Assembly: GCA_000165345.1 (NCBI GenBank)
Contig: CM000429.1
Coordinates: 416,001 to 480,000, forward strand
Direction: 5' to 3'
Length of the DNA stretch: 64,000 nucleotides
Shown here: positions 1 to 64,000 of the stretch, one piece after another
Layout: every line of letters starts with the position of its first letter
How positions within the stretch are numbered: the first letter of the stretch is position 1
Translations under genes and position numbers: made by a program
The notes under the pieces: model-generated
Seen by the model: only the letters and a program-made list of their open reading frames with translations
Databases searched by the model: none
What the model was told of the DNA's origin: nothing

Positions 1-542
1 GACAATCCACATGGTATCAGGGGTACTTCTTCACCAGTTTCATCAATTTTTTCTACTTGGATTTTATTTATATAGTTATCAAGAGTGTTTCCACGAACTT
101 GGCGTAAGTAAGTAATTGTTTTTGCTGTCCCACAAGTAAAACCTGGGAAAATATCTGAAGGCCTGCTTTGAACATAGGATCGGAAATTTTGATAAAAGTT
201 ATCTATATATATATTTATATTTACTGGCCCAGTAATATCATTCTCTATATTGAATATTAGGCTGCTTACGTTCTTTTGTATCGGTTCACTAATATACTCT
301 ACATATGAGTTGCTTCTATAATTGAAAAAGAAAAATGCTGCAAATACTGCATGAAAGACGCCACCAATTAAGAACAAAATAATTGCAATTTTTGGTGAAA
401 ATAGATACTTCCCAGGATTCCAAATCTTCATATCCTGTTGTACAAATGATTCTAAGATTTCATCAACTTTTTTCTCGCCCTTTCTTAGCCGTTGTATCCA
501 AACCAAATTTGAAAGTTCGTGCCTATAATAGTTCGAGTTCAT
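1..542 (-). CDS. CDC50: CDC50/LEM3-family P4-ATPase beta subunit. It is 3'-partial and continues beyond the window start. Exons on the minus strand are 270..542 (ATG at 542, 91 codons) and <1..242.
   Basis: Minus-strand exon 1 translates MNSNYYRHELSNLVWIQRLRKGEKKVDEILESFVQQDMKIWNPGKYLFSPKIAIILFLIGGVFHAVFAAFFFFNYRSNSYVEYISEPIQKN and ends at a GTAAGC donor (270/269). Exon 2 starts after AG at 243-244 and reads NDITGPVNINIYIDNFYQNFRSYVQSRPSDIFPGFTCGTAKT...EEVPLIPCGL. The QQ.xKxWxP motif before TM1, the NFYQNxRxYVxS motif and PCGL are hallmarks of CDC50. The plus-strand track ORF 383..601 is antisense noise. Confidence 0.6.
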   Translation of the reverse strand, partial: MNSNYYRHELSNLVWIQRLRKGEKKVDEILESFVQQDMKIWNPGKYLFSPKIAIILFLIGGVFHAVFAAFFFFNYRSNSYVEYISEPIQKNVSSLIFNIENDITGPVNINIYIDNFYQNFRSYVQSRPSDIFPGFTCGTAKTITYLRQVRGNTLDNYINKIQVEKIDETGEEVPLIPCGL

Positions 543-859
543 TCTTATGTGGCAATTCTATCATATACAATGGATGTAAATTAAGTTATATTGGATCTTA
601 GGATAGATATTTTTAGAGCCGTATTTTTAAATATATTTTAAACATTTTTCATAGACCTAAATAATAATCCGGTATTTTCCTTCAGACGCAGAAAAAAATT
701 TCTGCCCTCGAGAAAAAAATCGCGTATTTTTAATGAGATGTAAATATTTATATTATTAACGCATTTATGTCTTAAATTTTACTAGAAATCAATATAAATT
801 AGAAAAATAATACTATTCTACTAGATATTTCTAAAGTTATTAATTGTCGTAAAACGATT

Positions 860-1290
860 CTATTTATGAATTAGCGTATACATTGTAGTCCATGTTAGAA
901 TAAATGTTACTAGACATGTAGCAACATTTTCTATGACAATTTCTGTAGGATCTAAAATTCTTTCTGGAATATCAAGTAAATTAAGATATGTGGTTCCAAT
1001 AAATACTAATCCAAGTATTGCAGAAATAAGAACTGTGGCACCCTTAAGTCCAAATATTCCACATCCTACACCAAATAAAAGTGCACAAATTTGGAGAATC
1101 CAATAGGTTATAAGAGAAACTTCGTCCTGAAAATTTGATTTTCTTGTTTAGTGAGTAATTAAACTTAACTTACCCTAGTCCACTCAAATGTTGCATCTGC
1201 TTTGATCGCCTTAGTAAGAAGAGAATAGTTTCTGTTATTTGTAATTTTTTCACGGATATTTTCAAAAAATTTTAATTGATTAATTGTCAT
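860..1290 (-). CDS. EMC6: Small 2-TM protein of the EMC6 / Rab5-interacting-protein family. It has 2 exons, 1174..1290 and 860..1126, separated by a 47-nt intron.
   Basis: ATG at 1290. Exon 1 reads MTINQLKFFENIREKITNNRNYSLLTKAIKADATFEWTR and ends at AGG|GTAAGT (donor 1173/1172). The acceptor is TTTTCAG (AG 1127-1128). Exon 2 reads DEVSLITYWILQICALLFGVGCGIFGLKGATVLISAILGLVFIGTTYLNLLDIPERILDPTEIVIENVATCLVTFILTWTTMYTLIHK, with stop at 860-862. The glycine-rich TM1 (GxGxxGLxG) and the C-terminal FILTWTxxY parallel EMC6/TMEM93. This gene is not present in the ORF track. Confidence 0.5.
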
Positions 1291-1316
1291 TGTTACAATT
1301 GCTCTTTCTGACGAAT

Positions 1317-2699
1317 TTATTTAAAAAGGTCTATATTGTCATTCGGCGCGTCGATTGAGTATTTAACTTCTATACAGCCGTTTACATATAGCCATGAAAT
1401 TATGGATTTTACTGTTTTTAATGCTTCATCGCGATTAGAAGAGTATATTTTATCAGAGGATTCATATGGATAATAAATTAAATGCTCAGATGCTCTTTTT
1501 TCTCTAGTAAATTTTTGGAAGAATTCAACAAGCTCACTTCTAACATCGCAAAGTTTCTTTCCATTACAAAAAAATGAGCTAATCAATATAAGTGGGTTAC
1601 ATCCTTTCCAGTCAATAATATCTTTGTATTTTAAGTTAAATCTATTTACTTGAGTTTTTATCGAATCAGGGCAAATTACATAAACTTTGTCATATCTTAT
1701 TATTTCCAAAACCTTTGCAACTTTTTTAGTAATCAGTTTTTGGCAAACCTTCAAAATATTTGATGGTTGTTCTAAAAGTTCAACTGAAATATCCCTGATG
1801 GATAAGTGTGGGTCTGCAATATTCGAAATTTCGTTTATAAGTTCATTTTCTTTATATATATTAGAAAGTTTAGACTTATCAATATAAAAAGTTAATTTAT
1901 CATATAAACTCTCTACAGGGTTTTGGAGGCAATTATTATCGATTGAAGAAAAAAAATGGTGTGGTTTTGATGGCGTTACTGTAAAATCATTGCAATCAAT
2001 TTTTAATCTCGTAAAATATTTAATAAGCTTTTTCGAAAGCCTATTGTTTTTCTCAACTATAGAAAAGATATGCTCCTGCAAATTACTTCTTTCAGACCCA
2101 CTTAAGTTAATATGTTCACTTCCAATCGACGCACCACCTTTATTATTCTGGAAACTCTTATATAAATTCTTCAAATACTCGAACGAAGTTTCATTGGACC
2201 TCAAAATTTCTACAGAAATAAAGTTATTGGCAATTTCACATGATAAAAGAGTACTTGTAATTCTAAATAGCTTTTCTTCTATGAATTCATAGTTTATCAA
2301 AGTTGATGCAATAAATACTAATGTTACGGAGAAACTTTCGATAAATTTATCCAACTCGAGATTTCTATTATCTATATTAATCTTTTTTTGATTATTATTA
2401 AATAAGGCTTGATTTAAGGATTTTGTATGGATTGTTGAACTTGGGAAGAAAACAAATCTATGCTGAAAATCTTTGGACTCAATGACTAAATCGGACATTT
2501 TGTTCCATAATGCTGAGTCAGATGGTAGAATCAAAGGTGCAAGTTTAGAGCATTCATGTCCAAAGCATTCCTTGGTTTGAATAACATTTTTCTCATTTAA
2601 TATAGAAAAGGAGCTCGGGGGATGGTAAAATATAATCTCAGGTTCTTGATATGGCCATTTGACAGTTAAAATGATTCCTACTAAGTCAAAACCGCACAT
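1317..2699 (-). CDS. Hypothetical 460-aa protein. The N-terminus (PEIIFYHPPSS...) is weakly reminiscent of the Ccz1/longin-type GEF subunit (KILFYHP), but this is not secure.
   Basis: Uninterrupted ATG-initiated ORF with no recognisable catalytic motifs. The plus-strand ORFs 1687..1887 and 1990..2292 are antisense artefacts. Confidence 0.5.
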   Translation of the reverse strand: MCGFDLVGIILTVKWPYQEPEIIFYHPPSSFSILNEKNVIQTKECFGHECSKLAPLILPSDSALWNKMSDLVIESKDFQHRFVFFPSSTIHTKSLNQALFNNNQKKINIDNRNLELDKFIESFSVTLVFIASTLINYEFIEEKLFRITSTLLSCEIANNFISVEILRSNETSFEYLKNLYKSFQNNKGGASIGSEHINLSGSERSNLQEHIFSIVEKNNRLSKKLIKYFTRLKIDCNDFTVTPSKPHHFFSSIDNNCLQNPVESLYDKLTFYIDKSKLSNIYKENELINEISNIADPHLSIRDISVELLEQPSNILKVCQKLITKKVAKVLEIIRYDKVYVICPDSIKTQVNRFNLKYKDIIDWKGCNPLILISSFFCNGKKLCDVRSELVEFFQKFTREKRASEHLIYYPYESSDKIYSSNRDEALKTVKSIISWLYVNGCIEVKYSIDAPNDNIDLFK

Positions 2700-3089
2700 T
2701 TAAAAATTTTGATAATTCAATTATATTCAGATTTGCAAAATGCCCAAGAAAATAATAAAGTATTAATAATACTTGAACAGTAGCTTATTTGTCGCCCAGT
2801 CTTACTATAAGTAGTAATGTAAACTGAAGTTAGAACTTAGATATTCTTCAATCATTGTATTCATAAATTTAAACAAATAACGCTAGTTCTGGCTTAAAAT
2901 TATACCGCTTTGGTTATAAATCTTAATGGCATTTAAATTATTACCAAATTTTAGGTGTTACCAAAATTCAGAAAGATTAATTAATACAGTTCTGTAGACA
3001 AGAAAGTAAAAATTATAGTAATATATATATTAAAATTTTTTTTTTGTTATAAAATAATTTAACATTCATGTGTTTGTGGAAAAGAAAAT

Positions 3090-3455
3090 ATGGTTGAAAG
3101 CAGTGACTTCCCACAGATATTAGACCAATTCCCTTTATATGAACATGAAGGAACGAAGACGAAAATTATTGGATTAATATTTTCAAACAAAATTCAATTT
3201 GTCTTGAGCGAAGCGGAAACCTTCGGATCAGTCTTACATGCATCTACAGATCAAGCAGGTATGATTTACGACGTCGAAGTTCTTTTAGGTGATAGAAACG
3301 ATGAGATATCACGGTTATATGCAAGGAGATTACTGGAGCTATTTCGAAGTAAGGGGTATACTAAAAGTAGCCTATTGTTGCTCACTTCTATTAGAAAGCA
3401 CTCTATTGAACATTTGAGAGGCGTTTTAAAGCATATTGATGACAATATCATTTAG
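3090..3455 (+). CDS. Proteasome assembly chaperone 3 (PAC3/PSMG3/Pba3)-like small protein, 121 aa.
   Basis: The segment DVEVLLGDRNDEISRLYARRLLELFRSKGYTKSSLLLLTSIRKHSIEHLRGVLKHI parallels the PSMG3 core (KVLLGQDEPLIHVFAKNLVAFVSQEAGNRAVLLAVAVKDKSMEGLKALREVI). The size also matches the ~122-aa PSMG3. Confidence 0.45.
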   Translation: MVESSDFPQILDQFPLYEHEGTKTKIIGLIFSNKIQFVLSEAETFGSVLHASTDQAGMIYDVEVLLGDRNDEISRLYARRLLELFRSKGYTKSSLLLLTSIRKHSIEHLRGVLKHIDDNII

Positions 3456-5430
3456 TATCGAATGGAGGTATTTGCCTACGGCATGTTGGACATTCTAGCT
3501 TAACGCTCATCCATTGTTTAAGGCATTTTTGGTGGAATATATGATCACAGGGAGTGCAAACTGCGCACAATTCGTGATCAAAGTCCTTAAATATAGAAAC
3601 ATTCACCATACAAATCACACAGAGCTTATTTGTATGCGTTCTATCGTTGAAATTGGTTAATTCAATTTCTTCAAGTCCTGATGGTTCAGTATGTGAAATA
3701 TTATCCTGAACAAAGTTAACCTTAGATCCATTTAACGATTCAGAATTTAATTCTCCATCAATAGGAATATTAACCTCTCGTGTATCCTCATTTGAAGCTC
3801 CATTGTAGATGTCTTTACTTGTTAATCTGAAATAATTATACGGTCTTGGCCTGAATATCTTCGGAATTAAACACTTTGGTCCAAATTTTAATTGCACAAA
3901 ATAAATTATCATTTGTATTGAAGTAATTAAAAATATGAAAATAGATAGTAATGAAGAGTTCTTTGTTGAGATAGGCGTAATATTCAAATACTGGAATACT
4001 GGAGCATTGAATATCGAATTAGAATATCCCCAAACGTAAATAGGAACGAATGCCTTGCCAATTAAAGATGTAAGTATAAAATATGGGTGGAGCGGTAGAG
4101 TTGAATTCAAATGAATAGTATTAGCAAGTAGGTCATTTAGAATTTGAGGAATGAGAAATAAAAATAGTGATACATAAATACAATATGGCACGGATTGAAT
4201 GATTATTATATTTCTCTCACTTAGACTCTTTGCAAAAGTGCTAAATACTATACTTGAATTGCATATTCCGAATAGAAGTATAAAGAAAAGCACTATTCCA
4301 AATAGAAATACATAGAGCCTTCTATAAAATTGTGTTGTAATGATAGGTATTTCAGTTGAAGGAGCATTTTGTAAATAATTTGACTTCCAAATCCAAAATA
4401 AATACTTTATTTCTATGTAAAAAATGTGGATCCATTTAAAAAGTATCATAAGTGAAAACGAAGAAAACAGTAGTGAAGGTAGAGCAAATGAGCAATATAA
4501 AATAAATACACATTCCAGTATATCTAATATAATCTGCATAAATAAACAAGAAATAGATGTATTACTGACGAAGCTTGCCCCAATAACTGGTGAATTACTG
4601 TGTACAAGCTGTATTACGCTTCCTCTAATTTCCATAAGTACCTTTAAATTATATATGAATGAGAAGTGGATAATATTTAGTCTGAACAAACTCATTGAGA
4701 ATGGCTCACCTTTCAAAAGTACATTGAAGTTGCAATCCAGAGATTTAATTATAAATTCTATTTGGTTTTTACCTTCCCCTTTTTCGTTTATATTACTACC
4801 TCTAAATTTATATTTTTCATTTTCCTTCTGTGGGAATATTTGATTAACTAAGTTGGTGTCATTAGAGATATCAATTTCCAGAAGACAGTAAGTTGAATCT
4901 GAGTTTCGAATTTGGTTTGTTGGAGTTTCATTCACTTTGCTAGTAAATACCATATTTAACTCATCTTCAGCAATAATCTTTTCAAAGTTCCAGTTGTATG
5001 CTTTCCCATTTTTGTCCAGCTGTATAATTAACGAAACCAATGCAGATTTTGAGGAAATACTTGACTTCGTCCATTCAAGCTGCCATTTTGAATTGCCATA
5101 AATAGCTGTTATTGATTTGCTACCCGCGAATAAGCCATTTTTATCTTGGGGATTCCCGTGATAATTATCCAAATAAGTGTTCATTTGAAATTCACCAAAG
5201 TAAAAAGCAGATGAAGTAATGGTCGAACTGGCAACAATGGATCCATTGCCTTGAAATTTATTTTCAAAACTAAGAATTATTATTACAAAGAAAACGAAAA
5301 ATGTAAAAAATAAATTTCTTGAGTTTCTTTCAGCTGAAAAGTTCAAGATTGAAAGATCGAGGTTATTTATTCGATCAATTATTGATGCATGAAATATGCT
5401 GGGCTCCGACCTTGAATTATTATTTTCCAT
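3448..5430 (-). CDS. Multi-pass membrane RING-H2 E3 ubiquitin ligase, Tul1/Dsc-E3-like. It has a signal-anchor, a lumenal domain of about 300 aa, about 7 TM helices and a C-terminal RING-H2.
   Basis: 660-aa ORF. The C-terminus reads CVICMVNVS...CTPCDHIFHQKCLKQWMSVKLECPTCRRQIPP, fitting the TPC-H-FH--CL--WM--KL-CP-CR pattern of Tul1-type RINGs. Hydrophobic helices precede it. Its stop (3448-3450) overlaps the PAC3-like stop (3453-3455). Confidence 0.6.
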   Translation of the reverse strand: MENNNSRSEPSIFHASIIDRINNLDLSILNFSAERNSRNLFFTFFVFFVIIILSFENKFQGNGSIVASSTITSSAFYFGEFQMNTYLDNYHGNPQDKNGLFAGSKSITAIYGNSKWQLEWTKSSISSKSALVSLIIQLDKNGKAYNWNFEKIIAEDELNMVFTSKVNETPTNQIRNSDSTYCLLEIDISNDTNLVNQIFPQKENEKYKFRGSNINEKGEGKNQIEFIIKSLDCNFNVLLKGEPFSMSLFRLNIIHFSFIYNLKVLMEIRGSVIQLVHSNSPVIGASFVSNTSISCLFMQIILDILECVFILYCSFALPSLLFSSFSLMILFKWIHIFYIEIKYLFWIWKSNYLQNAPSTEIPIITTQFYRRLYVFLFGIVLFFILLFGICNSSIVFSTFAKSLSERNIIIIQSVPYCIYVSLFLFLIPQILNDLLANTIHLNSTLPLHPYFILTSLIGKAFVPIYVWGYSNSIFNAPVFQYLNITPISTKNSSLLSIFIFLITSIQMIIYFVQLKFGPKCLIPKIFRPRPYNYFRLTSKDIYNGASNEDTREVNIPIDGELNSESLNGSKVNFVQDNISHTEPSGLEEIELTNFNDRTHTNKLCVICMVNVSIFKDFDHELCAVCTPCDHIFHQKCLKQWMSVKLECPTCRRQIPPFDTK

Positions 5431-5559
5431 TTTTGTTTTAGAAATAATACATAATTAGAAAGTTAGTTTGATCTTGAGAGTAGATAATAATAAAAATAAT
5501 TAGAATTATATTGTTTCCTCAGAGTTAATATAAAATAAATAAATATTTGCCAATTTTAT

Positions 5560-7041
5560 TTACTCCCAGATTTTTATAGTTCCATCCCAACCGCAAGAAG
5601 CAATGCGTGAAGGGAAAACAGGGTGCCACTGACAACCTATGCTTACCCCTTCATGGGCATTAAAACTTCTAAAATTTTTTGTAGTTTTCCAATCCCAAAA
5701 ATGAACCTTTCCATTAATATCACCAGATATTATATACTGTCCATCTGGGCTTACATCGCATTGAATTGCGTACCCTGAATTTTTAAGTCCAGTGAAGCGC
5801 TTTTTAATACATCTATAATTGGCATGCGTATCATAAACTAAAATTTTGTTATCCATACTTTGACAAACTAAATGCTGCCCATCAGAATGCAAAGCGACAT
5901 ATGGCATTGATTGCATTAATGGGTCAGCGATATGCTTCACTACAATTGGTATTCCAACATCCCAAACGAACATCTTTTTATCGTCTGAAGTTGTAACAAA
6001 CTTTTTGCCGTCTTCGCAAAATGTAACAGTATTTACCGCTCCCTGATGTTCATTGTACACTTGTACAACTTCATTAGATCTTGTGTCGTATTGAATAGCC
6101 TTTTTGTTGCTAAAGCCAACAATAATACTTTGCTCATTCTTTGGATGAACTGAAACACAGTACGGCGTCTTATCATTCAAAATTTTCCACTTCGTTTTTC
6201 CATATTCTGCATCCCAAAACAATATTTGTTTGTCATATCCACAACTATAGAAACTTTTACAGTCCCTTTGTTTATTTGAAAACTGAATATCTCTAACTGC
6301 GTTTTTGTGCCCATGGTAAATATAAATACACTTGCTATCAGAGCTCCAAATCTTTATTTGAGAATCCAACCCTGCAGATAATAATAGGTGCCCAGTTTTT
6401 GGAATGAATCTAATAGCTTGAACACCCAAAGAGTGAGCCCTTATAACTTTAATAAGTTTCTTAGGGGCATAACATTGTTCATTAGGAAGCCTTTCTTTGG
6501 TTTCATTTGGAGAGATAATCCAAGATCTATTTTGATAATCAGTACGTTCCTTGCCAAGGAATGTACTTTCGGCATACTTTTCGTCTGTCAACGAATCATC
6601 GGTATCTGATTCTTGAGTCTCATCATTAAATTCACTTTCCAAATTGTTAACTCCAAAATCTTCTTCAGTCCGAAATATGATATTCTCTGTAATGACTTTT
6701 TCTTTTTGATCTTTTCTCCACGGTCCAATGTAATTATACTTGCTCTTCTTCGATGAAGGCTTTAGTTTTTTTTCACCTATATGTTGGCTTAAATTCTCAA
6801 AATAAATTTCTTGTTTCTGACCAAATTTAGTTCTTTTATCTACTTTCTTTGAGCTTATATTTTTATTTTGAAAGTTAAAGTTTAAGTCGAATGCGGTTGA
6901 AGAGCAAGAAAAGGAATTTATTTGCTCATTTAGAGTTACTTTATTCAGATCATAATGATTAAATATAGCATCATCTACGTCTGGTGCAGAGCTTTTTTGT
7001 AAGAGTTGATTAATATTCGCTGAATCATCTTTTTCAAACAT
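5560..7041 (-). CDS. PRP17: Pre-mRNA splicing factor Prp17/CDC40, with a 7-blade WD40 C-terminus.
   Basis: The segment TGHLLLSAGLDSQIKIWSS...HGHKNAVRDIQFS...GYDKQILFWDAEYGK...PYCVSVHP...KKAIQYDTRSNEVVQVYNEHQGAVNTVTFCEDGKKFVTTSDDKKMFVWD...CQSMDNKILVYD...ISGDINGKVHFWDWKTTKNFRSFNAHEGVSIGCQWHP...CGWDGTIKIWE is near-colinear with CDC40. Confidence 0.9.
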   Translation of the reverse strand: MFEKDDSANINQLLQKSSAPDVDDAIFNHYDLNKVTLNEQINSFSCSSTAFDLNFNFQNKNISSKKVDKRTKFGQKQEIYFENLSQHIGEKKLKPSSKKSKYNYIGPWRKDQKEKVITENIIFRTEEDFGVNNLESEFNDETQESDTDDSLTDEKYAESTFLGKERTDYQNRSWIISPNETKERLPNEQCYAPKKLIKVIRAHSLGVQAIRFIPKTGHLLLSAGLDSQIKIWSSDSKCIYIYHGHKNAVRDIQFSNKQRDCKSFYSCGYDKQILFWDAEYGKTKWKILNDKTPYCVSVHPKNEQSIIVGFSNKKAIQYDTRSNEVVQVYNEHQGAVNTVTFCEDGKKFVTTSDDKKMFVWDVGIPIVVKHIADPLMQSMPYVALHSDGQHLVCQSMDNKILVYDTHANYRCIKKRFTGLKNSGYAIQCDVSPDGQYIISGDINGKVHFWDWKTTKNFRSFNAHEGVSIGCQWHPVFPSRIASCGWDGTIKIWE

Positions 7042-7086
7042 AACTATTTATGCTACAACTCAGCTGTCAGAACGTAATTTATAAAA

Positions 7087-7098
7087 AGCGCTAGCGCT
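7087..7098. promoter_or_regulatory. Perfect 12-bp GC-rich palindrome AGCGCTAGCGCT in the divergent promoter between Prp17 (minus) and the 7248 gene (plus).
   Basis: Its reverse complement is identical. The core CGCTAGCG/TAGCGC recurs at 45047..45056 and 20282..20290, with a variant at 15342..15349, all in 5' intergenic spacers. Confidence 0.4.
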
Positions 7099-7247
7099 AA
7101 TAACATGCCATATTCTAATTCCACACAATTAGAAGAATTTAATGGATACAAAAAAGATATAGTTGCCCTATATAATTAATACTATGTTATCTTTTCCTCA
7201 TATAAACTGCGAAAATTAGCATTTTGAAATCTTAATATTCTGAGAAA

Positions 7248-9269
7248 ATGGAAAATGAAAAAATGAAAGATCAAGAGAATGAATTCCAAGCTGAAGAAAA
7301 GGAGTCTCTAGATTCTAGTATTAGAAGCTTTGAGAACAAACCAATTTGTTCTGATGAATCTAGAGAGCTCCAAGATCATGAGAAAAATGATAATTGTTCT
7401 GGAGAAAGCTGCAAAGTAAATTCTAAACAAATTGCACAGAATGGCAATATTATTGATGAAAAAACTAATAGTTTTGATATAGACAGTCATAACTCTCAAA
7501 ATATAACTGATCTATATCTTGATCATAAGACAATTATTACGGAAAAATCTGAAAACAACAGTAATGCGGAAGTCGATCTTACAAATAACCAATCGTATTT
7601 TAAAGACTTAGATAATTCAATTGAAAAGGATGATGACAAAAGTCAAAAATCAGCTCAAAAATTAGAGAAAATTAGTCAAACTGAAGAGATGTTTTCTAAT
7701 AATAAAAATACAATAAAAATGGAATATAAAGTTAATCTAAAAGACAGGAAAGGAGAAATTAAAGAGCTATTGGACAACATCAACCAACTTAAAAGCAAAG
7801 CTAGCCAGAATGAAACTTGTATTGTGGCAAAGTTAATGAATTCTAGAGGGGTTTACTGTGGAATGCATACAGAATTATCTCTATATGAAGAATTACTGAA
7901 ATACTTGTTCTCAAAGCGTGACTTGAACGAGGAGACGTTCGAATCCATTGATATTGAAGATGATGCGTCATTAGTTGATCAGTTCGAAAGCAATACCAGT
8001 AATTTATTTCATCTGGGAATAGAGAATACAGAAACTAATACAAAAAGAAAATCAGTTTTCGAAAATATTATAGATTTTGCAGTAAAAAAAGTTTCTATTT
8101 ACAAAAATTATTCCAAAATATTTGAAAAGCCTAAACAAAATTTTGAAAATGAGCTTCTAAAACCATTGAGTGTGCATTACGATTTATCTAATCATGATAG
8201 CGTCACTTTTTTTGAAGATACAATGATTTGCGATGAAAATTTCAATAATTGTTTCGGCCCTTTTCATGTTAATGATGCATACATAAGCTTGTCCAGTAAT
8301 TATTTAAATCTTAAAATAAATCAGATAAAGAAGGAAATTGACATATTGTCAAGCTATTTAACTAAAAAAGAGTGCCAAATCTTTGAAAAAAGCATCGAGT
8401 TTAATTTTTCAATAAATTTTGGCATTAATGTCTTTAATTTATTCGAAAATAATTTATTCGGTTTAATTATTAATGAAAGATTTGATGAAAAAAATGAATT
8501 CAAATCAAAAACCAATTTAAAAGGCATAAATTCAAATAATATTCTTGCGTATAAACTGAATTTTTGTGGAATCAGATACCTAAAAGAAAATTTGATGAAT
8601 AATTTATTCAGAAAAAAATTGCAAGTTATTCAACATAGGTTGGATTCTCTATACAAATTTTTATTGCCTAGAGAAGAGTTCAGTCAAGAATTTAAAAACA
8701 AATCTATTGTTAATAGATTAATAAACGTAGAAAATATGCTACTATCTATAATCCCCAAATCTCATTCAGTTGCGGATATTTTTCAAACAAAGATACAGAT
8801 GGAGAGTAATTTACTTAATGGATTTATAATTAGTGACGTTCGGAAATCAGACTTAAAGAAGATATCAAATCTTGTAAAATCGAAAGTTTCATCTTACGGA
8901 GGAAGGAATTCAAAATTTGAAAGTGAAGGATGTGATATTGAAATGAACGATAATGAGTTATACAAAACAGAAGAAAATAAGAAAATTAAATCAATGTTGG
9001 AAGAGTTAGATGTGATAAGAAATAAAGAATCTTCCCTTTGTTTGGATGATATATTCAAAACTGCAAGCAGATTAGTGAGGAAAGAAAATACTATTGAGTC
9101 TTTTCTATCGAACGTTAAGAGAATTGAAAAATGTGAAAAAATGCATGCAGAAAATCTTGTTAGCTTAGAGAAAATTCAAGGTATTACAAACGAATTATTG
9201 GAAATTATGGAAACAAATTTAAATAAAGTCGATGAATTAAATATTGATAATATCAGTGGGAAATTATAG
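7248..9269 (+). CDS. Hypothetical 673-aa protein. The N-terminal third is acidic and low-complexity, and there are coiled-coil-like segments.
   Basis: Long uninterrupted ATG ORF on the coding strand of a compact locus. No recognisable domain. Antisense ORF 7308..7499 rejected. Confidence 0.7.
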   Translation: MENEKMKDQENEFQAEEKESLDSSIRSFENKPICSDESRELQDHEKNDNCSGESCKVNSKQIAQNGNIIDEKTNSFDIDSHNSQNITDLYLDHKTIITEKSENNSNAEVDLTNNQSYFKDLDNSIEKDDDKSQKSAQKLEKISQTEEMFSNNKNTIKMEYKVNLKDRKGEIKELLDNINQLKSKASQNETCIVAKLMNSRGVYCGMHTELSLYEELLKYLFSKRDLNEETFESIDIEDDASLVDQFESNTSNLFHLGIENTETNTKRKSVFENIIDFAVKKVSIYKNYSKIFEKPKQNFENELLKPLSVHYDLSNHDSVTFFEDTMICDENFNNCFGPFHVNDAYISLSSNYLNLKINQIKKEIDILSSYLTKKECQIFEKSIEFNFSINFGINVFNLFENNLFGLIINERFDEKNEFKSKTNLKGINSNNILAYKLNFCGIRYLKENLMNNLFRKKLQVIQHRLDSLYKFLLPREEFSQEFKNKSIVNRLINVENMLLSIIPKSHSVADIFQTKIQMESNLLNGFIISDVRKSDLKKISNLVKSKVSSYGGRNSKFESEGCDIEMNDNELYKTEENKKIKSMLEELDVIRNKESSLCLDDIFKTASRLVRKENTIESFLSNVKRIEKCEKMHAENLVSLEKIQGITNELLEIMETNLNKVDELNIDNISGKL

Positions 9270-9304
9270 GAAGCAAACTAAAAAAACATAAATATTGTAT
9301 GAAT

Positions 9305-9883
9305 TTAAAGATTTATTTCAGTAGTACTGGATAGTAGTTCCTTAGGTTCAATATTATTGAGGCCTTCCTCTAATGGCATATAATATCCAATATTGCTTGT
9401 GGAATTATTGAATCTAGGATATCCAATATATGCGATATGTAAATTTCCGCCCATTGACATAATTTTTGATTCCCAATCAATGTTATTTATAAGTAATAGA
9501 AATATCTTCAAAGATAAAATCGAACAACAAAAATGATTTGTGATTCCAGATATAAAACTTATAAAATTTAAATCTGAAAGCGTAGCATTTTGAATTTCAG
9601 CATTAAAGAAATGGACCAAGCATCCAATAATACTTGTAATCGAATATATAATATAGAGTATTGGAACTTGCAGGTGAGTTGTAACAATGCCATTACCCAC
9701 AAAAAAAAAGATCTCCAAAAGTCCTAAAATTTGATTATTTAAATAGAATAAGCTGATTGCTCCAATCAAAACTTGTAATATTATGAAATAATTTATCAAT
9801 TTGCATAAGGGGAAAATTATGTTGTAAAGACCGATAAACTGTTCTTCATCTATAGTAAAGAATAAGCTACTCCATACAATCAT
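9305..9883 (-). CDS. Polytopic membrane protein, possibly the catalytic C-terminal part of a CAAX protease Rce1 / Abi (CPBP)-family intramembrane protease. Upstream exons are unresolved.
   Basis: About 5 TM helices. TIDEEQFIG resembles the EExxFR motif, IIGCLVHFFNAEI resembles FFGxAHxHH, and ITNHFCCS resembles HxxCN. Upstream, the frame stays open only to a TGA just after a CAG at about 9914, so a spliced 5' extension is possible but I could not build one. Confidence 0.35.
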   Translation of the reverse strand: MIVWSSLFFTIDEEQFIGLYNIIFPLCKLINYFIILQVLIGAISLFYLNNQILGLLEIFFFVGNGIVTTHLQVPILYIIYSITSIIGCLVHFFNAEIQNATLSDLNFISFISGITNHFCCSILSLKIFLLLINNIDWESKIMSMGGNLHIAYIGYPRFNNSTSNIGYYMPLEEGLNNIEPKELLSSTTEINL

Positions 9884-11053
9884 TGTTAAAGTATAAATAG
9901 CTTGAAAGTATGCAAGTCATTCACTGCAGAATAATTTAAAACAAAATATTAATTATACCTTTAAATAAATGTTTAAATTGAAAACAAATATTTTGTGGGA
10001 GGGAAAGTTGCATGTACTTCAATTAGTTATGAAAATATTGTATTGCTTCATTATAAATTATTATAGAATCTGTTCATACCTATATTAATTATTATTTAAA
10101 AAATTCGAGTATATACTATTTTATTTTCTTATTAATAGCTTTATAGAATTTGTGCTGTAGTAGATATCTAAGCCATTAATTTTTGAACGCAACACTATTA
10201 TTAGCTAGAGAAGTTCTGAAGCCACTAGGATTGGTTCGCTTATCTACATTTCATTTACCCAAATTCTTAGTTTCTTTGATAGCTTTAATAGTGTTACTAG
10301 CTAAATTTTCAAAAACATCATATCATTCCAAACTAAAAATTTGTAGTTATAAAAATACTTTAAGCATTTTCGAGATCAAATATTCAAATAAAGAAATTTT
10401 TTCGCTAGGGAAAATCTTTTTAAGTTACTGAAAATTTAAATTCCAAAGGATAAAAGGTCATCATTTTATTAATTAATCAAAACATTTAATAAACAACTCA
10501 GCAAGACTAAATATTATTTAATACAAAATGATTTTGTATTATCTAGATACTTAATCAGAGATAATATTTGTATAATTGATCTTTATATGTATGGTGAGTA
10601 GATTTTAATAACTATTTCTCATTTGATATATATCTGGGTCTGAAATAAAATCAACTATCTTTTAACATCTTTTTATAAGAAACTCGATCCTAATCGTTTG
10701 CACGAAGTTTTGGAATACGATAGAATTAACTAAATGCACATTGAGAATGTAAATTTTAATGTGCTCGATACTACTAATAATTGGTTTTAAAAAGTATATT
10801 CGTATTGCAACTTTACTTCATGTGTTAATTTAAAAGATATTTTATTAACCTTTCCCAAGGTTGGATCAATTATCGGGCGGTTACAAATATGAGACTGTAG
10901 AATTGGCTAAACAAACAAAGGATCGGGATAGAAAATAAGGATCCATACGTACATACCAGTATTTTATAAATACTGCAAATATATTTAATGCGTTTTTTCA
11001 TTTAAAAGTTTTTGTCAATCTAGCTAAATTTCTATTTATTAGCCAAAGGAATA

Positions 11054-11671
11054 ATGACGAATAATTGGAGAATGTTAAATTCTAATAAAAATCCGGAATC
11101 ACTGAGTGTATTTAGTGGTCTAAGTATTGATTTTGAAGCATATTGCAAGGAAATAGACAGCAAGCTTGTCAATATTTCGTGGATAAAGCCAGCTTCTGAA
11201 TCTTTAGGGTGTAGACCCTGTTATTTAATGTTTGGGGCGGTATTCATATTAGTTCTAATTGTAAGTATGGGTTATGCAGGAGCATTGATTTGTAACCTAG
11301 TTGGCTTTATCTATCCTGCATATATGAGCTTCAAAGCTCTAGAAACTCCAGGGAAATTGGATGACAAACAATGGTTAACTTACTGGGTGGTTTATGCAAT
11401 ATTTAATATTTTAGAAGTTTTTATTGATATTATACTTTTCTGGATGCCATTCTACTACTTATTTAAGCTCTGTTTTCTATTTTGGCTATTTTTGCCCCAA
11501 ACTACAGGAGCCGTAACTTTGTATAATAATATTTTTCGCCCACTGTTAATTAGGTTTGAAAAAAAAATAGATAATACAATTGAAAATGTTTTGGATGTAT
11601 CAAACTCCGCAAGACTAGTTGCTCAACGATATTCAAAAAAACTACTCGAAGGTTCTGAAAAAATAGAATAA
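11054..11671 (+). CDS. YOP1: TB2/DP1/HVA22 (Yop1/REEP5) family ER-shaping reticulon-like protein, 205 aa.
   Basis: The segment NLVGFIYPAYMSFKALETPGKLDDKQWLTYWVVYAIFNILEVFIDIILFWMPFYYLFKLCFLFWLFLPQTTGAVTLYNNIFRP is the diagnostic TB2/DP1 core (YPAYxSxKAIE...DDxQWLTYWVVY...W.PFYY...FL.WL.LP.T.GA..LY). Confidence 0.85.
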   Translation: MTNNWRMLNSNKNPESLSVFSGLSIDFEAYCKEIDSKLVNISWIKPASESLGCRPCYLMFGAVFILVLIVSMGYAGALICNLVGFIYPAYMSFKALETPGKLDDKQWLTYWVVYAIFNILEVFIDIILFWMPFYYLFKLCFLFWLFLPQTTGAVTLYNNIFRPLLIRFEKKIDNTIENVLDVSNSARLVAQRYSKKLLEGSEKIE

Positions 11672-11805
11672 TAGTTTACCAAAAAAGGTAGAACTTATTT
11701 TATGTGCTTGCAGGAAAACTTGTGTTAATTAAGTTTATTGAATAAGCGTTTACTTTCTAAATATTTTTCCTAGCCATTGACATCAGCTGTGCTTAGTAAT
11801 CATTG

Positions 11806-11814
11806 TTGGCGCCA
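11806..11814. promoter_or_regulatory. Palindromic E2F/DP-like motif TTGGCGCCA, about 195 bp upstream of the 12008 gene.
   Basis: Exact TTGGCGCCA lies in the intergenic spacer. TGGCGCCA-type palindromes are E2F/DP-class sites. Confidence 0.4.
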
Positions 11815-12007
11815 GTTACTGTGGGGGCAAATTAATACAATGTAATGCGAATATAAGTTAGAGCTGAAATTAACATAAGGAGATATTAATTAATTTAAAT
11901 AGAAAAACTAGATGATTATGGGATCATCATCTTGAGCAATTCTTACTGTTGATTATTATTAATATCGTTCCAGCCTTGCTGGGTTTATATTCAGAGAATA
12001 CTGAAAT

Positions 12008-14806
12008 ATGATTGAAGAAAGCTATTCAAACTTTAGTAAAAGAGGTGATATAGAGAATCCTATTGAAATATTAGATAATGGAACCTTCCAAGATAGGGAA
12101 AACTTGAGTGTAACATCAAATAAACATACTGGGGAAGATTCACACAAAGTCATTCCATTTGAATATGGCAACGGATATGGATATTTATATACAAGACTGA
12201 AGTGGATTTTGGACAACAATGAAACAAATGGTCAATTTAAGAATGAAATGTACTCTTTACTTGAAACTATTGGCGAATTAAGAGTTTTGGGAGTGTATAA
12301 TGAGCCATACAAAAAGTATCGGAAGGCATTTGACATTTTTTCAATGAAATTTGATTCTTACAGTGAATACAATGAGAACATTATTGGCGATTTACGTTAT
12401 CAGTGTTATCAAAGCTCTTCATCTGGTAGGAAAGAGTTAAAAATTATTGATAGAGGCATTAAGGAATGGAGTAAGCGTGATCGAGAAAATAAATTATTGC
12501 ATTCATACAGGGACGCAATGTCTGAATGGCTAAATAAAAGCGAGTTAGGGATAAATAAAATGGAACCCAAAGCTATTAATAGCGAAAATATTTTTAAAGA
12601 AATTATAAATTATTCAAAAGATGTAAACAACCCTCTGCAACAATCACAAATACTATCATTTCTATCAATATCATATATTTCAGAAAAGCTGTTTCCATTT
12701 ATGTCGGGGCAATTAGCTAATAACACTTCAAGTGGAACGTTTTCATGCGGAGTTCTTAGCGATACAATAAGATCTGAAACACAAAATCCAAATGGCTCTA
12801 TTTCTTCTATTGAATTAGTTAACGAAAATGCTGTAGAAGATGCAGCTATTTCAATCGAGGAAAAACAAAACCCTTTGAGAACTGATTTCGCTTTGGAGGT
12901 AATCCAAAAAAGTAGCGAAAATTCTCTTAATAGTTTAAGAATACATAAAAATGAATCAGTTATGAACTGGATAAAAAGCAACTCTATCAGAAGGCAAGAT
13001 GCTAACGGTCAAAAGCCTGAACTAATTTACGATAAAATCCGAAAAGAAAGAAAAAAACAACTATCATTAGACAGAGAGAAGATTTTGTCTCAGGGGCTCA
13101 CTAGAGGTTCATATGATATTAATAAAGATATTTCAAATTCTTCTTTAAATAAGGACTTTATTTTAAAAGAATATTTTACTGATTATTTCTCGATTTACAA
13201 ATTATTCATTTCTACGAGGGAGAATTTATACAGCCAACGTGAATATTATAAATCAATTCCAATTGTTGGATCTATTCGATATAAGAAACAAAAGATTGAC
13301 CTCGAAGAAGTAAGAACAAGACAATTTCAAAGCATTTACAATGATGGAATTCACTCCGAACTCGTGAGCAAAATACGAAGAGTCTTAATCTATAGGAGTG
13401 AATGGAAACGCCCTCCAATGTACTTATTGATCACTCATAAAGGAAGGCATTGCAAAGGAAATTATCCTTTGGCAAAAGAGGACAACATTAACTATGATAT
13501 TGATACAGATGAGGAATGGGAGGAGCAATTTGGTGGTGAGGACGTAGAAAATGTTGATGATATACCTGATGTTTACGAAGAAGATGATGACAACGATGCA
13601 GTAGCTTCGGGATGGTTAGTTCCAGATGGGTGTTTTCAATCTGATGAACTATTAGATGAGTTCACAATTGGAAATTCAATTAACGATCATCGCGCAAATA
13701 TGGTAAATCTACTTCCTCTTTCATCCCAATATCCATCTCCTGTCGTAGTTTCATTCCTGAATCATACAAGCGTTGATTTTGGAGTTGGTATTTCGACTCC
13801 AAACGAAGAGTATGTAAATTCTATATTAAAAGGTTATTTAATACATTTTACACAAGATATTAGTTGGATATATAGTAAAATGGATACATCTAGATTTTAC
13901 TTGAGTATTACACCAGATGAATCAAATTTCCAACCCTCAAATATATCAGAAATTTCTAATGCAAAAAAAAACGTCCTCGACTTGCAATTCAAACAAGATT
14001 TATCTTACTTTATTCATGGAAAATGGGCGTCAATAAAAAAATTAGTCGACGACTTTTTTGAAATAAATAGCTATAAAGATATTAAAAAGGCGTCAGTTGT
14101 TCACTTCATTAAAGAGAATGTAAGAAAAGCAAAGCTTACAGGAGATGTCAAGTTTAGATGGTATGTTAACGAGAATTGTGCGAATCTTGGATTAGATCCA
14201 GAAAAGTTGTCAGAATTATTGGCGCAGAGAAGGGCAGAAGAAAAAAATCTTTCTAATAAAGTCGAACTCACAAAAATTACACAAAATCGAGCTTACCTAC
14301 AGTCAGATGCGGGCTCCCCAAGTCTTAAATATCAGATACAAAATTCTGGAAATTGCCCCAACTCCAATGGAAAAGGAAAGCAGACAGAATCATGTCAATA
14401 CTTAAATGGCATTGATCCCGAATATTATATTAATCAAAAAATTGTCTCAGAGAACGATGAGAATAACAACATTAATTCGCAATGTAGCTTGAAAAGTACA
14501 GATTATGTATTGAATTATATCTCATCCTCTCAAGGAAGTGAACGATCTAGTATCAACAGTCAAGTGATTGATAAGGAAACGCACACAGGAACAGTGTACA
14601 ATAAAAAGAGGAAATTTTCGACTCCAATAAGAAATGTGCCTGATGATCATTCTAACTACCCATCATTTAACCAAAAAAGAGACGCAGATGAAACGGATGG
14701 GGTTGGGAGCATTCGAACAAATACTCCGGAAAGTAAGAAAGGCCATGCATATTTATATAACAATTCACTTATTACACACTTCTTCCCGCCCAAAGCAAAA
14801 GGCTAA
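12008..14806 (+). CDS. Hypothetical 932-aa protein with a central acidic tract followed by a GWLVPDG motif. It possibly resembles the chromatin-assembly-factor-1 large subunit, but this is weak.
   Basis: The segment WEEQFGGEDVENVDDIPDVYEEDDDNDAVASGWLVPDGCFQSDELLDEF matches an ED-rich block plus WxVPxGY, similar to the p60-binding region of CAF-1 p150. The rest is unrecognised. Antisense ORFs 12022..12219 and 12610..12981 rejected. Confidence 0.7.
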   Translation: MIEESYSNFSKRGDIENPIEILDNGTFQDRENLSVTSNKHTGEDSHKVIPFEYGNGYGYLYTRLKWILDNNETNGQFKNEMYSLLETIGELRVLGVYNEPYKKYRKAFDIFSMKFDSYSEYNENIIGDLRYQCYQSSSSGRKELKIIDRGIKEWSKRDRENKLLHSYRDAMSEWLNKSELGINKMEPKAINSENIFKEIINYSKDVNNPLQQSQILSFLSISYISEKLFPFMSGQLANNTSSGTFSCGVLSDTIRSETQNPNGSISSIELVNENAVEDAAISIEEKQNPLRTDFALEVIQKSSENSLNSLRIHKNESVMNWIKSNSIRRQDANGQKPELIYDKIRKERKKQLSLDREKILSQGLTRGSYDINKDISNSSLNKDFILKEYFTDYFSIYKLFISTRENLYSQREYYKSIPIVGSIRYKKQKIDLEEVRTRQFQSIYNDGIHSELVSKIRRVLIYRSEWKRPPMYLLITHKGRHCKGNYPLAKEDNINYDIDTDEEWEEQFGGEDVENVDDIPDVYEEDDDNDAVASGWLVPDGCFQSDELLDEFTIGNSINDHRANMVNLLPLSSQYPSPVVVSFLNHTSVDFGVGISTPNEEYVNSILKGYLIHFTQDISWIYSKMDTSRFYLSITPDESNFQPSNISEISNAKKNVLDLQFKQDLSYFIHGKWASIKKLVDDFFEINSYKDIKKASVVHFIKENVRKAKLTGDVKFRWYVNENCANLGLDPEKLSELLAQRRAEEKNLSNKVELTKITQNRAYLQSDAGSPSLKYQIQNSGNCPNSNGKGKQTESCQYLNGIDPEYYINQKIVSENDENNNINSQCSLKSTDYVLNYISSSQGSERSSINSQVIDKETHTGTVYNKKRKFSTPIRNVPDDHSNYPSFNQKRDADETDGVGSIRTNTPESKKGHAYLYNNSLITHFFPPKAKG

Positions 14807-14821
14807 AGATAGTACTTTATA

Positions 14822-15271
14822 TTAGTAGCGTTTGATAAAGTCCTTTTTTCTATATATTTTAATAGGAAATTTTATGCCCTGATTATTTTTTCCCAATCCC
14901 TCTCCTTGTTTCCAGCCCATTTTTTCAAGTAGTTTTTGGCCTATTTCAAATTTGATTTCAGTTTTCTCAACTGAAATTTTATTCTCTGCCGGGGGAGACT
15001 CGCTTTTATTTTGGTGTATAGTATAAGTATTTGGTGATTTAGGATCGTATTCCAGATCTAAAAGGTTTCCACTTTTATTCCCACATCGAATATCTTGCCC
15101 CTCCATTTCGCAAACTATATTATGGTTTATTGATGAGTCAATGAATATATTCCATGTGTTAGACTTTTTAATTGCGGAAATTTCATCGATACCAGAACTT
15201 GACGATGTTTCAGTATCAGGATTGCTTCTTTTTGAAACTGGGGGTGGGAGCCCGAAATATAGGTCATCCAT
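14822..15271 (-). CDS. G-patch domain protein, 149 aa.
   Basis: The C-terminal IGQKLLEKMGWKQGEGLGKNNQGIKFPI fits the G-patch consensus (G.KLL.KMGW..G.GLGK...GI..PI). It is convergent with the previous gene, with the two stops 15 bp apart. Confidence 0.7.
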   Translation of the reverse strand: MDDLYFGLPPPVSKRSNPDTETSSSSGIDEISAIKKSNTWNIFIDSSINHNIVCEMEGQDIRCGNKSGNLLDLEYDPKSPNTYTIHQNKSESPPAENKISVEKTEIKFEIGQKLLEKMGWKQGEGLGKNNQGIKFPIKIYRKKDFIKRY

Positions 15272-15452
15272 AATTGTATTAATTCATTTTTTTTATATAA
15301 TTAAATGAATGAAACCTGAATTATTCATTAAAATCGACTCTGCGCCTAGATTGAGGTACAAAAGGACATTTTCTGCGAAAATACTCATTTTTTTTTATTA
15401 AATTAATAGAAAAAAAATTAGATTTCTTTTAATATTGTATTTCATTAAATTT

Positions 15453-16583
15453 ATGGAATTGGATTCAATTAAAGCTAATGATCAGCACTGCTACTCAAAT
15501 GAAAAAAATAAAACAGGGATACCAATATTAACGGGTAGGAACAATGTTGACAAAGTTGTCGAATATTTTTGGGAGCACTTGAAGAGAAACTTATCATTTG
15601 AAGCAAATTCAAGGGTTTATAAACCTTTAATATCGGCATTATTTTCACTGTCGAGAGTTGCTTCAGAAAGCCTTGCAACAAACTCGCCAGAACTAATTAC
15701 AGAAATAACTGCAGCTAAAGAGATTTTAATGTTGAGTTTAAGTGACGAAAAGGCTCTTTATAAGCTTGTTTCTGAGTTTGGTACAACGAATATTTCAATC
15801 GCCCCAATTTGTAAAATTTTTGAATCCAAAATACTAAGTTTAGTGCTTGAGGGTTGCGACTCATCCGAATCACAAGTTACATTCTTAAAAAATATAATAA
15901 TTGAAAAAACAGATAGTTTTGTGAAAAACTTTATTTTTGGAATACAAAAAATGGTTGACTTATCTTTATCAATCTTTGTAAAGGATAGAATGACAATATT
16001 AACATTTGGATATAGTGAAAATGTTGAAATGGTACTTGAAAATGCATGGGAAAATTTTAATAAACACTATAATTTGTTTGTTGTTATGCCAAGCGAAGCA
16101 AAACAAACCAATATTGAATCTGAAGTCCGTAAAGGATTATATTCTTACCAACAAAGGAAGGTCAGCGAATGGGAAAATGGACTGACTAAAAGGGGGATTA
16201 ATATTTCTATATTATCTATGGACACAATTTATAATGCAATGAATATTGTGGACTTTGTATTACTGAATATTGAATGCATACTTGAAAATGGATCAGCAAT
16301 AGGAATTTGTGGGACTGCGGCAATATCTTGTATCGCAAAAAAAGTTTTCAACAAGCCAGTTTATATTGTCACGCATTCAACAAAGTTCACAAATTTATTG
16401 CCTTTTAATATGAATATAAATAATATTCTGTCTGACATTACTTACCAGAATCATCAGCTAAATAGCAGTCCAGTTACTTCAATTGTAGATATTTCAGAGA
16501 GCTCTTATATTTCAATGATATTTACGGACATTGGTGCAATGACACCCCAAAATGTCTCATTAGAAACTAAACAATATACCTAA
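15453..16583 (+). CDS. eIF2B alpha/beta/delta-family subunit (IF-2B family, possibly eIF2B-beta). The track ORF starts at an in-frame TTG at 15435, and the first ATG is at 15453.
   Basis: The C-terminal half reads ILTFGYSENVEMVLENAW...VVMPSEAKQ...ILENGSAIGICGTAAISCIAKKVFNKPVYIVTHSTKFTNLLPF, giving the IF-2B family signature (...NGxxxNKIGTxxxAxxAKxxxxPxYVxxxxxKF). Confidence 0.65.
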   Translation: MELDSIKANDQHCYSNEKNKTGIPILTGRNNVDKVVEYFWEHLKRNLSFEANSRVYKPLISALFSLSRVASESLATNSPELITEITAAKEILMLSLSDEKALYKLVSEFGTTNISIAPICKIFESKILSLVLEGCDSSESQVTFLKNIIIEKTDSFVKNFIFGIQKMVDLSLSIFVKDRMTILTFGYSENVEMVLENAWENFNKHYNLFVVMPSEAKQTNIESEVRKGLYSYQQRKVSEWENGLTKRGINISILSMDTIYNAMNIVDFVLLNIECILENGSAIGICGTAAISCIAKKVFNKPVYIVTHSTKFTNLLPFNMNINNILSDITYQNHQLNSSPVTSIVDISESSYISMIFTDIGAMTPQNVSLETKQYT

Positions 16584-16786
16584 CAAAAGTTTTCTAATTT
16601 TTTTTAATATTTTTTAAAAGAATTCATAAAAGCTGTTGGGAAATACTAAGTCAATGTAACTGTCTCTAGCCGACTTAGTCTGAATCTAAGGAAAACCAAA
16701 ATAAAACAGGTTTGCAAGATTAATATGTAATTAAATATAGGAACACTTATTTATTGTTAAGAAATTAATCTATGTTATTAGTGTGA

Positions 16787-16806
16787 TTTTTTTTTTTTTT
16801 TTTTTT
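16787..16806. repeat. Poly(T) homopolymer of about 20 nt in the spacer upstream of the 16994 secreted-protein gene.
   Basis: GTGTGA(T)20GCAAC. It is the longest homopolymer run in the window. Confidence 0.8.
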
Positions 16807-16993
16807 GCAACTTTCAAAAATGTGTACAATATATCTACCAAACACACATTAAGTCCGATTACTTTTCATTTATATGAACTTTTTAAAAAATTGTATAATG
16901 CTAGATTATTGATAAATAAGTCAGCAAGAATATATATTTGGTTAAATAAAATCATTTAAAATTCTAAATTTCTCACTAATCAGCTGAATAATA

Positions 16994-18454
16994 ATGGATT
17001 TGCTTTACCTTCTATTTTTATCGTTCCTTATTTATGTGAACGGAATAAGAAACTTTCCTACTTTGGACGTCAAAGAATTCAGATCAAATGGTCTATCACA
17101 CTTTGGGAGAGTTGATGTTGGGAAAATAGATATTATTGAGGCTAACAGTCTTTATGAATCCGAAGAGGTACTTAATAAGCTTGTTTTAGCAACAAAAAGA
17201 CAACAGGAGCTAAAAGAAAAGGAAATAAACATTAAAGCTGCAATTGGTTCTAATTTGCATAAATTGAATGCAATAAGCGAGCTATTACAAATGTTAATTG
17301 AAAAAACATCGATTGAGATTAATGGAGTTGTCACTGAACTTAAAAGTACTGTTAAAGAGTCGGAGAAAACAAAAAATATGTTTTTAGTGCAGCAGAATTA
17401 CAAGGTTGTACCAACTAAAAAGCTTCCGTTGGCAGAGTATTCAGAATCAGAACTTGATACTTTTTCTAAATTTTCTGCCGGTGGAGAGTATCATGGTCTA
17501 GATTGTCCATTAAGTTGTTCTCCAAGCAGCTGCGATAATCAGCCAAAAGAACCAACTCATTGTTTCAAAGCAGAGACCCTAAAAGACGGTACTTTTGCTT
17601 CTAACTGTGTACCATTTACGAATCCAAAAACACTGACGTGCCCAAAAGGTTTTATTCGTTGTGCTTTATCACAACCAAGCAGGGGAAATTTATATGAAAT
17701 ACTAAAATCTACGGAGACGAGTACAGAAAATTCTATTAAAACTGTAAACAACAAAAAAAGATCTATTGCAATTTCAGGTAGAAACATGCATCAATGTCTA
17801 AGACTGCTAGTTGTTTCCAAGAAAACGAGCTGTAATATAGAAAATATCTTTGCTGCAGTTGACGAGTCAAGACAACTAATTATCCCTAATGGAAATAGTG
17901 TATTTCCAACTATTAAAGGCGATGTTGCTTTATTTGAAGATGTTCAAGTTAAGAAGGCAGGAAAATTCCAGCTTTGCCTATTACAATTTTACCAAGATCC
18001 TAATATAAGTGGGGGGGAAGGAGCTAGAATTATGGGTTCAGATTCTATTGGCGAGTTGAACGTGTTAAATGAAGATGAAGAAATCAGAGAAGATTTAAAA
18101 TCCAGCAGCCAGAAAGAAAATACTGAAGTATATGAAAAAGATGAAACTATTGTGGGCGCAGGAATTAAAGATGAAAAAGGCCCTAGCAATCAAGAGGAAG
18201 AGAATGAAAAAAAAGTTGTGTTGGAAAATGATGATGGAAATCAGTTGGATGATGATAAAAAAAAAAGTCATTGGGGAGTATTTTGGTATATCTTACCGAT
18301 TATATTAATTCTATTTTCATCTGGAGCAGGGTTTGCATATTACTATTATTTAAATAATAAAGAATTTGTTCATTCAAAAATAATAAATTTGCCATATCTT
18401 AGTGCATTATTTAATGTTCCAAATTCCATTACCCATGAAAACAAGGAAAAATAG
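16994..18454 (+). CDS. Type I membrane / secreted protein, 486 aa. It has an N-terminal signal peptide, a Cys-rich ectodomain, an acidic E/D/K-rich region and a single C-terminal TM helix.
   Basis: MDLLYLLFLSFLIYVNG is a signal peptide. CPLSCSPSSCDNQPKEPTHCF...CVPFTNPKTLTCPKGFIRCAL is cysteine-rich. EDEEIREDLKSSSQKENTEVYEKDETIVGAGIKDEKGPSNQEEENEKK is acidic. WGVFWYILPIILILFSSGAGFAYYYYL is the TM helix. Confidence 0.6.
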   Translation: MDLLYLLFLSFLIYVNGIRNFPTLDVKEFRSNGLSHFGRVDVGKIDIIEANSLYESEEVLNKLVLATKRQQELKEKEINIKAAIGSNLHKLNAISELLQMLIEKTSIEINGVVTELKSTVKESEKTKNMFLVQQNYKVVPTKKLPLAEYSESELDTFSKFSAGGEYHGLDCPLSCSPSSCDNQPKEPTHCFKAETLKDGTFASNCVPFTNPKTLTCPKGFIRCALSQPSRGNLYEILKSTETSTENSIKTVNNKKRSIAISGRNMHQCLRLLVVSKKTSCNIENIFAAVDESRQLIIPNGNSVFPTIKGDVALFEDVQVKKAGKFQLCLLQFYQDPNISGGEGARIMGSDSIGELNVLNEDEEIREDLKSSSQKENTEVYEKDETIVGAGIKDEKGPSNQEEENEKKVVLENDDGNQLDDDKKKSHWGVFWYILPIILILFSSGAGFAYYYYLNNKEFVHSKIINLPYLSALFNVPNSITHENKEK

Positions 18455-18707
18455 TCAGATTAAATTTTTTCGAATGGCTAAATAAAAAATAAACTTGTTT
18501 AAATTATATATTGGGAAATCTTTGAATTCAATTTCTAGGATAAATCTATTAAATATTCAAGAATGACCTAATTATTGATGATTCTCTCAAGTTTTTAATG
18601 TTTAATATATATTTAAGAAATCTATGAATATTTGAAATATCATTGTATACTATTTTTGGTAAAGGAATTTCTGGGAATAACTTGGAAATCTAAAAAGATA
18701 TTATTAA

Positions 18708-19319
18708 TTACTTTATTATAATATAAATTACCTGTATTCTTAGTTTGAATAGACTATCTGTAGAGCAAATTAACATGTCATCTTTATCTTCATTAAACCC
18801 TGTAATTTTAATCAGAATGTTATTTTTATTTGGCATTGAAATATCTATATCAATTTTATCTACTTCATTTGCGTCTTGCGTAATTAATTCAAAACATTTT
18901 GAACCAATACTATCAAATTTGTTCTCTATTTCAAGTTGATTCATAAGAAAAATTTGGTTTGATTCTAAACTTGAAGATTTATTTTCTATCGATTCAAATA
19001 AATGGATATCAACAAGGTGTTGCATAACTGCCTCATTTTCGATAATAGATCCACAGAACCTGCATATTATTGCGATTCCAGTTCTACAAATTTGTCTGTA
19101 TTGTTCAAACTCAAAAAGTAAAGATTCCTGTTTCCTATTAATGGCTACTAGCTTTTCAATTTGGTTCTGAAGAATCTCTTTATTTCTATTACTTTCATTT
19201 TGAATCTTTATATATTTCAGTTTGAGCTCTTTTAATTCTTGTTCAAGTATAACAGAGCGTTGGTAATAAAAGTGTGGGGTTTTCCCGTTTTCATCTATGC
19301 AACTGTTTAAATTTTTCAT
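18708..19319 (-). CDS. Hypothetical coiled-coil protein with a single C2H2-type zinc-finger motif (CRFCGSIIENEAVMQHLVDIH). The track start at 19325 is a GTG, and the first ATG is at 19319.
   Basis: ORF of about 203 aa. The motif has C-x2-C-x12-H-x4-H spacing. The N-terminal half shows heptad repeats. Confidence 0.5.
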   Translation of the reverse strand: MKNLNSCIDENGKTPHFYYQRSVILEQELKELKLKYIKIQNESNRNKEILQNQIEKLVAINRKQESLLFEFEQYRQICRTGIAIICRFCGSIIENEAVMQHLVDIHLFESIENKSSSLESNQIFLMNQLEIENKFDSIGSKCFELITQDANEVDKIDIDISMPNKNNILIKITGFNEDKDDMLICSTDSLFKLRIQVIYIIIK

Positions 19320-19506
19320 CAGCACAGAAACATATATTATTTTATATTTATTATCTTTGATAGTAATGCATAAGTTGCAATTGTGGGGATTTAAATTGTT
19401 TGCAGGGGGTATGTTGCCGGTTGAAATAACAAAGAAAAAATGAAATTGTGAAAAACTTTTTAAAATTAAAAGTTAAAATAATAAATAAATATAAAAATAT
19501 ATTATA

Positions 19507-20240
19507 ATGTGCGAAACAACGTTCATTGGGAGAGCTAGCGATGGCCTAATTCTTACTGAGACTTGGGATGATTTAAGCTCCAACAGATCTCTGCAGAGTT
19601 ATAAGCACCAAGCTAAACAAATATTAAAAAGCATCGGGAATGATCAAGGAGTAGAAAAATGTTCTATTGATAGTGGAAATTATGTCTTCCACTACATTGT
19701 AAATGATGGTATTATTTATATGACTTTATCGGGAAAGTCATACCCGAAGAAGTTGGCTTTTTCTTTTCTAGATGAAATAAAAAGGTTATTTATTGAAGAA
19801 CTAGGGAGAGAATTTGCAAATAGAGATGAATTCAAGAGCCTGATTGATGCAATAGATAAGCCGTATTATTTCATAAAGTTTGACCGAATAATTCAACGAT
19901 GCAAATCCGAATATAAGGACCCAAACTCGAACAAGTCGCTACAAAAACTAAATGACTCGCTAATTGAGGTATGTTTACTACTTGTTTTTAACCATAATGC
20001 TCAAAAAAATTAACAATTCAGGTAACTAATATAATGAGAAGAAATGTGGATGATATTTTACTGAGAGGTGAAAATCTTAATGATGTTGAAAGAAAAGCCA
20101 ATGATTTAAAATTTGCATCCCTGGAATTTTCTAGAGCTGCAAAAAAGCTTTCATTGCATGCATTAATTCAAAAATATGCACCAATATTGGCCTTATCGGC
20201 TATAGTTTTGATCATCATTATATGGAAGCTTATTTTATAA
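19507..20240 (+). CDS. SEC22: R-SNARE Sec22 (longin domain, SNARE motif and TM anchor). It has 2 exons, 19507..19968 and 20022..20240, separated by a 53-nt intron.
   Basis: Exon 1 is the longin fold (MCETTFIGRASDGLILTETWDD...YKHQAKQILKSI...NYVFHYIVNDGIIYMTLSGKSYPKKLAFSFLDEI). It ends at GAG|GTATGT (19969). The acceptor is TTCAG (AG 20020-20021). Exon 2 reads VTNIMRRNVDDILLRGENLNDVERKANDLKFASLEFSRAAKKL followed by the TM helix YAPILALSAIVLIIIIW. The spliced frame is continuous. Confidence 0.75.
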
Positions 20241-20281
20241 ATTCAAATTTCTAAATTGCGGAATAAAAAAAACTTTGAACA

Positions 20282-20290
20282 TTAGCGCCA
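20282..20290. promoter_or_regulatory. TTAGCGCCA motif about 145 bp upstream of the UPRT ATG.
   Basis: It belongs to the same TAGCGCC family and also resembles the E2F-like TGGCGCCA. Confidence 0.3.
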
Positions 20291-20433
20291 TAACTTTTTT
20301 TTTGAAAAAATTTTTGCAAGTATTACGTTTAAAAGTGCTTTATAAATTTTACTTAAAATCAATAGTAAACTCAATTGAGAGCTTTCAATCATTTAATTTA
20401 GTATATCTATTCTCTATATTTTTGGTTTAATCT

Positions 20434-21147
20434 ATGAATTTTATCGTATCCCCAACAGAACAAGAGCTTTACAGCGAGTTAAGTTCTAAATATCCGAGCC
20501 TGCACATTTGCACTCAAACACCACAACTAAAAGGAGTTATGACAATACTTAGAGATGCAAACACTTCAAAAGAAGACTTTGTGTTTTACACAGATAGAAT
20601 ATGTAGAATTGTTCTTGAACATGCTTTAAACCTTCTTCCTTATGATTATAAGGAAATTAAAACCCCAAATGGAATCGAAGTCAAGGGAATTGCATTTAAC
20701 ACTCCCATCTGCGGCGTGAGCCTAATAGGATCTGGTGAAGCGATGGAGAATGCGCTTAGATTTGTATGCAGAGGATGTAGAATAGGGAAGGTGTTATTAA
20801 ATAACTCTTCTGAAAACGAATTTGACAACGCTATTTCTGCAGCATATGTAAAATTACCCGAAGATGTCTCAGAAAGAGTTGTAATCGTAATGAGCCCAGT
20901 GTTAGGAACTGGTAATTCACTATGTTGTTTGATAGAAGTGCTGATAAAGAACAATGTAAAAGAGAAAAATATTATTTGTATGGCACTGCTTTCGTCAAAA
21001 TTAGCAATCGAACGAGTTTTCTCACAATTTCCAGAAATCAGACTTGTAATCTCCTCAATAGATTATAATCTTGATGAAAACATGCAGGTTGTTCCTGGAG
21101 TTGGTAACTTTGGCGATAGATACTTTGGAATTAAATGTAGCAAATAA
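20434..21147 (+). CDS. UPRT: Uracil phosphoribosyltransferase (UPRT) family protein, 237 aa. The PRPP-binding acidic motif is atypical.
   Basis: The ORF is colinear with UPRT: LRDANTSKEDFVFYTDRI, IGSGEAMENALRF (RAGxxM), VVIVMSPVLGTGNS (PRPP loop) and a C-terminal VVPGVGNFGDRYFG (PGLGDAGDRxFG). Ser154 (20893..20895) sits where the conserved Asp of the DPMLATGGS loop is expected. Confidence 0.8.
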   Translation: MNFIVSPTEQELYSELSSKYPSLHICTQTPQLKGVMTILRDANTSKEDFVFYTDRICRIVLEHALNLLPYDYKEIKTPNGIEVKGIAFNTPICGVSLIGSGEAMENALRFVCRGCRIGKVLLNNSSENEFDNAISAAYVKLPEDVSERVVIVMSPVLGTGNSLCCLIEVLIKNNVKEKNIICMALLSSKLAIERVFSQFPEIRLVISSIDYNLDENMQVVPGVGNFGDRYFGIKCSK

Positions 21148-21314
21148 CTTATAATTTTTGTTTAATTATTTGTAAACTCCCGCATACTATATGCATGCAA
21201 TCTATAACTAATTCCAAAATTAGTGAATAAAAATGATAGAAAAGACTATAAGCTCGAAATTGTGTTTATTACGTACTATAATATGCCAATCTTCTTATAT
21301 ATTGAAAAGTTATT

Positions 21315-22310
21315 ATGAATTTAATAAATAAACTTTACCGAATATATAAGAGAGAAAAAAAGGAGGACTTAAGAATAAGTGACAAAGAAGAGCCATTAAT
21401 AATATCAAAAACAAGAATGGCACTATTAGAACTAGAAATTAAAACTTTAGCTTACATTCTTTCTAGAGAATTAAAAACGAGTTCTCAAATTTCTAATCTA
21501 TCCGAAATCAAATGGGCAGAAATTACCACTGATGACTTGGATAGACTTGAATCCATCTTGTTTGAAAATGTCTACGAAATAGAAATTAACCCGATAGTTA
21601 AGTCATTAATCTCTATTTTGAGAGGACTATTAGATACACGTAACAAGTTTTTTAATGGCAAAGCGATGCCGTTCTATGTAAAATTAAAGAATGAGAATGT
21701 TCAAAGTACATTTATTTTAGAAGAAAGCGTTAATTTTCCATTTAGAAACGATAGATTAATCAAACAATGTGAAAATATAAACTCTAGTAATGCTACTCCA
21801 AAATCATATTTCTCTTCAAGAACCCCAAGAAACCTTCCAGACTTTAATCAAAAGGTAGAATTGCCAATTAAAAGTAGGTCGAACCATATAAATTTAATTT
21901 CTTCAACTCCAAGAAGTACTTCGTGTCAAACACCTAGGACAAAGAATCACATGAAACATACGAATTTAGATTATTCTACACCAAAATCCGAAATAAATAA
22001 AAAAAATTATTATATTTTTAGTGATTCAAATACCCCAAGAAGAAGCTCAAAAACTGGAATTTGTGGCAATTCGAAAATATCTAACAACCAGCAAGGAAGT
22101 ATAATGGCAGCAAAAGCGCTGCTTGGGTTAAGTGTTAATATACCTGCAACTGAGCAAGATATTAGAAAGGCATATTTGAAGGCAGCAATGAAGTGGCATC
22201 CTGATAAGATGAACTCAAGTACAAATGGGAAATCGCATATTTGTTTTACTGCAATTCAAAACGCAATGGAAATATTATTGCAAAATATTTCCAAAAATGG
22301 AGAGGTTTAA
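21315..22310 (+). CDS. DnaJ (J-domain) protein, 331 aa. The J domain is C-terminal, and the N-terminal two-thirds are S/T/P/N-rich.
   Basis: AKALLGLSVNIPATEQDIRKAYLKAAMKWHPDKMNSSTNGKSHICFTAIQNAMEILL gives the helix II-HPD-helix III signature of J domains. Confidence 0.7.
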   Translation: MNLINKLYRIYKREKKEDLRISDKEEPLIISKTRMALLELEIKTLAYILSRELKTSSQISNLSEIKWAEITTDDLDRLESILFENVYEIEINPIVKSLISILRGLLDTRNKFFNGKAMPFYVKLKNENVQSTFILEESVNFPFRNDRLIKQCENINSSNATPKSYFSSRTPRNLPDFNQKVELPIKSRSNHINLISSTPRSTSCQTPRTKNHMKHTNLDYSTPKSEINKKNYYIFSDSNTPRRSSKTGICGNSKISNNQQGSIMAAKALLGLSVNIPATEQDIRKAYLKAAMKWHPDKMNSSTNGKSHICFTAIQNAMEILLQNISKNGEV

Positions 22311-22387
22311 AATTTCAGTAATTTGGTACAAACCATTTTTGAAAAAAGTTTATTGGCCATCTGAAAAATAATTAATGCAAATCAAGT

Positions 22388-22414
22388 GGCGGGAATTTTC
22401 AAATTTGTCCCCGC
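22388..22414. promoter_or_regulatory. E2F-like GGCGGGAA box with a partial inverted copy (TCCCCGC), about 90 bp upstream of the giant HECT ligase ATG.
   Basis: GTGGCGGGAATTTTCAAATTTGTCCCCGCAT spans the two boxes. GGCGGGAA is at 22388..22395 and TCCCCGC at 22408..22414, in a sequence that is otherwise about 30% GC. Confidence 0.4.
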
Positions 22415-22482
22415 ATTACATAATTGCATGTAATAACTGTCCATATGGAAGACTTAGATTAAAAAGATTTATTTAATTTCAG

Positions 22483-25400
22483 ATGGGAAATAATATTGAT
22501 TTAATTACTTATGAACAATCAAATTATGAAGTTAATGAGTTAGATAAGCTGTATTTGCAACTAGGAAATTATATTGGAAGAAAGGATGAAAATATTTATA
22601 TAAGAGAATTATTAAAGTACTTCTTACAAAATTATTATGACTTAAATCCTAATATAATTGAAGATTGGTGGAAGAGGCGCGAACAGCTATTCCTGAGTGT
22701 TGATGAACTAATTTGGAGTAACCCAAAAATGTTTGATGATTCACTTTGTGAACTAAATTTTGCAACTGAAGAAATGAAAACTTTGACAATGACGTCAAAT
22801 ACGAAAAATAAAATTTCCAAATACTTAGAAAAATTAAATTGTATTATTAATGATGAATTTTCAATTGTAGGCAGTTTTAATTGGGAAGAATATATTGGTA
22901 TTAGATTACAATGTTATGTTAACTTGATGATTACATTGAGAAGGCTTCAACTGAAATTATTGGATTATGATAAAAATAATTATTTTGGACTAAATAAACT
23001 ACTATTTAAGACCAATCAATCCAGTGAAGATATTTTTTTTCTTATAAATAAGGTTTTTAATGAAAATTTTGTAAATTTGGAAACTTATACAAAAATTAAT
23101 CAAGTATTTTTGAAACAAAAATTAACAAATAACTTTAAACGGGAAAAATTAAATTTTATACCTGAAGATGAAATTTTGAACCATTTTATGAATTTTACAA
23201 TTCCTAAATCATTAGATGAAATATATAAAAAAAATACTTCAAGTTCCGAAATTGTACTTCTCGTTAGATGTGTTCTTGGATATATTTGGAGCTATTATAA
23301 AGTCATTTTTTTATCAAATGAGTCAGTTCAGAACCAAATTTTTCTTAATGTTGACAATTTATTTCCAAAGGAAATAATTACAGGTACTACAGATAAAAAC
23401 GCTATGTTATGTTTAAGTGAAGTAATAAAAACGCTGTTAATAAATATAATATTCAACTCAATGATTAGTGAATCCAACGAAAACTTGTGTTTACTAGAAG
23501 ATTTAATTAAACTAGTCCTACAGCTTGGAAACAATATTTTATTATCAGTTTGTGAAAATAAAAGCTCAATGAACAAATGCTTTGTTTTTGGAAGTAATAA
23601 AGTAACCAATTCTGATCTCGAAAACAAAAGCTTATTAATGAAAATGCTTGAGAACATGTTTTCTGAAGATGGATTTTTTGTTAGTATAGTTAAAATTTGT
23701 TTGATCGCTATTTCAATATTAACCACAGGAGTTAATCATTTTCTAGCAAAAAATGGGCAGAAAGAGTCAAATGCTAATCAAAACTTAAGTGAAAATTACA
23801 AAAACAATGTAAAAAATTCGCAAAAGTGTAGCTATTTCTCAAATGATATATGTATTATTACAATAATTATGAGATTGGTCAGTGAATGCAAATATTTAAT
23901 GCAACGATTGTGGAATTTATATATGTTTCTATCAAATGAAGTGAATTGTTGCAATTCACCTGATTTAATTAAGGAAGAAATATATTGTTACGGGCCCATG
24001 CAATTTCATTCTTCTCCAAGAAATACCTTTATTGTTGAATTCCATGAAAAACATTCAATCGGCACTATTAATGATTCGCAAAATAAATTAAATAAGAAAT
24101 TTGAATTGGAAGTTCTGGAAAAACATAAATATTATTGGAAGCTTATACGGGTTCAAAATGCTTCTCATATAATTATATTATTTGATAGCAACTGCTCTAC
24201 AGAAAAGAATACGGATATTTTAGAAATTTTTTGGTCACGGGAAAATTATTCAAGTGATAGAATCAATAAAAATTTTAATGATTTAAGATCTCAATATAAT
24301 GAATCTTTATTTGGAAAGCTTTCTGGACCTAAACACTTGTGGCCAAAAAAGCCTACTATTTATGAAGGAAATACGCTATTAGTTGTTTTTCGCACGTCAA
24401 TTGAATCTTTAGATCAAATTAGTGATGATAAGTGGGGATTCAGAATTTATTTCCAATGCCATTATTGGGATCAAGTGATTGAAAATAAAATAAGCCATAA
24501 AATATCTGATAATAAAACAGAATTCAAGCATAGAGAAATATTGCTATATAATCTAAAAGAAGTATTTATTTTTTCTGCTGTTGCTGTTTCATCAAGCTTA
24601 AGTTTTATGTTACGTGGTCCAAACATTAAAAGAATCGAAAGAAACTTCAACGAAATTTTGGATTCTCTACTTTTTGCTGGTGGGTTAGATATAAATTATG
24701 AAAAAGAGTTTCCACATTTTTCCAACTTGAAAAAAAGTGATTTAGTACCTTTTAATACGGGAAATAAAAATTTGGTTACTTTTGCTGACTTCAATTCTCA
24801 TTCAATGGCACTGATCGATTCTAAAAATAGTATGCATGGTTCTTTGCTGAAAAATGGAATAACTCTAGACAAAAAAGTTAATAATGATCTATTTTACAGA
24901 TTTTTACCTAATATTGATGAAATTAAAGACCAAATTATTAATAATTTGCACTGGGGATTCATAGTTAACTTTGTTTTAAGTCTTTCATCTATTATCCACT
25001 ACAATGCAAAAAAAAATCATTTTAATTTATCAATTGAATTAATGAATGACAAAACATTTATGAAAATTGTAAAAAATGATTCAATAACTGCAAGATTTGG
25101 CAGCGAAAAACTTTCAATGGTGGTTAGATCTTATATATCCTGTTATTTGCATCATCTGGGACTTTATTACAATATTTTTCAGCTATGTGAGAGCCTATTT
25201 AATTTTGGTCTTGGTCTAGAGAGAATAATTCAATTGGCTTGGGAATTTTATTCAAATAATAACTTAGAACACATTTATAACGATTTTTTATTTGAATTTA
25301 TAATAAAATTCATACTAAAACAAGAATCTTGCCAACCTCTTTTAAATGTTTGGACACTGGGAAGAAAATTTAGATCTTGGATAATTATGGAAAAACATAA

Positions 25401-28400
25401 AATTGAGATTAATCAGCCAGAAGAAAAAATAATATACGAATCTAGAAACAGTATTGAAACAGATTTTGACGGTTTACTTAAATCTATTATTTGTAATACA
25501 TCTTTAATTCTAAATTTGGTACCTTTTTCTGGAAGTAAGCATGCTTCAATTTACTCTAAAAATGATTTAAATAGGAGCGAAAACTTTATGGATAATCTTT
25601 ACGAAGATGCATCTAATAATTATGATATTGGTGGATCCAAATATGTATTTTATCCAAATAGAAATATATGTTTGGTTTTAGAATCGATAATTGGTTTTAA
25701 TAAGTATGAGTTATTATTGAATAAATGCTATACAGAAAAATCAAAATCGTTAGTGAATTTTGAAAGTAATAAAGATTCAGTTATTGATACCAAATCAAGT
25801 TTCTTAGATTATAATGAATTGGAAAAATTAAATAACAGTCAAGTAATCAGAGAAATCTGTGATGGAATTGAAAATTTAATTAAATCAGCAAACTACTTTG
25901 GAAAAATGAAATATAATGAATCTGAAGAAAGCTTTTTTGGAATGGATACCGTCCTTTGCATTAGGAGATTTCGTGCAATTTCACGCTTTGAAGCATTTAG
26001 AATACTCTCTACTTTGTTTAACGATGAGAATATTAATGAATTTCTTCTCACCTCATTAATTAAAAGCATAAGATCCATGGGTGAGGAGACACTATGTTTT
26101 TCACCAATAAATAATTACAACGAAACTGGAATATTGGAGTCTCATACGCATAATTATCTTTATTTCTCAAGTGAATATTATAAAAAAGATGAAAATCATC
26201 GTACTTTGGAAGTTCATTACTCAGATAACTTGGTTGGATGCGGCAAAAAAGTACAGAAACAGGTTAAGGATGCGTATTTTAAATTGTTACATTCATTAAT
26301 AAATGGTAAAGCAGTAGCTTCAAAAGGAGCTGAGATTTTAAAAATGAGTTTGTTCGCTTATTTTGCATTGAAAAAGGCCGAGAGTTATGATTTTTTAAAA
26401 ACTGGCTTTCCTGATAGAATTCTATACTTAATGACTGGTTGTAACAAGAGCTGTGAATTAGGAAATGAATGCATACCATCAGTTTCACTTGGCCCCTATC
26501 CAGTATTCCTGGTCTATTCAATTATATGTTTAAAATGTTCCCTGCAAGAAAACTCAGCAATTAAGCTATCTTTAATATTTTCTTCATTTGTAGGGCTTTC
26601 TCACTCCATTTCAATATCTGGTGAATTTAAAGGGCAATTGACGTCAAGAGAACTTTGGAGAATTAGCGAGATTTACTTCATGGGAAAAATATTAATTCTC
26701 ACATCAAAAATGACCAATTTTTTGAAAAAAATTGAAATTTCAAAAACAGAACAAAAAATATATTTGGAATATTTTAAATATATTTTTAATAGAAGACATA
26801 ATATTAACTCTTCAATTAAATCTCCCGAATTGATTGATGATTTGTTTGTAAAATTTTTTTATATTAAACCAAGTATTCTTTCTAATATTATTTGCAGAGC
26901 TTTAGATTCAAGTAACCAAATACTACACTTTTACTGTATCAAATTTTTATGGAAATTTCTTCCATTAACTTCGACAAAGGATTTCTTAGAACAATACTCT
27001 CGGAGGTTAATTCCAAATAATTACTTAATAAAGTCTAAAACTCTTGAAAAATTAAACTATATCGATTGCTTTGAAGGCTATTTAGAAAAAATAGGCCAAT
27101 CATTGGTTTTATTTAACAGTTTTGAAGAAGAATCCAAGATTCATCCTCCAGCAGTATTGGTTAATTCTTTAGAAACTGGACTCTTATATTCGTTCAATGA
27201 TCAATTGGGATCTTTATTAGATAATAATAACAGATTTATAAATAATAATGATGACTTTTATAAAAATATAATATTTTTGTTAAGGTTAATTGCATTGTAT
27301 TCAGAAAAGAATGAACAGAAATATAATGAAGTCAGCTTTAAAAAAATAGATCTAGAGCTAATACATATGGGATTTGTCCAATTATTATCCGAACAGATAT
27401 ATAAAATTCCAACTTTGCTTGATTCACTATTAAATCTCGACGAACATTTAAAACTCGAAGAAGTTTATAGATGTATTGGAATGCTTGCTGTAATAATAGA
27501 TGATTATGATTTTGAAACTCATGTTGGAAAACTGATCCATTTTCAAGAAAATCAATTAATTGAAAGTAAGAATGAAATCAGTAAAATGGGGATATTGATT
27601 TCTAATAATCCACTTAAAAAAGAATACTCCATTTTAATTAATGATTTCAAGTCTATTGAAGTAAAGAAATTCTCTTATAACTCTATAAATATATTGAATA
27701 AAACTAATATATCTTTCCCTATGAAATTTATTATTTCTAAATTAAATTTTGATATAATAAAAATAATAACTAGTATATTGAAAATTTCATTTCAATATTT
27801 ATCCAGTTTATCTACAAATATTGATAATTTGGAAAAGTATTTTTCGATAAAAATTATGGAATATGGTGCAACAATTTCAAATTTGGAGAAAAAAAAGCTA
27901 GTTGCTTTACAAATTATTTCGATGAGTTTGAGTTTTATTAATATGTTGATTGACAATGGGTACATTTCTACATTAAACCTCAGCAATGATCGGAATGTAA
28001 ATCAATTAATTGAACTAATAAATGCAATAACTAAGATTGGAATTGTAAATTTGCCGTCTATAAATGAAAAAGATGGAATATCAAGCAATATTTCAATAAT
28101 TTTAAGTAGAAGATTTATTCAACGAACTCTTCAAAAGAATCAATTTTCTAGTTCAGGTTACTACCCAATATTTAAAAAGTCTACTCAAGCGGATTTACTC
28201 AAAAATTCGCCTTATACAAATATTATGCTAACACTTCCAACAAAATGGGAAATTAAGAACCAATGTTTTTATTTTAAAAACAAAAATACAATAATTTTTA
28301 ATATCAATCATCACTTGTTTCAAGATAAAGGAAATTCAACAATGTTTACTGCAAATTGTTATATTCCAACGTTACTTTCCTTTTACTATTTTGAAATTAA

Positions 28401-31400
28401 TTTCTCATTTAGTGATGAAATGCCAAGGCACAACGAACTGAAGACAAATTTTTGTTTTTTGAGTGAATTGGATCTTGCATTCTGTGTTTGTATAGGGTTA
28501 TATAGAGATGGCTGCCAAAAAGGAATTTCGGGTTCATTCGGCAGTTATGCATATAAAAACACAGGAAAACTTGTGCATGGTTGCGATGAGAAAGAATTTA
28601 GTGAACAAAAAGTCGAAAATTTCTGTATTGGAGATACTGTTGGCTGTGGGATTGATTTCACAAATAAAGTTGTATTTTTTACAAAGAATGGTAGGATAAT
28701 TCGTTATCAAAGTAGTCAGTATACTTTTATGCAAGAATCTCTGTGCAAAAAAAAGAGTGATTACCCGAAATTTAACAATGTAATGGGTCATTTCAAGCCT
28801 GCTATTTGGATTGAAAGGTCTAAATATGATTTTGATACAAACAAATATTTGATTGTTAATGCAAATTTTGGTCAAGAATTGTTTAAATATAAATATATTA
28901 ACAAACTCAATTCCAATAACATACTTTCTTTAGAAAATGAAGAATTATCAATTTTCAGAAATAATAGTGAACAATTAACTTTTAATAACTTTCTATGTAA
29001 TAACTATAGTGAATTGAGCAAAGCGGAATTAAATAGAAGAACTTTGGCTTTTGAGTTACATGAAATAATTAATAACGATAATTTTCCATTATCTGTATGT
29101 ATTCATGCATTAGAAAACTGCAAAGATAATTTAGAATTAGCAGCTAATTGGCTATTAGAGAAAAATTTTCAAAATTCAAGTTCAACATCAATACCAAGTG
29201 AATTTCATTTTTCTTCAGATTCAACAAATAGTGGGATAAAAACATGTTCTGATGGAACAAAATGTAATAAAGTAATTTATTCTGAAAAAGAGTATTTAAT
29301 CGACAAATTAATTAGTTCAAAAAACAAAAGCACTGAATATCATTCTAGCAAATATTTTGAGTTAATTAATACTTTTATATTTAATAAGTATAATCAAGAA
29401 TTAAACTTTATCAAAGATAATTACTTTGAAATATCAAAATACTTTCTCATTTTTGGCTCATTTGGAGAAAATCCCCTTCATAGAATTGAGAACTACGTTT
29501 TAACCAATTATTCTCAAAACGTTAATATTCAAAATTATTTATCAGGCGATATTTGGTTTAATTCACAATTTGATTTTCAAGGATATGACAGAAAAAATCT
29601 GCCGAGTGAATTTGTAGAGCAACAAATATCAAATTTAACATTACAACTATTACATAAAAGAAATTCATTTACAGGAGCATCTTTTTCCCAGAAAACAAAA
29701 AAAAACTCTTTCTTACCTGGAACAATAGTTGAAATTGCACAAAATTTTAAATACTGGATATGTGGTGTTGAAGAAAACGATTGTTTTGCTTCAGAAATTA
29801 TCTCAATGAAAAGTATGGGCACTATTATTGATTTAAACAACTCACCCAAATGTAGAATTATTTATTTCTTAAGAAAGCTTTCAAAATTTACAGGGGTTGT
29901 TTGGTCGTGTAGTCAAATTACAAACTCAACATTAGTACAATTTTTTGATTATTACTCGCTTGTTTATTATTTAGTAAATTTACCATCTAATTTTTTAATT
30001 GAAACATCGACTAATATTGGACTTAGCAATGAAAGGGTTACATACAATAAAGGAACAAAGCTTAAGGCATTCCAGGATTACATCGAAAACATTTTTTCAT
30101 CTAACATTCATAACGAAAATGGAAGGACATTTTTTTATGGTAGATTACCACAAGTATTTCACTTATACTTTAAGTTTGAGCTGATTAAATGTATACAATC
30201 AACTAGAGAAGCTATATCAAAGAATTTAAATAAAGTTCATAAGTACTTGTTTGGTCAAAGCAATCATAAGCGTTTAAATTCTCTTGAAAATATTCTCCAA
30301 ATATTTAAATTAGTCTTTGGAAGTAAATGCCCTAAAATTTCTGATTATTTTGTACCCATGTATACGAAGGAAAGATTATTTTCTATATATTATACAAATT
30401 TATTAAATCAAGAAAATATGATTGGCTATACTCGGTTTCTAGAGGAATTTCCAAAGAAAGAGACAATCAAATTTACTGATATTATACTTAGGGAATATAT
30501 TTCAACAATTAAAGCTGGAATTTATTCTGAAATTCCAATTATAAAGATTGAAACTACTCATCCATGTGAATGTTTGATTGACAAAAAATACGATATTTCA
30601 TTTAAGGACTGTGACTATTTTTTTGCGATATTTGATCCGCTTTGCGAAATTAGCTCTGACAATTTGTCGTTTTTTAAAATTACTTTCAATGATTGCTTAG
30701 ACGGGAAAAAAATCACATTATTAAAAGCGACAGGAAGAGGCTTAAGTGGATGTAAACTAGTCATACCAACAAATTTATTTACTATTTACTTGGTAACATC
30801 TTCTCAAAATAACAATAAATATGGTATTAAAGCTTGTTTTATTCCAATGAGATATTCAATAAGCGATTACAAATTAATGGAAAACAAAAATATTCATTTT
30901 TCCTATATATTATTGGATTTAATTCTTAAAAACGTTGGAAATAATATTGATATAACTCATATAAAAAAAATTGTTGAAATATTACTTTTTGTATTGTTTG
31001 AAATACACATTCCCAAACAAATTTACTCATGCAAGCAAATATCCAACAAGAATATCTCATCATTTAGTTCAAAAGAAGAAAAAGTCATTCCGATACAAAA
31101 CTCATTCATTCATATAGTTCAACAATTGATTAATATTTTTATTAAATACCCAGAAGTTATATGTAATATTTCCCAAAAGAGCATTGTTATTTTAGATTAC
31201 TTAAACACATTCTTTAATATTGTTTATCTAATTCAAATGGACCAATTACAAATTGTGACAAACCATGGGAGAAATGTTAATATTAAATATTGCATTATGT
31301 TACAACTGCATTATTTGTTATTTTTTTATAAAAATAATAAAATGGATTTTTTAATAAATAATAAATATTCCCGAGAGTCTAATTTTGGTAAGCTATCAAA

Positions 31401-34400
31401 TTTTACTTTGTCAAAGTTATCTTTAGAGTTACAAATACAACATAATCTTATAGCGGAGTTAAATCTAGCAGTGCATGACTCAAAAATTAAATATTATCAT
31501 AAAAACAAGAATGTTCTATATAATATTCCGGATACAGAAATATATTCTTTAAAAAAATATAATCAAAAAGAAACGGTTTCAAATTTTCTTTTAAATGGAG
31601 ATATTAAAACACACAACTTGATCACTATAGGAAAAAAATCTATTTTTAACTTCTGTAAATGGTATAATATAATTTCAACATCAAATATCTCTATTCAAGC
31701 TTTTATTTCTTCTATAAATTATATATATGCGGAAAAATTTAGAACCGAAAATGAAAATTTCCCAATAAAAAATTTTTATTCCAATAAAGGAAATGACAGT
31801 CATCTATTTGACTTAGAGGAATCTAAAAGTTACTCATATTATTATGAACCCAATACGCCTCTAGTACTTATTGAGAAACTTGGTGAAGTTCAAATATCAA
31901 TTTTAAGCGCAATGATAATCATTCCATTTGAAACAATGAGCTCTAACAATTCAAGTTTATCGATTGACATTTCACAATTTATTAGAGAGTGTTTGGAATT
32001 GATGGATAACAAATTGCTATTACTGCCGAAGAATAGATTACTTTGGCTTAATGACCAAGCTTTAAAAAGTACATTAAGCCAATTTGATCAACCAATTAAA
32101 ATACTGAACAACCCAATTTTAATTGATTATTCTTTAAAGAGGGTTCTTACAGATGAAGTAATTATTTCAAAAAATGTCACTTTTACTTCTAATGATTTGG
32201 TAGTGTTGACAACTTCAACATTAGATGATACTCAGGATAGAGTTAAACTATTATGGGATATATTAATTCATTTAAAAAACAAAGATGACTCAAAATTATT
32301 GTCGAATAATGTAATTACTTGGATGGAAGATTGGGAAGATAAATTTATCTCAACAAAAGTAAAAGATAATGATAGTTTTGATCCTCGAATTTATGTTGAG
32401 TATTTGAATACATATTCGTTTCCAAAAATCAAAAAGAAAGATATATTGGATTCTTCTAAACAGCATGATAAAAAAACAAAATTTAATTCATTACTTGAAT
32501 CTCAACCTATTCAGTTAATGAGAGAATTTTTTGTTAAGTTGTATTCCGAAAGTATTTTTCAAAGAAAATATTGGCCTGTTTTTATAGGCACAATTCCAAT
32601 TTGTGATTTGGAGCCTTCTAACCATTATTCTAGTTCCTCACTAGATTATAATCAGAGACACTCAGAGAATAAATCAATTTGTGATTCCCAATCATTTGTC
32701 TCAAATTTAAGAGAAATGAATGCACCATGCAGTGTTTCATTTTGGCTATTCCCAATCAACCTTGACAAATATCAAGATAAATTTTCAATTTCAAATAATA
32801 AAAAATTTGAAATCTATAAAAATAAAATAAATGGAGACTTTGAAGAGTGCAATTTATTTGAAACAAAAATTTTTGAATATAATAAAGATGGAAAATGGAA
32901 ATTGATTGCATATAGAGGAATCACAGTTTCAACTATTTCATTTTGGATTACAGATATGGGAAACTTAGGTATTATAGTTAATTCACCAAACAAAAATTAT
33001 CCATTAAATCTAATGCTAAATAACAATACTGCTAACAATCATAGTCAAGTTTCAGAGACTCTAACATTTTCGTCGTTTATTCAGAATAAGTCATCAGCTA
33101 TTGAATTCCATACAACAATTATAATATCAAATCGAAAAATTAATTTGGATCAATGGAATCATATTACAGTTACGATTGGTTCTGAAAAAAAAACAGAAAA
33201 TTTTTCTAATTCTAGAATAGATAACAGTTATTCTGTAAAACTTTATATCAATGGTTTGTTTGATGAGTGTAAAAATATTCCAACAGAGAATATTCCCTTG
33301 ATAGGAGGTGATTTACCTTGGATTATTGGTTGTCACAAATATTTAAGAACAGATTCTTTGAATAATTACGTTTCTCAAAGTGCTCAAGATGATTCTTTAA
33401 TAAAAGAAATACCTAATATATTTTTGGGACAGGACATTAGCTCATCTAAGCTTTTAAGGTACTTAGGATCCAATAAAAATTATTTAAAATTGGTAACAGG
33501 GGAACCTTTGTTTGGCCTCGTAGCAAATTTCATTGTAATTCATTTTGAATGGGAAATAGAAAATATTCATGACTATATTAAAAAAACATTTGATGAAATA
33601 TTATTTCAAGACGAATTAGATGAAATGAATAACTCTGAAGATCTATTAAACAACTCAAATCCAAAAATTGCAAGAACATGTTCAAATTCAAAGTTTCGCA
33701 ATTCTTCAAAATACTCTAAAACTCTATTACATGTGTTTTCAAATAATTGGAAGAATAAACCAATTGTTTCTCATTTTAATAATATTTGGCAACAAGAATA
33801 CATCAATATTAAAATTAACTCAAATAAAGAAGTGAAAACAGAAGAAGTAAATAGAGAAAAGGAATTACTAAATATATCGATTCCAAAAATTTTCATGAAT
33901 AATAATATTTTTAATAGAAAAATGCACATTAAATTAGATATAGTCGTATTGGAAAAACTTGAAATTATCAGCTACGAAGAATTGATTAAAAAAAACAGAA
34001 AAACTAAGAGAAGCATGGATAAATGTTCATGCAAAGATTCTCCAATTGACACAATAGTTATTATTGAAAAAAATAACTTTGAAGGCTCCCTATTTGTATT
34101 AAGGTTAAAATACTTAAACAATTTATTTAGTGATTTAGTACTAAATAAACTGAAAAAAGAATTGGATGCTATATTTGAGAGAGAAGTTAGAACTCCCAAT
34201 AATGATTCATTTTCGAATAATGTGAATCATAATCTAAATATTTTGCATGATACGTACTCTAACCATGATATAATTAAAAAATTTGAACATTATTGTAATT
34301 TTAATAGTAAAAATACTAATAATATATTTATTCAAAAGGGAAGTATAGCTGAATATATTGAAAATAAACAAAATACAGAGTTAGAAGAACTAGAAAATAT

Positions 34401-36321
34401 ACAATTTAATGAAATTTCAAGTAAAGAAGTGCATGAAATAATACCTTCAGTTGGTGAATACATTAATTTTTTATTTAATGAAATAAAGTTATCGGAACCA
34501 ATTTTTCCAATACTTAATGATTTAAAACCATCTATATTTGAAGAGAAGGTTGGCTGTCAAAACTGCAAAGTTGTAATTCTTAACTATTTGAATATTTGTA
34601 ATACTATTTTAAAAAGAATTTCGATATTATTTGTCTCCATTTTCAGTTTCATTGAAATAGTATCGCCAAGACCAAGTATTTTCAAGTATTCTTGGTTAAA
34701 AATGACAAGAAGGTATTTGAGTTTATCCTTGAAGGAGGTATTGATTAATTTATGTCTCACAATAACTGAGGATTCAAAAGCTGATGGAAAAGTTAGAGTA
34801 GCCATTAATAGGACAAAATCAATAATAAGAAATAAAGAAATACTATATTTTGATGATCAATTTATATTCGATAGCGTATTTGGCCAACTTTATATTATTC
34901 TGGAAAAAGTGCCCATTTACAGGCTTCGTTGCAAAAAAAGACCTTGGTATGTTATTTATGAGGGCGAAGGTGGAATTGATGCAGGTGGGATATATAGAGA
35001 TTTGTTATCTCACATTTGTCTTGAACTTCAAAGCGATAAATTACCATTATTTGTTGTTTGCCCAAATTCATATGGATACGGAGAAAATCAGTTTTATTTT
35101 GTTCCAAATCCAAGTCTTGGAAAAAAATTTACTTTCAATGACAGTTTTAAAGTTGAAAAAAACACAAATACTAATTTAAAAGATATAAATACCGAAAAAA
35201 AAATTAAATATGGTAATTCTGGAGGCTGCATAAAGTTGATTTACGATTCATTATATACATTCATTGGAAGATTAATGGGAATATCTATCAGAACTCAAAT
35301 TCCATTAAACCTAGATATACCTAATATTATTTGGAAATTAATATTGGGCGAGAGTGTTTCACTAAATGATTTGAAACAAATTGATTGGTATTCTGTTAAA
35401 TTCTATTTAAAGTTAAAACAAATAGAATGTAATTGGAAAAACAGCGATATTAAGGACAAGAGTAGAAAAGGATTAATACTGGAAGAGTTTGATTCACTTC
35501 AATTAAATTGGTCCTGTTTAAATATTAATGGTGAAGTCGTAGAATTAAAACTTGATGGAGAGAAAATACCCGTAAGAATAGATGAGCTCGGAAAATACTG
35601 TAATTTGTTCAAAGAATATAAGCTTGAGAGAGAATTTTTACATGCAACAAATAACATTAGGAAGGGGATTACGGAAATAATTCCTGAAAACATTTTAGAA
35701 TTACAAACTTGTGAAGAACTGGAAAGATTGATTTGCGGAAACCCCTCTTTGGATATCGATGAGTTAAAACAACATACAAAATATACTGGCTATTCTTCAA
35801 ATGACAAAATTATTAATTGGTTTTGGGATGTATTATCGGAATTGACAGTGCTTCAACAACAAATGTTTCTTAGGTTTGTATGGGGAAGAAGCAGACTTCC
35901 AAGCAAAGGAGCTCAGTGGGAGTGCAATATGGAAATAGTCAGAGTTTATGCTTCTGAAAACACAATTCATGGCGGGGGAACTATTGTTGAAAATATTGAT
36001 CGAATACCTAGTTTCTCCAATTTAAATTCAGAAGAGTTTGATTACATAGAAGATGAATTAGAACACGATAATGATCAATTGAACACTGAATTGATCGATC
36101 AAACGTATTTCAGGGAGCAATCAACTTCGAATATCACATCAGGAGATTTATCTGTACATGGAAATAAGGAAGATCATTTACTTCCTACTAGTCATACTTG
36201 TTTTTTCCAATTAGAATTACCCGGATACTCATCTAAAAAAATACTAAAGGAAAAATTATTGTATGCAATTACTGAAGGAGTTGCAATTGACATAGACAAT
36301 GTAGTACTTGATAATAATTAG
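22483..36321 (+). CDS. Giant HECT-type E3 ubiquitin ligase, 4612 aa, encoded as a single uninterrupted exon. It has a long N-terminal helical/low-complexity region, an SPRY domain, a UBA domain and a C-terminal HECT domain.
   Basis: Continuous 13,839-nt ORF. The C-terminus is FLRFVWGRSRLPS...LPTSHTCFFQLELPGYSSKKILKEKLLYAITEG, i.e. the HECT C-lobe with the catalytic Cys in HTCF (codon 36199..36201). Upstream is the N-lobe WYVIYEGEGGIDAGGIYRDLLSHICLELQSD. Confidence 0.9.
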   Translation: MGNNIDLITYEQSNYEVNELDKLYLQLGNYIGRKDENIYIRELLKYFLQNYYDLNPNIIEDWWKRREQLFLSVDELIWSNPKMFDDSLCELNFATEEMKTLTMTSNTKNKISKYLEKLNCIINDEFSIVGSFNWEEYIGIRLQCYVNLMITLRRLQLKLLDYDKNNYFGLNKLLFKTNQSSEDIFFLINKVFNENFVNLETYTKINQVFLKQKLTNNFKREKLNFIPEDEILNHFMNFTIPKSLDEIYKKNTSSSEIVLLVRCVLGYIWSYYKVIFLSNESVQNQIFLNVDNLFPKEIITGTTDKNAMLCLSEVIKTLLINIIFNSMISESNENLCLLEDLIKLVLQLGNNILLSVCENKSSMNKCFVFGSNKVTNSDLENKSLLMKMLENMFSEDGFFVSIVKICLIAISILTTGVNHFLAKNGQKESNANQNLSENYKNNVKNSQKCSYFSNDICIITIIMRLVSECKYLMQRLWNLYMFLSNEVNCCNSPDLIKEEIYCYGPMQFHSSPRNTFIVEFHEKHSIGTINDSQNKLNKKFELEVLEKHKYYWKLIRVQNASHIIILFDSNCSTEKNTDILEIFWSRENYSSDRINKNFNDLRSQYNESLFGKLSGPKHLWPKKPTIYEGNTLLVVFRTSIESLDQISDDKWGFRIYFQCHYWDQVIENKISHKISDNKTEFKHREILLYNLKEVFIFSAVAVSSSLSFMLRGPNIKRIERNFNEILDSLLFAGGLDINYEKEFPHFSNLKKSDLVPFNTGNKNLVTFADFNSHSMALIDSKNSMHGSLLKNGITLDKKVNNDLFYRFLPNIDEIKDQIINNLHWGFIVNFVLSLSSIIHYNAKKNHFNLSIELMNDKTFMKIVKNDSITARFGSEKLSMVVRSYISCYLHHLGLYYNIFQLCESLFNFGLGLERIIQLAWEFYSNNNLEHIYNDFLFEFIIKFILKQESCQPLLNVWTLGRKFRSWIIMEKHKIEINQPEEKIIYESRNSIETDFDGLLKSIICNTSLILNLVPFSGSKHASIYSKNDLNRSENFMDNLYEDASNNYDIGGSKYVFYPNRNICLVLESIIGFNKYELLLNKCYTEKSKSLVNFESNKDSVIDTKSSFLDYNELEKLNNSQVIREICDGIENLIKSANYFGKMKYNESEESFFGMDTVLCIRRFRAISRFEAFRILSTLFNDENINEFLLTSLIKSIRSMGEETLCFSPINNYNETGILESHTHNYLYFSSEYYKKDENHRTLEVHYSDNLVGCGKKVQKQVKDAYFKLLHSLINGKAVASKGAEILKMSLFAYFALKKAESYDFLKTGFPDRILYLMTGCNKSCELGNECIPSVSLGPYPVFLVYSIICLKCSLQENSAIKLSLIFSSFVGLSHSISISGEFKGQLTSRELWRISEIYFMGKILILTSKMTNFLKKIEISKTEQKIYLEYFKYIFNRRHNINSSIKSPELIDDLFVKFFYIKPSILSNIICRALDSSNQILHFYCIKFLWKFLPLTSTKDFLEQYSRRLIPNNYLIKSKTLEKLNYIDCFEGYLEKIGQSLVLFNSFEEESKIHPPAVLVNSLETGLLYSFNDQLGSLLDNNNRFINNNDDFYKNIIFLLRLIALYSEKNEQKYNEVSFKKIDLELIHMGFVQLLSEQIYKIPTLLDSLLNLDEHLKLEEVYRCIGMLAVIIDDYDFETHVGKLIHFQENQLIESKNEISKMGILISNNPLKKEYSILINDFKSIEVKKFSYNSINILNKTNISFPMKFIISKLNFDIIKIITSILKISFQYLSSLSTNIDNLEKYFSIKIMEYGATISNLEKKKLVALQIISMSLSFINMLIDNGYISTLNLSNDRNVNQLIELINAITKIGIVNLPSINEKDGISSNISIILSRRFIQRTLQKNQFSSSGYYPIFKKSTQADLLKNSPYTNIMLTLPTKWEIKNQCFYFKNKNTIIFNINHHLFQDKGNSTMFTANCYIPTLLSFYYFEINFSFSDEMPRHNELKTNFCFLSELDLAFCVCIGLYRDGCQKGISGSFGSYAYKNTGKLVHGCDEKEFSEQKVENFCIGDTVGCGIDFTNKVVFFTKNGRIIRYQSSQYTFMQESLCKKKSDYPKFNNVMGHFKPAIWIERSKYDFDTNKYLIVNANFGQELFKYKYINKLNSNNILSLENEELSIFRNNSEQLTFNNFLCNNYSELSKAELNRRTLAFELHEIINNDNFPLSVCIHALENCKDNLELAANWLLEKNFQNSSSTSIPSEFHFSSDSTNSGIKTCSDGTKCNKVIYSEKEYLIDKLISSKNKSTEYHSSKYFELINTFIFNKYNQELNFIKDNYFEISKYFLIFGSFGENPLHRIENYVLTNYSQNVNIQNYLSGDIWFNSQFDFQGYDRKNLPSEFVEQQISNLTLQLLHKRNSFTGASFSQKTKKNSFLPGTIVEIAQNFKYWICGVEENDCFASEIISMKSMGTIIDLNNSPKCRIIYFLRKLSKFTGVVWSCSQITNSTLVQFFDYYSLVYYLVNLPSNFLIETSTNIGLSNERVTYNKGTKLKAFQDYIENIFSSNIHNENGRTFFYGRLPQVFHLYFKFELIKCIQSTREAISKNLNKVHKYLFGQSNHKRLNSLENILQIFKLVFGSKCPKISDYFVPMYTKERLFSIYYTNLLNQENMIGYTRFLEEFPKKETIKFTDIILREYISTIKAGIYSEIPIIKIETTHPCECLIDKKYDISFKDCDYFFAIFDPLCEISSDNLSFFKITFNDCLDGKKITLLKATGRGLSGCKLVIPTNLFTIYLVTSSQNNNKYGIKACFIPMRYSISDYKLMENKNIHFSYILLDLILKNVGNNIDITHIKKIVEILLFVLFEIHIPKQIYSCKQISNKNISSFSSKEEKVIPIQNSFIHIVQQLINIFIKYPEVICNISQKSIVILDYLNTFFNIVYLIQMDQLQIVTNHGRNVNIKYCIMLQLHYLLFFYKNNKMDFLINNKYSRESNFGKLSNFTLSKLSLELQIQHNLIAELNLAVHDSKIKYYHKNKNVLYNIPDTEIYSLKKYNQKETVSNFLLNGDIKTHNLITIGKKSIFNFCKWYNIISTSNISIQAFISSINYIYAEKFRTENENFPIKNFYSNKGNDSHLFDLEESKSYSYYYEPNTPLVLIEKLGEVQISILSAMIIIPFETMSSNNSSLSIDISQFIRECLELMDNKLLLLPKNRLLWLNDQALKSTLSQFDQPIKILNNPILIDYSLKRVLTDEVIISKNVTFTSNDLVVLTTSTLDDTQDRVKLLWDILIHLKNKDDSKLLSNNVITWMEDWEDKFISTKVKDNDSFDPRIYVEYLNTYSFPKIKKKDILDSSKQHDKKTKFNSLLESQPIQLMREFFVKLYSESIFQRKYWPVFIGTIPICDLEPSNHYSSSSLDYNQRHSENKSICDSQSFVSNLREMNAPCSVSFWLFPINLDKYQDKFSISNNKKFEIYKNKINGDFEECNLFETKIFEYNKDGKWKLIAYRGITVSTISFWITDMGNLGIIVNSPNKNYPLNLMLNNNTANNHSQVSETLTFSSFIQNKSSAIEFHTTIIISNRKINLDQWNHITVTIGSEKKTENFSNSRIDNSYSVKLYINGLFDECKNIPTENIPLIGGDLPWIIGCHKYLRTDSLNNYVSQSAQDDSLIKEIPNIFLGQDISSSKLLRYLGSNKNYLKLVTGEPLFGLVANFIVIHFEWEIENIHDYIKKTFDEILFQDELDEMNNSEDLLNNSNPKIARTCSNSKFRNSSKYSKTLLHVFSNNWKNKPIVSHFNNIWQQEYINIKINSNKEVKTEEVNREKELLNISIPKIFMNNNIFNRKMHIKLDIVVLEKLEIISYEELIKKNRKTKRSMDKCSCKDSPIDTIVIIEKNNFEGSLFVLRLKYLNNLFSDLVLNKLKKELDAIFEREVRTPNNDSFSNNVNHNLNILHDTYSNHDIIKKFEHYCNFNSKNTNNIFIQKGSIAEYIENKQNTELEELENIQFNEISSKEVHEIIPSVGEYINFLFNEIKLSEPIFPILNDLKPSIFEEKVGCQNCKVVILNYLNICNTILKRISILFVSIFSFIEIVSPRPSIFKYSWLKMTRRYLSLSLKEVLINLCLTITEDSKADGKVRVAINRTKSIIRNKEILYFDDQFIFDSVFGQLYIILEKVPIYRLRCKKRPWYVIYEGEGGIDAGGIYRDLLSHICLELQSDKLPLFVVCPNSYGYGENQFYFVPNPSLGKKFTFNDSFKVEKNTNTNLKDINTEKKIKYGNSGGCIKLIYDSLYTFIGRLMGISIRTQIPLNLDIPNIIWKLILGESVSLNDLKQIDWYSVKFYLKLKQIECNWKNSDIKDKSRKGLILEEFDSLQLNWSCLNINGEVVELKLDGEKIPVRIDELGKYCNLFKEYKLEREFLHATNNIRKGITEIIPENILELQTCEELERLICGNPSLDIDELKQHTKYTGYSSNDKIINWFWDVLSELTVLQQQMFLRFVWGRSRLPSKGAQWECNMEIVRVYASENTIHGGGTIVENIDRIPSFSNLNSEEFDYIEDELEHDNDQLNTELIDQTYFREQSTSNITSGDLSVHGNKEDHLLPTSHTCFFQLELPGYSSKKILKEKLLYAITEGVAIDIDNVVLDNN
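28340..28890 (+). other. SPRY (B30.2-like) domain within the giant HECT ligase, about aa 1954-2136.
   Basis: ...GLYRDGCQKGISGSFGSYAYKNTGKLVHGCDEKEFSEQKVENFCIGDTVGCGIDFTNKVVFFTKNGRII... matches the SPRY C-terminal consensus (GDVIGCxxDxxxxxxxFxKNG). Confidence 0.65.
29015..29175 (+). other. UBA (ubiquitin-associated) domain within the giant HECT ligase, about aa 2178-2231.
   Basis: ELNRRTLAFELHEIINNDNFPLSVCIHALENCKDNLELAANWLLEKNF gives the three-helix UBA pattern with conserved hydrophobics and a G/N turn, ending in an xxWLLE helix. Confidence 0.5.
34840..36318 (+). other. HECT catalytic domain (N-lobe with inserts, and C-lobe) of the giant ligase.
   Basis: See the parent CDS. The active-site Cys codon TGT is at 36199..36201. 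The four residues after it are SKKI...; the protein ends ...AIDIDNVVLDNN. Confidence 0.85.
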
Positions 36322-36502
36322 GAGTAATATTGGTTACATAACTTACTTAAATATATTCAATTTTTTGAACAATTATTTAGCGCTACAATTTCTTTAATAT
36401 TTATTTTCAAATTGTATAACTGAATAATTGAGTTAATGAATTAATGGAAATAAACAAAGATTTGGAAGAGGAATAAGGAAATTGAAATCAAACTTAAATA
36501 TT

Positions 36503-38030
36503 ATGAATTCATTAGTACAAAACTCTCCTTTTTCATCAATGATGAACTTTACTTTTTTTGACCAAGCAAAAAAGATATTACAATCAGAAGAATCTAATAA
36601 ATTAGAAAAGTATAAAATTTGGAAGGAAAACACATCATTACTCTATGAAAATATAATGACTCATATTTTGGAGTGGCCATCACTATCAGTACAGTGGATG
36701 TGTGAAAGTAGTATTTCTGATGTTGAAAGCTTTTACTCTGATGAAGGTATAAACGAAACATCAAAGTATTCTTTGTTAACAGGCACCCATACATCAGGAA
36801 TGGACCAAGATTATATTATTATATTGGATGTTTTATTACCAAATTGCCCCATTCCAGAAAATTGTAGGAAATTCGATTCTCATAGCGATTATGCTGGCTT
36901 TACAATACCACATATGGAAGCTGACTCAAATAATTTTAGTCAAAGAATCCTAATTCCACACGATGGAGAAGTAAATCGAGTTGTTAGTTCTCCCATGAAT
37001 AGGAACATTATTGCATCCAAAACTGTGGTGGGCAATGTTAATATTTACGATTTAAATAGCTTAGTGGACGAAAAAATGGTTAAAGGAACTGTTAAAACTG
37101 AAAATAATCCATCATTAATTTTATGCGGTCATGAGTTAGAAGGTTGGGCTTTAAGTTGGAATAAAATTAAAGAGTCCTATTTGGCAAGCGGTTCGGATGA
37201 TAATGTTATTTGCTTATGGGATATTCAAAGTAAACCAAATAATTATGAAAGGAAATTAAAACCGATTCTTAAATTCATGGGGCATGAAAAAAGCGTTCAA
37301 GATATCTCATGGAATCCTTCAAATGAGAATATTATGATTTCAGTTGGAGATGATGGGTTAATAATGATTTGGGATATTCGTGAATCAGCCTCACCATGCT
37401 GCACTATAAAAACGTTAAAAGAACATTGTTCTGACAATACAAAAATTAACTTTAATTTTAAAAAGTCGGTTGGATATTCTTGTATTGGCCATTGTAGTAC
37501 AAATATTAATAGCCTTAACACAATTGAATTCAATCCATTTCAAACAAACATTATTGCTGTTGGAGGGAGCGACCCCGTGATAGCGATATTTGATATTAGA
37601 AACATGAGCAAACGACTTCACTCACTTAACGGGCATTCTGGACAAATAAATCGTTTAAGTTTCCTCTTAGAAAATGAGTCATTATTGGCATCTGCGTCTT
37701 CAGACTCTACAGTTTCGGTAAGTTTAATTTAAGATTAAATTTATAGACCTAATTACGATAAACTTTCAGATTTGGGATTTATCAAAAATTGGAATGGAAC
37801 AAAGACCTGATGAAGTTGAAGATGGTGTACCGGAGCTAATTTTTACTCATAGTGGGCATACTTCTCCAGTAATAGATTTGTCTTGCATGACTAACTATTT
37901 ACAGACGACTACATTTGCAAGTATAAGCGAAAACAATTATTTGCATATTTGGAGCCCAGGAGAAGCTATGTTTCTTTCAGATGATGAAGATGAAGAACTT
38001 GAAAGGATAAAAGATATCCAAGTTGAATAA
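36503..38030 (+). CDS. MSI1: Histone-binding WD40 protein RbAp46/48 (MSI1/RBBP4; a subunit of CAF-1, NuRD and PRC2). It has 2 exons, 36503..37717 and 37770..38030. The track ORF starts at an in-frame TTG at 36482.
   Basis: The N-terminus reads EKYKIWKENTSLLYENIMTHILEWPSLSVQWMCE, matching RBBP4 ([34 protein letters not shown]). Exon 1 ends TVS|GTAAGT (donor 37718). The acceptor is TTTCAG (AG 37768-37769). Exon 2 reads IWDLSKIGMEQRPDEVEDGVPELIFTHSGHTSPVIDLSCMTNY..., matching RBBP4 ([44 protein letters not shown]). Confidence 0.85.
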
Positions 38031-38101
38031 ACGTACATTTTATTCAGAAAAATTACATCAGATTTTGCGGCAAATTGACATTTTTCAATTAGCAATGAAT
38101 T

Positions 38102-38659
38102 ATGGAGTACACGAATAGAAAGCTTTACGGAGGAGCAATAACATTAAATATCCCAAAGGAATTTGATGATATCAGTAATGTGAGAGATGTTCCTGATCAT
38201 CAAGAGGTTTTTGTTGATGGGTTTTCAGAAAGTAGTATAATTGTTGAAATTTTGGATCCTATTGATTTTGCTGGATGCAGGAACGTCGCAGAATATTATT
38301 TTATGGATATTTCTGAATTCAACAGTTCATTAGATACGAGAATAATATATTCTGAACCACTGTCTACGTATTCCAATGATTTAGAAATTTCCAAATGTTT
38401 TGGTAATCAGAAATTAGATAAGAGATATCCAGATGGAATTCGAAGAGAAGAATTAGAATTATATTTGCTAGTATTGAGAGTTGTCTCAAAGAAGGCTGAC
38501 ATTGTTATATCTTTCAACAATCCAACGGGATGTGCAGCTGTCAAAAAATCTTTGCATACAAACACCGACGATAGAAGACATACAGAAAAGGAAATAAGAG
38601 AAATTATGGACGAGATATTAAGGAGCTTCATAATAAAAGATTATAATCTATTCTTATAG
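38102..38659 (+). CDS. MOG1: Ran-binding protein Mog1 (RANGRF), 185 aa.
   Basis: RKLYGGAITLNIPKEFDDISNVRDVPDHQEVFVDGFSESSIIVEILD matches Mog1 ([46 protein letters not shown]). Confidence 0.65.
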   Translation: MEYTNRKLYGGAITLNIPKEFDDISNVRDVPDHQEVFVDGFSESSIIVEILDPIDFAGCRNVAEYYFMDISEFNSSLDTRIIYSEPLSTYSNDLEISKCFGNQKLDKRYPDGIRREELELYLLVLRVVSKKADIVISFNNPTGCAAVKKSLHTNTDDRRHTEKEIREIMDEILRSFIIKDYNLFL

Positions 38660-38723
38660 AATATTATATTTACATTAGAACAAAATTTTAATATTACTTA
38701 TCTAAAGCTATAGTAGTAGCGGA

Positions 38724-39965
38724 TTAGTTATTATTACTTCCCCTTACATCGACTTTACAAAGTGGGCAGATTACAGACATCTTGAACCATTCCTTAATAC
38801 ACTGATGGTGAAAGATATGCTGACAGTCTAATCTAACCACAAAATCTCCTTCATTAACCTCGGATAAGCAAACTGTACACAGCGGAGCATCATCTGATGA
38901 ACTACAAGTTTCATTCCCTTCTCCATAATAATATGATTTTTGTGTTATTTTATTTACGATTTCATTATTTATCCCTCGGCTATTATTGGAGTCAGCAGAA
39001 CCAAATATTCGATCGACGTCTGAAGGAGGGAGGTGGGCGAGAGCCTGCAATATTGAAAATGGCCTGCTTCTAGGGGGAAGGCGTATTATATTTTCTAATA
39101 AGTGAACAGGAAGAAGGTCAACAATCGATGGTGTTAGACTGCCTTGGCAATAAATTGTTGTATTATCACCTATCCGAGCTTTTACACCAGCAGGATCTGT
39201 TGCAATTATTTTAAATTGAACACCATTGTATGTAAAGCTTTCCCCTTCTGAAAAAGGGTGGAATGTATATCTCGATAGGAATGGTTTGAGATAGTCTTGG
39301 AATATATCAAATGAATATGTTTGAGGCAAAGTATCTGAAAATGGCATTACATGAATTCTTTTAAATTCACCAAAACAATCCCAGTTAATGTAAACTGCTG
39401 TATTTCCGTCAATAACGCCAACTTGAGTTGGCTCGCATGCCCATACGAGAAATGTTATCCCATCTATTTCCACTTTTCTTCCAACATATATAGGTTCTTT
39501 CCTCTTTTTCTGAAAGTATGGCTCAATGTAAAGTCTACAGAGCTGATCACTTCCACATAGATTTTCAACTTCAGAATTTGACACTTCAATTTCCCTTTCA
39601 AATTCTCTTTGATCTTGCAATAACCTGTTTAGTCGAATAGTAGAAACCTTTTGTGCAAGAGGTGAAAGCGCAGCATTAAATGGAGGCAGTGCCAAGAAGT
39701 GCACTTTTTGTAACGACATTAATGGCTTACCATTTGCAAATACTTGAGTTGACTCAGATAATGCGCCCCCTTCTACTGGATCGCAAAACAACACAACAAA
39801 ATAATTCCTTTCATCAATATAAACTTTGTCGAACGGTTTCAATACTCTGTTTTCTACCTCATACTTCCGTAATACCTTAAGCAGAAGCTCGATGTCATGC
39901 TGTTCCTTCCATGGAAGTAATTGTATTCTTGATAGAACATTTTTCAATTGTTCACCAGAATCCAT
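38724..39965 (-). CDS. RING-H2 finger E3 ubiquitin ligase, 413 aa. The RING is C-terminal.
   Basis: CTVCLSEVNEGDFVVRLDCQHIFHHQCIKEWFKMSVICPLCKVDV has C3H2C3 spacing. The N-terminal roughly 350 aa are unrecognised. Antisense ORFs 39351..39560 and 39680..39880 rejected. Confidence 0.75.
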   Translation of the reverse strand: MDSGEQLKNVLSRIQLLPWKEQHDIELLLKVLRKYEVENRVLKPFDKVYIDERNYFVVLFCDPVEGGALSESTQVFANGKPLMSLQKVHFLALPPFNAALSPLAQKVSTIRLNRLLQDQREFEREIEVSNSEVENLCGSDQLCRLYIEPYFQKKRKEPIYVGRKVEIDGITFLVWACEPTQVGVIDGNTAVYINWDCFGEFKRIHVMPFSDTLPQTYSFDIFQDYLKPFLSRYTFHPFSEGESFTYNGVQFKIIATDPAGVKARIGDNTTIYCQGSLTPSIVDLLPVHLLENIIRLPPRSRPFSILQALAHLPPSDVDRIFGSADSNNSRGINNEIVNKITQKSYYYGEGNETCSSSDDAPLCTVCLSEVNEGDFVVRLDCQHIFHHQCIKEWFKMSVICPLCKVDVRGSNNN

Positions 39966-40061
39966 TTTATAACGGTATGAAATAAATTTTAGTAATTTGC
40001 AAAACGCGCGGCCACATTTTTACCGCTCAAATAGTTCAAACAGTAATTTGAGATCAATATA

Positions 40062-40664
40062 TTAACTCCACCATGAGATCATGCCAAGCCCATCATTTTG
40101 AACATTTCCAACAACGACCATTGATGACACACTGTTGTCATGAGACTGGTCATTAAATACGACACTTGAGACTTTAAATCTTATTGTAGAATCGATTAAA
40201 TAACACAATTTGTGATTTTCATAGTCCCAAGACCATATTTTTGTGTTGGAGTCTATTGATTTGGGTTCCCTTAAATCATTACAAGGAATTTTAATGTCAC
40301 TAAAAAATCCAAGGCTAACAGTTAATCCTGTTGAATCTGAATCAATGACTACCCCTTCAATTACTTCACCAACATATGGTCTAAATGATATCATTTTAAA
40401 TGTAACACAAAATAACAATCCTCCTTCATCATTATCAATATCTGCATGATCAACATCATCAAACCCTACGAAATAAATCATTAATCCTGCATTTTTCACA
40501 ACTTTATTTAAGTACTTATCATTTATTCGATTCCTCAAAATAACCAAAGGGTCGTTAATTCTCGGGTTTATATTTTGTATATCCTTTAAATGAATTTCAG
40601 AGAAGTGATTTAACTCGTTAGGGAAGACATTAATTTGATCATCAATTGTAATAACTCCAAACAT
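40062..40664 (-). CDS. RPC25: RNA polymerase III subunit Rpc25/RPC8 (Rpb7-like: N-terminal RNP domain plus S1/OB fold), 200 aa.
   Basis: ...FRPYVGEVIEGVVIDSDSTGLTVSLGFFSDIKIP...KIWSWDYENHKLCYLIDSTIRFKV...GLGMISWWS parallels human RPC8 ([34 protein letters not shown]...[26 protein letters not shown]...GLGLLSWWTS). The 200-aa size fits Rpc25 rather than the 172-aa Rpb7. Confidence 0.8.
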   Translation of the reverse strand: MFGVITIDDQINVFPNELNHFSEIHLKDIQNINPRINDPLVILRNRINDKYLNKVVKNAGLMIYFVGFDDVDHADIDNDEGGLLFCVTFKMISFRPYVGEVIEGVVIDSDSTGLTVSLGFFSDIKIPCNDLREPKSIDSNTKIWSWDYENHKLCYLIDSTIRFKVSSVVFNDQSHDNSVSSMVVVGNVQNDGLGMISWWS

Positions 40665-41283
40665 AGTGTAAAAGCAATTTATATTATTATATCACTATAA
40701 TCGTATGATTATATTATTTACTATTTACTTTTGGTTATATATTTTTCAATGTTTTTTTGTTTCAAACCTTTAAATTCTGAAAATTATTTAGAAATAACTA
40801 GCGCCTTTTTAAATATTAAAAAAATCGCTTTTTAGCGAAAATAATAAATGCATTGGATTATTGACGGGCACTATATCCAATTTTCCAGTTAATTATAAAC
40901 ATTTTTAGATACAATATATAAACTTCATTTCTAAAATAGTTTAACTTGCTTTCATATCTTTTTTCAGTTACATAAATTAAGTCATAGTAAACTAAAAATT
41001 AAGGTTCTCAAATTCTAAGACTACCCGTCATACCGGCATAATTCTTGTTTCACTGGCGTTAGATGAGTCTCTATACTCGATTAGAAACTTGCATAGTTAG
41101 CAACAATTATACACAGGGATTGATTAGTGACTATAAATTTAAAATATATTTGTAAATGCTTGCCAAGAAAACTTGACAAATAAAATACCAAGCTGCACAG
41201 AATTGGACAAATATCGCATTCTATTTAGAAATTATTCAGAAAATATTCTGATTTAGATATTATATAGCTCCTATTAGTCTCAT

Positions 41284-41940
41284 TTATGCTAATCTATTAA
41301 ATCTTTCATTTGTATTCTCTCTAGAAAAAGAACCAGTAGAGTCTATTGAAATACCGGCTGCCTGAAGTTGATTTCTGCATCCAAACTGAACCATAATACA
41401 AATCACTCCTAAGAATGCCATGTAAGTTCCTGCAAATAATTCTAAAAAGTTTATTCTAAAGATAGACATAGCCAATATACCGGAAAGCAAATAGAGAGTA
41501 CCTTTCCCTGCAGGAACAGTCAAAAACTTTGCCCATTCCAAACAGAAATCTCTGAAAGGTTTCAATTTTTCAATATCTTTTGATTCAACTATCATTACTA
41601 CAATACCAAGCCCAAATAAGACGGCTTCAAACAAATAGCTTCCGGGTGATAAAAACAATTGACTAATACTAAAAATTCCAAGTAATGAGGCAAGAGAAAG
41701 GAAAATACCACCAACGAAACATAGCGCTCTCAATGGCTTGGGCCCTTCCCCTATTATGTGTGAATTTTGCAGATAGTCCCTTCCACTTCCTAATAATTGA
41801 TTACCACAGTTTTGAATCGTAGTTGCAGCCTGCCTTCCATAGTCATTAACCATTGTATATGCCTAAAAATCGAGTATTTATAATCAAAATAATTTAATTA
41901 AACTTACCATTTGGTTTGTAGTGTTCGATTGATTATCCAT
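41284..41940 (-). CDS. Hypothetical 4-TM small membrane protein of about 200 aa. It has 2 exons, 41908..41940 and 41284..41862, separated by a 45-nt intron.
   Basis: Upstream ATG at 41940 reads MDNQSNTTNQM, followed by a GTAAGT donor (41907). The acceptor is TTTTTAG (AG 41863-41864). Exon 2 is in frame: AYTMVNDYGRQAATT... Four hydrophobic helices are arranged in two hairpins. No family assigned. Confidence 0.5.
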
Positions 41941-42428
41941 TATTTAATTAATTAATTTACATAAATTTTTATATATAACTCTGGCTTCAACAGGTATTAC
42001 GTTGCAGATATTCGTGATCAAAAAAAAATCACGGAAAAATGGCTTACAGTATAATTATATTAATTACACACTAACAAATTTGTATCACAACAACCTAATA
42101 CATGTCAATTCAAATATTAATTATAATTCCCCCATTGTTGATCTAAATCCAAATAGCACGTATTGCCTCAAGCGGGTTCATTTGTGGTTGGCGGTAATTC
42201 ACTAATTCCTTTATTTTTCTTGTAAATTGAAATTATCAAGTTAATTATATGTAATTTTAGACTTGATATGATACTGTCGTTCAATGATCCTTAATTCTAG
42301 AGATTTATTCCCCATTTATATCTACTTCCTTATTGATACTATATTTTTTTCTAATTTTTATGTTTTTTTTTCCCAAAACATAGCAATTGATTTTCCCTCA
42401 TTTCTCAATGTAAAACTAAATCGTCATT

Positions 42429-43922
42429 ATGAATAGCTTTGATCTCTTTCTGACAGACTTCGGCGTTTATCCTTGGTACGAGTTGGGGATGAATGAATAC
42501 AGGGGAGGACGGACTTTTGAAGATTGGATAAAATCCAAAGAAAATAGTCAGAATTGTTTCAAAAACTTTATTGAAAGTACATTTCACAATAACTTTTCGG
42601 ATTATGATGAGTCTGCAAATATTCAGGACAAGTTATTGAAGAGAAATGAACACCTCAAGTTTGTAAGAAGGATGAGAAAAACTGAATATCCAGAAAGCAG
42701 TATTGAAGGCGAATCAACAAGAATATTAATGATCTATTGGAGCATACACTCAGAAGAATTACTAACAAATGATAGTAGTAGATTATTGCTAGATTCGGAA
42801 GATGCTACTAATAATGAAGCATTTAATTCCAAAGCTGAAGAGATTCAACTTTTTGAAGATTCTTTTGACATTATAGCGACAATATTAAAATTCCAAGACG
42901 AGTCTGGTGGATTTGGTGGAAATTTTAGTCATATGCCCAACTTAGTTTCTACCTATTTAGCGGTTTCATCAATCATCATAACAGGAGATACCGAAGCTTT
43001 ACTAAAGATAGATAGATTTAAAATGTATCAGTTCTTCAAGAAATTGAGAGATTTTGAAACGGGTGGTTTCAAAATTCAGTTGGATGGAGAAGTTGATGTC
43101 AGAGCATTTTATTGCGTATCGGCCGTGGCAAGCATGCTGCAAATTGTTACTGAAGAATTGTTTTACGGTATTGAGGATTATATTTTAAATTGTAGCGGGT
43201 TTGATGGAGGTTACTCAGGGGATTTTGGTGGCGAGTCGCATGGAGGTTATACATATTGTGTTGTTTCTGGGCTTTGCATTTTAGGAAAGTCATCAATAAT
43301 AGATATAGACTCATTGCTATATTGGATAGTTCAGAGGCAATCTGGAATTGAAGGAGGTTTTCAGGGGAGAACAAATAAACTTGTTGATTCCTGTTATAGT
43401 TTTTGGTTTACAGGGTTATTATTTTGCATTGAAGAAATTTTGAGAATAAGGACATCTACAACAGAATCTTACATCCAAAGTTGTCTCTGTGATTTCCAAG
43501 CATTGGCATCATATATATTAATTTGTTGTCAACTTTCAGAAGGGGGATTAATTGACAAGCCAAAGAAACCAAGGGACTTGTACCATACTTGCTATGCATT
43601 AAGCGGGTTGTCACTTGCACAAAGGATGAACTCAATCTATAGAATATCTAATAAACAAAGTCCGCCTCCTTTTTTTGAATGTCAAGTTTTTGATGATAAA
43701 TATGTAGACAAATGCACCTCATACACCCCTTTTTACTCAATATCAATCAGCGAGGAGAACTCAATTAATACAACTGACCCATTTCTAAATATTAGGACTG
43801 ATAAAATACGAAAGTCTAGACTAATTCTAAATAGACATCCTTTAGTGCTCACAATAAATGGATGTATAGGAACAGAAGGAATTGGTTATAAAGAATACAT
43901 AGAAAATGCAAATGCCATATGA
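42429..43922 (+). CDS. Protein prenyltransferase beta subunit (farnesyltransferase / geranylgeranyltransferase-I beta), 497 aa.
   Basis: There are five prenyltransferase alpha-alpha toroid repeats with GGFGG-type motifs (ESGGFGGNFSHMPNLVSTYLAVSS; ETGGFKIQLDGEVDVRAFYCVSAV; GFDGGYSGDFGGESHGGYTYCVVSGL; QSGIEGGFQGRTNKLVDSCYSFWFTG; SEGGLIDKPKKPRDLYHTCYALSGLSLAQ). The N-terminus reads ILMIYWSIHSEELL. Confidence 0.85.
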   Translation: MNSFDLFLTDFGVYPWYELGMNEYRGGRTFEDWIKSKENSQNCFKNFIESTFHNNFSDYDESANIQDKLLKRNEHLKFVRRMRKTEYPESSIEGESTRILMIYWSIHSEELLTNDSSRLLLDSEDATNNEAFNSKAEEIQLFEDSFDIIATILKFQDESGGFGGNFSHMPNLVSTYLAVSSIIITGDTEALLKIDRFKMYQFFKKLRDFETGGFKIQLDGEVDVRAFYCVSAVASMLQIVTEELFYGIEDYILNCSGFDGGYSGDFGGESHGGYTYCVVSGLCILGKSSIIDIDSLLYWIVQRQSGIEGGFQGRTNKLVDSCYSFWFTGLLFCIEEILRIRTSTTESYIQSCLCDFQALASYILICCQLSEGGLIDKPKKPRDLYHTCYALSGLSLAQRMNSIYRISNKQSPPPFFECQVFDDKYVDKCTSYTPFYSISISEENSINTTDPFLNIRTDKIRKSRLILNRHPLVLTINGCIGTEGIGYKEYIENANAI

Positions 43923-44040
43923 GCTCTGCAAACTTTCATTCATTGCGCGACTAAGAATCAAAACTTCAAGTTAGATTTATAAAAACTAAACCGCTTTGCG
44001 GTAGCCAATTTAATAAATATTTAACTAGATAAATTAAATA

Positions 44041-45017
44041 ATGGCTTGTAGCAAATACGAGTATATTAAAACATACGAACAACCTAGTAGAATCGTAAAG
44101 AATTGTTGGTTCGTGGTTAGAATTGATGGCCACAGTTTTCACGAGTAAGTATAAGTCGTGTTTAAATTACAATAATTTCTTTAGGTTTACTAAAGATCAC
44201 GAGTTTCATAAACCAAATGACAAACGAGGACTAGACCTAATGAGTCGTTGCGCCGAAAATGTTATGAAGAACTTAGGTGACATTGTGATTTCATACGGTC
44301 AGTCGGATGAATTTAGGTAAGTTATTTGTAACGTTAAAATTTTCATTTTAATTTAAATGAAGCTTTGTTTTTAGGAGGAAAACAGATTTATGGAGTAGAA
44401 AAAATGATAAGATATTAACTCATGTCGTATCTTTGTTCACGTCTTCGTTTATTTTTTTTTGGGATAGTTTTTTTCCAGGAAAAAAGCTCTTGTACCCTCC
44501 AACTTTTGATGGAAGAATAATTATGTATCCGACTGATGAAGACATTAGAACATATCTTTCATGGAGACAAGCTGATTGCCACATAAATAATCTCTATAAT
44601 ACATGCTTTTGGTCTCTAGTGTCTATCAATAAATTGAATGAGAGAGAAGCAACGGAAAAGCTTAAATTTACAGATTCGTCCTACAAAAATGAACTACTAT
44701 TTAAGGAATTTGGAATAAATTACAACAATATTTCTCCACAATTTAGGAAAGGAACAACGATTTATAAGGCTAGGCCGAAAGAAAAGAAATCTAGGGATGA
44801 ATATTTATTGTTAAAAAATAATGATATTTTATTATTTGACAAGTGTAAAGAAGCGACAATTGAAACTGATCACAGAGATTATACTGAATTAGATAAACCG
44901 TTAAATCCAATATGGAAAATAGACGATGAAATGGTTATTATTAGCTGTATTTATAAGTGCCATTGTGACATAATTCAAGATAAATTTTGGCATGAAAATG
45001 ATCATCTTTTAAAATAG
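44041..45017 (+). CDS. THG1: tRNA-His guanylyltransferase Thg1. It has 3 exons, 44041..44144, 44185..44316 and about 44375..45017.
   Basis: Exon 1 reads MACSKYEYIKTYEQPSRIVKNCWFVVRIDGHSFH(E), matching human THG1L (SKFEYVRDFE...VVRLDGRNFH). Its donor is GA|GTAAGT (44145). The acceptor is TTCTTTAG (44183-44184). Exon 2 reads FTKDHEFHKPNDKRGLDLMSRCAENVMKNLGDIVISYGQSDEF, matching [42 protein letters not shown]. Its donor is AG|GTAAGT (44317). The acceptor is TTTTTAG (44373-44374). Exon 3 reads RKTDLWSRKNDKILTHVVSLFTSSFIFFWDSFFPGKKLLYPPTFDGRIIMYP...WRQADCHINNLYNTCFWSLV... The last stretch is identical to the THG1L block WRQADCHINNLYNT. Track ORFs 44123..44320 and 44433..45017 are the TTG-initiated exon fragments. 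The exon 3 start is +/-1 nt (see findings). Confidence 0.65.
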
Positions 45018-45046
45018 CAGTAGAAAAAAAAAGCTAATTACCATAC

Positions 45047-45056
45047 CGCTAGCGCC
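45047..45056. promoter_or_regulatory. CGCTAGCGCC palindromic-core motif between the Thg1 3' end and the Utp14 5' end.
   Basis: ACCGCTAGCGCCTTAA shares the core with the 7087 palindrome. It lies about 180 bp upstream of the Utp14 ATG. Confidence 0.35.
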
Positions 45057-45234
45057 TTAAGAAAACGTTCTAGTCTTTATTTGCTTTTTTTTAGAATTTA
45101 TACAGGTATTAAAAAATATCTTTATGAGATAATTCAAACAACGTTATGGATACCTTCTATACTCAAACCACGAATATTTATAGTTTTAATACTTGCTAAG
45201 ATATATACATCTTGTTTTGCTTTAAAGTTTCACT

Positions 45235-47328
45235 ATGAATCTCTTGAATGGGAAAAAAAAGGATGGTTCAAATGATCATGGAAGTACTATTGAGTATGAT
45301 AAATTAATAAATAATGTTTCTAACATAGTTTCTGAATCTCAATACTACAGAAAGGGCAATATGGGCAACTCGAACAGTTTTAATAATGAATTTACGAGCT
45401 CTAATTTTAATGAGAGTTCTGAATCTTCTGGTAAGGTTTGGAGCAAAGAAAAGATAAATATGAAAGCTACTATTGGCAACTTAATGGAGAACTTATCTGG
45501 GTCTGTTAAAACCAGGGAGGCTATTAACCAAATAAAGATGCTAGATACCAAACATAAAACTAAGAGTGAGATGACAGAATTTCTTCCACCTAATAAACTG
45601 TATAAATTAGAAAGAAAAACACAATATGATTTAACACAAAAAGAAATGAAACACTGGGGAGCAACTATTGAGCGGATAAATCGACAGGAAATCATTTCTT
45701 ATGGAGAACCTGAAAAGATGGATATTGTTTCAACTGGACAATTAGCAACTAATTACCAGCCTTTGGATGAATTTGAGCAAGAGTTTGATAACATATTAAA
45801 AGAGATGAATAGAGATGACCCAAAAAATGCTGAGATATTGGGACACTGTGATATTTCTCCCTGCAGTAAAATCAAAGATCAATCAGAAAAAAGTTTCATG
45901 AAAAAACTTAAATTCATTTTATTTCAACAGCAGAGAGAAAACAAAAGGTTAAAGAAGATTAAATCAAAGACTTGGAGAAAGAACCGTAGAAAACAAATGC
46001 AAATTGAGGAAGAAAAGTTGCTAAGTTTAGGAGAGGTTGAATATCCAGAATTAGTTAAAAAGATCAGGGAAAGGTATGAAGAGAAGAGAGCCAAGATAAG
46101 ATTAATGAGAAGACAAACTGCAAGGCAAAAATGGGCTAAGATGGCATTAAGATTTGGCGGAAATGAGTTACAAAAGAATATTTCGGATCAAGCTCAAAAA
46201 CAACATGAAGAAAAAAAAAGAATTGAGCAAATAATTCAAAATGTTTCAAAAAATCTTGATGAAGGAAGTGAACTCAGTGACTCCGATAATGAAACAGAAT
46301 CAAATTCACACTTCATTGAAAAATCTCGGAAAAATATTAATGAATTAAGGAATTCATCCAACAGCCTATTTGATTTGAAATTTATTCAGCGTGGTATTGA
46401 ATATAATAACGATCTATTAGACCTTGAATTAAACCAACTTGATCAAGAAAATGTTCAAGACAAAATTTTGATTAATAAACCGGAAGGGCATTTATCTAAC
46501 AATGTTTCAGATGGAATTATTCAGTTATCTAGACCTTCAGTAAATGAAGTAATGGAAACGAAGAATCAGATTCAAAGAGTTTCGAATTATAATCAAGATA
46601 TTATTGGGATTAATTTCAAAGATAACAACTTGAATAATCAGCTTGCATCAAATATGAACGATTCAAATGGTCTGAAATCTAAAATGAATGAAAAGAATTT
46701 AGATTCGATGACAAAAAATGTTGAAAAAAAGAGGAAAATATATTTGAATATTGAAGATGAACTTGAGAGAATGGCTAATATAGATATTGTAGAAAATCAA
46801 GAATATGCTCAAGCAAATAGTGAGTTATTAAAACATATTTTTATTGAAGGGAGCCCCGATCACATACCTAATAGCGTTGATATTGATAATTCATCCGAGC
46901 CAAAGAATACTATTAGATCTTCGAATAATAAGTCGGTACCTGGTTGGGGTAATTGGTGTTCATCCGTATCTAGAATTATGGACTTAAATATTCGAGAAAA
47001 AGAAGATTCGTCAGGGAAAGTAAAAAAATTAATTAATTCTAACAGATCAATTGATAAAAAAGTGAAAAAATATTGTGTTAATCAGGTACCTCATCCTTAT
47101 ACCTCAAGCGATTTATATGAAAGTACCTTTGGGCATCCAATCGGGCCTGAATGGAACACTACCGCGATACATAACAAACTTATCCAGCCAAAGATACAAA
47201 CAAGAATTGGAGCAGTAATTAAGCCTCTAGTATATTCAAAGCATCTAAAGAATATTCAAATTTCAGATTCCTTTTTAGAAAAATGGAACTTAACAAAAAA
47301 ATGTAATAGAGCCAAGGCAAGGTTTTAA
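45235..47328 (+). CDS. UTP14: U3 snoRNP / SSU processome protein Utp14, 697 aa.
   Basis: The basic central block KSKTWRKNRRKQMQIEEEKLL, the C-terminal NKSVPGWGNWCSS (Utp14 xxPGWGSWxG motif) and the final HPYTSSDLYESTFGHPIGPEWNT (Utp14 HPYTSxExYERSLRxPxGxEWNT) are diagnostic. Antisense ORF 45345..45695 rejected. Confidence 0.7.
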   Translation: MNLLNGKKKDGSNDHGSTIEYDKLINNVSNIVSESQYYRKGNMGNSNSFNNEFTSSNFNESSESSGKVWSKEKINMKATIGNLMENLSGSVKTREAINQIKMLDTKHKTKSEMTEFLPPNKLYKLERKTQYDLTQKEMKHWGATIERINRQEIISYGEPEKMDIVSTGQLATNYQPLDEFEQEFDNILKEMNRDDPKNAEILGHCDISPCSKIKDQSEKSFMKKLKFILFQQQRENKRLKKIKSKTWRKNRRKQMQIEEEKLLSLGEVEYPELVKKIRERYEEKRAKIRLMRRQTARQKWAKMALRFGGNELQKNISDQAQKQHEEKKRIEQIIQNVSKNLDEGSELSDSDNETESNSHFIEKSRKNINELRNSSNSLFDLKFIQRGIEYNNDLLDLELNQLDQENVQDKILINKPEGHLSNNVSDGIIQLSRPSVNEVMETKNQIQRVSNYNQDIIGINFKDNNLNNQLASNMNDSNGLKSKMNEKNLDSMTKNVEKKRKIYLNIEDELERMANIDIVENQEYAQANSELLKHIFIEGSPDHIPNSVDIDNSSEPKNTIRSSNNKSVPGWGNWCSSVSRIMDLNIREKEDSSGKVKKLINSNRSIDKKVKKYCVNQVPHPYTSSDLYESTFGHPIGPEWNTTAIHNKLIQPKIQTRIGAVIKPLVYSKHLKNIQISDSFLEKWNLTKKCNRAKARF

Positions 47329-47384
47329 TATATGAATTGAGATTTACTTAAAGCCTATTTCTACTTATACTAATAATTTTCAGT

Positions 47385-49283
47385 TTATACATCGTATTTA
47401 CTACTATCTTCAAGTGAAAAAAAGCCTTTTGAGGTAGTTTTAGTATTTTTTTCCTGGCTTTCTTTTATAATATTGAGGTTTGTTTTGAAATCTTTCATTT
47501 CTTGTAAGTCGTTTAGAACCGCCCTAAGAAGTTTTTCTCTATCATCTTTCAATTGCTGAACTCTTTGGTCTTGAGTCTTCTTCAATTCTTCGAGGGTTTT
47601 TCTAATATTACCATACGTACTTTGATCAATTTCAAGTTCATTCAGAGAGCCCTTCGTAATGGGTGAAGAGGGATATTCATTAAAATTATCGCTTAGGGGT
47701 GTAGCGGAATAATTATTCACTGTTTGGTCCTTTGCTGGCTCAACTATACTCTTGGAGTGGGATGAAGGACTCACCAAGTTTTTAATACTAGGCTCATTTA
47801 TTGGAAAAGAATTGTAGTTGGAGATTCTGGTTGGTTCTTCGCATTCTATCTGATTTTGTATTATTGAATTATTCTCAAGGCTTTGAGAGTCATAGCTTAT
47901 ATTATTACTTCCATGAAACATTGAATTTTTCATTTTACTCGAGTTGAACATTTCAACACTAGAAATAAATGAGTCATTTGGGGTTTGAACTTTATTATGA
48001 GATGACAAAATGTTTGAAGAGTAGGTATTTGGATAAACCATAGGGTTCGAAAGGCTATTCAAAACTGAATCACGAGGATTTAAATCATATCTGCGATTAG
48101 AAACATTGTAGGAAAGCCCAAGAGGAAATGAATTTGCATGACTATTTAATCCAGGATTGATTGTAACTGAATCTAAGGAGCGAATTCGTGCAGCAGGGTC
48201 GTATCTAACTCCATTATTAGATGTTTGATAGAAGCTGCTGTTTGAATGATGACTATTCGATGTATTCCTGTTTATTTCAGGTACAGGATACTTAATTAGG
48301 TGTTCTGATTGTGGTCTACTGTGTTTAATTACAATATTTGGATCGCTCTTTTGGTTATTTAATAGTTGGCTTCTATTATATGTGTTAGTAAAACTAGCTC
48401 TAGGCGTTTCTGATTGTCGAGAATATTCATTGTACTGAAGATGGTTAATATTACTGTAAATTTGCGGATATGCGTTTATATTTTGATTATGAATATTTAA
48501 ATCATTAGAAAAGTTTGAGCTAGATGGCCTAGATAGTTTGTAGGTAGAGGGCGATTGAGCTTCAGATACATTTCGACGAAAATTACTATTATTGGTATTG
48601 CCTTTGTAATTTCCTAGTATATTATCGTCAAAGTGTAAACTATCCTCCATGAATTGATTCATATCATCTCCATTAATATTTCGGAACTGCTCAGTTTCCT
48701 GACTGATCTTCGTTTGATGATTATTACTTAATGACTCGAGCAGCTTGCTTGAAACATCAGACAGAGAATTTTTTGCGTTGTGCAACTCTTTTTGTGTTTC
48801 ATCCCATCTTTTCTGGAATGTATCATTTAATTCAACTATGTGCAATTTTAATTTGTTGATTTCTTCTTGTTGTTTTGGACAATGGCTGCATGGAGAATTT
48901 GCGCCCTTGACACTGTTATGGAATAAATTAATTCCTTCTCCTCGCTCTAAAAAACTTATTTTTTTTTCTAAGCTTCTCACAACTCCTCGTGCCTTCTGTA
49001 ATTCAGTCATAAGGTCTACATTTCTTCTTAATGTTTCTTTTAATCTCTGGGCTGTTTCTATTTGTTTTAGCCTTAATATGTGTAATTCTGATACCTCTTT
49101 CAGATCTTTACCAGTTTTATCGAATACAAACCCATTAATTGGTTTAAAGTGGTTTCCTGTGCTTGCACTTTTTAATTGTATTCCTCTTGAAATCGACAAA
49201 TCTTTCTCTGCCTCTCTGATTTTTAAAGACAAATCGGAGATCTTCGAACTTTTACCAATGTTTTTTTGGCAGTTCTCTGGCAT
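47385..49283 (-). CDS. Hypothetical 632-aa protein. It has an N-terminal coiled-coil with a CSHC motif, followed by an extended N/S/P/Y-rich low-complexity region.
   Basis: Long ATG ORF. Residues about 250-520 are dominated by N, S, P, Y and Q. The C-terminal 80 aa are again helical/charged. Plus-strand ORF 48745..49368 is antisense. Confidence 0.55.
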   Translation of the reverse strand: MPENCQKNIGKSSKISDLSLKIREAEKDLSISRGIQLKSASTGNHFKPINGFVFDKTGKDLKEVSELHILRLKQIETAQRLKETLRRNVDLMTELQKARGVVRSLEKKISFLERGEGINLFHNSVKGANSPCSHCPKQQEEINKLKLHIVELNDTFQKRWDETQKELHNAKNSLSDVSSKLLESLSNNHQTKISQETEQFRNINGDDMNQFMEDSLHFDDNILGNYKGNTNNSNFRRNVSEAQSPSTYKLSRPSSSNFSNDLNIHNQNINAYPQIYSNINHLQYNEYSRQSETPRASFTNTYNRSQLLNNQKSDPNIVIKHSRPQSEHLIKYPVPEINRNTSNSHHSNSSFYQTSNNGVRYDPAARIRSLDSVTINPGLNSHANSFPLGLSYNVSNRRYDLNPRDSVLNSLSNPMVYPNTYSSNILSSHNKVQTPNDSFISSVEMFNSSKMKNSMFHGSNNISYDSQSLENNSIIQNQIECEEPTRISNYNSFPINEPSIKNLVSPSSHSKSIVEPAKDQTVNNYSATPLSDNFNEYPSSPITKGSLNELEIDQSTYGNIRKTLEELKKTQDQRVQQLKDDREKLLRAVLNDLQEMKDFKTNLNIIKESQEKNTKTTSKGFFSLEDSSKYDV

Positions 49284-49672
49284 CTCTCACTGTTTAAAAA
49301 ATCATAAATATAATAAAAGATTATGTTCATACATATATCTTCCAAATAGCTTATATAAGTATAAATAAGTATTTACACTTATATTTTTTCTTTTGCAAAT
49401 TGTTGAATGCTTTGCAAAATATACAGTTTACATTTTCAATTGCTTGTGGGGAAACAAAATTCCTATCTAATTTTTGAATGCAATCCCGCTTATATAACGT
49501 TAATTTTTTTTTAAAGTCAAAATCAATAATAATTAATGAGTAATTTTTAAGCAATGAATATTCTTGAGCTATTAAATTGTCGTTTTAATCTTAGAAGTTG
49601 TTCCTTTAACATTTATTATTTAGTTTACTTGCTGAAATCTAAGGATTAGTAAGTTTGAATGGTTCCAATTCT

Positions 49673-50293
49673 TTACTTGCTATTTTTAGCTACTGAGTAG
49701 TATATTACATATGCGCTAATGACTGAAAGCGTAGTTGCAACCATCAAAAAAGTAATTGTAAATGTAGTTGCCATTGAATAATCTTCTTCAATCTTTTTTA
49801 ATTTAAACTCTTGCATTGAGCTTACGTTTTGTACAGTTGGAGAATTCCTCAACAATATATTCGATGCAATGTGAGCTTCTCCTCCCAGCTTATCTTCTCG
49901 GCATTGCATTAAAAATTGGAGAATATTTCCTCGATTTACAATTCTATTTGTCCTATCATTTTTTGGGAATTCGAACAGTATTCCAGTAAGTCCTGTTAAA
50001 TGCTCATATTCAAGTATTCGAATGAAAATTGGTGGCTGCGGTGGAGGGATTCCTCTATTAATACATAAAGTTAGTATTTCTCTAAAGAGCTTTTGATCTG
50101 TAACATCTTCAAAAAGAGGTGCCCATAAGGATATTTTTAGCCTAACAAATATCCCAATAGTCCAAGAATTTGTTATGAACGGAGAATTCTCAAACGAAGG
50201 ATAAAGATGTATTTGGTTTGGCCCAATTAACGAACTTAAATTCAACACAATCTTTGATAATATTAACGCAATAAATAACTTTATCATTTTCAT
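49673..50293 (-). CDS. Hypothetical 206-aa protein with an N-terminal hydrophobic signal-like segment and a C-terminal TM anchor. No family assigned.
   Basis: The N-terminus is MKMIKLFIALILSKIVLNLSS. A PPPQPP motif lies mid-protein. The C-terminus is MATTFTITFLMVATTLSVISAYVIYYSV. Confidence 0.4.
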   Translation of the reverse strand: MKMIKLFIALILSKIVLNLSSLIGPNQIHLYPSFENSPFITNSWTIGIFVRLKISLWAPLFEDVTDQKLFREILTLCINRGIPPPQPPIFIRILEYEHLTGLTGILFEFPKNDRTNRIVNRGNILQFLMQCREDKLGGEAHIASNILLRNSPTVQNVSSMQEFKLKKIEEDYSMATTFTITFLMVATTLSVISAYVIYYSVAKNSK

Positions 50294-50574
50294 CAGGAAA
50301 GATAGTCATAGCTAACTTCATTCCTAATAATAATAATAAATATTCTATATTTCTAATCATTAATTTTTCTTAGTTTCTAACTATGTTCGAAAACGCGTAT
50401 AACGAATCTTGAGATTATAACAAAAAAATTCGGTTTTTTTTTTAAATGAAATTTGTTATAAAATTACCTAATTCCAAAACTAGAACAAAACCAACCAAAG
50501 AAGTATTCGTGATATTTTAAAATGATTAAATAACAATCTAACCAATTAATTTTTTTTTAATAAAGAATATATGA

Positions 50575-52131
50575 TTAATAATTTATTATTAATACAAATA
50601 GTCTCAAATTCATATAGATTAGACTTGCAGAAATTAATATAATAAGTATTCCGACTATTATTGAAGAAAGTTTATATTTTCTAACATAATAGTCAATAAT
50701 ATTTTTACCAATAAGGGTACAAATAACTGAAATAAAAAGTAGTAAAATAGCCAAATCAAAGTGAACTCTCCCTTCAAATAGGTATGTAAAAAAGCATGTC
50801 AAAGTTGATATGATCAAACAAGTGGAGTTATTTGCAGCAATTGAAGAAGGATCGACTTGAGAGGAATAGAAAATCGTACTTATCAGAATCCCCCCGCTTG
50901 CACCTGTAATTCCACCTATTAGTCCGACTGAGAGTACCTCCAAGCTTGCCAAAATATAGTTTGAAAAATTATTACAATATTTAGACCGAATATAAGACAC
51001 TATATCGATTGCGTTATAATCTTGGTTTGCCACATTACTGTGGAAAGTCTTTGCGATTTTTGCAAGCCTTTCTTGTGAATTAATTATTGAAGTTATCAAA
51101 TTCAAAGATCGTTTTGGAAGCGAAATGTTTGGGAATAGCAACAGTATAATCACGCTGGATAGCCACAATAGCAAATGAATACGAGATTCTTTTGAAAATA
51201 GTATGCCACTCTCTAAAATAGAGATCCAAACTGAGAAAAAGCAGAGCAAAATAAATGTAATCCACAGTTTGTAGTTTCTAAATTTTACCCATTTATCCTG
51301 ATGTAGTGGAGAAGCAATTTGAATAATGCTACTTTGCTCGTTAATGCTATTCATTACGATTTTCTCTACTCTAATAATAGATAAAGTATATAAATACAAA
51401 ATGACCTTTAAATTGTCTTTTATTTTTTCGCTATTTATCAATTGTTTTGTCTGAGAAATTGTGGGTGAAAGTAGTTCAGGTTCGCAATTTGGGTTTTTGT
51501 TAGTCTTTTTCTCAGACTCCCTTATTTTGTTAAACTTTGAAATTGATACTTTTAAAACATATAATAGTAAGGCATTTAAGACAAAGATTGATACTAAATT
51601 GGAAACATATCTCCCAACAAATACTCCACATAAACTTCCGAGTGTAAGAAGTGGAGCAATAAATAATACAATTTGAATATCAATCAACGGCGCCTTTTCT
51701 ACTGGCATAAACGAGAACGAGTATTCGTGGATTTGATTCTCAGTGACAGCCAGCTTGAGAAAAGTAGTTGCATCGTTATATTCCGGAACTGCCCGTTTAT
51801 ATTGTAATAAATTAGTTACCAATGCACAAATTACTCCTCCAAGTATAATTGCAGAAGAAAAAGTAACTGCCTGCGAAAATGGAACTCGCATAAGACCTAA
51901 AAAAATGGGCATTGAAATAATTCCACCTCCTCCACCAGCTGAGACAGCAATAGATGCAAAACATCCGACAATTAACAATGAAATGATATCCATTTGAGTC
52001 AAGTCACTAATAGATTTAATACGCTCATTTTGAAGCTTCGGACCGATAGCATCGCCTTCAGAAGCACAAAGCACCAAGAAAATAACTGTTATAAGACATA
52101 ACTTTCTCAAAATTACGATAATAGAACCCAT
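50575..52131 (-). CDS. TauE/SafE (DUF81) family anion/sulfite-exporter-like membrane transporter. It has two repeats and 518 aa.
   Basis: Two internal repeats each carry the glycine-rich TauE motif: SAGGGGGIISMPIFLGLMRVPFSQAVTFSSAIILGG, and GLIGGITGASGGILISTIFYSSQVDPSSIAANNST. There are 10 or more TM helices. Confidence 0.7.
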   Translation of the reverse strand: MGSIIVILRKLCLITVIFLVLCASEGDAIGPKLQNERIKSISDLTQMDIISLLIVGCFASIAVSAGGGGGIISMPIFLGLMRVPFSQAVTFSSAIILGGVICALVTNLLQYKRAVPEYNDATTFLKLAVTENQIHEYSFSFMPVEKAPLIDIQIVLFIAPLLTLGSLCGVFVGRYVSNLVSIFVLNALLLYVLKVSISKFNKIRESEKKTNKNPNCEPELLSPTISQTKQLINSEKIKDNLKVILYLYTLSIIRVEKIVMNSINEQSSIIQIASPLHQDKWVKFRNYKLWITFILLCFFSVWISILESGILFSKESRIHLLLWLSSVIILLLFPNISLPKRSLNLITSIINSQERLAKIAKTFHSNVANQDYNAIDIVSYIRSKYCNNFSNYILASLEVLSVGLIGGITGASGGILISTIFYSSQVDPSSIAANNSTCLIISTLTCFFTYLFEGRVHFDLAILLLFISVICTLIGKNIIDYYVRKYKLSSIIVGILIILISASLIYMNLRLFVLIINY

Positions 52132-52379
52132 ATTTTTTAAAATAATTCTACGAAATAATTACATTTGGTCAAAATTAATGGGACTGCGTTTAATAAGCTA
52201 ATACCTATTATTTTAGATGCGGCCAAAATAGAGCCAAAAATTTAGCGCAAAAAATATACAAGCAGATAGGTTAAAAAATTTATGGAAGTGCCCACAATAT
52301 CCAAGGTTGTAAATCAGTAATAATAAATTCACTTGCAACCAAATAGTTCTTAAGATATTTGCCCATATGAAATACAAAG

Positions 52380-53960
52380 TTAGGGGCACCTAACTATTTT
52401 CATAAGATTACACGATCCCGGACAGGACTCTTTAACGCCATGCACGGCGATAGCAAAATCTCCACTCTCAATAAGACTTTCCTCTTTCGCAAGTGCTAGG
52501 GCATTAGATATTACAACTTCACTATGATGGATTGAGTTTAAGACATAAGTCTTAACACCTCTTGCAATCTTTAGCCCTCTGGCTACCTCAGGTTTAGCTG
52601 TGCATGCAATAATGGTTTGACTTGGCCTGTATTTTGAAATGAGTCTTGCAGTATTCCCTGTTTCTGTGATTGTGATGATTAATTTTGCATTTACGTCATG
52701 GGCAGACTCAACTGCAGAACAAGCAATGGCTTCAGGGACAGCAACAGGCTTTGGAACTGAGGAATGTATTGCGTGGTATAACACTGGATAATCAATACAT
52801 GTCTCAGCTTGGGCACATACTCTGGACATTACATTTACTGCGTCAAATGGAAATGCTCCATTTGCAGTTTCTCCAGATAGCATAACACAATCTGAACCAT
52901 CTAAAACAGCGTTTGCAACATCAGTCATTTCTGCCCTTGTTGGCCTATTACTCTTAATCATGCTTTCAAGCATTTGAGTTGCAGTAACAACAGGCTTACC
53001 TGCAACATTGCATTTGGAAATCATACATTTCTGAGCAACGAATATTTTTTCTGGAGGAATTTCCATACCCAGGTCACCTCTTGCAACCATGATACCGTCT
53101 GACTCGCTGCAAATACTATCGAAGTTGATCACACCTTCCAAGTTTTCAATTTTAGAAATAATCTTTATTGAGCTTGGGATTCCATTGGAGTATTGCGTAT
53201 TTTCAGAAATAATTTGCCTACATAGTTGCACATCAGCTCCATTCTGCACGAAGGAAAGAGCAATAAAATCCAAGTTGTACTTAAGGGCAAAGTCCACAAT
53301 GTCATGTCTATCTTTATCCCCAATTATTGGTAAGTGGACCTTACAACCTGGTAGATTCATATTTTTCCTTTCACCGATAGTTACGCTATTCAATACCTTG
53401 CAGACAATGAAATCATCGCCAATTTCTAGCACTTGAGTCGATAACGAGCCATCAGCAATTAAAACAGTACTTCCAATTTGTACACTTTTAGGTAATAGAG
53501 AATAGCTACACGATATACATTCGGAGTTACCTAACATAGAGTAATCTGTTGTAATTTTTAAAGTTTGGCCTGCCTTCAATTCAATGGGCTTTCCACCTTC
53601 CAACATTCCGGTTCTGATCTCTGGGCCTTTAGTATCTAGCATTATCCCAACGGTAGAGTGAGGTCTTGCTTTAGCTGCCTCCCTGATATTTTGTAAAGTC
53701 TTGAAGTGACTCTCATGATCGCCATGGGAAAAGTTAAGTCTAGCAACACTCATACCTTTGTCAATTAAACCAATCAACGATTCTACATTATTACAGCTTG
53801 GGCCAATTGTACATATGATTTGTGTCTTCCTTTGGGTTACGTCATTATCTGCTAAAGGAGAGCAAATTTTGTCCATCCCTAAACAAGTTGCCTTTCCCAG
53901 TGTGCAACTCATTACTGCAGAAGTAGATGCGAGTCTTTTCAAATGATCGTTTGAAATCAT
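52380..53960 (-). CDS. PYK: Pyruvate kinase, 526 aa.
   Basis: KTQIICTIGPSC...VARLNFSHGDHESH...MLDTKGPEIRTG...IALSFVQNGADV...KIENLEGV...IMVARGDLGMEIP...ATQMLESMIKSNRPTRAEMTDVANAVLDG...GETANGAFP gives the canonical PK motifs, including the K+/FBP-site residues. Confidence 0.95.
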   Translation of the reverse strand: MISNDHLKRLASTSAVMSCTLGKATCLGMDKICSPLADNDVTQRKTQIICTIGPSCNNVESLIGLIDKGMSVARLNFSHGDHESHFKTLQNIREAAKARPHSTVGIMLDTKGPEIRTGMLEGGKPIELKAGQTLKITTDYSMLGNSECISCSYSLLPKSVQIGSTVLIADGSLSTQVLEIGDDFIVCKVLNSVTIGERKNMNLPGCKVHLPIIGDKDRHDIVDFALKYNLDFIALSFVQNGADVQLCRQIISENTQYSNGIPSSIKIISKIENLEGVINFDSICSESDGIMVARGDLGMEIPPEKIFVAQKCMISKCNVAGKPVVTATQMLESMIKSNRPTRAEMTDVANAVLDGSDCVMLSGETANGAFPFDAVNVMSRVCAQAETCIDYPVLYHAIHSSVPKPVAVPEAIACSAVESAHDVNAKLIITITETGNTARLISKYRPSQTIIACTAKPEVARGLKIARGVKTYVLNSIHHSEVVISNALALAKEESLIESGDFAIAVHGVKESCPGSCNLMKIVRCP

Positions 53961-54037
53961 CTTAGTGAATTTTTTGATTTATTGAAATTAATAAAAAATA
54001 AATCAAATGTTCTTAATTATCAAAGGATCTAGAAAAA

Positions 54038-54044
54038 TTGGCGC
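54038..54044. promoter_or_regulatory. E2F-like half site TTGGCGC in the pyruvate kinase upstream region.
   Basis: AAATTGGCGCTTCA lies about 80 bp upstream of the PK ATG (53960, minus strand). Confidence 0.3.
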
Positions 54045-54068
54045 TTCATATCTTATCTATGTTATTTA

Positions 54069-54084
54069 CTCCCCTTGTGGGGAG
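54069..54084. promoter_or_regulatory. Inverted repeat CTCCCC-ttgt-GGGGAG (6-bp arms, 4-nt loop) between pyruvate kinase and the WD-repeat gene.
   Basis: The arms are perfect complements. It lies in the PK 5' region / WD-gene 3' flank. It could be a hairpin terminator or processing signal, or a protein-binding palindrome. Confidence 0.3.
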
Positions 54085-54203
54085 CAAATAATAATACTAA
54101 GTCCTCTCAATAGGGTTGAATTTTTTAATTGAGTTTATTATCCACATGCATATATAGACTATGATTTGATGGAAAATGGTGCGGTTGTATTTAAACGTAA
54201 ATG

Positions 54204-55436
54204 TTAGTTACTTATTTTCGCTCTTTTCAAATCATTGTTCTGTGCGGATTTAGTGAAGATATTCTTTTTAGGTTTTGTGGGGTGCTTCAGTGCGTCTGGG
54301 ATTATTGCGTAGCTCAGGTATCCACTTTCATTGTCGTGGCTCGAGTGCGAGTTTTTGGTATTAATTATTATAGGGCATGGTAAATTGTCGTAATTTTTGT
54401 ACCATAAAACGCATCCTACATCTTTAATATCAATTGAATCTTCAAATAATTTAAAGGATGTTTGAGCAGTGAGTTCGGTTATTTCAATTGAATAAGGAAC
54501 ACTGTTTAGATTTATTGTGGTTAATTCCTTCCGGAATCTAAACGTATTCTTTTCACATGAATCTAATTGAACAACAGTTATTCCACTTAAATCTTCACAT
54601 TTTATAAAAACTTTCTTCAGTGAAGAACTGAACTTTACTTCTAAGGGAATTGACTATAAGAAGTTATATTTAGCTCAAAATTGAATGTTACTTACCTCAA
54701 GGTTAATCGAATCTATTTCAGTTCCGTATAAATAGTCCCAAAGCTTGATTCTTTTATCAAGAGATGAACTAATAATTAATTTAGATGATTCTTCAGCGAT
54801 TTTTACCTCACATAGTGATGAGATTGCGCCACCGTGACCACATAATATTGAAAGTGTATTTTCTAAATGTTTTATATTAGAAACCCATATTTTTCCACAC
54901 TTATTCCCAGTAAACAAAAGTTTGGAGTCGTGGCTGACTATTGAACATGTAACTGTTGATAAATGACCCATTTTGGGGATTATACAATCAGCCATATCGT
55001 TGTTTAGTAGTTCTTCACTATCTGAGTGATTATCAAACGAGGGTAAATTTCTACCATTCTTAATCGCTGAGTGAATAGAAGAGGCATTCAATAAGTATAA
55101 ATCACCAAATTTATCACCTATAATCACTTCGTTTGTATCTGGTTTGAATATTGAAATATTTAACCTTTTTGAGTGTATAAATCGACCTATTAATTGAAAG
55201 CTAAAATTGCAAATCTTAATTATATAAATAACCTTATTGCTACTACAAGCAGTGGCTGTACCATCCATTGAAATATTTACTGAAACTAAAGTATCTTCTT
55301 CATTACCTAGAGCAATTTCTGATTGTTGATAATCAACGAGAGAAAGTGAAAATAACTTATTCTTTTGAAACCAAATAAGTTGGTCATTATAGTAGAAAAG
55401 AGAATTGTTTCCGGAAATTAAATCTATATTTCTCAT
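54204..55436 (-). CDS. WD-repeat protein, function unknown, about 396 aa. It has 2 exons, 54696..55436 and 54204..54653, separated by a 42-nt intron.
   Basis: Track ORF 54675..55436 reads through a GTAAGT donor (54695/54694) after ...IDSINLE. The acceptor is CTTATAG (AG 54654-54655). It opens a 149-codon frame with no stops (SIPLEVKFSSSLKKVFIKCEDLSGITVVQLD...LKRAKISN) ending at TAA 54204-54206. This 3' exon is absent from the ORF track because it has no ATG/TTG start. WD-like repeats are present (GHLSTVTCSIVSHDSKLLFTGNKCGKIWV; CGHGGAISSLCEV...SSSLDKRIKLWD). Confidence 0.55.
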
Positions 55437-55573
55437 TATTCTCTCTATTTGTATGCATATATACTTAGGTTTATATCATCAGTTAAATGATATTATTTAA
55501 AGAACGTCAAACATACAATATTAATTAATTATACCGCTCAGAAATAATGTACAGGTTAAAGTGCTACTTTTTA

Positions 55574-56387
<814 letters not shown>

Positions 56388-56949
56388 ATTTTTCTGTTTT
56401 CACATTACAGTAAATAGCTTCATCATTTCCAAAAATTATTAGATTTCATCGTTCCCTCCTCGTTATTTTGAAAAAAAATATACGCGATTGATTATTAATT
56501 GCATGAAAAAAGTTATATAAATTCCTAAAGAATTTTTGTTGCTATTTTTAAATGTGATTTAATAAACATAGTATGAAAACAATCTATTCTGCTGCAAAAT
56601 ATATTTTAAGATTTATGATAATTCGGAATACTACAAAACATTAGATGCTACTGTATACAAGATCAGACATCATTCAAAAATAGTGCTCTGCAGTATAATT
56701 AATTTAACTTAAATAAAATAATCGTGAGCGCAGAAATAATTGCAAATTATGTGGAATTGCGCTGCAAAATTTATCAAACAAATAATTGGAGTTAATTTAG
56801 TAAAGGTTTTTCAACATTAAATATAATATTTTAAAGTCATGTATTAAAATTTTGATTTTGAATATGTATTAATATATTATTTGCCCAATATAATTGAATT
56901 ACTCTAAAGATTTGGAAGACTGATAATTTTGTTTTAAACTTAATATACG

Positions 56950-58449
56950 ATGCTTGAAAATGACTTTCCACATAATGAGTTGGTATGGTGGAGGATGACA
57001 AGGAAACAAAGGTATTTGCCTGGGCGTACAGTAACATTGGAATTAGAAAATAAAACAGTAGGAATAGAAGAAGAACATGAAAAATTACTTATGAAGTTAG
57101 TAAAGCAGGGCTCAGTTATTATTCATTCGTTTGATGATATGAAATATGCTGTTTGTAGTTCTAGTAATGTTAGGTTATATCCAGCACTTTCTGAGCAGGA
57201 GCAAAAGTCACTTGAAAAAGAATGCATTCGATCAACAAAGATGAATTACAGAGCTTTGTTACGTATTAAAAAAATAGTTGAACTCAGAAAATTAGATCAG
57301 GCACAATTTGAAAATAGTGAAACAAATATGTCTCTATTAGAGATTCGTATGATTCAATTTTTCAAAGACAGGGATAGCATCACCAATATTTCTGAGAGTA
57401 TAGAATATCTTGAAAATAACACTGCAATTGAATTACTAGGAGCAATTGTAAACAGGAAAACTTTGAAAACTATGATTGGCCAGAGTCCACAAGCTTTCTT
57501 TTATTTAGATAAGACTATATTTAATGAGAAAAGTAAACATCTATCTGAGAAAGAGGACATTTCAGTAGGATCTATTGATTCTAAGCACTGGCAAAATGAA
57601 TTAAATGAAATTATTGTTAATAGGAAAACAATTTGTGAATTATTAAGTTGTATACCGTTTGAATTGTTATCGAGCAGTCATAATGGTAAAAATAACATCG
57701 AATTAATGGCTGGCCGAATTTTTGTGAATGATCCTGAAGATTCATTGATTGAAGAATTTTGTGAAAAAAGTATTGATGCCATTTATCGTGGGAAGTTCAT
57801 TATGGAATATATTAAATTATCAATTTTGTATTTGCGTGTATTATCCAAATCAATAGCACTTAGAGTTGTAAGTGCAAATAAAAAGAAAAACACAAGACAG
57901 AGATCAATATTGGAATATGTTGTAGTTTTATCTCTTGAATTATTATTTTGTGATCCATATGAAGCTAAGATGCTTTCATTGACTAAATTAAAGCACGAAG
58001 AAACGAGCATTTCTAATGTAAACAATTGTTTGGTGTCCCTAAGTATTGATATTGATTCGAATAATTCATCCAAAAAAATGCCAGAAAACATTAGTAAGGC
58101 GGAGAAAAGTAATGTTCATGGATTATTGTTAAATTTTAAAACAACTGTCCCTAGTAGAGACTCTAAAGAAAATGAATTATATTATAAAGTTGACTTAAAT
58201 CGTATTAGTAGCCAGTTGGCCATTTCAGAAGAGTTACAAAACGCCTATAGTTACTACAATAAGAAATTTACCCTTAAAGAACTGGAACATCGCACCAAAT
58301 CGTTCCATGTTATTAAAACTTCGTGCCCTATAATGATTAAATTGTTAAGGGAATGGATTCTGAATGCAAATAGAGGCGAATTTGACCATATAGATAGTAT
58401 TGATCAACTTAAAAAAATAAAAGAAAACTTATTAAATGTTGATAAGTAG
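56950..58449 (+). CDS. Hypothetical 499-aa protein with a possible N-terminal PWWP-like motif.
   Basis: The N-terminus HNELVWWRMTRKQRYLPGRTVTLE resembles the PWWP core (GDLVWAKMKGYPxWPARV). The rest is unrecognised. Antisense ORFs 56837..57037 and 57783..58091 rejected. Confidence 0.55.
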   Translation: MLENDFPHNELVWWRMTRKQRYLPGRTVTLELENKTVGIEEEHEKLLMKLVKQGSVIIHSFDDMKYAVCSSSNVRLYPALSEQEQKSLEKECIRSTKMNYRALLRIKKIVELRKLDQAQFENSETNMSLLEIRMIQFFKDRDSITNISESIEYLENNTAIELLGAIVNRKTLKTMIGQSPQAFFYLDKTIFNEKSKHLSEKEDISVGSIDSKHWQNELNEIIVNRKTICELLSCIPFELLSSSHNGKNNIELMAGRIFVNDPEDSLIEEFCEKSIDAIYRGKFIMEYIKLSILYLRVLSKSIALRVVSANKKKNTRQRSILEYVVVLSLELLFCDPYEAKMLSLTKLKHEETSISNVNNCLVSLSIDIDSNNSSKKMPENISKAEKSNVHGLLLNFKTTVPSRDSKENELYYKVDLNRISSQLAISEELQNAYSYYNKKFTLKELEHRTKSFHVIKTSCPIMIKLLREWILNANRGEFDHIDSIDQLKKIKENLLNVDK

Positions 58450-58500
58450 TTCTAATAAGAAAATCAAACTTTCTCCAATTAACCTTCTTTGCTCGTTAAT

Positions 58501-59193
58501 TTAAGAAATTAATGAATATTTGCTATATTCACGATCTCTAGGTAATATTTTAATTAGGATAATTAATTCAGCAAACGTTAATGATAATATTCCAACTAAA
58601 GTATAGAATCCAGATCCTAATGAATGATATATCTTTTGAATGGTCGTGCTGTTATTTTCTGTCCTAAAAGTTTTTCCCCAAGAAAAGTGCATCGAAATCC
58701 AATAAAGCAACCCTGATTTGATAAATAAGACCGAAGCTCCCATTAAAATAATGGAAAATATATGTGCATATCTTTTGTTATGTAAGTATTCTTTAATTAG
58801 TAAAATAAGCGTTGAAAATGATAAAAACGCCAAATATGTTGCAATTAAGCATGTAAGTATTAAACTCGCATTCTGAATACTTGTGATTGTATTTTTGATT
58901 GATTTCGTTAAGGAATTTGTAGTTATACTGTTAAGCGTTTTGCTTGATCCGAAGTTTTCGAATTCAATAATTTCACTACAGTTTTCAAAGTCAATGACTG
59001 ATGTATTAATGCAAACCCCTTCTGAATAAATTCGATTCAAGCAAACGCTATACTTAACATTAGATCCATTTGAGAATCCCCACCTGTAATAACCAATATT
59101 TAAAAAAAATATCGTAAAAAACGTTGCTAAAATTAATAATGAATTTAGTATCAAAATTGCAAGTTTGTGCAAATTCTCTCTTTTTTTTTGCAT
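58501..59193 (-). CDS. Hypothetical 4-TM membrane protein of 230 aa with a large Cys-containing first extracellular loop (claudin/PMP22-like topology).
   Basis: TM1 is LAILILNSLLILATFFTIFFL. An extracellular loop of about 90 aa contains 4 Cys. Three further TM helices follow. No family motif is confirmed. Confidence 0.5.
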   Translation of the reverse strand: MQKKRENLHKLAILILNSLLILATFFTIFFLNIGYYRWGFSNGSNVKYSVCLNRIYSEGVCINTSVIDFENCSEIIEFENFGSSKTLNSITTNSLTKSIKNTITSIQNASLILTCLIATYLAFLSFSTLILLIKEYLHNKRYAHIFSIILMGASVLFIKSGLLYWISMHFSWGKTFRTENNSTTIQKIYHSLGSGFYTLVGILSLTFAELIILIKILPRDREYSKYSLIS

Positions 59194-59336
59194 ATTATAG
59201 AACCAACATATTACACAACTCTGATATCTTGTACAATAAGTACTTTGGTTTGAAAAACTTTAACTTGTAATTATTGGATCACTTAACGCGGGAGAGTATG
59301 TAAATCTAAGATTGTATTAAAATGTTTAAGAAATAA

Positions 59337-60449
59337 TTAATCTATTACTTTTCCAGTTAAGTTTAATATTTTAAGTAATGAATAGCACATTTGGCAATAT
59401 TTGTTGTCAATTACTTTATTGTGAATAATTCCGCATAATTTACAGAATATGTTTTCTTTTACATAGATTGAATATTTGTGTTGTTCATTATTGTTTTCAT
59501 TTAGCTTCATAAATATGTTAGTAATATTGCATATCTTCTCACTTTGAGAAAGAATAAATTTACTAATTTCATATTCAATGGGAGATTTATTTAAAGAAAG
59601 CTCTGCTCCAATCGAACTATTTAGAATTTTAGATATATTGAATTTCCAGTAAAGCATAACTTCTTTTGAAGTTAAGTTTCTTAGGGGACGAATGAAAAGG
59701 AGCGAAGATTTCTCAGTGTGAAATCTAAAATCAAGATGTTCATAAATTGATTTAATATGTACTCCACTAGCCAATGTCATATATTGGATAGACTCAGAGC
59801 CCAGTGACTCAGATGTAGATGCTATCACAAGACACTTTTGCCTAGAATGGTCTATACTATCTAAATAATGTTTAATATCCTTAAATATAATTAGTTGAAT
59901 AAGTAACTTAATGTGATCAGTTCCCCTATCAATATGAAACTTAATTTCATCTAAAATCGCTTGTCTTTTTTCTTTATCAGACTGAGTATCGCCTCTGATA
60001 ATGCTTGAACAGAATGGGATTATTTGTAACTTTGGTATAATTTGGAATCCGTTTGAATAGGCATTATGGCTATAGATTGATTGAATACATGCATTCAAAC
60101 TTTCGTAATATTCAGAAGGATCTCTATTAACCAATGGAGATGTATCGACATTAATAAAAGATTTAATAGAATAGTCGGGCCTTTTTCCTGTCTTTGGTAT
60201 TACTGATAGCAAGTTCAATAAAGCATGTGAATAAAATCCAAATCCAAGCGCAACATAAAGCTCTGATTTTAGAGGTTTTTTTGATTGGTAACTACTTTTT
60301 AATTCCTTCAACCTTTCAATTGGGCCTGTCCTTATTTCTTTTCTTACATTACCCTCAATATATGAATTAAAGCAATCAATACAGGATAGAAATCTGGTAT
60401 TAACTTCAGCTTTTTTTGATTTACATTTATAGCAAAATATAGTCTCCAT
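59337..60449 (-). CDS. CTU2: Cytoplasmic tRNA 2-thiolation protein 2 (Ctu2/Ncs2)-like, 370 aa.
   Basis: The N-terminal CYKCKSKKAEVNTRFLSCIDCFNSYIEGNVRKEI matches the Ncs2/Ctu2 start (CxRCxxxxAxVxSRxxxFCxxCFxxFVxxKxRK). A degenerate PP-loop region follows (LYVALGFGFYSHALLNLLSV). The C-terminus has a CKLCG...CQMCYSLLKILN zinc-ribbon, as in Ncs2 (CYGCLILL). Confidence 0.5.
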   Translation of the reverse strand: METIFCYKCKSKKAEVNTRFLSCIDCFNSYIEGNVRKEIRTGPIERLKELKSSYQSKKPLKSELYVALGFGFYSHALLNLLSVIPKTGKRPDYSIKSFINVDTSPLVNRDPSEYYESLNACIQSIYSHNAYSNGFQIIPKLQIIPFCSSIIRGDTQSDKEKRQAILDEIKFHIDRGTDHIKLLIQLIIFKDIKHYLDSIDHSRQKCLVIASTSESLGSESIQYMTLASGVHIKSIYEHLDFRFHTEKSSLLFIRPLRNLTSKEVMLYWKFNISKILNSSIGAELSLNKSPIEYEISKFILSQSEKICNITNIFMKLNENNNEQHKYSIYVKENIFCKLCGIIHNKVIDNKYCQMCYSLLKILNLTGKVID

Positions 60450-60884
60450 ATATTAACATTTCATTTACCAGTAATAGAATAAATGTAATTGATTACAGAA
60501 CTTAATCTAGATTAGTTTTGGCGGTATGAATTTAATATATTAACTCATTTCTGTTTTTTTACCTAGAGGAATGGGCAATTAAAAACTATATTATATATAA
60601 TAAAATTTGTTTCTGCATTGCTCTAATTATTAATTTGTTTGATAAATAATTTTAAACGGTCAGATAATATTCGCTACAATATTTTATCTATTTAGTAATA
60701 TATGATATCTATAGCTTAGTAAGATTTGAGTAACAGAGTTAACAAAAGCCATGAAATAACTGTTAACTACGAGTTATACTAAATTGCTAATTACGTAGTA
60801 TAATATATATTTTATCATGGAATGTTGATATCATTTTTGTTCAAAATTAACTTTGGAAGTAAAAAGTTAATTATTCAAAATGTT

Positions 60885-62547
60885 CTAATTCGATTCTTGC
60901 CTATTTGAGTTCTTGATTGAATCAAAGACCCAGAAATAGTAAAAGTAAAATGTGTAATATAATATGGGGAATATACAGATTAGGGAAGATAGTGCATGAT
61001 AGATGAACACAAGCTGAAGCTTGTCAAATACCAACCTTTGTACGAAAAATTCCAGAAAAAAAATTGTTGTCAGTCCAAAAATAAATAATATGTTGTGAAC
61101 GCTGTATTTTCTCAAATTAATATTTAAAAGCAATAATTCCAGTACATAATAAGTCATTATTATTACATATTTAATAATATTCTCAGGATATGTTTCTAAC
61201 AAAACCATGACAGATAAATTGGACCAATTACTTAAGTAAGTGTAATGAGCCAAGAGCTGTTGATCATTTTCACAAAATAAAATTGTGTAGATTCCTAAAG
61301 GTATAATAGCGTATAATATTTGTTTTTCGTGAATATGAAATCCAAATTGAAAAGCTATTAAAAGTGAGATTGAAGAAGTTATTAAAATAGACTTCGTTGA
61401 CTCTTTTATATTACTCAAACTATGCCATAGACGAACTAATACTGGAATTATAAATAGTATACAAATTAACATGCAAAAAATAGGTTTTACTGGTGGGATA
61501 CATTTCATCGATTTAATATAATGGCCTTCTGCGTCAAGGTGATGAATTTTGCAAAAGTTTAAGTTAAATTTTGCGAATACTTTATCAGCTATCGAATATA
61601 AAGTATATAAGTTTGATGCAGGAATAAAATGGATAAAACTTCTTGAAATGGGAAATAGCCTCGAAATAAATTGATTTAATTGTCCATAAAAAATAATTGG
61701 CGTGATTGCAAAAGCGGACACTGATAAAACAGAAAATAAAACTTTAAATGAAGAGATAATAAGAATAAAAAATTTCCCTTCAGATCTTTGAATGCAAGAA
61801 TTTAATAGAAAAATAAACCATATAGGAGCAAGCACAATAAAAAAGTGCTTTGTAAAAACTAAACAAGTGAATATTATGGCTGAATATATTGGATAGTTCG
61901 CTGTTAGATAAATTGATAATAGCAATATCCCCATGAGGAATCCATTGTATTGAAAATGTATGTGATCAACTATTACCAAAGATGCATTAAATATAGTAAA
62001 AAAAGTTGATAAATAAATAGAATTGGTTTCGGAATCTGATTCACTCTTGCATATTAGAATTATCGGTGGAACCAGCGATATTAATTCTGAAATTATTACG
62101 CTCAATCTTTGAAAAATTAGAGTTTTTTTTGTAAAAAATGGTTCTTTAGAAAGCTAAATTATTTATTTAATGTTATTAATATTGAGTTTTCAACTTACTA
62201 CAAGAATACTAGGATCGAACATATTAGCTAAAAAGCTAAGAACCAACTCAAAATATGCAAAAAAAATAGGGTAATCTAAAGTCCAAATTGAAGTTTCCTA
62301 AAAATAATTCTTCAAGTATTCAGGAGTAAAGAAAAAATCCGCTTACATCATAATACCATTCTTTTATTGGCTTATTAAAAGTGATGGCCATCCAATTTCT
62401 ATGTACTTCAAAGTCCGGACTGTGGCTAATTTCAATTCGCAATAAATCAAGAATATTTAATAATAAATCAACTTACTAAAGAGGGATCAACATAAGCTTA
62501 AACAGAATTGAGATAATTAATATCAACAATATTCGCTTCAACATCAT
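60885..62547 (-). CDS. ALG6: Dolichyl-P-Glc:oligosaccharide alpha-glucosyltransferase of the ALG6/ALG8 family (GT57), probably ALG6. It has 4 exons: 62477..62547, 62347..62425, 62199..62297 and 60885..62153.
   Basis: Exon 1 reads [23 protein letters not shown](Y), with donor TA|GTAAGT at 62476. Exon 2 (acceptor AG 62426-62427) reads [26 protein letters not shown], with donor GTAAGC at 62346. Exon 3 (acceptor AG 62298-62299) reads [33 protein letters not shown], with donor GTAAGT at 62198. Exon 4 (acceptor AG 62154-62155) reads [24 protein letters not shown]...[17 protein letters not shown]..., continuing as track ORF 60885..62105. The [21 protein letters not shown] and HFQYNGFL motifs are diagnostic of ALG6/ALG8. 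Confidence 0.75.
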
Positions 62548-62876
62548 TATAACTATTTCATATATAGATTTGCTTATTGTATTAATTAATTGATTGCCAA
62601 ATTAGTATTGTTTTACGCTAAATCAAACTGGAAATATTTGTAAAGTTAGAACTGAATAAATATAATTCAAATTATTATATTAAGTTCAAAAAAAATTGAT
62701 AAAATTAAAAATATAGCTTCATTCTATACAATGAGATTAATAATCAGAAAAAAAAATAACATGGTTTAAACAAACATTTTTTTTAAAAAAAGGGGCAATT
62801 ATGCGTGAGGGAAACTAAGAATTTTCAATTTTTATTTTATAAATTAAATTAATTCATTAAATAACTATTTCTTTAT

Positions 62877-64000
62877 ATGGGAAATCTTCAATTACTTTCT
62901 TTGGACAATGAGGAAGATTTAAGCAATTTATTTTTAGAATTTAGCTGGCTTGAGGAAAAGGGAGAACTAATAAAAGAAAGCAGGATTTCATTCGATTTTA
63001 AAGTATTTGATCAAGAACGTAAATGCTATGAGATTTATAAATTTTTTGGAGGATTAGATAAATTTTTAAAAATTGACAATGGTAAAGAACTGGATAACGC
63101 AATAGAAAAATTAGACTCCCCTGCCTTGAATTTTGAGCACAATATCTTTTTTAATGAAACTCTATCGCAAAATAGCTTGAAATACTTTCCCAGTTTAAAT
63201 GGCATGTTTTTCGAAAAAAATGAAGACAATATTATGAATAAAATATTATCAGTAATTGAAATACAAAAAAATACCAAGAATAGCATTTTCTACCCAAATA
63301 TAATTTTTTATGAACAAGCTAATAAATCTAAAAATTATATATATTTTAAAAGAGTTATGTGGGAATCAACCATTAAAGATAAATTGGATGAGCTACCTAA
63401 AATTAATTTATTGAATAATGTACTTAAGAATTGGCTTGAATTTCAATCTTTAATGTCCATTGTTCAATTACATTCTTTAGAAATATTTCATGGCAATATA
63501 AAAACAGAAAATATGCTAGTTAATCACTTATATACCGTAAAAATAACAGATATTTCGCCTTGGAAGCCAGTTTTCATTGATAGCTCAGACCTAAGATTTT
63601 GGACCATTTTTTTTGAGGACCAAAATTGTAATGCTAGAAGTAATGTTTTGAGTTGCAATTTGTCTCCAGAAAGATTTTTATTAGAAATTGATACTAAGAA
63701 TATCGAGACTGAGCTTAAATGTGAAATTAAGAATAAATTATTTAGTATGGATATTTTTTCCCTAGGTTGTGTATTGAATGAGATAGAAAATGAAGAATCA
63801 ACATTTACGATCAATGAAATATTACAAATGTCGAAATTTGAAAAATATTGCTCTAATATAAGTAAAATTAATAATGATTGGATTAGAGAAATATTTCTAA
63901 ATTATAACTGGGAAAAAAGACCAGATGCATTTGGAACTTTATTAAAATTATTAAACATGAATAAAATAATACAAATAAACTCCTTAAACGCGTACCTATT
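62877..64000 (+). CDS. VPS15: Vps15 (PI3-kinase regulatory subunit p150 / PIK3R4) protein kinase. It is 5'-complete and 3'-partial, with the open frame running off the window end. It is not in the ORF track because there is no stop.
   Basis: ATG at 62877 reads [14 protein letters not shown].... The kinase core [36 protein letters not shown]...SPERF...[16 protein letters not shown] parallels yeast Vps15 ([37 protein letters not shown]...APERF...[15 protein letters not shown]). Minus-strand ORFs 63035..63286 and 63524..63814 are antisense. Confidence 0.8.
   Translation, partial: [374 protein letters not shown]

Follow-up and report, generated by a model that had tools for sequence, protein, structure and literature searches.

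GCGC Elements in the 5' Spacers of a Cryptosporidium parvum Genomic Window and Their Probable Place in the E2F-Like Motif Family

What kind of site is the GC-rich palindrome located in the divergent promoter of the Prp17 gene of C. parvum, and does it represent a motif of its own? The initial annotation of a 64,000-nucleotide stretch of DNA (contig CM000429.1, positions 416,001 to 480,000; hereafter the window, to which all coordinates refer) regarded this palindrome and several relatives as a recurrent palindromic TAGCGC-core motif. Proteins encoded in the window are exact matches to those of C. parvum Iowa II, and the stretch belongs to chromosome 1 of that species. The promoters of this parasite have a motif literature of their own. 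Among the upstream motifs of C. parvum, the E2F-like motif 3 (DTTGSCGCCH; core [C/G]GCGC[G/C]) shows the strongest over-representation (Oberstaller 2013, PMC3734150), and a review gives the consensus [A/T][C/G]GCGC[G/C][A/T], which it ascribes to two E2F and two DP proteins (PMC12246861). The motif is also attributed to Bankier 2003, as credited in that review (PMC12246861). The cores 'CGCCAA' and 'GGCG' are among the elements reported 5' of replication and glycolysis genes (Mullapudi 2007, PMC1779779). E2F motifs are dominant in sporozoite ATAC-seq peaks of C. parvum, more than half of which were annotated as bidirectional promoters (bioRxiv 10.1101/2025.01.17.633476). The motif family is thus already known for this genome (PMC3734150; PMC12246861; bioRxiv 10.1101/2025.01.17.633476). 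Here, the distribution, the cross-species conservation and the flanks of the GCGC sites in the window are described, and the readings of the palindrome are weighed.

The double GCGC core of the Prp17 promoter

The sequence AGCGCTAGCGCT at 7087-7098 is a perfect palindrome with zero mismatches and lies, as originally described, in the 206-bp divergent spacer between the Prp17 ORF (5560-7041, minus strand) and an ORF on the plus strand (7248-9269). It can be read as a tandem double GCGC core (AGCGCT-AGCGCT), 46-57 nt 5' of the Prp17 ATG and 150-161 nt 5' of the 7248 ATG, with the cores starting at 7088 and 7094; its minus strand is ATTAGCGC. Across an alignment of seven species that extends from C. 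parvum to C. felis, the two GCGC cores do not change, nor does the next T. TA, CA or TT is found at the centre, and the first 5' flanking base is A (three species) or G (four). Because centre and 5' flank vary without compensating changes, selection on the whole 12-bp palindrome was ruled out; judged from the alignments, the selected unit is two GCGC cores 6 bp apart, and the palindrome would be incidental. The orthologous Prp17 promoter of C. andersoni, the most distant species sampled, carries a single canonical TAGGCGCCAAT (GGCGCC) followed by CCACACA.

The double core is adjoined on its 3' side by two conserved boxes. The CATGC box at 7104-7108, half of the AP2_1/TGCATGCA-type motif, is an invariant block in the alignment of the Prp17/7248 spacer; the TCCACAC box at 7120-7126, of the CACACA type of ApiAP2 motif, is invariant in seven species and has its counterpart in the C. 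andersoni CCACACA. With the double GCGC core, CATGC and CCACACA, this 206-bp bidirectional promoter is a clean and deeply conserved test case. Two further observations concern the same spacer. In C. parvum, CCACAC is framed (window 7104-7134) by a perfect 8-bp inverted repeat, TTCTAATT ... AATTAGAA, which is absent from the other species. About 60 nt 5' of the 7248 start codon, at 7176-7190, there is a conserved ATAATATTATG-type block (TTAATACTATGTTAT in C. parvum); the ATG inside it opens an 11-codon upstream ORF in C. parvum, and the block may be a start-site or uORF element.

Since the main apicomplexan transcription factors are ApiAP2 proteins and AP2-type boxes adjoin the palindrome, the palindrome could itself be an ApiAP2 site, with GCTAGC or a TAGC-type string at its centre as the recognized sequence. 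This reading is highly improbable. The central TAG is the least conserved part, being TA/CA/TT at Prp17 and TA/CA/CG at the related Utp14 site described below. In the text of the paper on C. parvum AP2 binding arrays (PMC4117751), the strings TAGC, GCTA and GCGC do not occur, and the E2F-like motif is listed there among known transcription-factor motifs, apart from the ApiAP2 sites; AP2 motifs were not found in sporozoite open chromatin (bioRxiv 10.1101/2025.01.17.633476). The specific candidate, an AP2 site at the GCTAGC centre, was rejected on the poorly conserved centre and the absence of the string from the text of PMC4117751. Published AP2 cores (TGCATGCA, G-box, CACACA) are not matched by the palindrome either. 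The initial annotation had named AP2 and E2F specificities as the comparisons to make: the conserved bases are GCGC and contain no AP2 core, the AP2-type boxes being separate at 7104 and 7120, and the best match was the E2F-like motif.

Distribution and conservation of GCGC sites

The gene map of the window was built from ORFs and from the gene calls of orthologous loci; its annotated part comprises 8.3 kb of intergenic DNA (14%) and 52.5 kb of genes. The recurrence claimed for the motif exceeds chance for the 12-mer AGCGCTAGCGCT with at most two mismatches (3 copies in the window vs 0.20 expected; 0 of 100 shuffles reached 3), although for TAGCGC alone it is marginal window-wide (11 vs 5.4 expected; 4 of 100 shuffles reached 11). 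Of the three 12-mer copies, the one at 19531 is within a coding sequence and probably due to chance. The placement of TAGCGC is not chance: six of its eight separate loci are intergenic, where only 14% of the annotated sequence is intergenic (binomial 1.4e-4). The remaining two, at 41722 and 49713, are inside coding sequence, so that TAGCGC is not intergenic throughout.

Of the core itself, GCGC, 14 copies are intergenic and 19 are in genes, which makes its intergenic density 4.6-fold higher (Fisher 5e-5) despite a lower G+C content of spacers (24.6%) than of genes (30.8%); its observed/expected ratio under a first-order Markov model is 2.97 in spacers vs 0.80 in genes. TRGCGC, counted on both strands, is found at 13 intergenic positions vs 4 in genes, a 20-fold difference in density (Fisher 8e-9). 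The top enriched intergenic 4-mers are CCGC/GCGG, GCGC and CGCG. Each of the six intestinal species sampled likewise shows intergenic GCGC enrichment (C. meleagridis, C. sp. chipmunk genotype I, C. ubiquitum, C. canis, C. felis, and the species of SRR31860986); the single locus of C. andersoni has 1 intergenic GCGC vs 4 in genes, with CCGC/GCGG cores enriched instead. Convergent (3'-3') spacers contain 0 GCGC sites vs about 0.8 expected, a comparison of 5' and 3' spacers that has no power in the window because only 474 bp are convergent.

The intergenic cores sit 40-220 nt from a start codon, nearly all of them in spacers that include a 5' end. All three relatives of the palindrome named in the initial annotation are present, and the extent of one was revised. 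The element 5' of Utp14 is a two-part CCGC-N2-GCGC site, ACCGCTAGCGCC, at 45045-45056, of which the formerly given 45047-45056 are only the last 10 bases. It lies 180-190 nt 5' of the Utp14 ATG and 28 nt past the Thg1 stop codon, so that its position does not prove 5'-specificity; with short tandem spacers and 474 bp of 3'-3' spacer in the window, 5' and 3' roles are not separable for such sites. Across species it reads CCGC-YR-GCGC[CT], with CCGC and GCGC invariant in 6/6 species and TA, CA or CG at the centre. The second relative, TTAGCGCCA at 20282-20290, 144-152 nt 5' of the UPRT ATG, has GCGCCA invariant in six species and takes the form TTGGCGCCA in C. canis. The third, TGCGCCTAG at 15341-15349 (including GCGCCTAG at 15342-15349), is located in the G-patch/eIF2B divergent promoter, with TGCGC invariant in 7/7 species. 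As palindromes these relatives did not hold up: the site at 7087 is the only true palindrome, and the others have just the RGCGC(C) core in common.

Equally good GCGC sites that had been passed over start at 11806, 36377, 40798, 52241, 54038 and 56727, with another at 56748-56764. A canonical TTGGCGCCA at 11806-11814, 5' of CAF1A, is followed by the G-box TGTGGGGG; T[GA]GCGCC is kept in six species, A replacing G in chipmunk genotype I and SRR31860986. Upstream of CAF1C/RbAp48, TTAGCGCTAC (36377-36386) retains TTAGCGC from C. parvum to C. canis. Two sites kept over the same range of species lie 5' of minus-strand genes: CTAGCGCCT (40798-40806; AGCGCC kept), about 135 nt from the RNA polymerase Rbc25 gene, and TTGGCGCT (54038-54045; TGGCGCT kept), about 80 nt from pyruvate kinase. 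About 115 nt 5' of a TauE-family gene, also on the minus strand, TTTAGCGCAAAA (52241-52252) is identical in four species; C. canis and C. felis have lost it. The Arf/56950 divergent promoter (56727-56764) holds two GCGC elements, AGCGCAG and TATGTGGAATTGCGCTG, and both blocks are invariant in 6/6 species. As a side observation, 40798-40806 reads AACTAGCGCC, in which a published unknown motif, [A/C]AACTA, abuts the GCGCC core; a differently named one, 'unknown motif 14', is reported as frequent in E2F-containing clusters (PMC3734150).

The comparison between species drew on 12 orthologous loci (L001-L012), each about 22 kb long. With those around CAF1A (L001-L006) and Utp14 (L007-L011), 28 spacers were aligned with four to six other Cryptosporidium species; the species comparisons are non-independent samples. 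At baseline, 15.8% of intergenic columns are invariant, as are 2.5% of intergenic 4-mers in all species and 5.4% without C. felis. Invariant intergenic GCGC cores number 6/14 in all species and 11/14 (79%) from C. parvum to C. canis, vs 18-39% for other GC-rich 4-mers (Fisher 2.5e-6). These results show a sequence-precise, selectively maintained DNA element in promoters, and they support the view that the GCGC element acts as a functional cis-element in 5' spacers.

A less specific explanation would be that GC-richness as such serves as a core-promoter or chromatin signal (nucleosome exclusion, start-site positioning) and requires no particular factor, or that the site is an RNA element in a UTR. 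By manual tally, conserved CGC-core elements occur in about 20 of the 23 5'-containing spacers irrespective of gene function, and the Utp14 site is directly 3' of a stop codon, as such a signal would allow. This explanation is nevertheless very unlikely, as the conservation of GCGC is base-precise (the 79% given above) and the sites occur in either orientation relative to the gene. The RNA structure reading was rejected: the fold of 7060-7135 is no better than that of shuffled sequences (z = 0.15), no Rfam families or tRNAs were found in the window, and the palindrome is broken across species without compensation.

Assignment to the E2F-like family

The relation of the A-flanked sites to the published motif is revealed by their flanks. 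A and G are swapped before GCGC at the orthologous sites 7088, 11809, 20285 and 45052. When the flanks of 12 sites in all species are pooled, T is found at -3, T at -2 and R at -1, which gives the half-site TTRGCGC; the counts at -1 are A 68, G 45, T 25 and C 2. In this window, A precedes GCGC in 9 half-sites vs G in 4. The TAGCGC sites are placed in the E2F-like family because of the A/G swaps at orthologous sites, the TTRGCGC flanks and the GGCGCC of C. andersoni. The TAGCGC motif of the initial annotation accordingly gives way to an A-flanked form of the published E2F-like TTGGCGCC.

The likeness to the C. parvum E2F-like motif includes the same genome, the GCGC core, the T-rich 5' flank (TTRGCGC) and intergenic over-representation, with strong enrichment 5' of genes and in bidirectional promoters. 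The window also holds canonical copies, TTGGCGCCA at 11806 and TTGGCGCT at 54038, and sister species carry canonical GGCGC at orthologous positions. Two differences stand against these likenesses. Both cores of the palindrome are flanked by A/T, whereas the published flanks are G/C, and a strict [C/G]GCGC[G/C] scan would therefore miss the palindrome in C. parvum. The G/C flank is absent from the C. parvum AGCGCT, present on one side (GGCGC) in 4/7 species and on both sides in C. andersoni; the sites at 20282, 40798, 45045 and 15341 have it on one side. The second difference is that the cores are in tandem, 6 bp apart, an arrangement not found in the literature cited here. By sequence comparison, the palindrome is a doubled, slightly degenerate copy of the known E2F-like GCGC motif (DTTGSCGCCH/TGGCGCCA) and, for this reason, would not be a new kind of site. 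Our main reading, to which we assign a probability of roughly 0.75, is that the palindrome is a homotypic pair of E2F-like elements with the half-site TTRGCGC, the other sites being single copies, and that both are bound by a putative E2F/DP factor.

To our knowledge, Cryptosporidium is the sole apicomplexan genus that has retained E2F/DP. Against the main reading, AGCGCT departs from the G/C flanks of the consensus, and A before GCGC is disfavoured by animal E2Fs. For the canonical E2F/DP site, TTTSGCGCSAAA, the E2F4-DP2 structure revealed symmetric recognition of a CGCGCG/GGCGCC core (Zheng et al., 1999, as cited in PMC3734150). The sites described here resemble it in the symmetric CGCG/GCGC core, which in E2F/DP is read by a winged-helix heterodimer, in the T-tract 5' of the core, and in their location 5' of proliferation genes, in this case CAF1A, CAF1C/RbAp48, Utp14, Prp17 and UPRT. 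They differ from it in a flank that tolerates A and is almost never C, and in being present in most promoters, the canonical site being confined to a cell-cycle subset. Rb-type partners are largely absent from Cryptosporidium (PMC3734150).

The main competitor of the E2F-like reading takes GCGC-N2-GCGC (and CCGC-N2-GCGC) as a separate composite element of fixed spacing, read by another dimeric factor similar to NRF1/EWG. The NRF1/EWG palindrome, GCGCATGCGC, likewise has two GCGC half-sites with 2 bp between them. The N2 spacing is exact in 7/7 species at Prp17 and in 6/6 at Utp14, both cores being invariant at each; this is weak evidence for a composite element, since 2 nt between the cores leave little room for indels. 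At the loci of the intestinal species, CGC-N2-GCG is intergenic only at the Prp17 and Utp14 positions and at one C. felis position (L011, 6995; CGCGCGCG), and the remaining two copies are inside genes of C. sp. chipmunk genotype I. Such a factor is nonetheless quite unlikely. The NRF1 half-sites are TGCGC vs AGCGC/GGCGC here, and the centre is variable, NRF1 having AT, AC or GT; the flank is GGCGC, the E2F form, in 4/7 species, and in C. andersoni one canonical GGCGCC replaces the pair. No NRF1-type factor is reported for Cryptosporidium in the literature cited here. Taken more broadly, as a distinct composite element of the intestinal Cryptosporidium clade, the tandem (S/G)CGC-N2-GCGC, kept at exact spacing in two unrelated promoters from C. 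parvum to C. felis, is a somewhat less doubtful proposal, though still an unlikely one. If it were true, the element might be read by two E2F/DP dimers binding cooperatively on opposite helix faces or by a non-E2F dimer, and TTAGCGC, the A-flanked class, would then carry a distinct regulatory meaning instead of being simply a weak E2F site.

Under the E2F-like reading, by analogy with the symmetric recognition described above for E2F4-DP2, each GCGC core at these compact promoters would be bound by a putative E2F/DP winged-helix heterodimer. Binding would open the chromatin and so activate either or both of the neighboring genes. Judging from the C. andersoni promoter, two weak A/T-flanked cores could together do the job of one strong GGCGCC. 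A point against this reading is that two heterodimers only 6 bp apart might clash. Of the dimeric transcription-factor site proposed initially, what survives is a conserved cis-element of 5' spacers that is most plausibly read by a dimeric DNA-binding factor; the palindrome as its selected unit does not.

The E2F-like motif appears to be the main promoter signal of Cryptosporidium. The sole additions made here to the described family are the A-flanked variant, in which A is accepted and, in this window, preferred before GCGC, and the tandem double core conserved at two promoters across the intestinal clade. Since A is accepted before GCGC (TTRGCGC), the comparison suggests that the published consensus is too narrow. 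Motif scans and the design of reporters can profit from the TTRGCGC refinement, which is not a new discovery.

Other conserved elements and gene calls

CCGC/GCGG cores similar to motif 4 are conserved likewise, namely TGGCGGGAA at 22387, TTGGCGGTAA at 42188, TTTACCGC at 40019 and TCCCGCTT at 49484. The first of these is a canonical E2F motif-4 copy (22386-22394), about 90 nt 5' of the gene for a 4612-aa HECT/SPRY protein, with GGCGG kept in 6/7 species. A different palindrome, ACCGCTTTGCGGT (CCGC-N3-GCGG), is located at 43990-44002, about 40 nt 5' of the conserved Thg1 ATG (44041), and has been retained by C. meleagridis, C. ubiquitum (CCGCTCAGCGG) and C. canis. In 50383-50398, 5' of the gene at 49673-50293, ATGTTCG-AAACGCG(T) is invariant in 6/6 species, and the ACGCGT within it is similar to the MluI cell-cycle box of fungi.

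G-box elements (GTGGGGA/TTGTGGGGAAAC) are present at 11819-11826, 19383-19390, 49444-49455 and 54077-54083; they are invariant across species and often share promoters with GCGC cores. The CAF1A promoter of C. andersoni contains CCCGCC-type cores and a G-box. Two unusually long spacers each contain a long invariant block with no Rfam hit: AGGATCC..ACGTACATACCA at 10938-10958 in a spacer of 1170 bp, and TGATCTAAATCC..ACGTATTGCCTC at 42139-42169 in one of 575 bp. These blocks could be unannotated exons or non-coding RNA genes.

Public gene calls fuse neighboring genes at two places, Longin with UPRT in C. felis (L005, 17579-19182), and WD40 with Arf in chipmunk genotype I (L008, 18979-21156) and C. 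ubiquitum (L009, 19003-21204); these fused calls are probably annotation errors.

Follow-up and report, generated by a model that had tools for sequence, protein, structure and literature searches.

A conserved Cryptosporidium protein of the uracil phosphoribosyltransferase family is changed at five predicted active-site positions and is probably a pseudoenzyme

Cryptosporidium lacks pyrimidine synthesis and depends on salvage, and this dependence makes its salvage enzymes drug-target candidates. The closest described relatives of the protein studied here are the standalone uracil phosphoribosyltransferases (UPRTs) of Toxoplasma gondii (TgUPRT; 1bd3, 1upf, 1jlr) and of fungi (Fur1; Candida albicans, 7rh8), both of which keep five residues that matter throughout this analysis, namely (in TgUPRT numbering and with their motif context) R112 in VRAG, R137 and D138 in QRD, D164 in LLDPM and D235 in GDFGDR. 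In the M. tuberculosis enzyme, R77 (RAG) and R102 (QRD) have been assigned to PRPP binding, and R102 together with D198, which is equivalent to D200 of Bacillus caldolyticus UPRT and to TgUPRT D235, has been assigned to catalysis (PMC3570474). In the 1UPF structure the OD1 atom of D235 lies 3.2 Å from O2 of the base, and the 5-FU contacts made by Y227, I229, G234 and F236 are main-chain contacts within the C-terminal uracil-binding segment (PMC10970046). We used the 1UPF contacts reported there (M166, A168, Y227, I229, G234, D235 and F236) to anchor the TgUPRT numbering. According to work cited in PMC3570474, binding of GTP leads TgUPRT to form more active tetramers.

Degenerate UPRT homologues are already known as a kind. 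Animal UPRT homologues (human UPRT and the Drosophila protein Krishah, or Kri) have lost the Asp of the PRPP loop, and their catalytic status is disputed: human UPRT is inactive in vitro, while the fly gene is needed for growth and incorporation of 4-thiouracil supported by Kri in vivo has been reported (PMC4536494). In UCKL1 and the UK-UPRTs, the UPRT domain is C-terminal to a uridine kinase (UK) domain (PF00485). Elsewhere among the type I phosphoribosyltransferases (PRTases), T. brucei APRT2 and S. cerevisiae APT2 are paralogues that have been retained although they show no detectable phosphoribosyl transfer (PMC8836349).

The gene considered here, cgd1_1900 of C. parvum, is likewise already known as an annotated gene, and its locus is used in the literature as a convenient site for inserting reporters. 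Wilke et al. replaced it by mCherry to obtain a reporter strain, and Kimball et al. found the knockout to be viable with reduced selfing success, suggesting a growth or developmental defect, although growth of the clonal knockout was described as 'relatively normal' (PMC11213348). In the current literature cgd1_1900 figures as one of "two UPRT enzymes", and the knockout is held to survive because the second copy is redundant with it. Pyrimidine salvage has also been probed by a pooled CRISPR screen in mice that targeted 11 genes (PMC12368253). In its two screens the fold enrichment of cgd1_1900 was -8.15 and -7.37, a depletion of the knockout similar to that of ribonucleotide reductase (-9.9 and -8.0); the UK-UPRT gene cgd8_2810 gave -9.2 and -6.6, and TK, DHFR-TS and dCMP deaminase gave positive values (PMC12368253). 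In the open-access literature we found neither a UPRT enzyme assay for cgd1_1900 nor any earlier statement that a Cryptosporidium UPRT lacks catalytic residues or is inactive, nor any useful published data on how Cryptosporidium uses uracil or 5-FU.

We analysed a 64-kb stretch of DNA (henceforth the window) with a G+C content of ~30%. The product of the plus-strand reading frame at 20434..21147 is identical to EAK88408.1 of C. parvum Iowa II, gene cgd1_1900, which is annotated as "Fur1p like uracil phosphoribosyltransferase". The gene can be equated with the cgd1_1900 of the genetic literature because the window, from ~20721 on, agrees with the CRISPR homology arm published as "cgd1_1900_319" (in which two T's are dropped) and because the locus has been placed on chromosome 1 at 436,349-437,147 (PMC11213348). 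Its relevant features are as follows.

20434..21147, plus strand: coding sequence of cgd1_1900, a UPRT-fold protein; complete, single exon, 237 aa plus stop (ORF list)
20728..20730, plus strand: Gly99 (GGA), at the site of the (I/V)RAG Arg, i.e., TgUPRT R112 and M. tuberculosis R77 (alignments)
20803..20808, plus strand: Asn124-Ser125, at the site of the IQRDE Arg-Asp, i.e., TgUPRT R137-D138 and M. tuberculosis R102 (alignments)
20878..20919, plus strand: what is left of a type I PRTase PRPP loop, VVIVMSPVLGTGNS, residues 149-162 (alignments)
20893..20895, plus strand: Ser154 (AGC), at the site of the PRPP-loop Asp, TgUPRT D164 (ungapped alignments)
21094..21129, plus strand: C-terminal uracil-binding motif PGVGNFGDRYFG, residues 221-232; full length, no deletion
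21106..21108, plus strand: Asn225 (AAC), at the site of the proposed catalytic Asp, TgUPRT D235 (alignments)

Pfam profile PF14681 (UPRTase) matched cgd1_1900 with an E-value of 6.5e-61 and a score of 205.8 bits (cut-off 27 bits) over profile positions 2-205 of 206. The top solved relatives were TgUPRT 1bd3/1upf (E about 1e-63 to 3e-63), and C. albicans Fur1 (7rh8) was matched at an E-value of 7e-52. An AlphaFold2 (AF2) model of the protein (pLDDT 89.8) was compared with solved structures using Foldseek: it superposed on TgUPRT 1jlr_A with a TM-score of 0.93 and an rmsd of 1.3 Å, and the top 27 matches were all UPRTs. With TgUPRT and Fur1 (TM-score 0.84 for the latter) the protein thus shares family, length, fold and a standalone single-domain architecture, at 42-43% identity over the structural alignment. 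These comparisons place cgd1_1900 in the UPRTase family over its full length, in agreement with an earlier note, made from the DNA sequence alone, that read the protein as UPRT-like from end to end. Within the family it is nearest to the canonical standalone UPRTs of apicomplexans and fungi. The same note had described standalone UPRTs of apicomplexans as divergent, which is not true in general: the T. gondii enzyme is canonical and active, has been solved and is the top PDB match. We also considered a regulatory PRTase of the PyrR type and rejected it, since the fold is closer to TgUPRT (PyrR 4p86_C reached a TM-score of only 0.40).

The PRPP loop of cgd1_1900 retains its 5'-phosphate-binding part (T159, G160 and S162), and the pattern M.PV..TG.S is invariant across seven Cryptosporidium species. 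Its acidic residue is missing. In HMMER alignments with five solved UPRTs, whose loop consensus is (L/V)(L/V)DPM and which align without gaps from residue ~136 to the C-terminus of cgd1_1900, S154 pairs with the LLDPM-type Asp of 1bd3/1upf, 7rh8, B. caldolyticus 1i5e and Thermus 1v9s. MAFFT and hmmalign place S154 identically, and in the AF2 model it comes right after the strand formed by residues 149-153, as the start of a PRPP loop should. A gap adjustment that would bring an acidic residue into the loop was rejected, all three methods being ungapped there. The replacement of the loop Asp by Ser154, pointed out in the earlier note, therefore stands, and alignment with characterised UPRTs recovers no Asp or Glu at the loop. 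Across 174 representatives from outside Cryptosporidium, 85% have Asp or Glu in this column. Ser154 is not a sequencing error, because AGC is at least two base changes away from GAY and because the loss of the loop Asp is common to several species (C. hominis, C. meleagridis, C. tyzzeri, C. ubiquitum, C. canis and others). By contrast, the GNS found in place of GGS, which had been listed as a second defect of the loop, has to be struck off: Asn occurs in this column in 20% of family representatives, including UK-UPRTs that retain the loop Asp, and by this comparison GNS is a normal variant of the family.

The alignments indicate that the damage to the active site was at first understated, as five PRPP-binding or catalytic positions are changed and not one. 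Specifically, at the positions of TgUPRT R112, R137, D138, D164 and D235, all kept by TgUPRT and Fur1, cgd1_1900 has G, N, S, S and N. An Arg is present at the RAG position in 94% of representatives, and Gly99 takes its place. Asn124-Ser125 lies at the base of a hairpin whose tip (residues 127-131) is modelled with low confidence. Asn225 replaces the proposed catalytic Asp inside PGVGNFGDRYFG, so that the C-terminal motif, previously taken to be intact, is complete in length only. The parts retained are those that contact uracil through the main chain or hold the 5'-phosphate, and they are the same in TgUPRT, Fur1 and cgd1_1900. The main-chain uracil pocket VVPGVGNF is kept; the VVPGVGNFGDRYFG segment, whose TgUPRT counterpart contributes its main chain to the uracil pocket, is full length and invariant in the genus; and PG.GNFGDRYFG is invariant across the seven Cryptosporidium species.

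The frequency of such changes was assessed by searching 1.84 billion representative proteins, aligning the best 150 together with earlier matches, and scoring the five positions. Among the 155 sequences from outside Cryptosporidium that cover all five, 40 have every canonical residue, nine have four positions changed and none has all five changed. In the intestinal Cryptosporidium species, five of five are changed. Judged from these alignments, catalytic degeneration in the UPRT family looks far commoner than the literature consulted implies. A degenerate eukaryotic class of the UCKL1 type reads RTNDN at the five positions (the RTNDND class), and a degenerate class of animal UPRT homologues reads RSDYH (the RSDYHQ class) and has a two-residue deletion in the C-terminal motif. 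The nearest relatives of the Cryptosporidium proteins outside the genus are canonical, namely TgUPRT and P0040 (45% identity, key pattern RRDDDD), and for this reason the losses in Cryptosporidium appear to be independent of those in the animal class. We regard cgd1_1900 as an extreme and apparently independent case of catalytic-residue loss in the family. The surveyed sequences are mostly eukaryotic and include several lineages with four losses (e.g., P0079, P0126, P0184 and P0187), some of them fused to a uridine kinase.

Likeness to the two degenerate classes is partial in both cases. The animal class has Tyr at the loop Asp position in its representatives, a residue also found there in C. 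serpentis, but it retains the RAG Arg and the Asp that follows the QRD Arg position, neither of which is retained by cgd1_1900. In addition, its C-terminal motif (AP--THFGQKYFG) has two residues deleted, whereas PGVGNFGDRYFG is undeleted, and membership of cgd1_1900 in the animal subfamily was rejected on this ground. The C-terminal domain of UCKL1 and the UK-UPRTs of the RTNDND class shares with cgd1_1900 the loss of the QRD Arg and the sequence GNFGDRYFG, with Asn at the position of TgUPRT D235, and some plant and algal UK-UPRTs also share PVLGTGN(S/T). However, these proteins have the N-terminal kinase domain, and neither the RAG Arg nor the loop Asp has been lost from them; cgd1_1900 lacks all three. 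A UK-UPRT/UCKL1 fusion was rejected because the protein has 237 aa with PF14681 only and the window contains no UK-like sequence; no second UPRT or UK domain was found within its 64 kb.

We then compared the locus across the genus. The order of Sec22-like SNARE, UPRT-like and DnaJ genes is conserved in six species besides C. parvum (C. meleagridis, C. canis, C. felis, C. xiaoi, C. serpentis and the SRR31860986 assembly), the UPRT-like reading frame is intact in all seven, and 117 of its 237 residues are invariant among them. Between C. parvum and C. meleagridis the dN/dS ratio (Nei-Gojobori) is 0.065 for the UPRT-like gene (dS 0.22, unsaturated) versus 0.185 for the DnaJ neighbour; this is the only pair that yields a firm ratio, as dS is saturated for most distant pairs. 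The other usable pairs give 0.047-0.077 for the UPRT-like gene, values that are near saturation and indicative only, and 0.11-0.36 for DnaJ. Hence cgd1_1900 is under strong purifying selection. The degenerate status of a widely used Cryptosporidium "UPRT" that is still under such selection appears to have gone unrecognised so far.

The changed positions themselves differ in how uniform they are. At codon 154 the parvum group has AGC (Ser), whereas C. felis and C. xiaoi have AAY (Asn) and C. serpentis has TAT (Tyr); each of these is a single step away from another variant or from GAY, and the neighbouring residues of the loop are invariant. Positions 123-131 differ among species in both sequence and length. 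Asn225 is fixed in 7/7 species. Position 99 is Gly in all species except C. serpentis, which has Arg (AGA). This distribution indicates that the losses at the positions of TgUPRT R137, D138, D164 and D235 are older than the diversification of the genus, and, because C. serpentis retains Arg, that loss of the RAG Arg was a later event within the intestinal lineage.

Taken together, we think that cgd1_1900 is probably a UPRT-fold pseudoenzyme that no longer converts uracil and PRPP to UMP, at least not at a useful rate. The protein has lost the residues with which canonical UPRTs grip PRPP at its pyrophosphate, Mg and ribose end (the RAG Arg, the QRD Arg-Asp and the loop Asp), together with the Asp proposed to activate uracil, and we infer the loss of catalysis from their absence and from the fact that position 154 is not fixed to one residue. 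The TG.S loop for the 5'-phosphate and the uracil pocket formed by the main chain are retained, and the protein may have been preserved for a non-catalytic role that relies on this old pocket or on the oligomer interfaces. Most likely, that role would be to bind a pyrimidine ligand, be it uracil, UMP or a nucleotide effector, or to act as the regulatory partner of another salvage enzyme; since selection preserves the pocket-lining segments, ligand binding or partner assembly is the likeliest retained property. The earlier note had proposed a dead or repurposed UPRT paralogue, and that core is strengthened by the five changes, the purifying selection and the cost of the knockout, while what it said about the C-terminal motif, GNS and divergence needs correcting. 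A 'repurposed' protein is favoured over a 'decaying' one by the strength of the selection acting on the gene and by the cost that published work reports for the knockout.

Regulatory pairing with the UK-UPRT cgd8_2810 is an attractive possibility that we offer as a hypothesis only. In a more specific form, which we hold tentatively and consider unlikely, cgd1_1900 would be a prozyme-like or sensor subunit that binds a pyrimidine ligand and controls cgd8_2810, and in a stronger version neither of the two Cryptosporidium UPRT domains would be catalytic. The UK-UPRT would be the main entry point for pyrimidines under the prozyme or sensor reading, and the stronger version, if true, would mean that Cryptosporidium salvages no uracil and takes up nucleosides only. 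Either version would change metabolic models, the reasoning behind drug targets and the use of the locus as a 'neutral' insertion site. The comparison with T. brucei APRT2 goes only part of the way, as in this inactive paralogue the type I PRPP motif (VLIVDDFIGTGST) is still intact and its authors thought a prozyme role unlikely (PMC8836349), whereas the motif of cgd1_1900 is broken.

Counter-evidence to a pseudoenzyme comes from Drosophila Kri, a member of the RSDYHQ class that lacks the loop Asp and is nevertheless reported to be functional, a result by which sequence-based calls of inactivity in the UPRT family have been challenged before. In line with arguments made about the animal homologues, cgd1_1900 could be a working UPRT that binds PRPP via other residues, a bound cofactor or a partner. 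The reported Kri activity in vivo without the loop Asp, the retained uracil pocket and 5'-phosphate loop, and the annotation of the gene as an enzyme throughout the field all agree with this, and strong purifying selection together with a fitness cost is what one would expect of an enzyme in a salvage-dependent parasite. We nonetheless consider it unlikely. Five canonical positions are changed, including both PRPP-binding Arg residues and the proposed catalytic Asp, and cgd1_1900 is short of more residues than Kri or human UPRT, the latter being the nearest precedent and inactive in vitro. Moreover, the alignment leaves no shift by which the loop could gain an acidic residue, and a position that is Ser, Asn or Tyr depending on the species does not behave like a catalytic residue.

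The fold might instead have acquired a different catalytic activity, with another nucleobase, nucleotide or phosphoribosyl donor as substrate, which would be compatible with strongly conserved pocket-lining segments combined with the loss of PRPP-specific residues. Yet the changed positions carry no new conserved acidic or basic cluster, positions 123-131 and 154 differ between species, and UPRT is the best family match in Pfam, in the PDB and in the fold search, so that a change of chemistry strikes us as quite improbable. Hardly credible is the idea that the gene is a decaying, non-functional relic, a pseudogene in the making. It is true that the catalytic residues are gone and that a clonal knockout is viable, but the reading frame is intact in seven species within a conserved gene order, the dN/dS of about 0.05-0.07 is below that of DnaJ, invariant positions number 117 of 237, and the knockout is depleted in vivo. 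The pseudogene reading was rejected on dN/dS and synteny. The fitness cost of the knockout could in part stem from disturbed neighbouring genes or from differences in guide efficiency within the pooled screen. Only 193 bp separate cgd1_1900 from Sec22 and 167 bp from DnaJ, and with gaps this short, cassettes inserted at the locus may disturb either neighbour, including the DnaJ promoter.

If cgd1_1900 is indeed a non-enzyme, uracil salvage in Cryptosporidium would run through the UK-UPRT alone or be absent, the knockout phenotype would not be explained by redundancy, the fitness cost in vivo would speak for a regulatory function that has been overlooked, and reporter strains of the delta-uprt type would not be neutral backgrounds. 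The gene would then also be an independent protist case of a loss of catalysis that has recurred among eukaryotic members of the UPRT family. The type of system is not new; its relevance is to specialists in Cryptosporidium metabolism and genetics.

The search for a second UPRT-domain gene, which the earlier note had proposed as a check, leads to the UK-UPRT cgd8_2810 (AAS47700) on chromosome 8. Its published CRISPR arm lies at nt 291, inside the kinase domain and outside the UPRT motifs. When P0187, the most AT-biased UK-UPRT representative, was used as a query, only three plant UKL proteins were matched, and in a profile search with 39 UK-UPRT sequences the named proteins among the best 120 of 1509 matches were all from plants. 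The UPRT domain of a plant UK-UPRT was reportedly active in the hands of Islam et al. (2007), which conflicts with later work on Arabidopsis UKL1/2, where UPRT activity is said to be absent.

The genes around cgd1_1900 in the window are all on the plus strand. Upstream lies a Sec22-like R-SNARE (longin plus synaptobrevin) with exons at 19507..19968 and 20022..20240; the intron between them (19969..20021) is 53 nt long with GT..AG ends, and the exons, which are in frame with each other, together encode 226 aa, as annotated for the orthologues. Downstream, at 21315..22310, is the DnaJ gene (331 aa, with a C-terminal DnaJ domain); at a dN/dS of 0.11-0.36, its rate of evolution is several times that of the UPRT-like gene. 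DnaJ is followed at 22483..36321 by a single 4612-aa reading frame encoding a HECT (plus SPRY) ubiquitin ligase, whose position downstream of DnaJ is conserved in most species examined, i.e., in five of the six others. The exception is C. xiaoi (JAWDEY010000036.1, locus L002, 6919..8738), where a gene of the WD40/CAF1C type and a Mog1 gene stand where HECT is expected, which reflects either a break in synteny or an assembly join.

Several database entries for the orthologues deserve comment. Cryptosporidium-like assemblies (the Logan assembly L006, SRR31860986_1377, and those of proteins P0003 and P0004) contain orthologues with 83-87% identity in which all five changes are present. The gene call in L006 has an N-terminal extension of 53 codons, which probably reflects an over-extended start. 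In C. felis (JABXOJ010000023.1, locus L005, 3001..4604), the 408-aa GenBank model P0005, named 'putative uracil phosphoribosyltransferase FUR1', joins exon 1 of Sec22 to the UPRT-like reading frame; the fusion is probably an annotation artefact, because the UPRT-like frame has its own Met, aligns separately and spans ~233 aa.

Follow-up and report, generated by a model that had tools for sequence, protein, structure and literature searches.

The window analysed here, a stretch of 64,000 nucleotides from assembly GCA_000165345.1 (contig CM000429.1, positions 416,001 to 480,000), is AT-rich (about 25-37% G+C) and carries densely packed intron-less open reading frames. All features described below lie on its forward (+) strand and are given in window coordinates. 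According to the ORF listing, the frame at 22483..36321 comprises 4612 uninterrupted codons from an ATG start, followed by a stop. As an in-frame stop is located at 22474-22476, 6 nt 5' of the ATG at 22483, this ATG is the earliest possible start. At the base composition of the ORF region (26.8% G+C), 0.09 stops are expected per random codon, so that the probability of 4612 codons remaining open by chance is about 1e-190; the remaining five frames contain 226-616 stops over the same interval. The translation is identical to EAK88406.1 of Cryptosporidium parvum Iowa II, which is named "Large protein with a SPRY domain and HECT domain" in GenBank. A sequence-only reading of the window had taken the 13.8-kb ORF to be a real, single-exon gene; the chance estimate and the exact GenBank counterpart bear out the former point, and the uninterrupted 4612-codon frame agrees with the latter. 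The protein is not new, as the gene and its SPRY/HECT nature have been annotated since the Iowa II genome. In a survey of 2008 (PMC2408969), three HECT ligases were listed for Cryptosporidium, with cgd1_1920 as the sole HECT gene on chromosome 1, and the ORF is therefore probably cgd1_1920. The gene is mentioned in one survey, and no enzymatic, expression, localisation or structural description of it was found in the literature. We regard the ORF, with a probability of about 0.85, as a single intact C. parvum gene that lacks introns and encodes a giant E3 ubiquitin ligase of the HECT type.

Orthologues across the genus have 4612-4945 residues and are conserved end to end, with 4614-4615 aa in C. 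hominis and C. tyzzeri, and 4941-4945 aa in C. andersoni, C. muris and C. serpentis. The C. parvum and C. andersoni proteins are 36% identical across all 4612 aa, with above-average identity in the UBA (57%, the highest value of any segment), HECT (51%), laminin-G-like (46%) and first CUB (42%) segments described below; the whole length is under purifying conservation within the genus. The large stretches that are low in recognisable features could suggest several adjacent genes read through as one, or a decaying pseudogene. Such a reading is scarcely credible in view of the chance estimate given above, the conservation of full-length orthologues across the genus, a domain order that matches single proteins in other phyla, and an intact catalytic motif. 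A Met-Gly start is kept in all orthologues; N-myristoylation was considered on this basis, but the residues that follow in C. parvum fit the consensus poorly.

The C-terminal part of the intact gene encodes an extended HECT domain (aa 4040-4612; 34600..36318), within which Pfam HECT (PF00632) was matched at aa 4227-4599 with an E-value of 2.5e-64 and scores of 218-226 bits (cut-off 23.9) in searches with the whole protein and with 600-aa pieces. The best match to a HECT N-lobe in the PDB was HECTD3 (5.8e-31), with a score of 108.8 bits versus 89.9 for E6AP, and conservation of the pre-HECT block (aa 4040-4225) extends to 148 of the collected sequences. Both lobes carry Cryptosporidium-specific insertions. 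The first, in the N-lobe (aa 4213-4249; 35119..35229), appears as a gap between matches and is missing from the aligned relatives; the second, an acidic stretch of about 76 aa inserted into the C-lobe (aa 4490-4565; 35950..36177), directly precedes the catalytic loop, with an AF2 pLDDT of about 25, and is absent from relatives, in which ...FEI... runs straight into LPVSHTCF. The catalytic Cys4573 lies in LPTSHTC(4573)FFQLELP, 39 residues before the C-terminus, and the S-H-T directly before it is invariant in the HECT alignment with relatives. The motif HTCFFQLELP begins at aa 4571, and the TGT codon falls at 36199..36201, exactly where the sequence-only reading had placed the catalytic cysteine of its C-terminal HECT domain. 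In well-studied HECT ligases, the C-terminal tail carries an aromatic or hydrophobic residue, known as the '-4 Phe'. The C. parvum tail, ...DNVVLDNN, has a Leu at -4 and no aromatic residue, and relatives have a Trp 2-6 residues from the end. With the domain above threshold and the catalytic-loop motif intact, the protein is by its sequence a HECT E3.

Near the middle of the protein, a RanBP9/10-like SPRY domain (aa 1920-2136; 28240..28890) was matched by Pfam SPRY at aa 2001-2082, with 36.7 bits in the whole protein against a cut-off of 26.3. It is followed by a UBA-like three-helix domain (aa 2178-2231; 29014..29175), for which Pfam UBA (aa 2200-2224) remained below the cut-off of 22.4 in the whole protein (19.7 bits) but passed it in a 600-aa piece (22.6 bits) and when the 53 aa were scanned by themselves (27.3 bits, E 3e-6). 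UBA_7 or UBA was matched in all six aligned relatives, the weak PDB matches of the segment were without exception UBA or TS-N, and AF2 predicts three helices at a pLDDT of about 70-78. By its three-helix bundle and profile matches, aa 2178-2231 is a UBA domain. The limits previously read from the translation for SPRY (about 1954-2136) and UBA (about 2178-2231) agree with the family alignment. The two domains are joined as a conserved cassette, in which 29 positions are invariant when six distant sequences are compared, and a search with the SPRY-UBA alignment returned solely RanBPM-type SPRY proteins. Where relatives have MG[F/Y]P in the UBA loop, C. parvum has NDNFP, and ubiquitin binding is therefore maybe weakened; judged from these residues, it may occur, being plausible rather than assured. 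Further downstream, a small beta-rich block (aa ~2415-2510; 29725..30012) stands out by conserved alignment columns, with strands predicted at low confidence by AF2; no Pfam match was obtained for it in the C. parvum protein or its relatives, and we leave it unnamed.

Iterated profiles revealed one beta-sandwich module that is repeated at aa 524-665 and aa 2661-2940, the copies cross-matching each other. The first copy, a divergent CUB domain (CUB1, aa 524-665; 24052..24477), was found by phmmer, with which the segment matched giant HECT proteins of protists (2e-6 to 2e-4), as well as by the family profile and its cross-match to the second. The second (CUB2, aa 2687-2795) continues into a helical extension that is conserved and reaches aa 2940 (together 30541..31302). 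A 28-sequence profile of the family picked up CUB domains in cubilin (9.8e-9), C1r (7e-7) and MASP-2 (1e-4), and also in TSG-6, PCPE-1 and Kremen; Pfam CUB was matched individually by 13 of the 28 members. By predicted fold and profile, the modules are CUB domains. From a homologue search with the CUB alignment, four unnamed fragments were obtained. Classical extracellular CUB domains have four conserved cysteines that form two disulfides. This pattern is not conserved in the copies of the ligase family, in which only H, F, D, W and G occupy columns that are invariant or nearly so, with the shared motif ExxHPY ... FD ... WG[YF]KF, and we therefore assign them to a divergent, intracellular subfamily. 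As no signal peptide is evident in the ligase, its CUB domains are presumably cytoplasmic. Some protist giant HECTs contain up to seven copies.

A probable laminin-G/concanavalin-A-like domain (core aa 3484-3620; 32932..33342) lies within a conserved block of aa 3440-3720. In C. parvum, Laminin_G_3 scored 13.4-19.1 bits in the whole protein and in 600-aa pieces, below the Pfam cut-off of 27.6, whereas relatives show significant matches at the same position (2.4e-9, 7e-16 and 1e-5). An hhalign comparison of a profile of these relatives, containing no Cryptosporidium sequences, with the Cryptosporidium block gave a probability of 96.8% and an E-value of 2.3e-10. As CUB1, CUB2 and the laminin-G-like domain of C. 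parvum each fall below Pfam cut-offs when taken alone, they were assigned on the basis of family profiles and one medium-confidence AF2 model (aa 1885-2945), which at a mean pLDDT of 49.9 is interpretable domain by domain only; the model of aa 3413-4612, covering the laminin-G-like to HECT part, has a mean pLDDT of 37 and was set aside. On this profile evidence, the C. parvum protein has two CUB domains and probably one domain of the laminin-G-like type. They fall within the roughly 1900 and 2000 aa in which no motif could previously be named. The long stretches between modules are mostly helical by predicted secondary structure, and may act as a scaffold. The resulting order is an N-terminal helical region, CUB, long helical scaffold, SPRY-UBA, beta block, CUB with extension, laminin-G-like domain and extended HECT.

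When the last 1200 aa were used as the query of an exhaustive HMMER search, 9960 HECT proteins were obtained. The closest, after those of Cryptosporidium and a Toxoplasma protein of 1978 aa, include many giant proteins of 3000-7000 aa, and the full query matched giant HECTs outside the HECT domain too, in constant order. Aligned by hhalign, a profile of three Cryptosporidium lineages and one of three relatives gave a single collinear match (E 1.8e-93) over 2930 columns, extending from 550 to 4485 in the query and from 1141 to 4439 in the target. Amorphochlora amoebiformis (Rhizaria, 3436 aa) and several proteins of uncultured protists have the order CUB, SPRY-UBA, CUB, (CUB), LamG, HECT; Acytostelium subglobosum (Amoebozoa, a dictyostelid, 4434 aa) has CUB, SPRY, CUB, CUB, HECT and an inserted PH domain, the PH and SPRY of this protein (P0133) being matched by Pfam. 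In the relatives, SPRY is followed by Laminin_G_3 and then by HECT according to Pfam, with an additional zf-RanBP in two; the two best collinear ones (Amorphochlora P0031 and P0058) combine zf-RanBP, SPRY and Laminin_G_3.

It had been suggested from the translation that the protein may be a lineage-specific giant E3. Taken to mean an apicomplexan or Cryptosporidium-only ligase with independently assembled SPRY, UBA and HECT domains, this would fit with aa 1-520 and most linkers, which match Cryptosporidium sequences only, and with the closest Toxoplasma protein, which shares only the laminin-G-like and HECT parts. Set against the roughly 2900 collinear columns with non-apicomplexan proteins, the ordered modules in Rhizaria, the CUB, SPRY, CUB, HECT series in Amoebozoa and the 29 invariant positions of the SPRY-UBA cassette in six distant sequences, we consider it very unlikely. 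The composition and named sources of the relatives speak against their being contaminating Cryptosporidium-like sequences. Since the ligase is collinear with giant HECTs of unrelated protists, in full order in rhizarian and uncultured-protist proteins and partly in the dictyostelid one, it is not lineage-specific; as judged from these alignments, its architecture is an ancient eukaryotic one and not specific to parasites.

By analogy with known HECT enzymes, E2~ubiquitin would dock on the HECT N-lobe, and ubiquitin would form a thioester with Cys4573 before being transferred to lysines of the substrate. The helical scaffold of about 4000 residues would, in the manner of HUWE1, position four beta-sandwich modules (two CUB, SPRY and LamG), which could recruit substrates or adaptors. 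UBA modules in HUWE1 and UBR5 are thought to favour chain extension or the recognition of ubiquitinated clients. The UBA domain of the present protein might likewise bind ubiquitin and thereby favour chain extension or the recognition of clients that already carry ubiquitin. By this analogy, the protein would function as a HECT E3 built on a scaffold, with a UBA domain that binds ubiquitin and several modules that bind substrates. What is gained is a fuller domain map, to which the two CUB domains, the probable laminin-G-like domain, the fixed joining of SPRY and UBA and the insertions in both HECT lobes have been added, together with evidence for an ancient architecture that is not parasite-specific; the understanding of how HECT ligases work is unchanged by these findings.

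Among the HECT classes of Grau-Bové (2013; PMC3673628), class I is pan-eukaryotic, defined by an ancestral SPRY domain, and comprises HERC1, HERC2, KIAA0614 (HECTD4), HECTD3, HECTAm1, HECTEx1 and HECTHe1. As its SPRY lies N-terminal to HECT and its best solved HECT match, HECTD3, is of class I, assignment of the C. parvum protein to this SPRY-bearing clade is well supported by sequence comparison. It shares with class I proteins the C-terminal HECT, the upstream SPRY, a very large size and a spread across eukaryotes. In the same account, HECTAm1 is described by PH and SPRY, HECTEx1 and HECTHe1 by Laminin_G3 and SPRY, and KIAA0614 as a pan-eukaryotic family that includes Alveolata and Rhizaria, some members having SPRY and some an extra zf-RanBP. 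The relatives collected here carry features of several of these families: zf-RanBP (KIAA0614), Laminin_G3 (HECTHe1/HECTEx1) and PH (HECTAm1). The main text of PMC3673628 makes no mention of CUB, of a fixed SPRY-UBA cassette or of Cryptosporidium. Overall, the protein comes closest to the protist families of the KIAA0614/HECTD4 type and of the SPRY+Laminin_G3 type.

More specifically, human HECTD4 (KIAA0614/C12orf51) may have its Cryptosporidium orthologue in this protein, a refinement of the placement, drawn from descriptions, to which we assign somewhat less than even odds. It is favoured by the alveolate and rhizarian members of the KIAA0614 family with their SPRY and occasional zf-RanBP domains (PMC3673628), by the zf-RanBP and SPRY of the collinear relatives P0031 and P0058, by a similar size of 4.0-4.6 thousand aa, and by HECTD3, likewise class I, as the closest solved HECT. 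It is countered by the C. parvum protein itself, in which Pfam and a CxxC...CxxC pattern search found neither zf-RanBP nor other CxxC zinc fingers, and by the relatives, since Laminin_G3 with SPRY is the signature of HECTHe1 and HECTEx1, and the PH and SPRY of Acytostelium P0133 are the motifs given for HECTAm1 (PMC3673628). Human HECTD4 ubiquitinates in vitro (bioRxiv 10.1101/2025.04.09.647907). Like the C. parvum protein, it is a giant single-chain HECT E3 (about 460 kDa) with a C-terminal catalytic cysteine; it differs in being reported without recognisable domains besides HECT, the comparison being one of descriptions, and the literature yielded no structural description of HECTD4 with SPRY or CUB, or by cryo-EM. 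Still more tentatively, the whole CUB, SPRY-UBA, CUB, LamG, HECT family could be the protist face of HECTD4/KIAA0614. In a weaker version, the divergent cytoplasmic CUB subfamily may be an undescribed substrate-recognition module of HECT ligases. If the link to HECTD4 held, the Cryptosporidium gene and its relatives would provide the first domain map for the human protein and predict cryptic CUB, SPRY, UBA and LamG modules within it, and the protist sequences would aid the annotation of a poorly understood, disease-associated ligase.

Within the same class I clade, one C. hominis record and the automated KEGG labels given to relatives would make the protein an orthologue of HERC1 or HERC2. In the C. 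hominis "HERC2" model, the ligase gene has been fused to the DnaJ gene that lies upstream, and spurious introns have been introduced; the present comparison allows this model, found in one assembly, to be corrected. HERC1 has two RCC1-like domains and WD40 and is restricted to animals (PMC3673628), and HERC2 is defined by three RLDs, Cyt-b5, MIB-HERC2, ZZ and DOC; with none of RCC1-like, WD40, Cyt-b5, MIB-HERC2, ZZ and DOC detected at E<=10 in overlapping 600-aa pieces of the C. parvum protein, orthology to either is extremely improbable. The domains of HUWE1/Tom1 (DUF908, DUF913, WWE and DUF4414) were likewise not detected by Pfam in the whole protein and in 600-aa pieces. With the defining domains of HERC1 and HUWE1 thus missing, the results accord with the sequence-only reading, which had set the protein apart from HUWE1, HERC1 and UBR5.

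The RanBP9/RanBP10 and Gid1/Vid30 proteins of the CTLH/GID system are non-catalytic subunits of RING complexes, and their LisH, CTLH and CRA domains are absent here. Extracellular CUB proteins such as cubilin, C1r/C1s, MASP and Kremen differ from the ligase in that its copies lack the four conserved cysteines and are presumably cytoplasmic. HUWE1 belongs to HECT class VI and has no SPRY, CUB or LamG domain; yet HUWE1/Tom1 resemble the present protein as giant HECT E3s with a helical scaffold, a UBA domain and several inward-facing interaction modules, and HUWE1 offers the best structural precedent for the working of such a ligase.

The start codon of the HECT gene (22483..36321) is supported by the Met-Gly at the N-terminus (22483..22488), which is kept in all Cryptosporidium orthologues in the forms MGNNIDL and MGISLGV. 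The conserved Met-Gly also raises the possibility that the protein is N-myristoylated; the residues around it in C. parvum fit the consensus for this modification poorly. The intergenic spacer 5' of the gene is 172 nt long and contains GGCGGGAA (22388..22395), 88 nt 5' of the start codon. An E2F-like motif has been reported 5' of many Cryptosporidium genes, and GGCGGGAA is similar to it, which makes it a candidate copy.

In C. hominis, one gene model with the name HERC2 (OLQ16004.1/PPA63419.1; 4874 aa) joins the upstream ORF encoding a DnaJ domain (21315..22310) to the HECT gene, with internal segments removed as introns, e.g. the equivalent of C. parvum residues 911-947. This DnaJ-HECT fusion looks like an annotation artefact.

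Within the protein, the UBA loop (29077..29091, residues 2199-2203) reads NDNFP in C. parvum, as opposed to MG[F/Y]P in the relatives and GGGLFP in C. andersoni, a substitution that may weaken ubiquitin binding. Between the UBA domain and the second CUB module lies a small beta-rich block (29725..30012, residues about 2415-2510), which is kept throughout the family with the pattern PG.IV.I ... G.V ... V.F.D ... LP; nothing matched it in a Pfam search, and the predicted model of the block is of low confidence only. The C-terminal tail (36283..36318) ends in ...DNVVLDNN in C. parvum, C. hominis and C. tyzzeri, while a Trp is found 2-6 residues before the C-terminus in other Cryptosporidium species, Toxoplasma and two protist relatives, in tails reading NWE, DWDQR, AAWQ and NWDE. 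Judging from these tails, the parvum clade has apparently lost the aromatic residue.

Two genes of chromatin-assembly-factor type are located on either side of the HECT gene region. One encodes a CAF-1 subunit A-like protein (12008..14806; CAF1A dimerisation domain, E 3e-8), the other a WD40 protein of RBBP4/CAF1C-like type (36482..37732; histone H4-binding domain, E 6e-22). The listed start of the latter ORF is a TTG, and translation probably begins at an ATG further in. Another E3 ligase gene follows 2.4 kb 3' of the HECT gene and encodes a RING-H2 finger protein of 413 aa (38724..39965, minus strand; zf-RING_2, E 4e-13). Further neighbours encode a longin SNARE (19507..20013), UPRTase (20434..21147), Mog1 (38102..38659), Rpc25 (40062..40664, minus strand) and a prenyltransferase beta subunit (42429..43922).

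The divergent CUB module present twice in the C. parvum protein occurs in 4-7 copies in six giant HECT proteins from uncultured protists (P0138, P0140, P0143, P0108, P0094 and P0078), about half of these copies being missed by Pfam. In these proteins the SPRY domain is located close to the HECT domain. Their architecture suggests that CUB-rich HECT ligases form a broader family.
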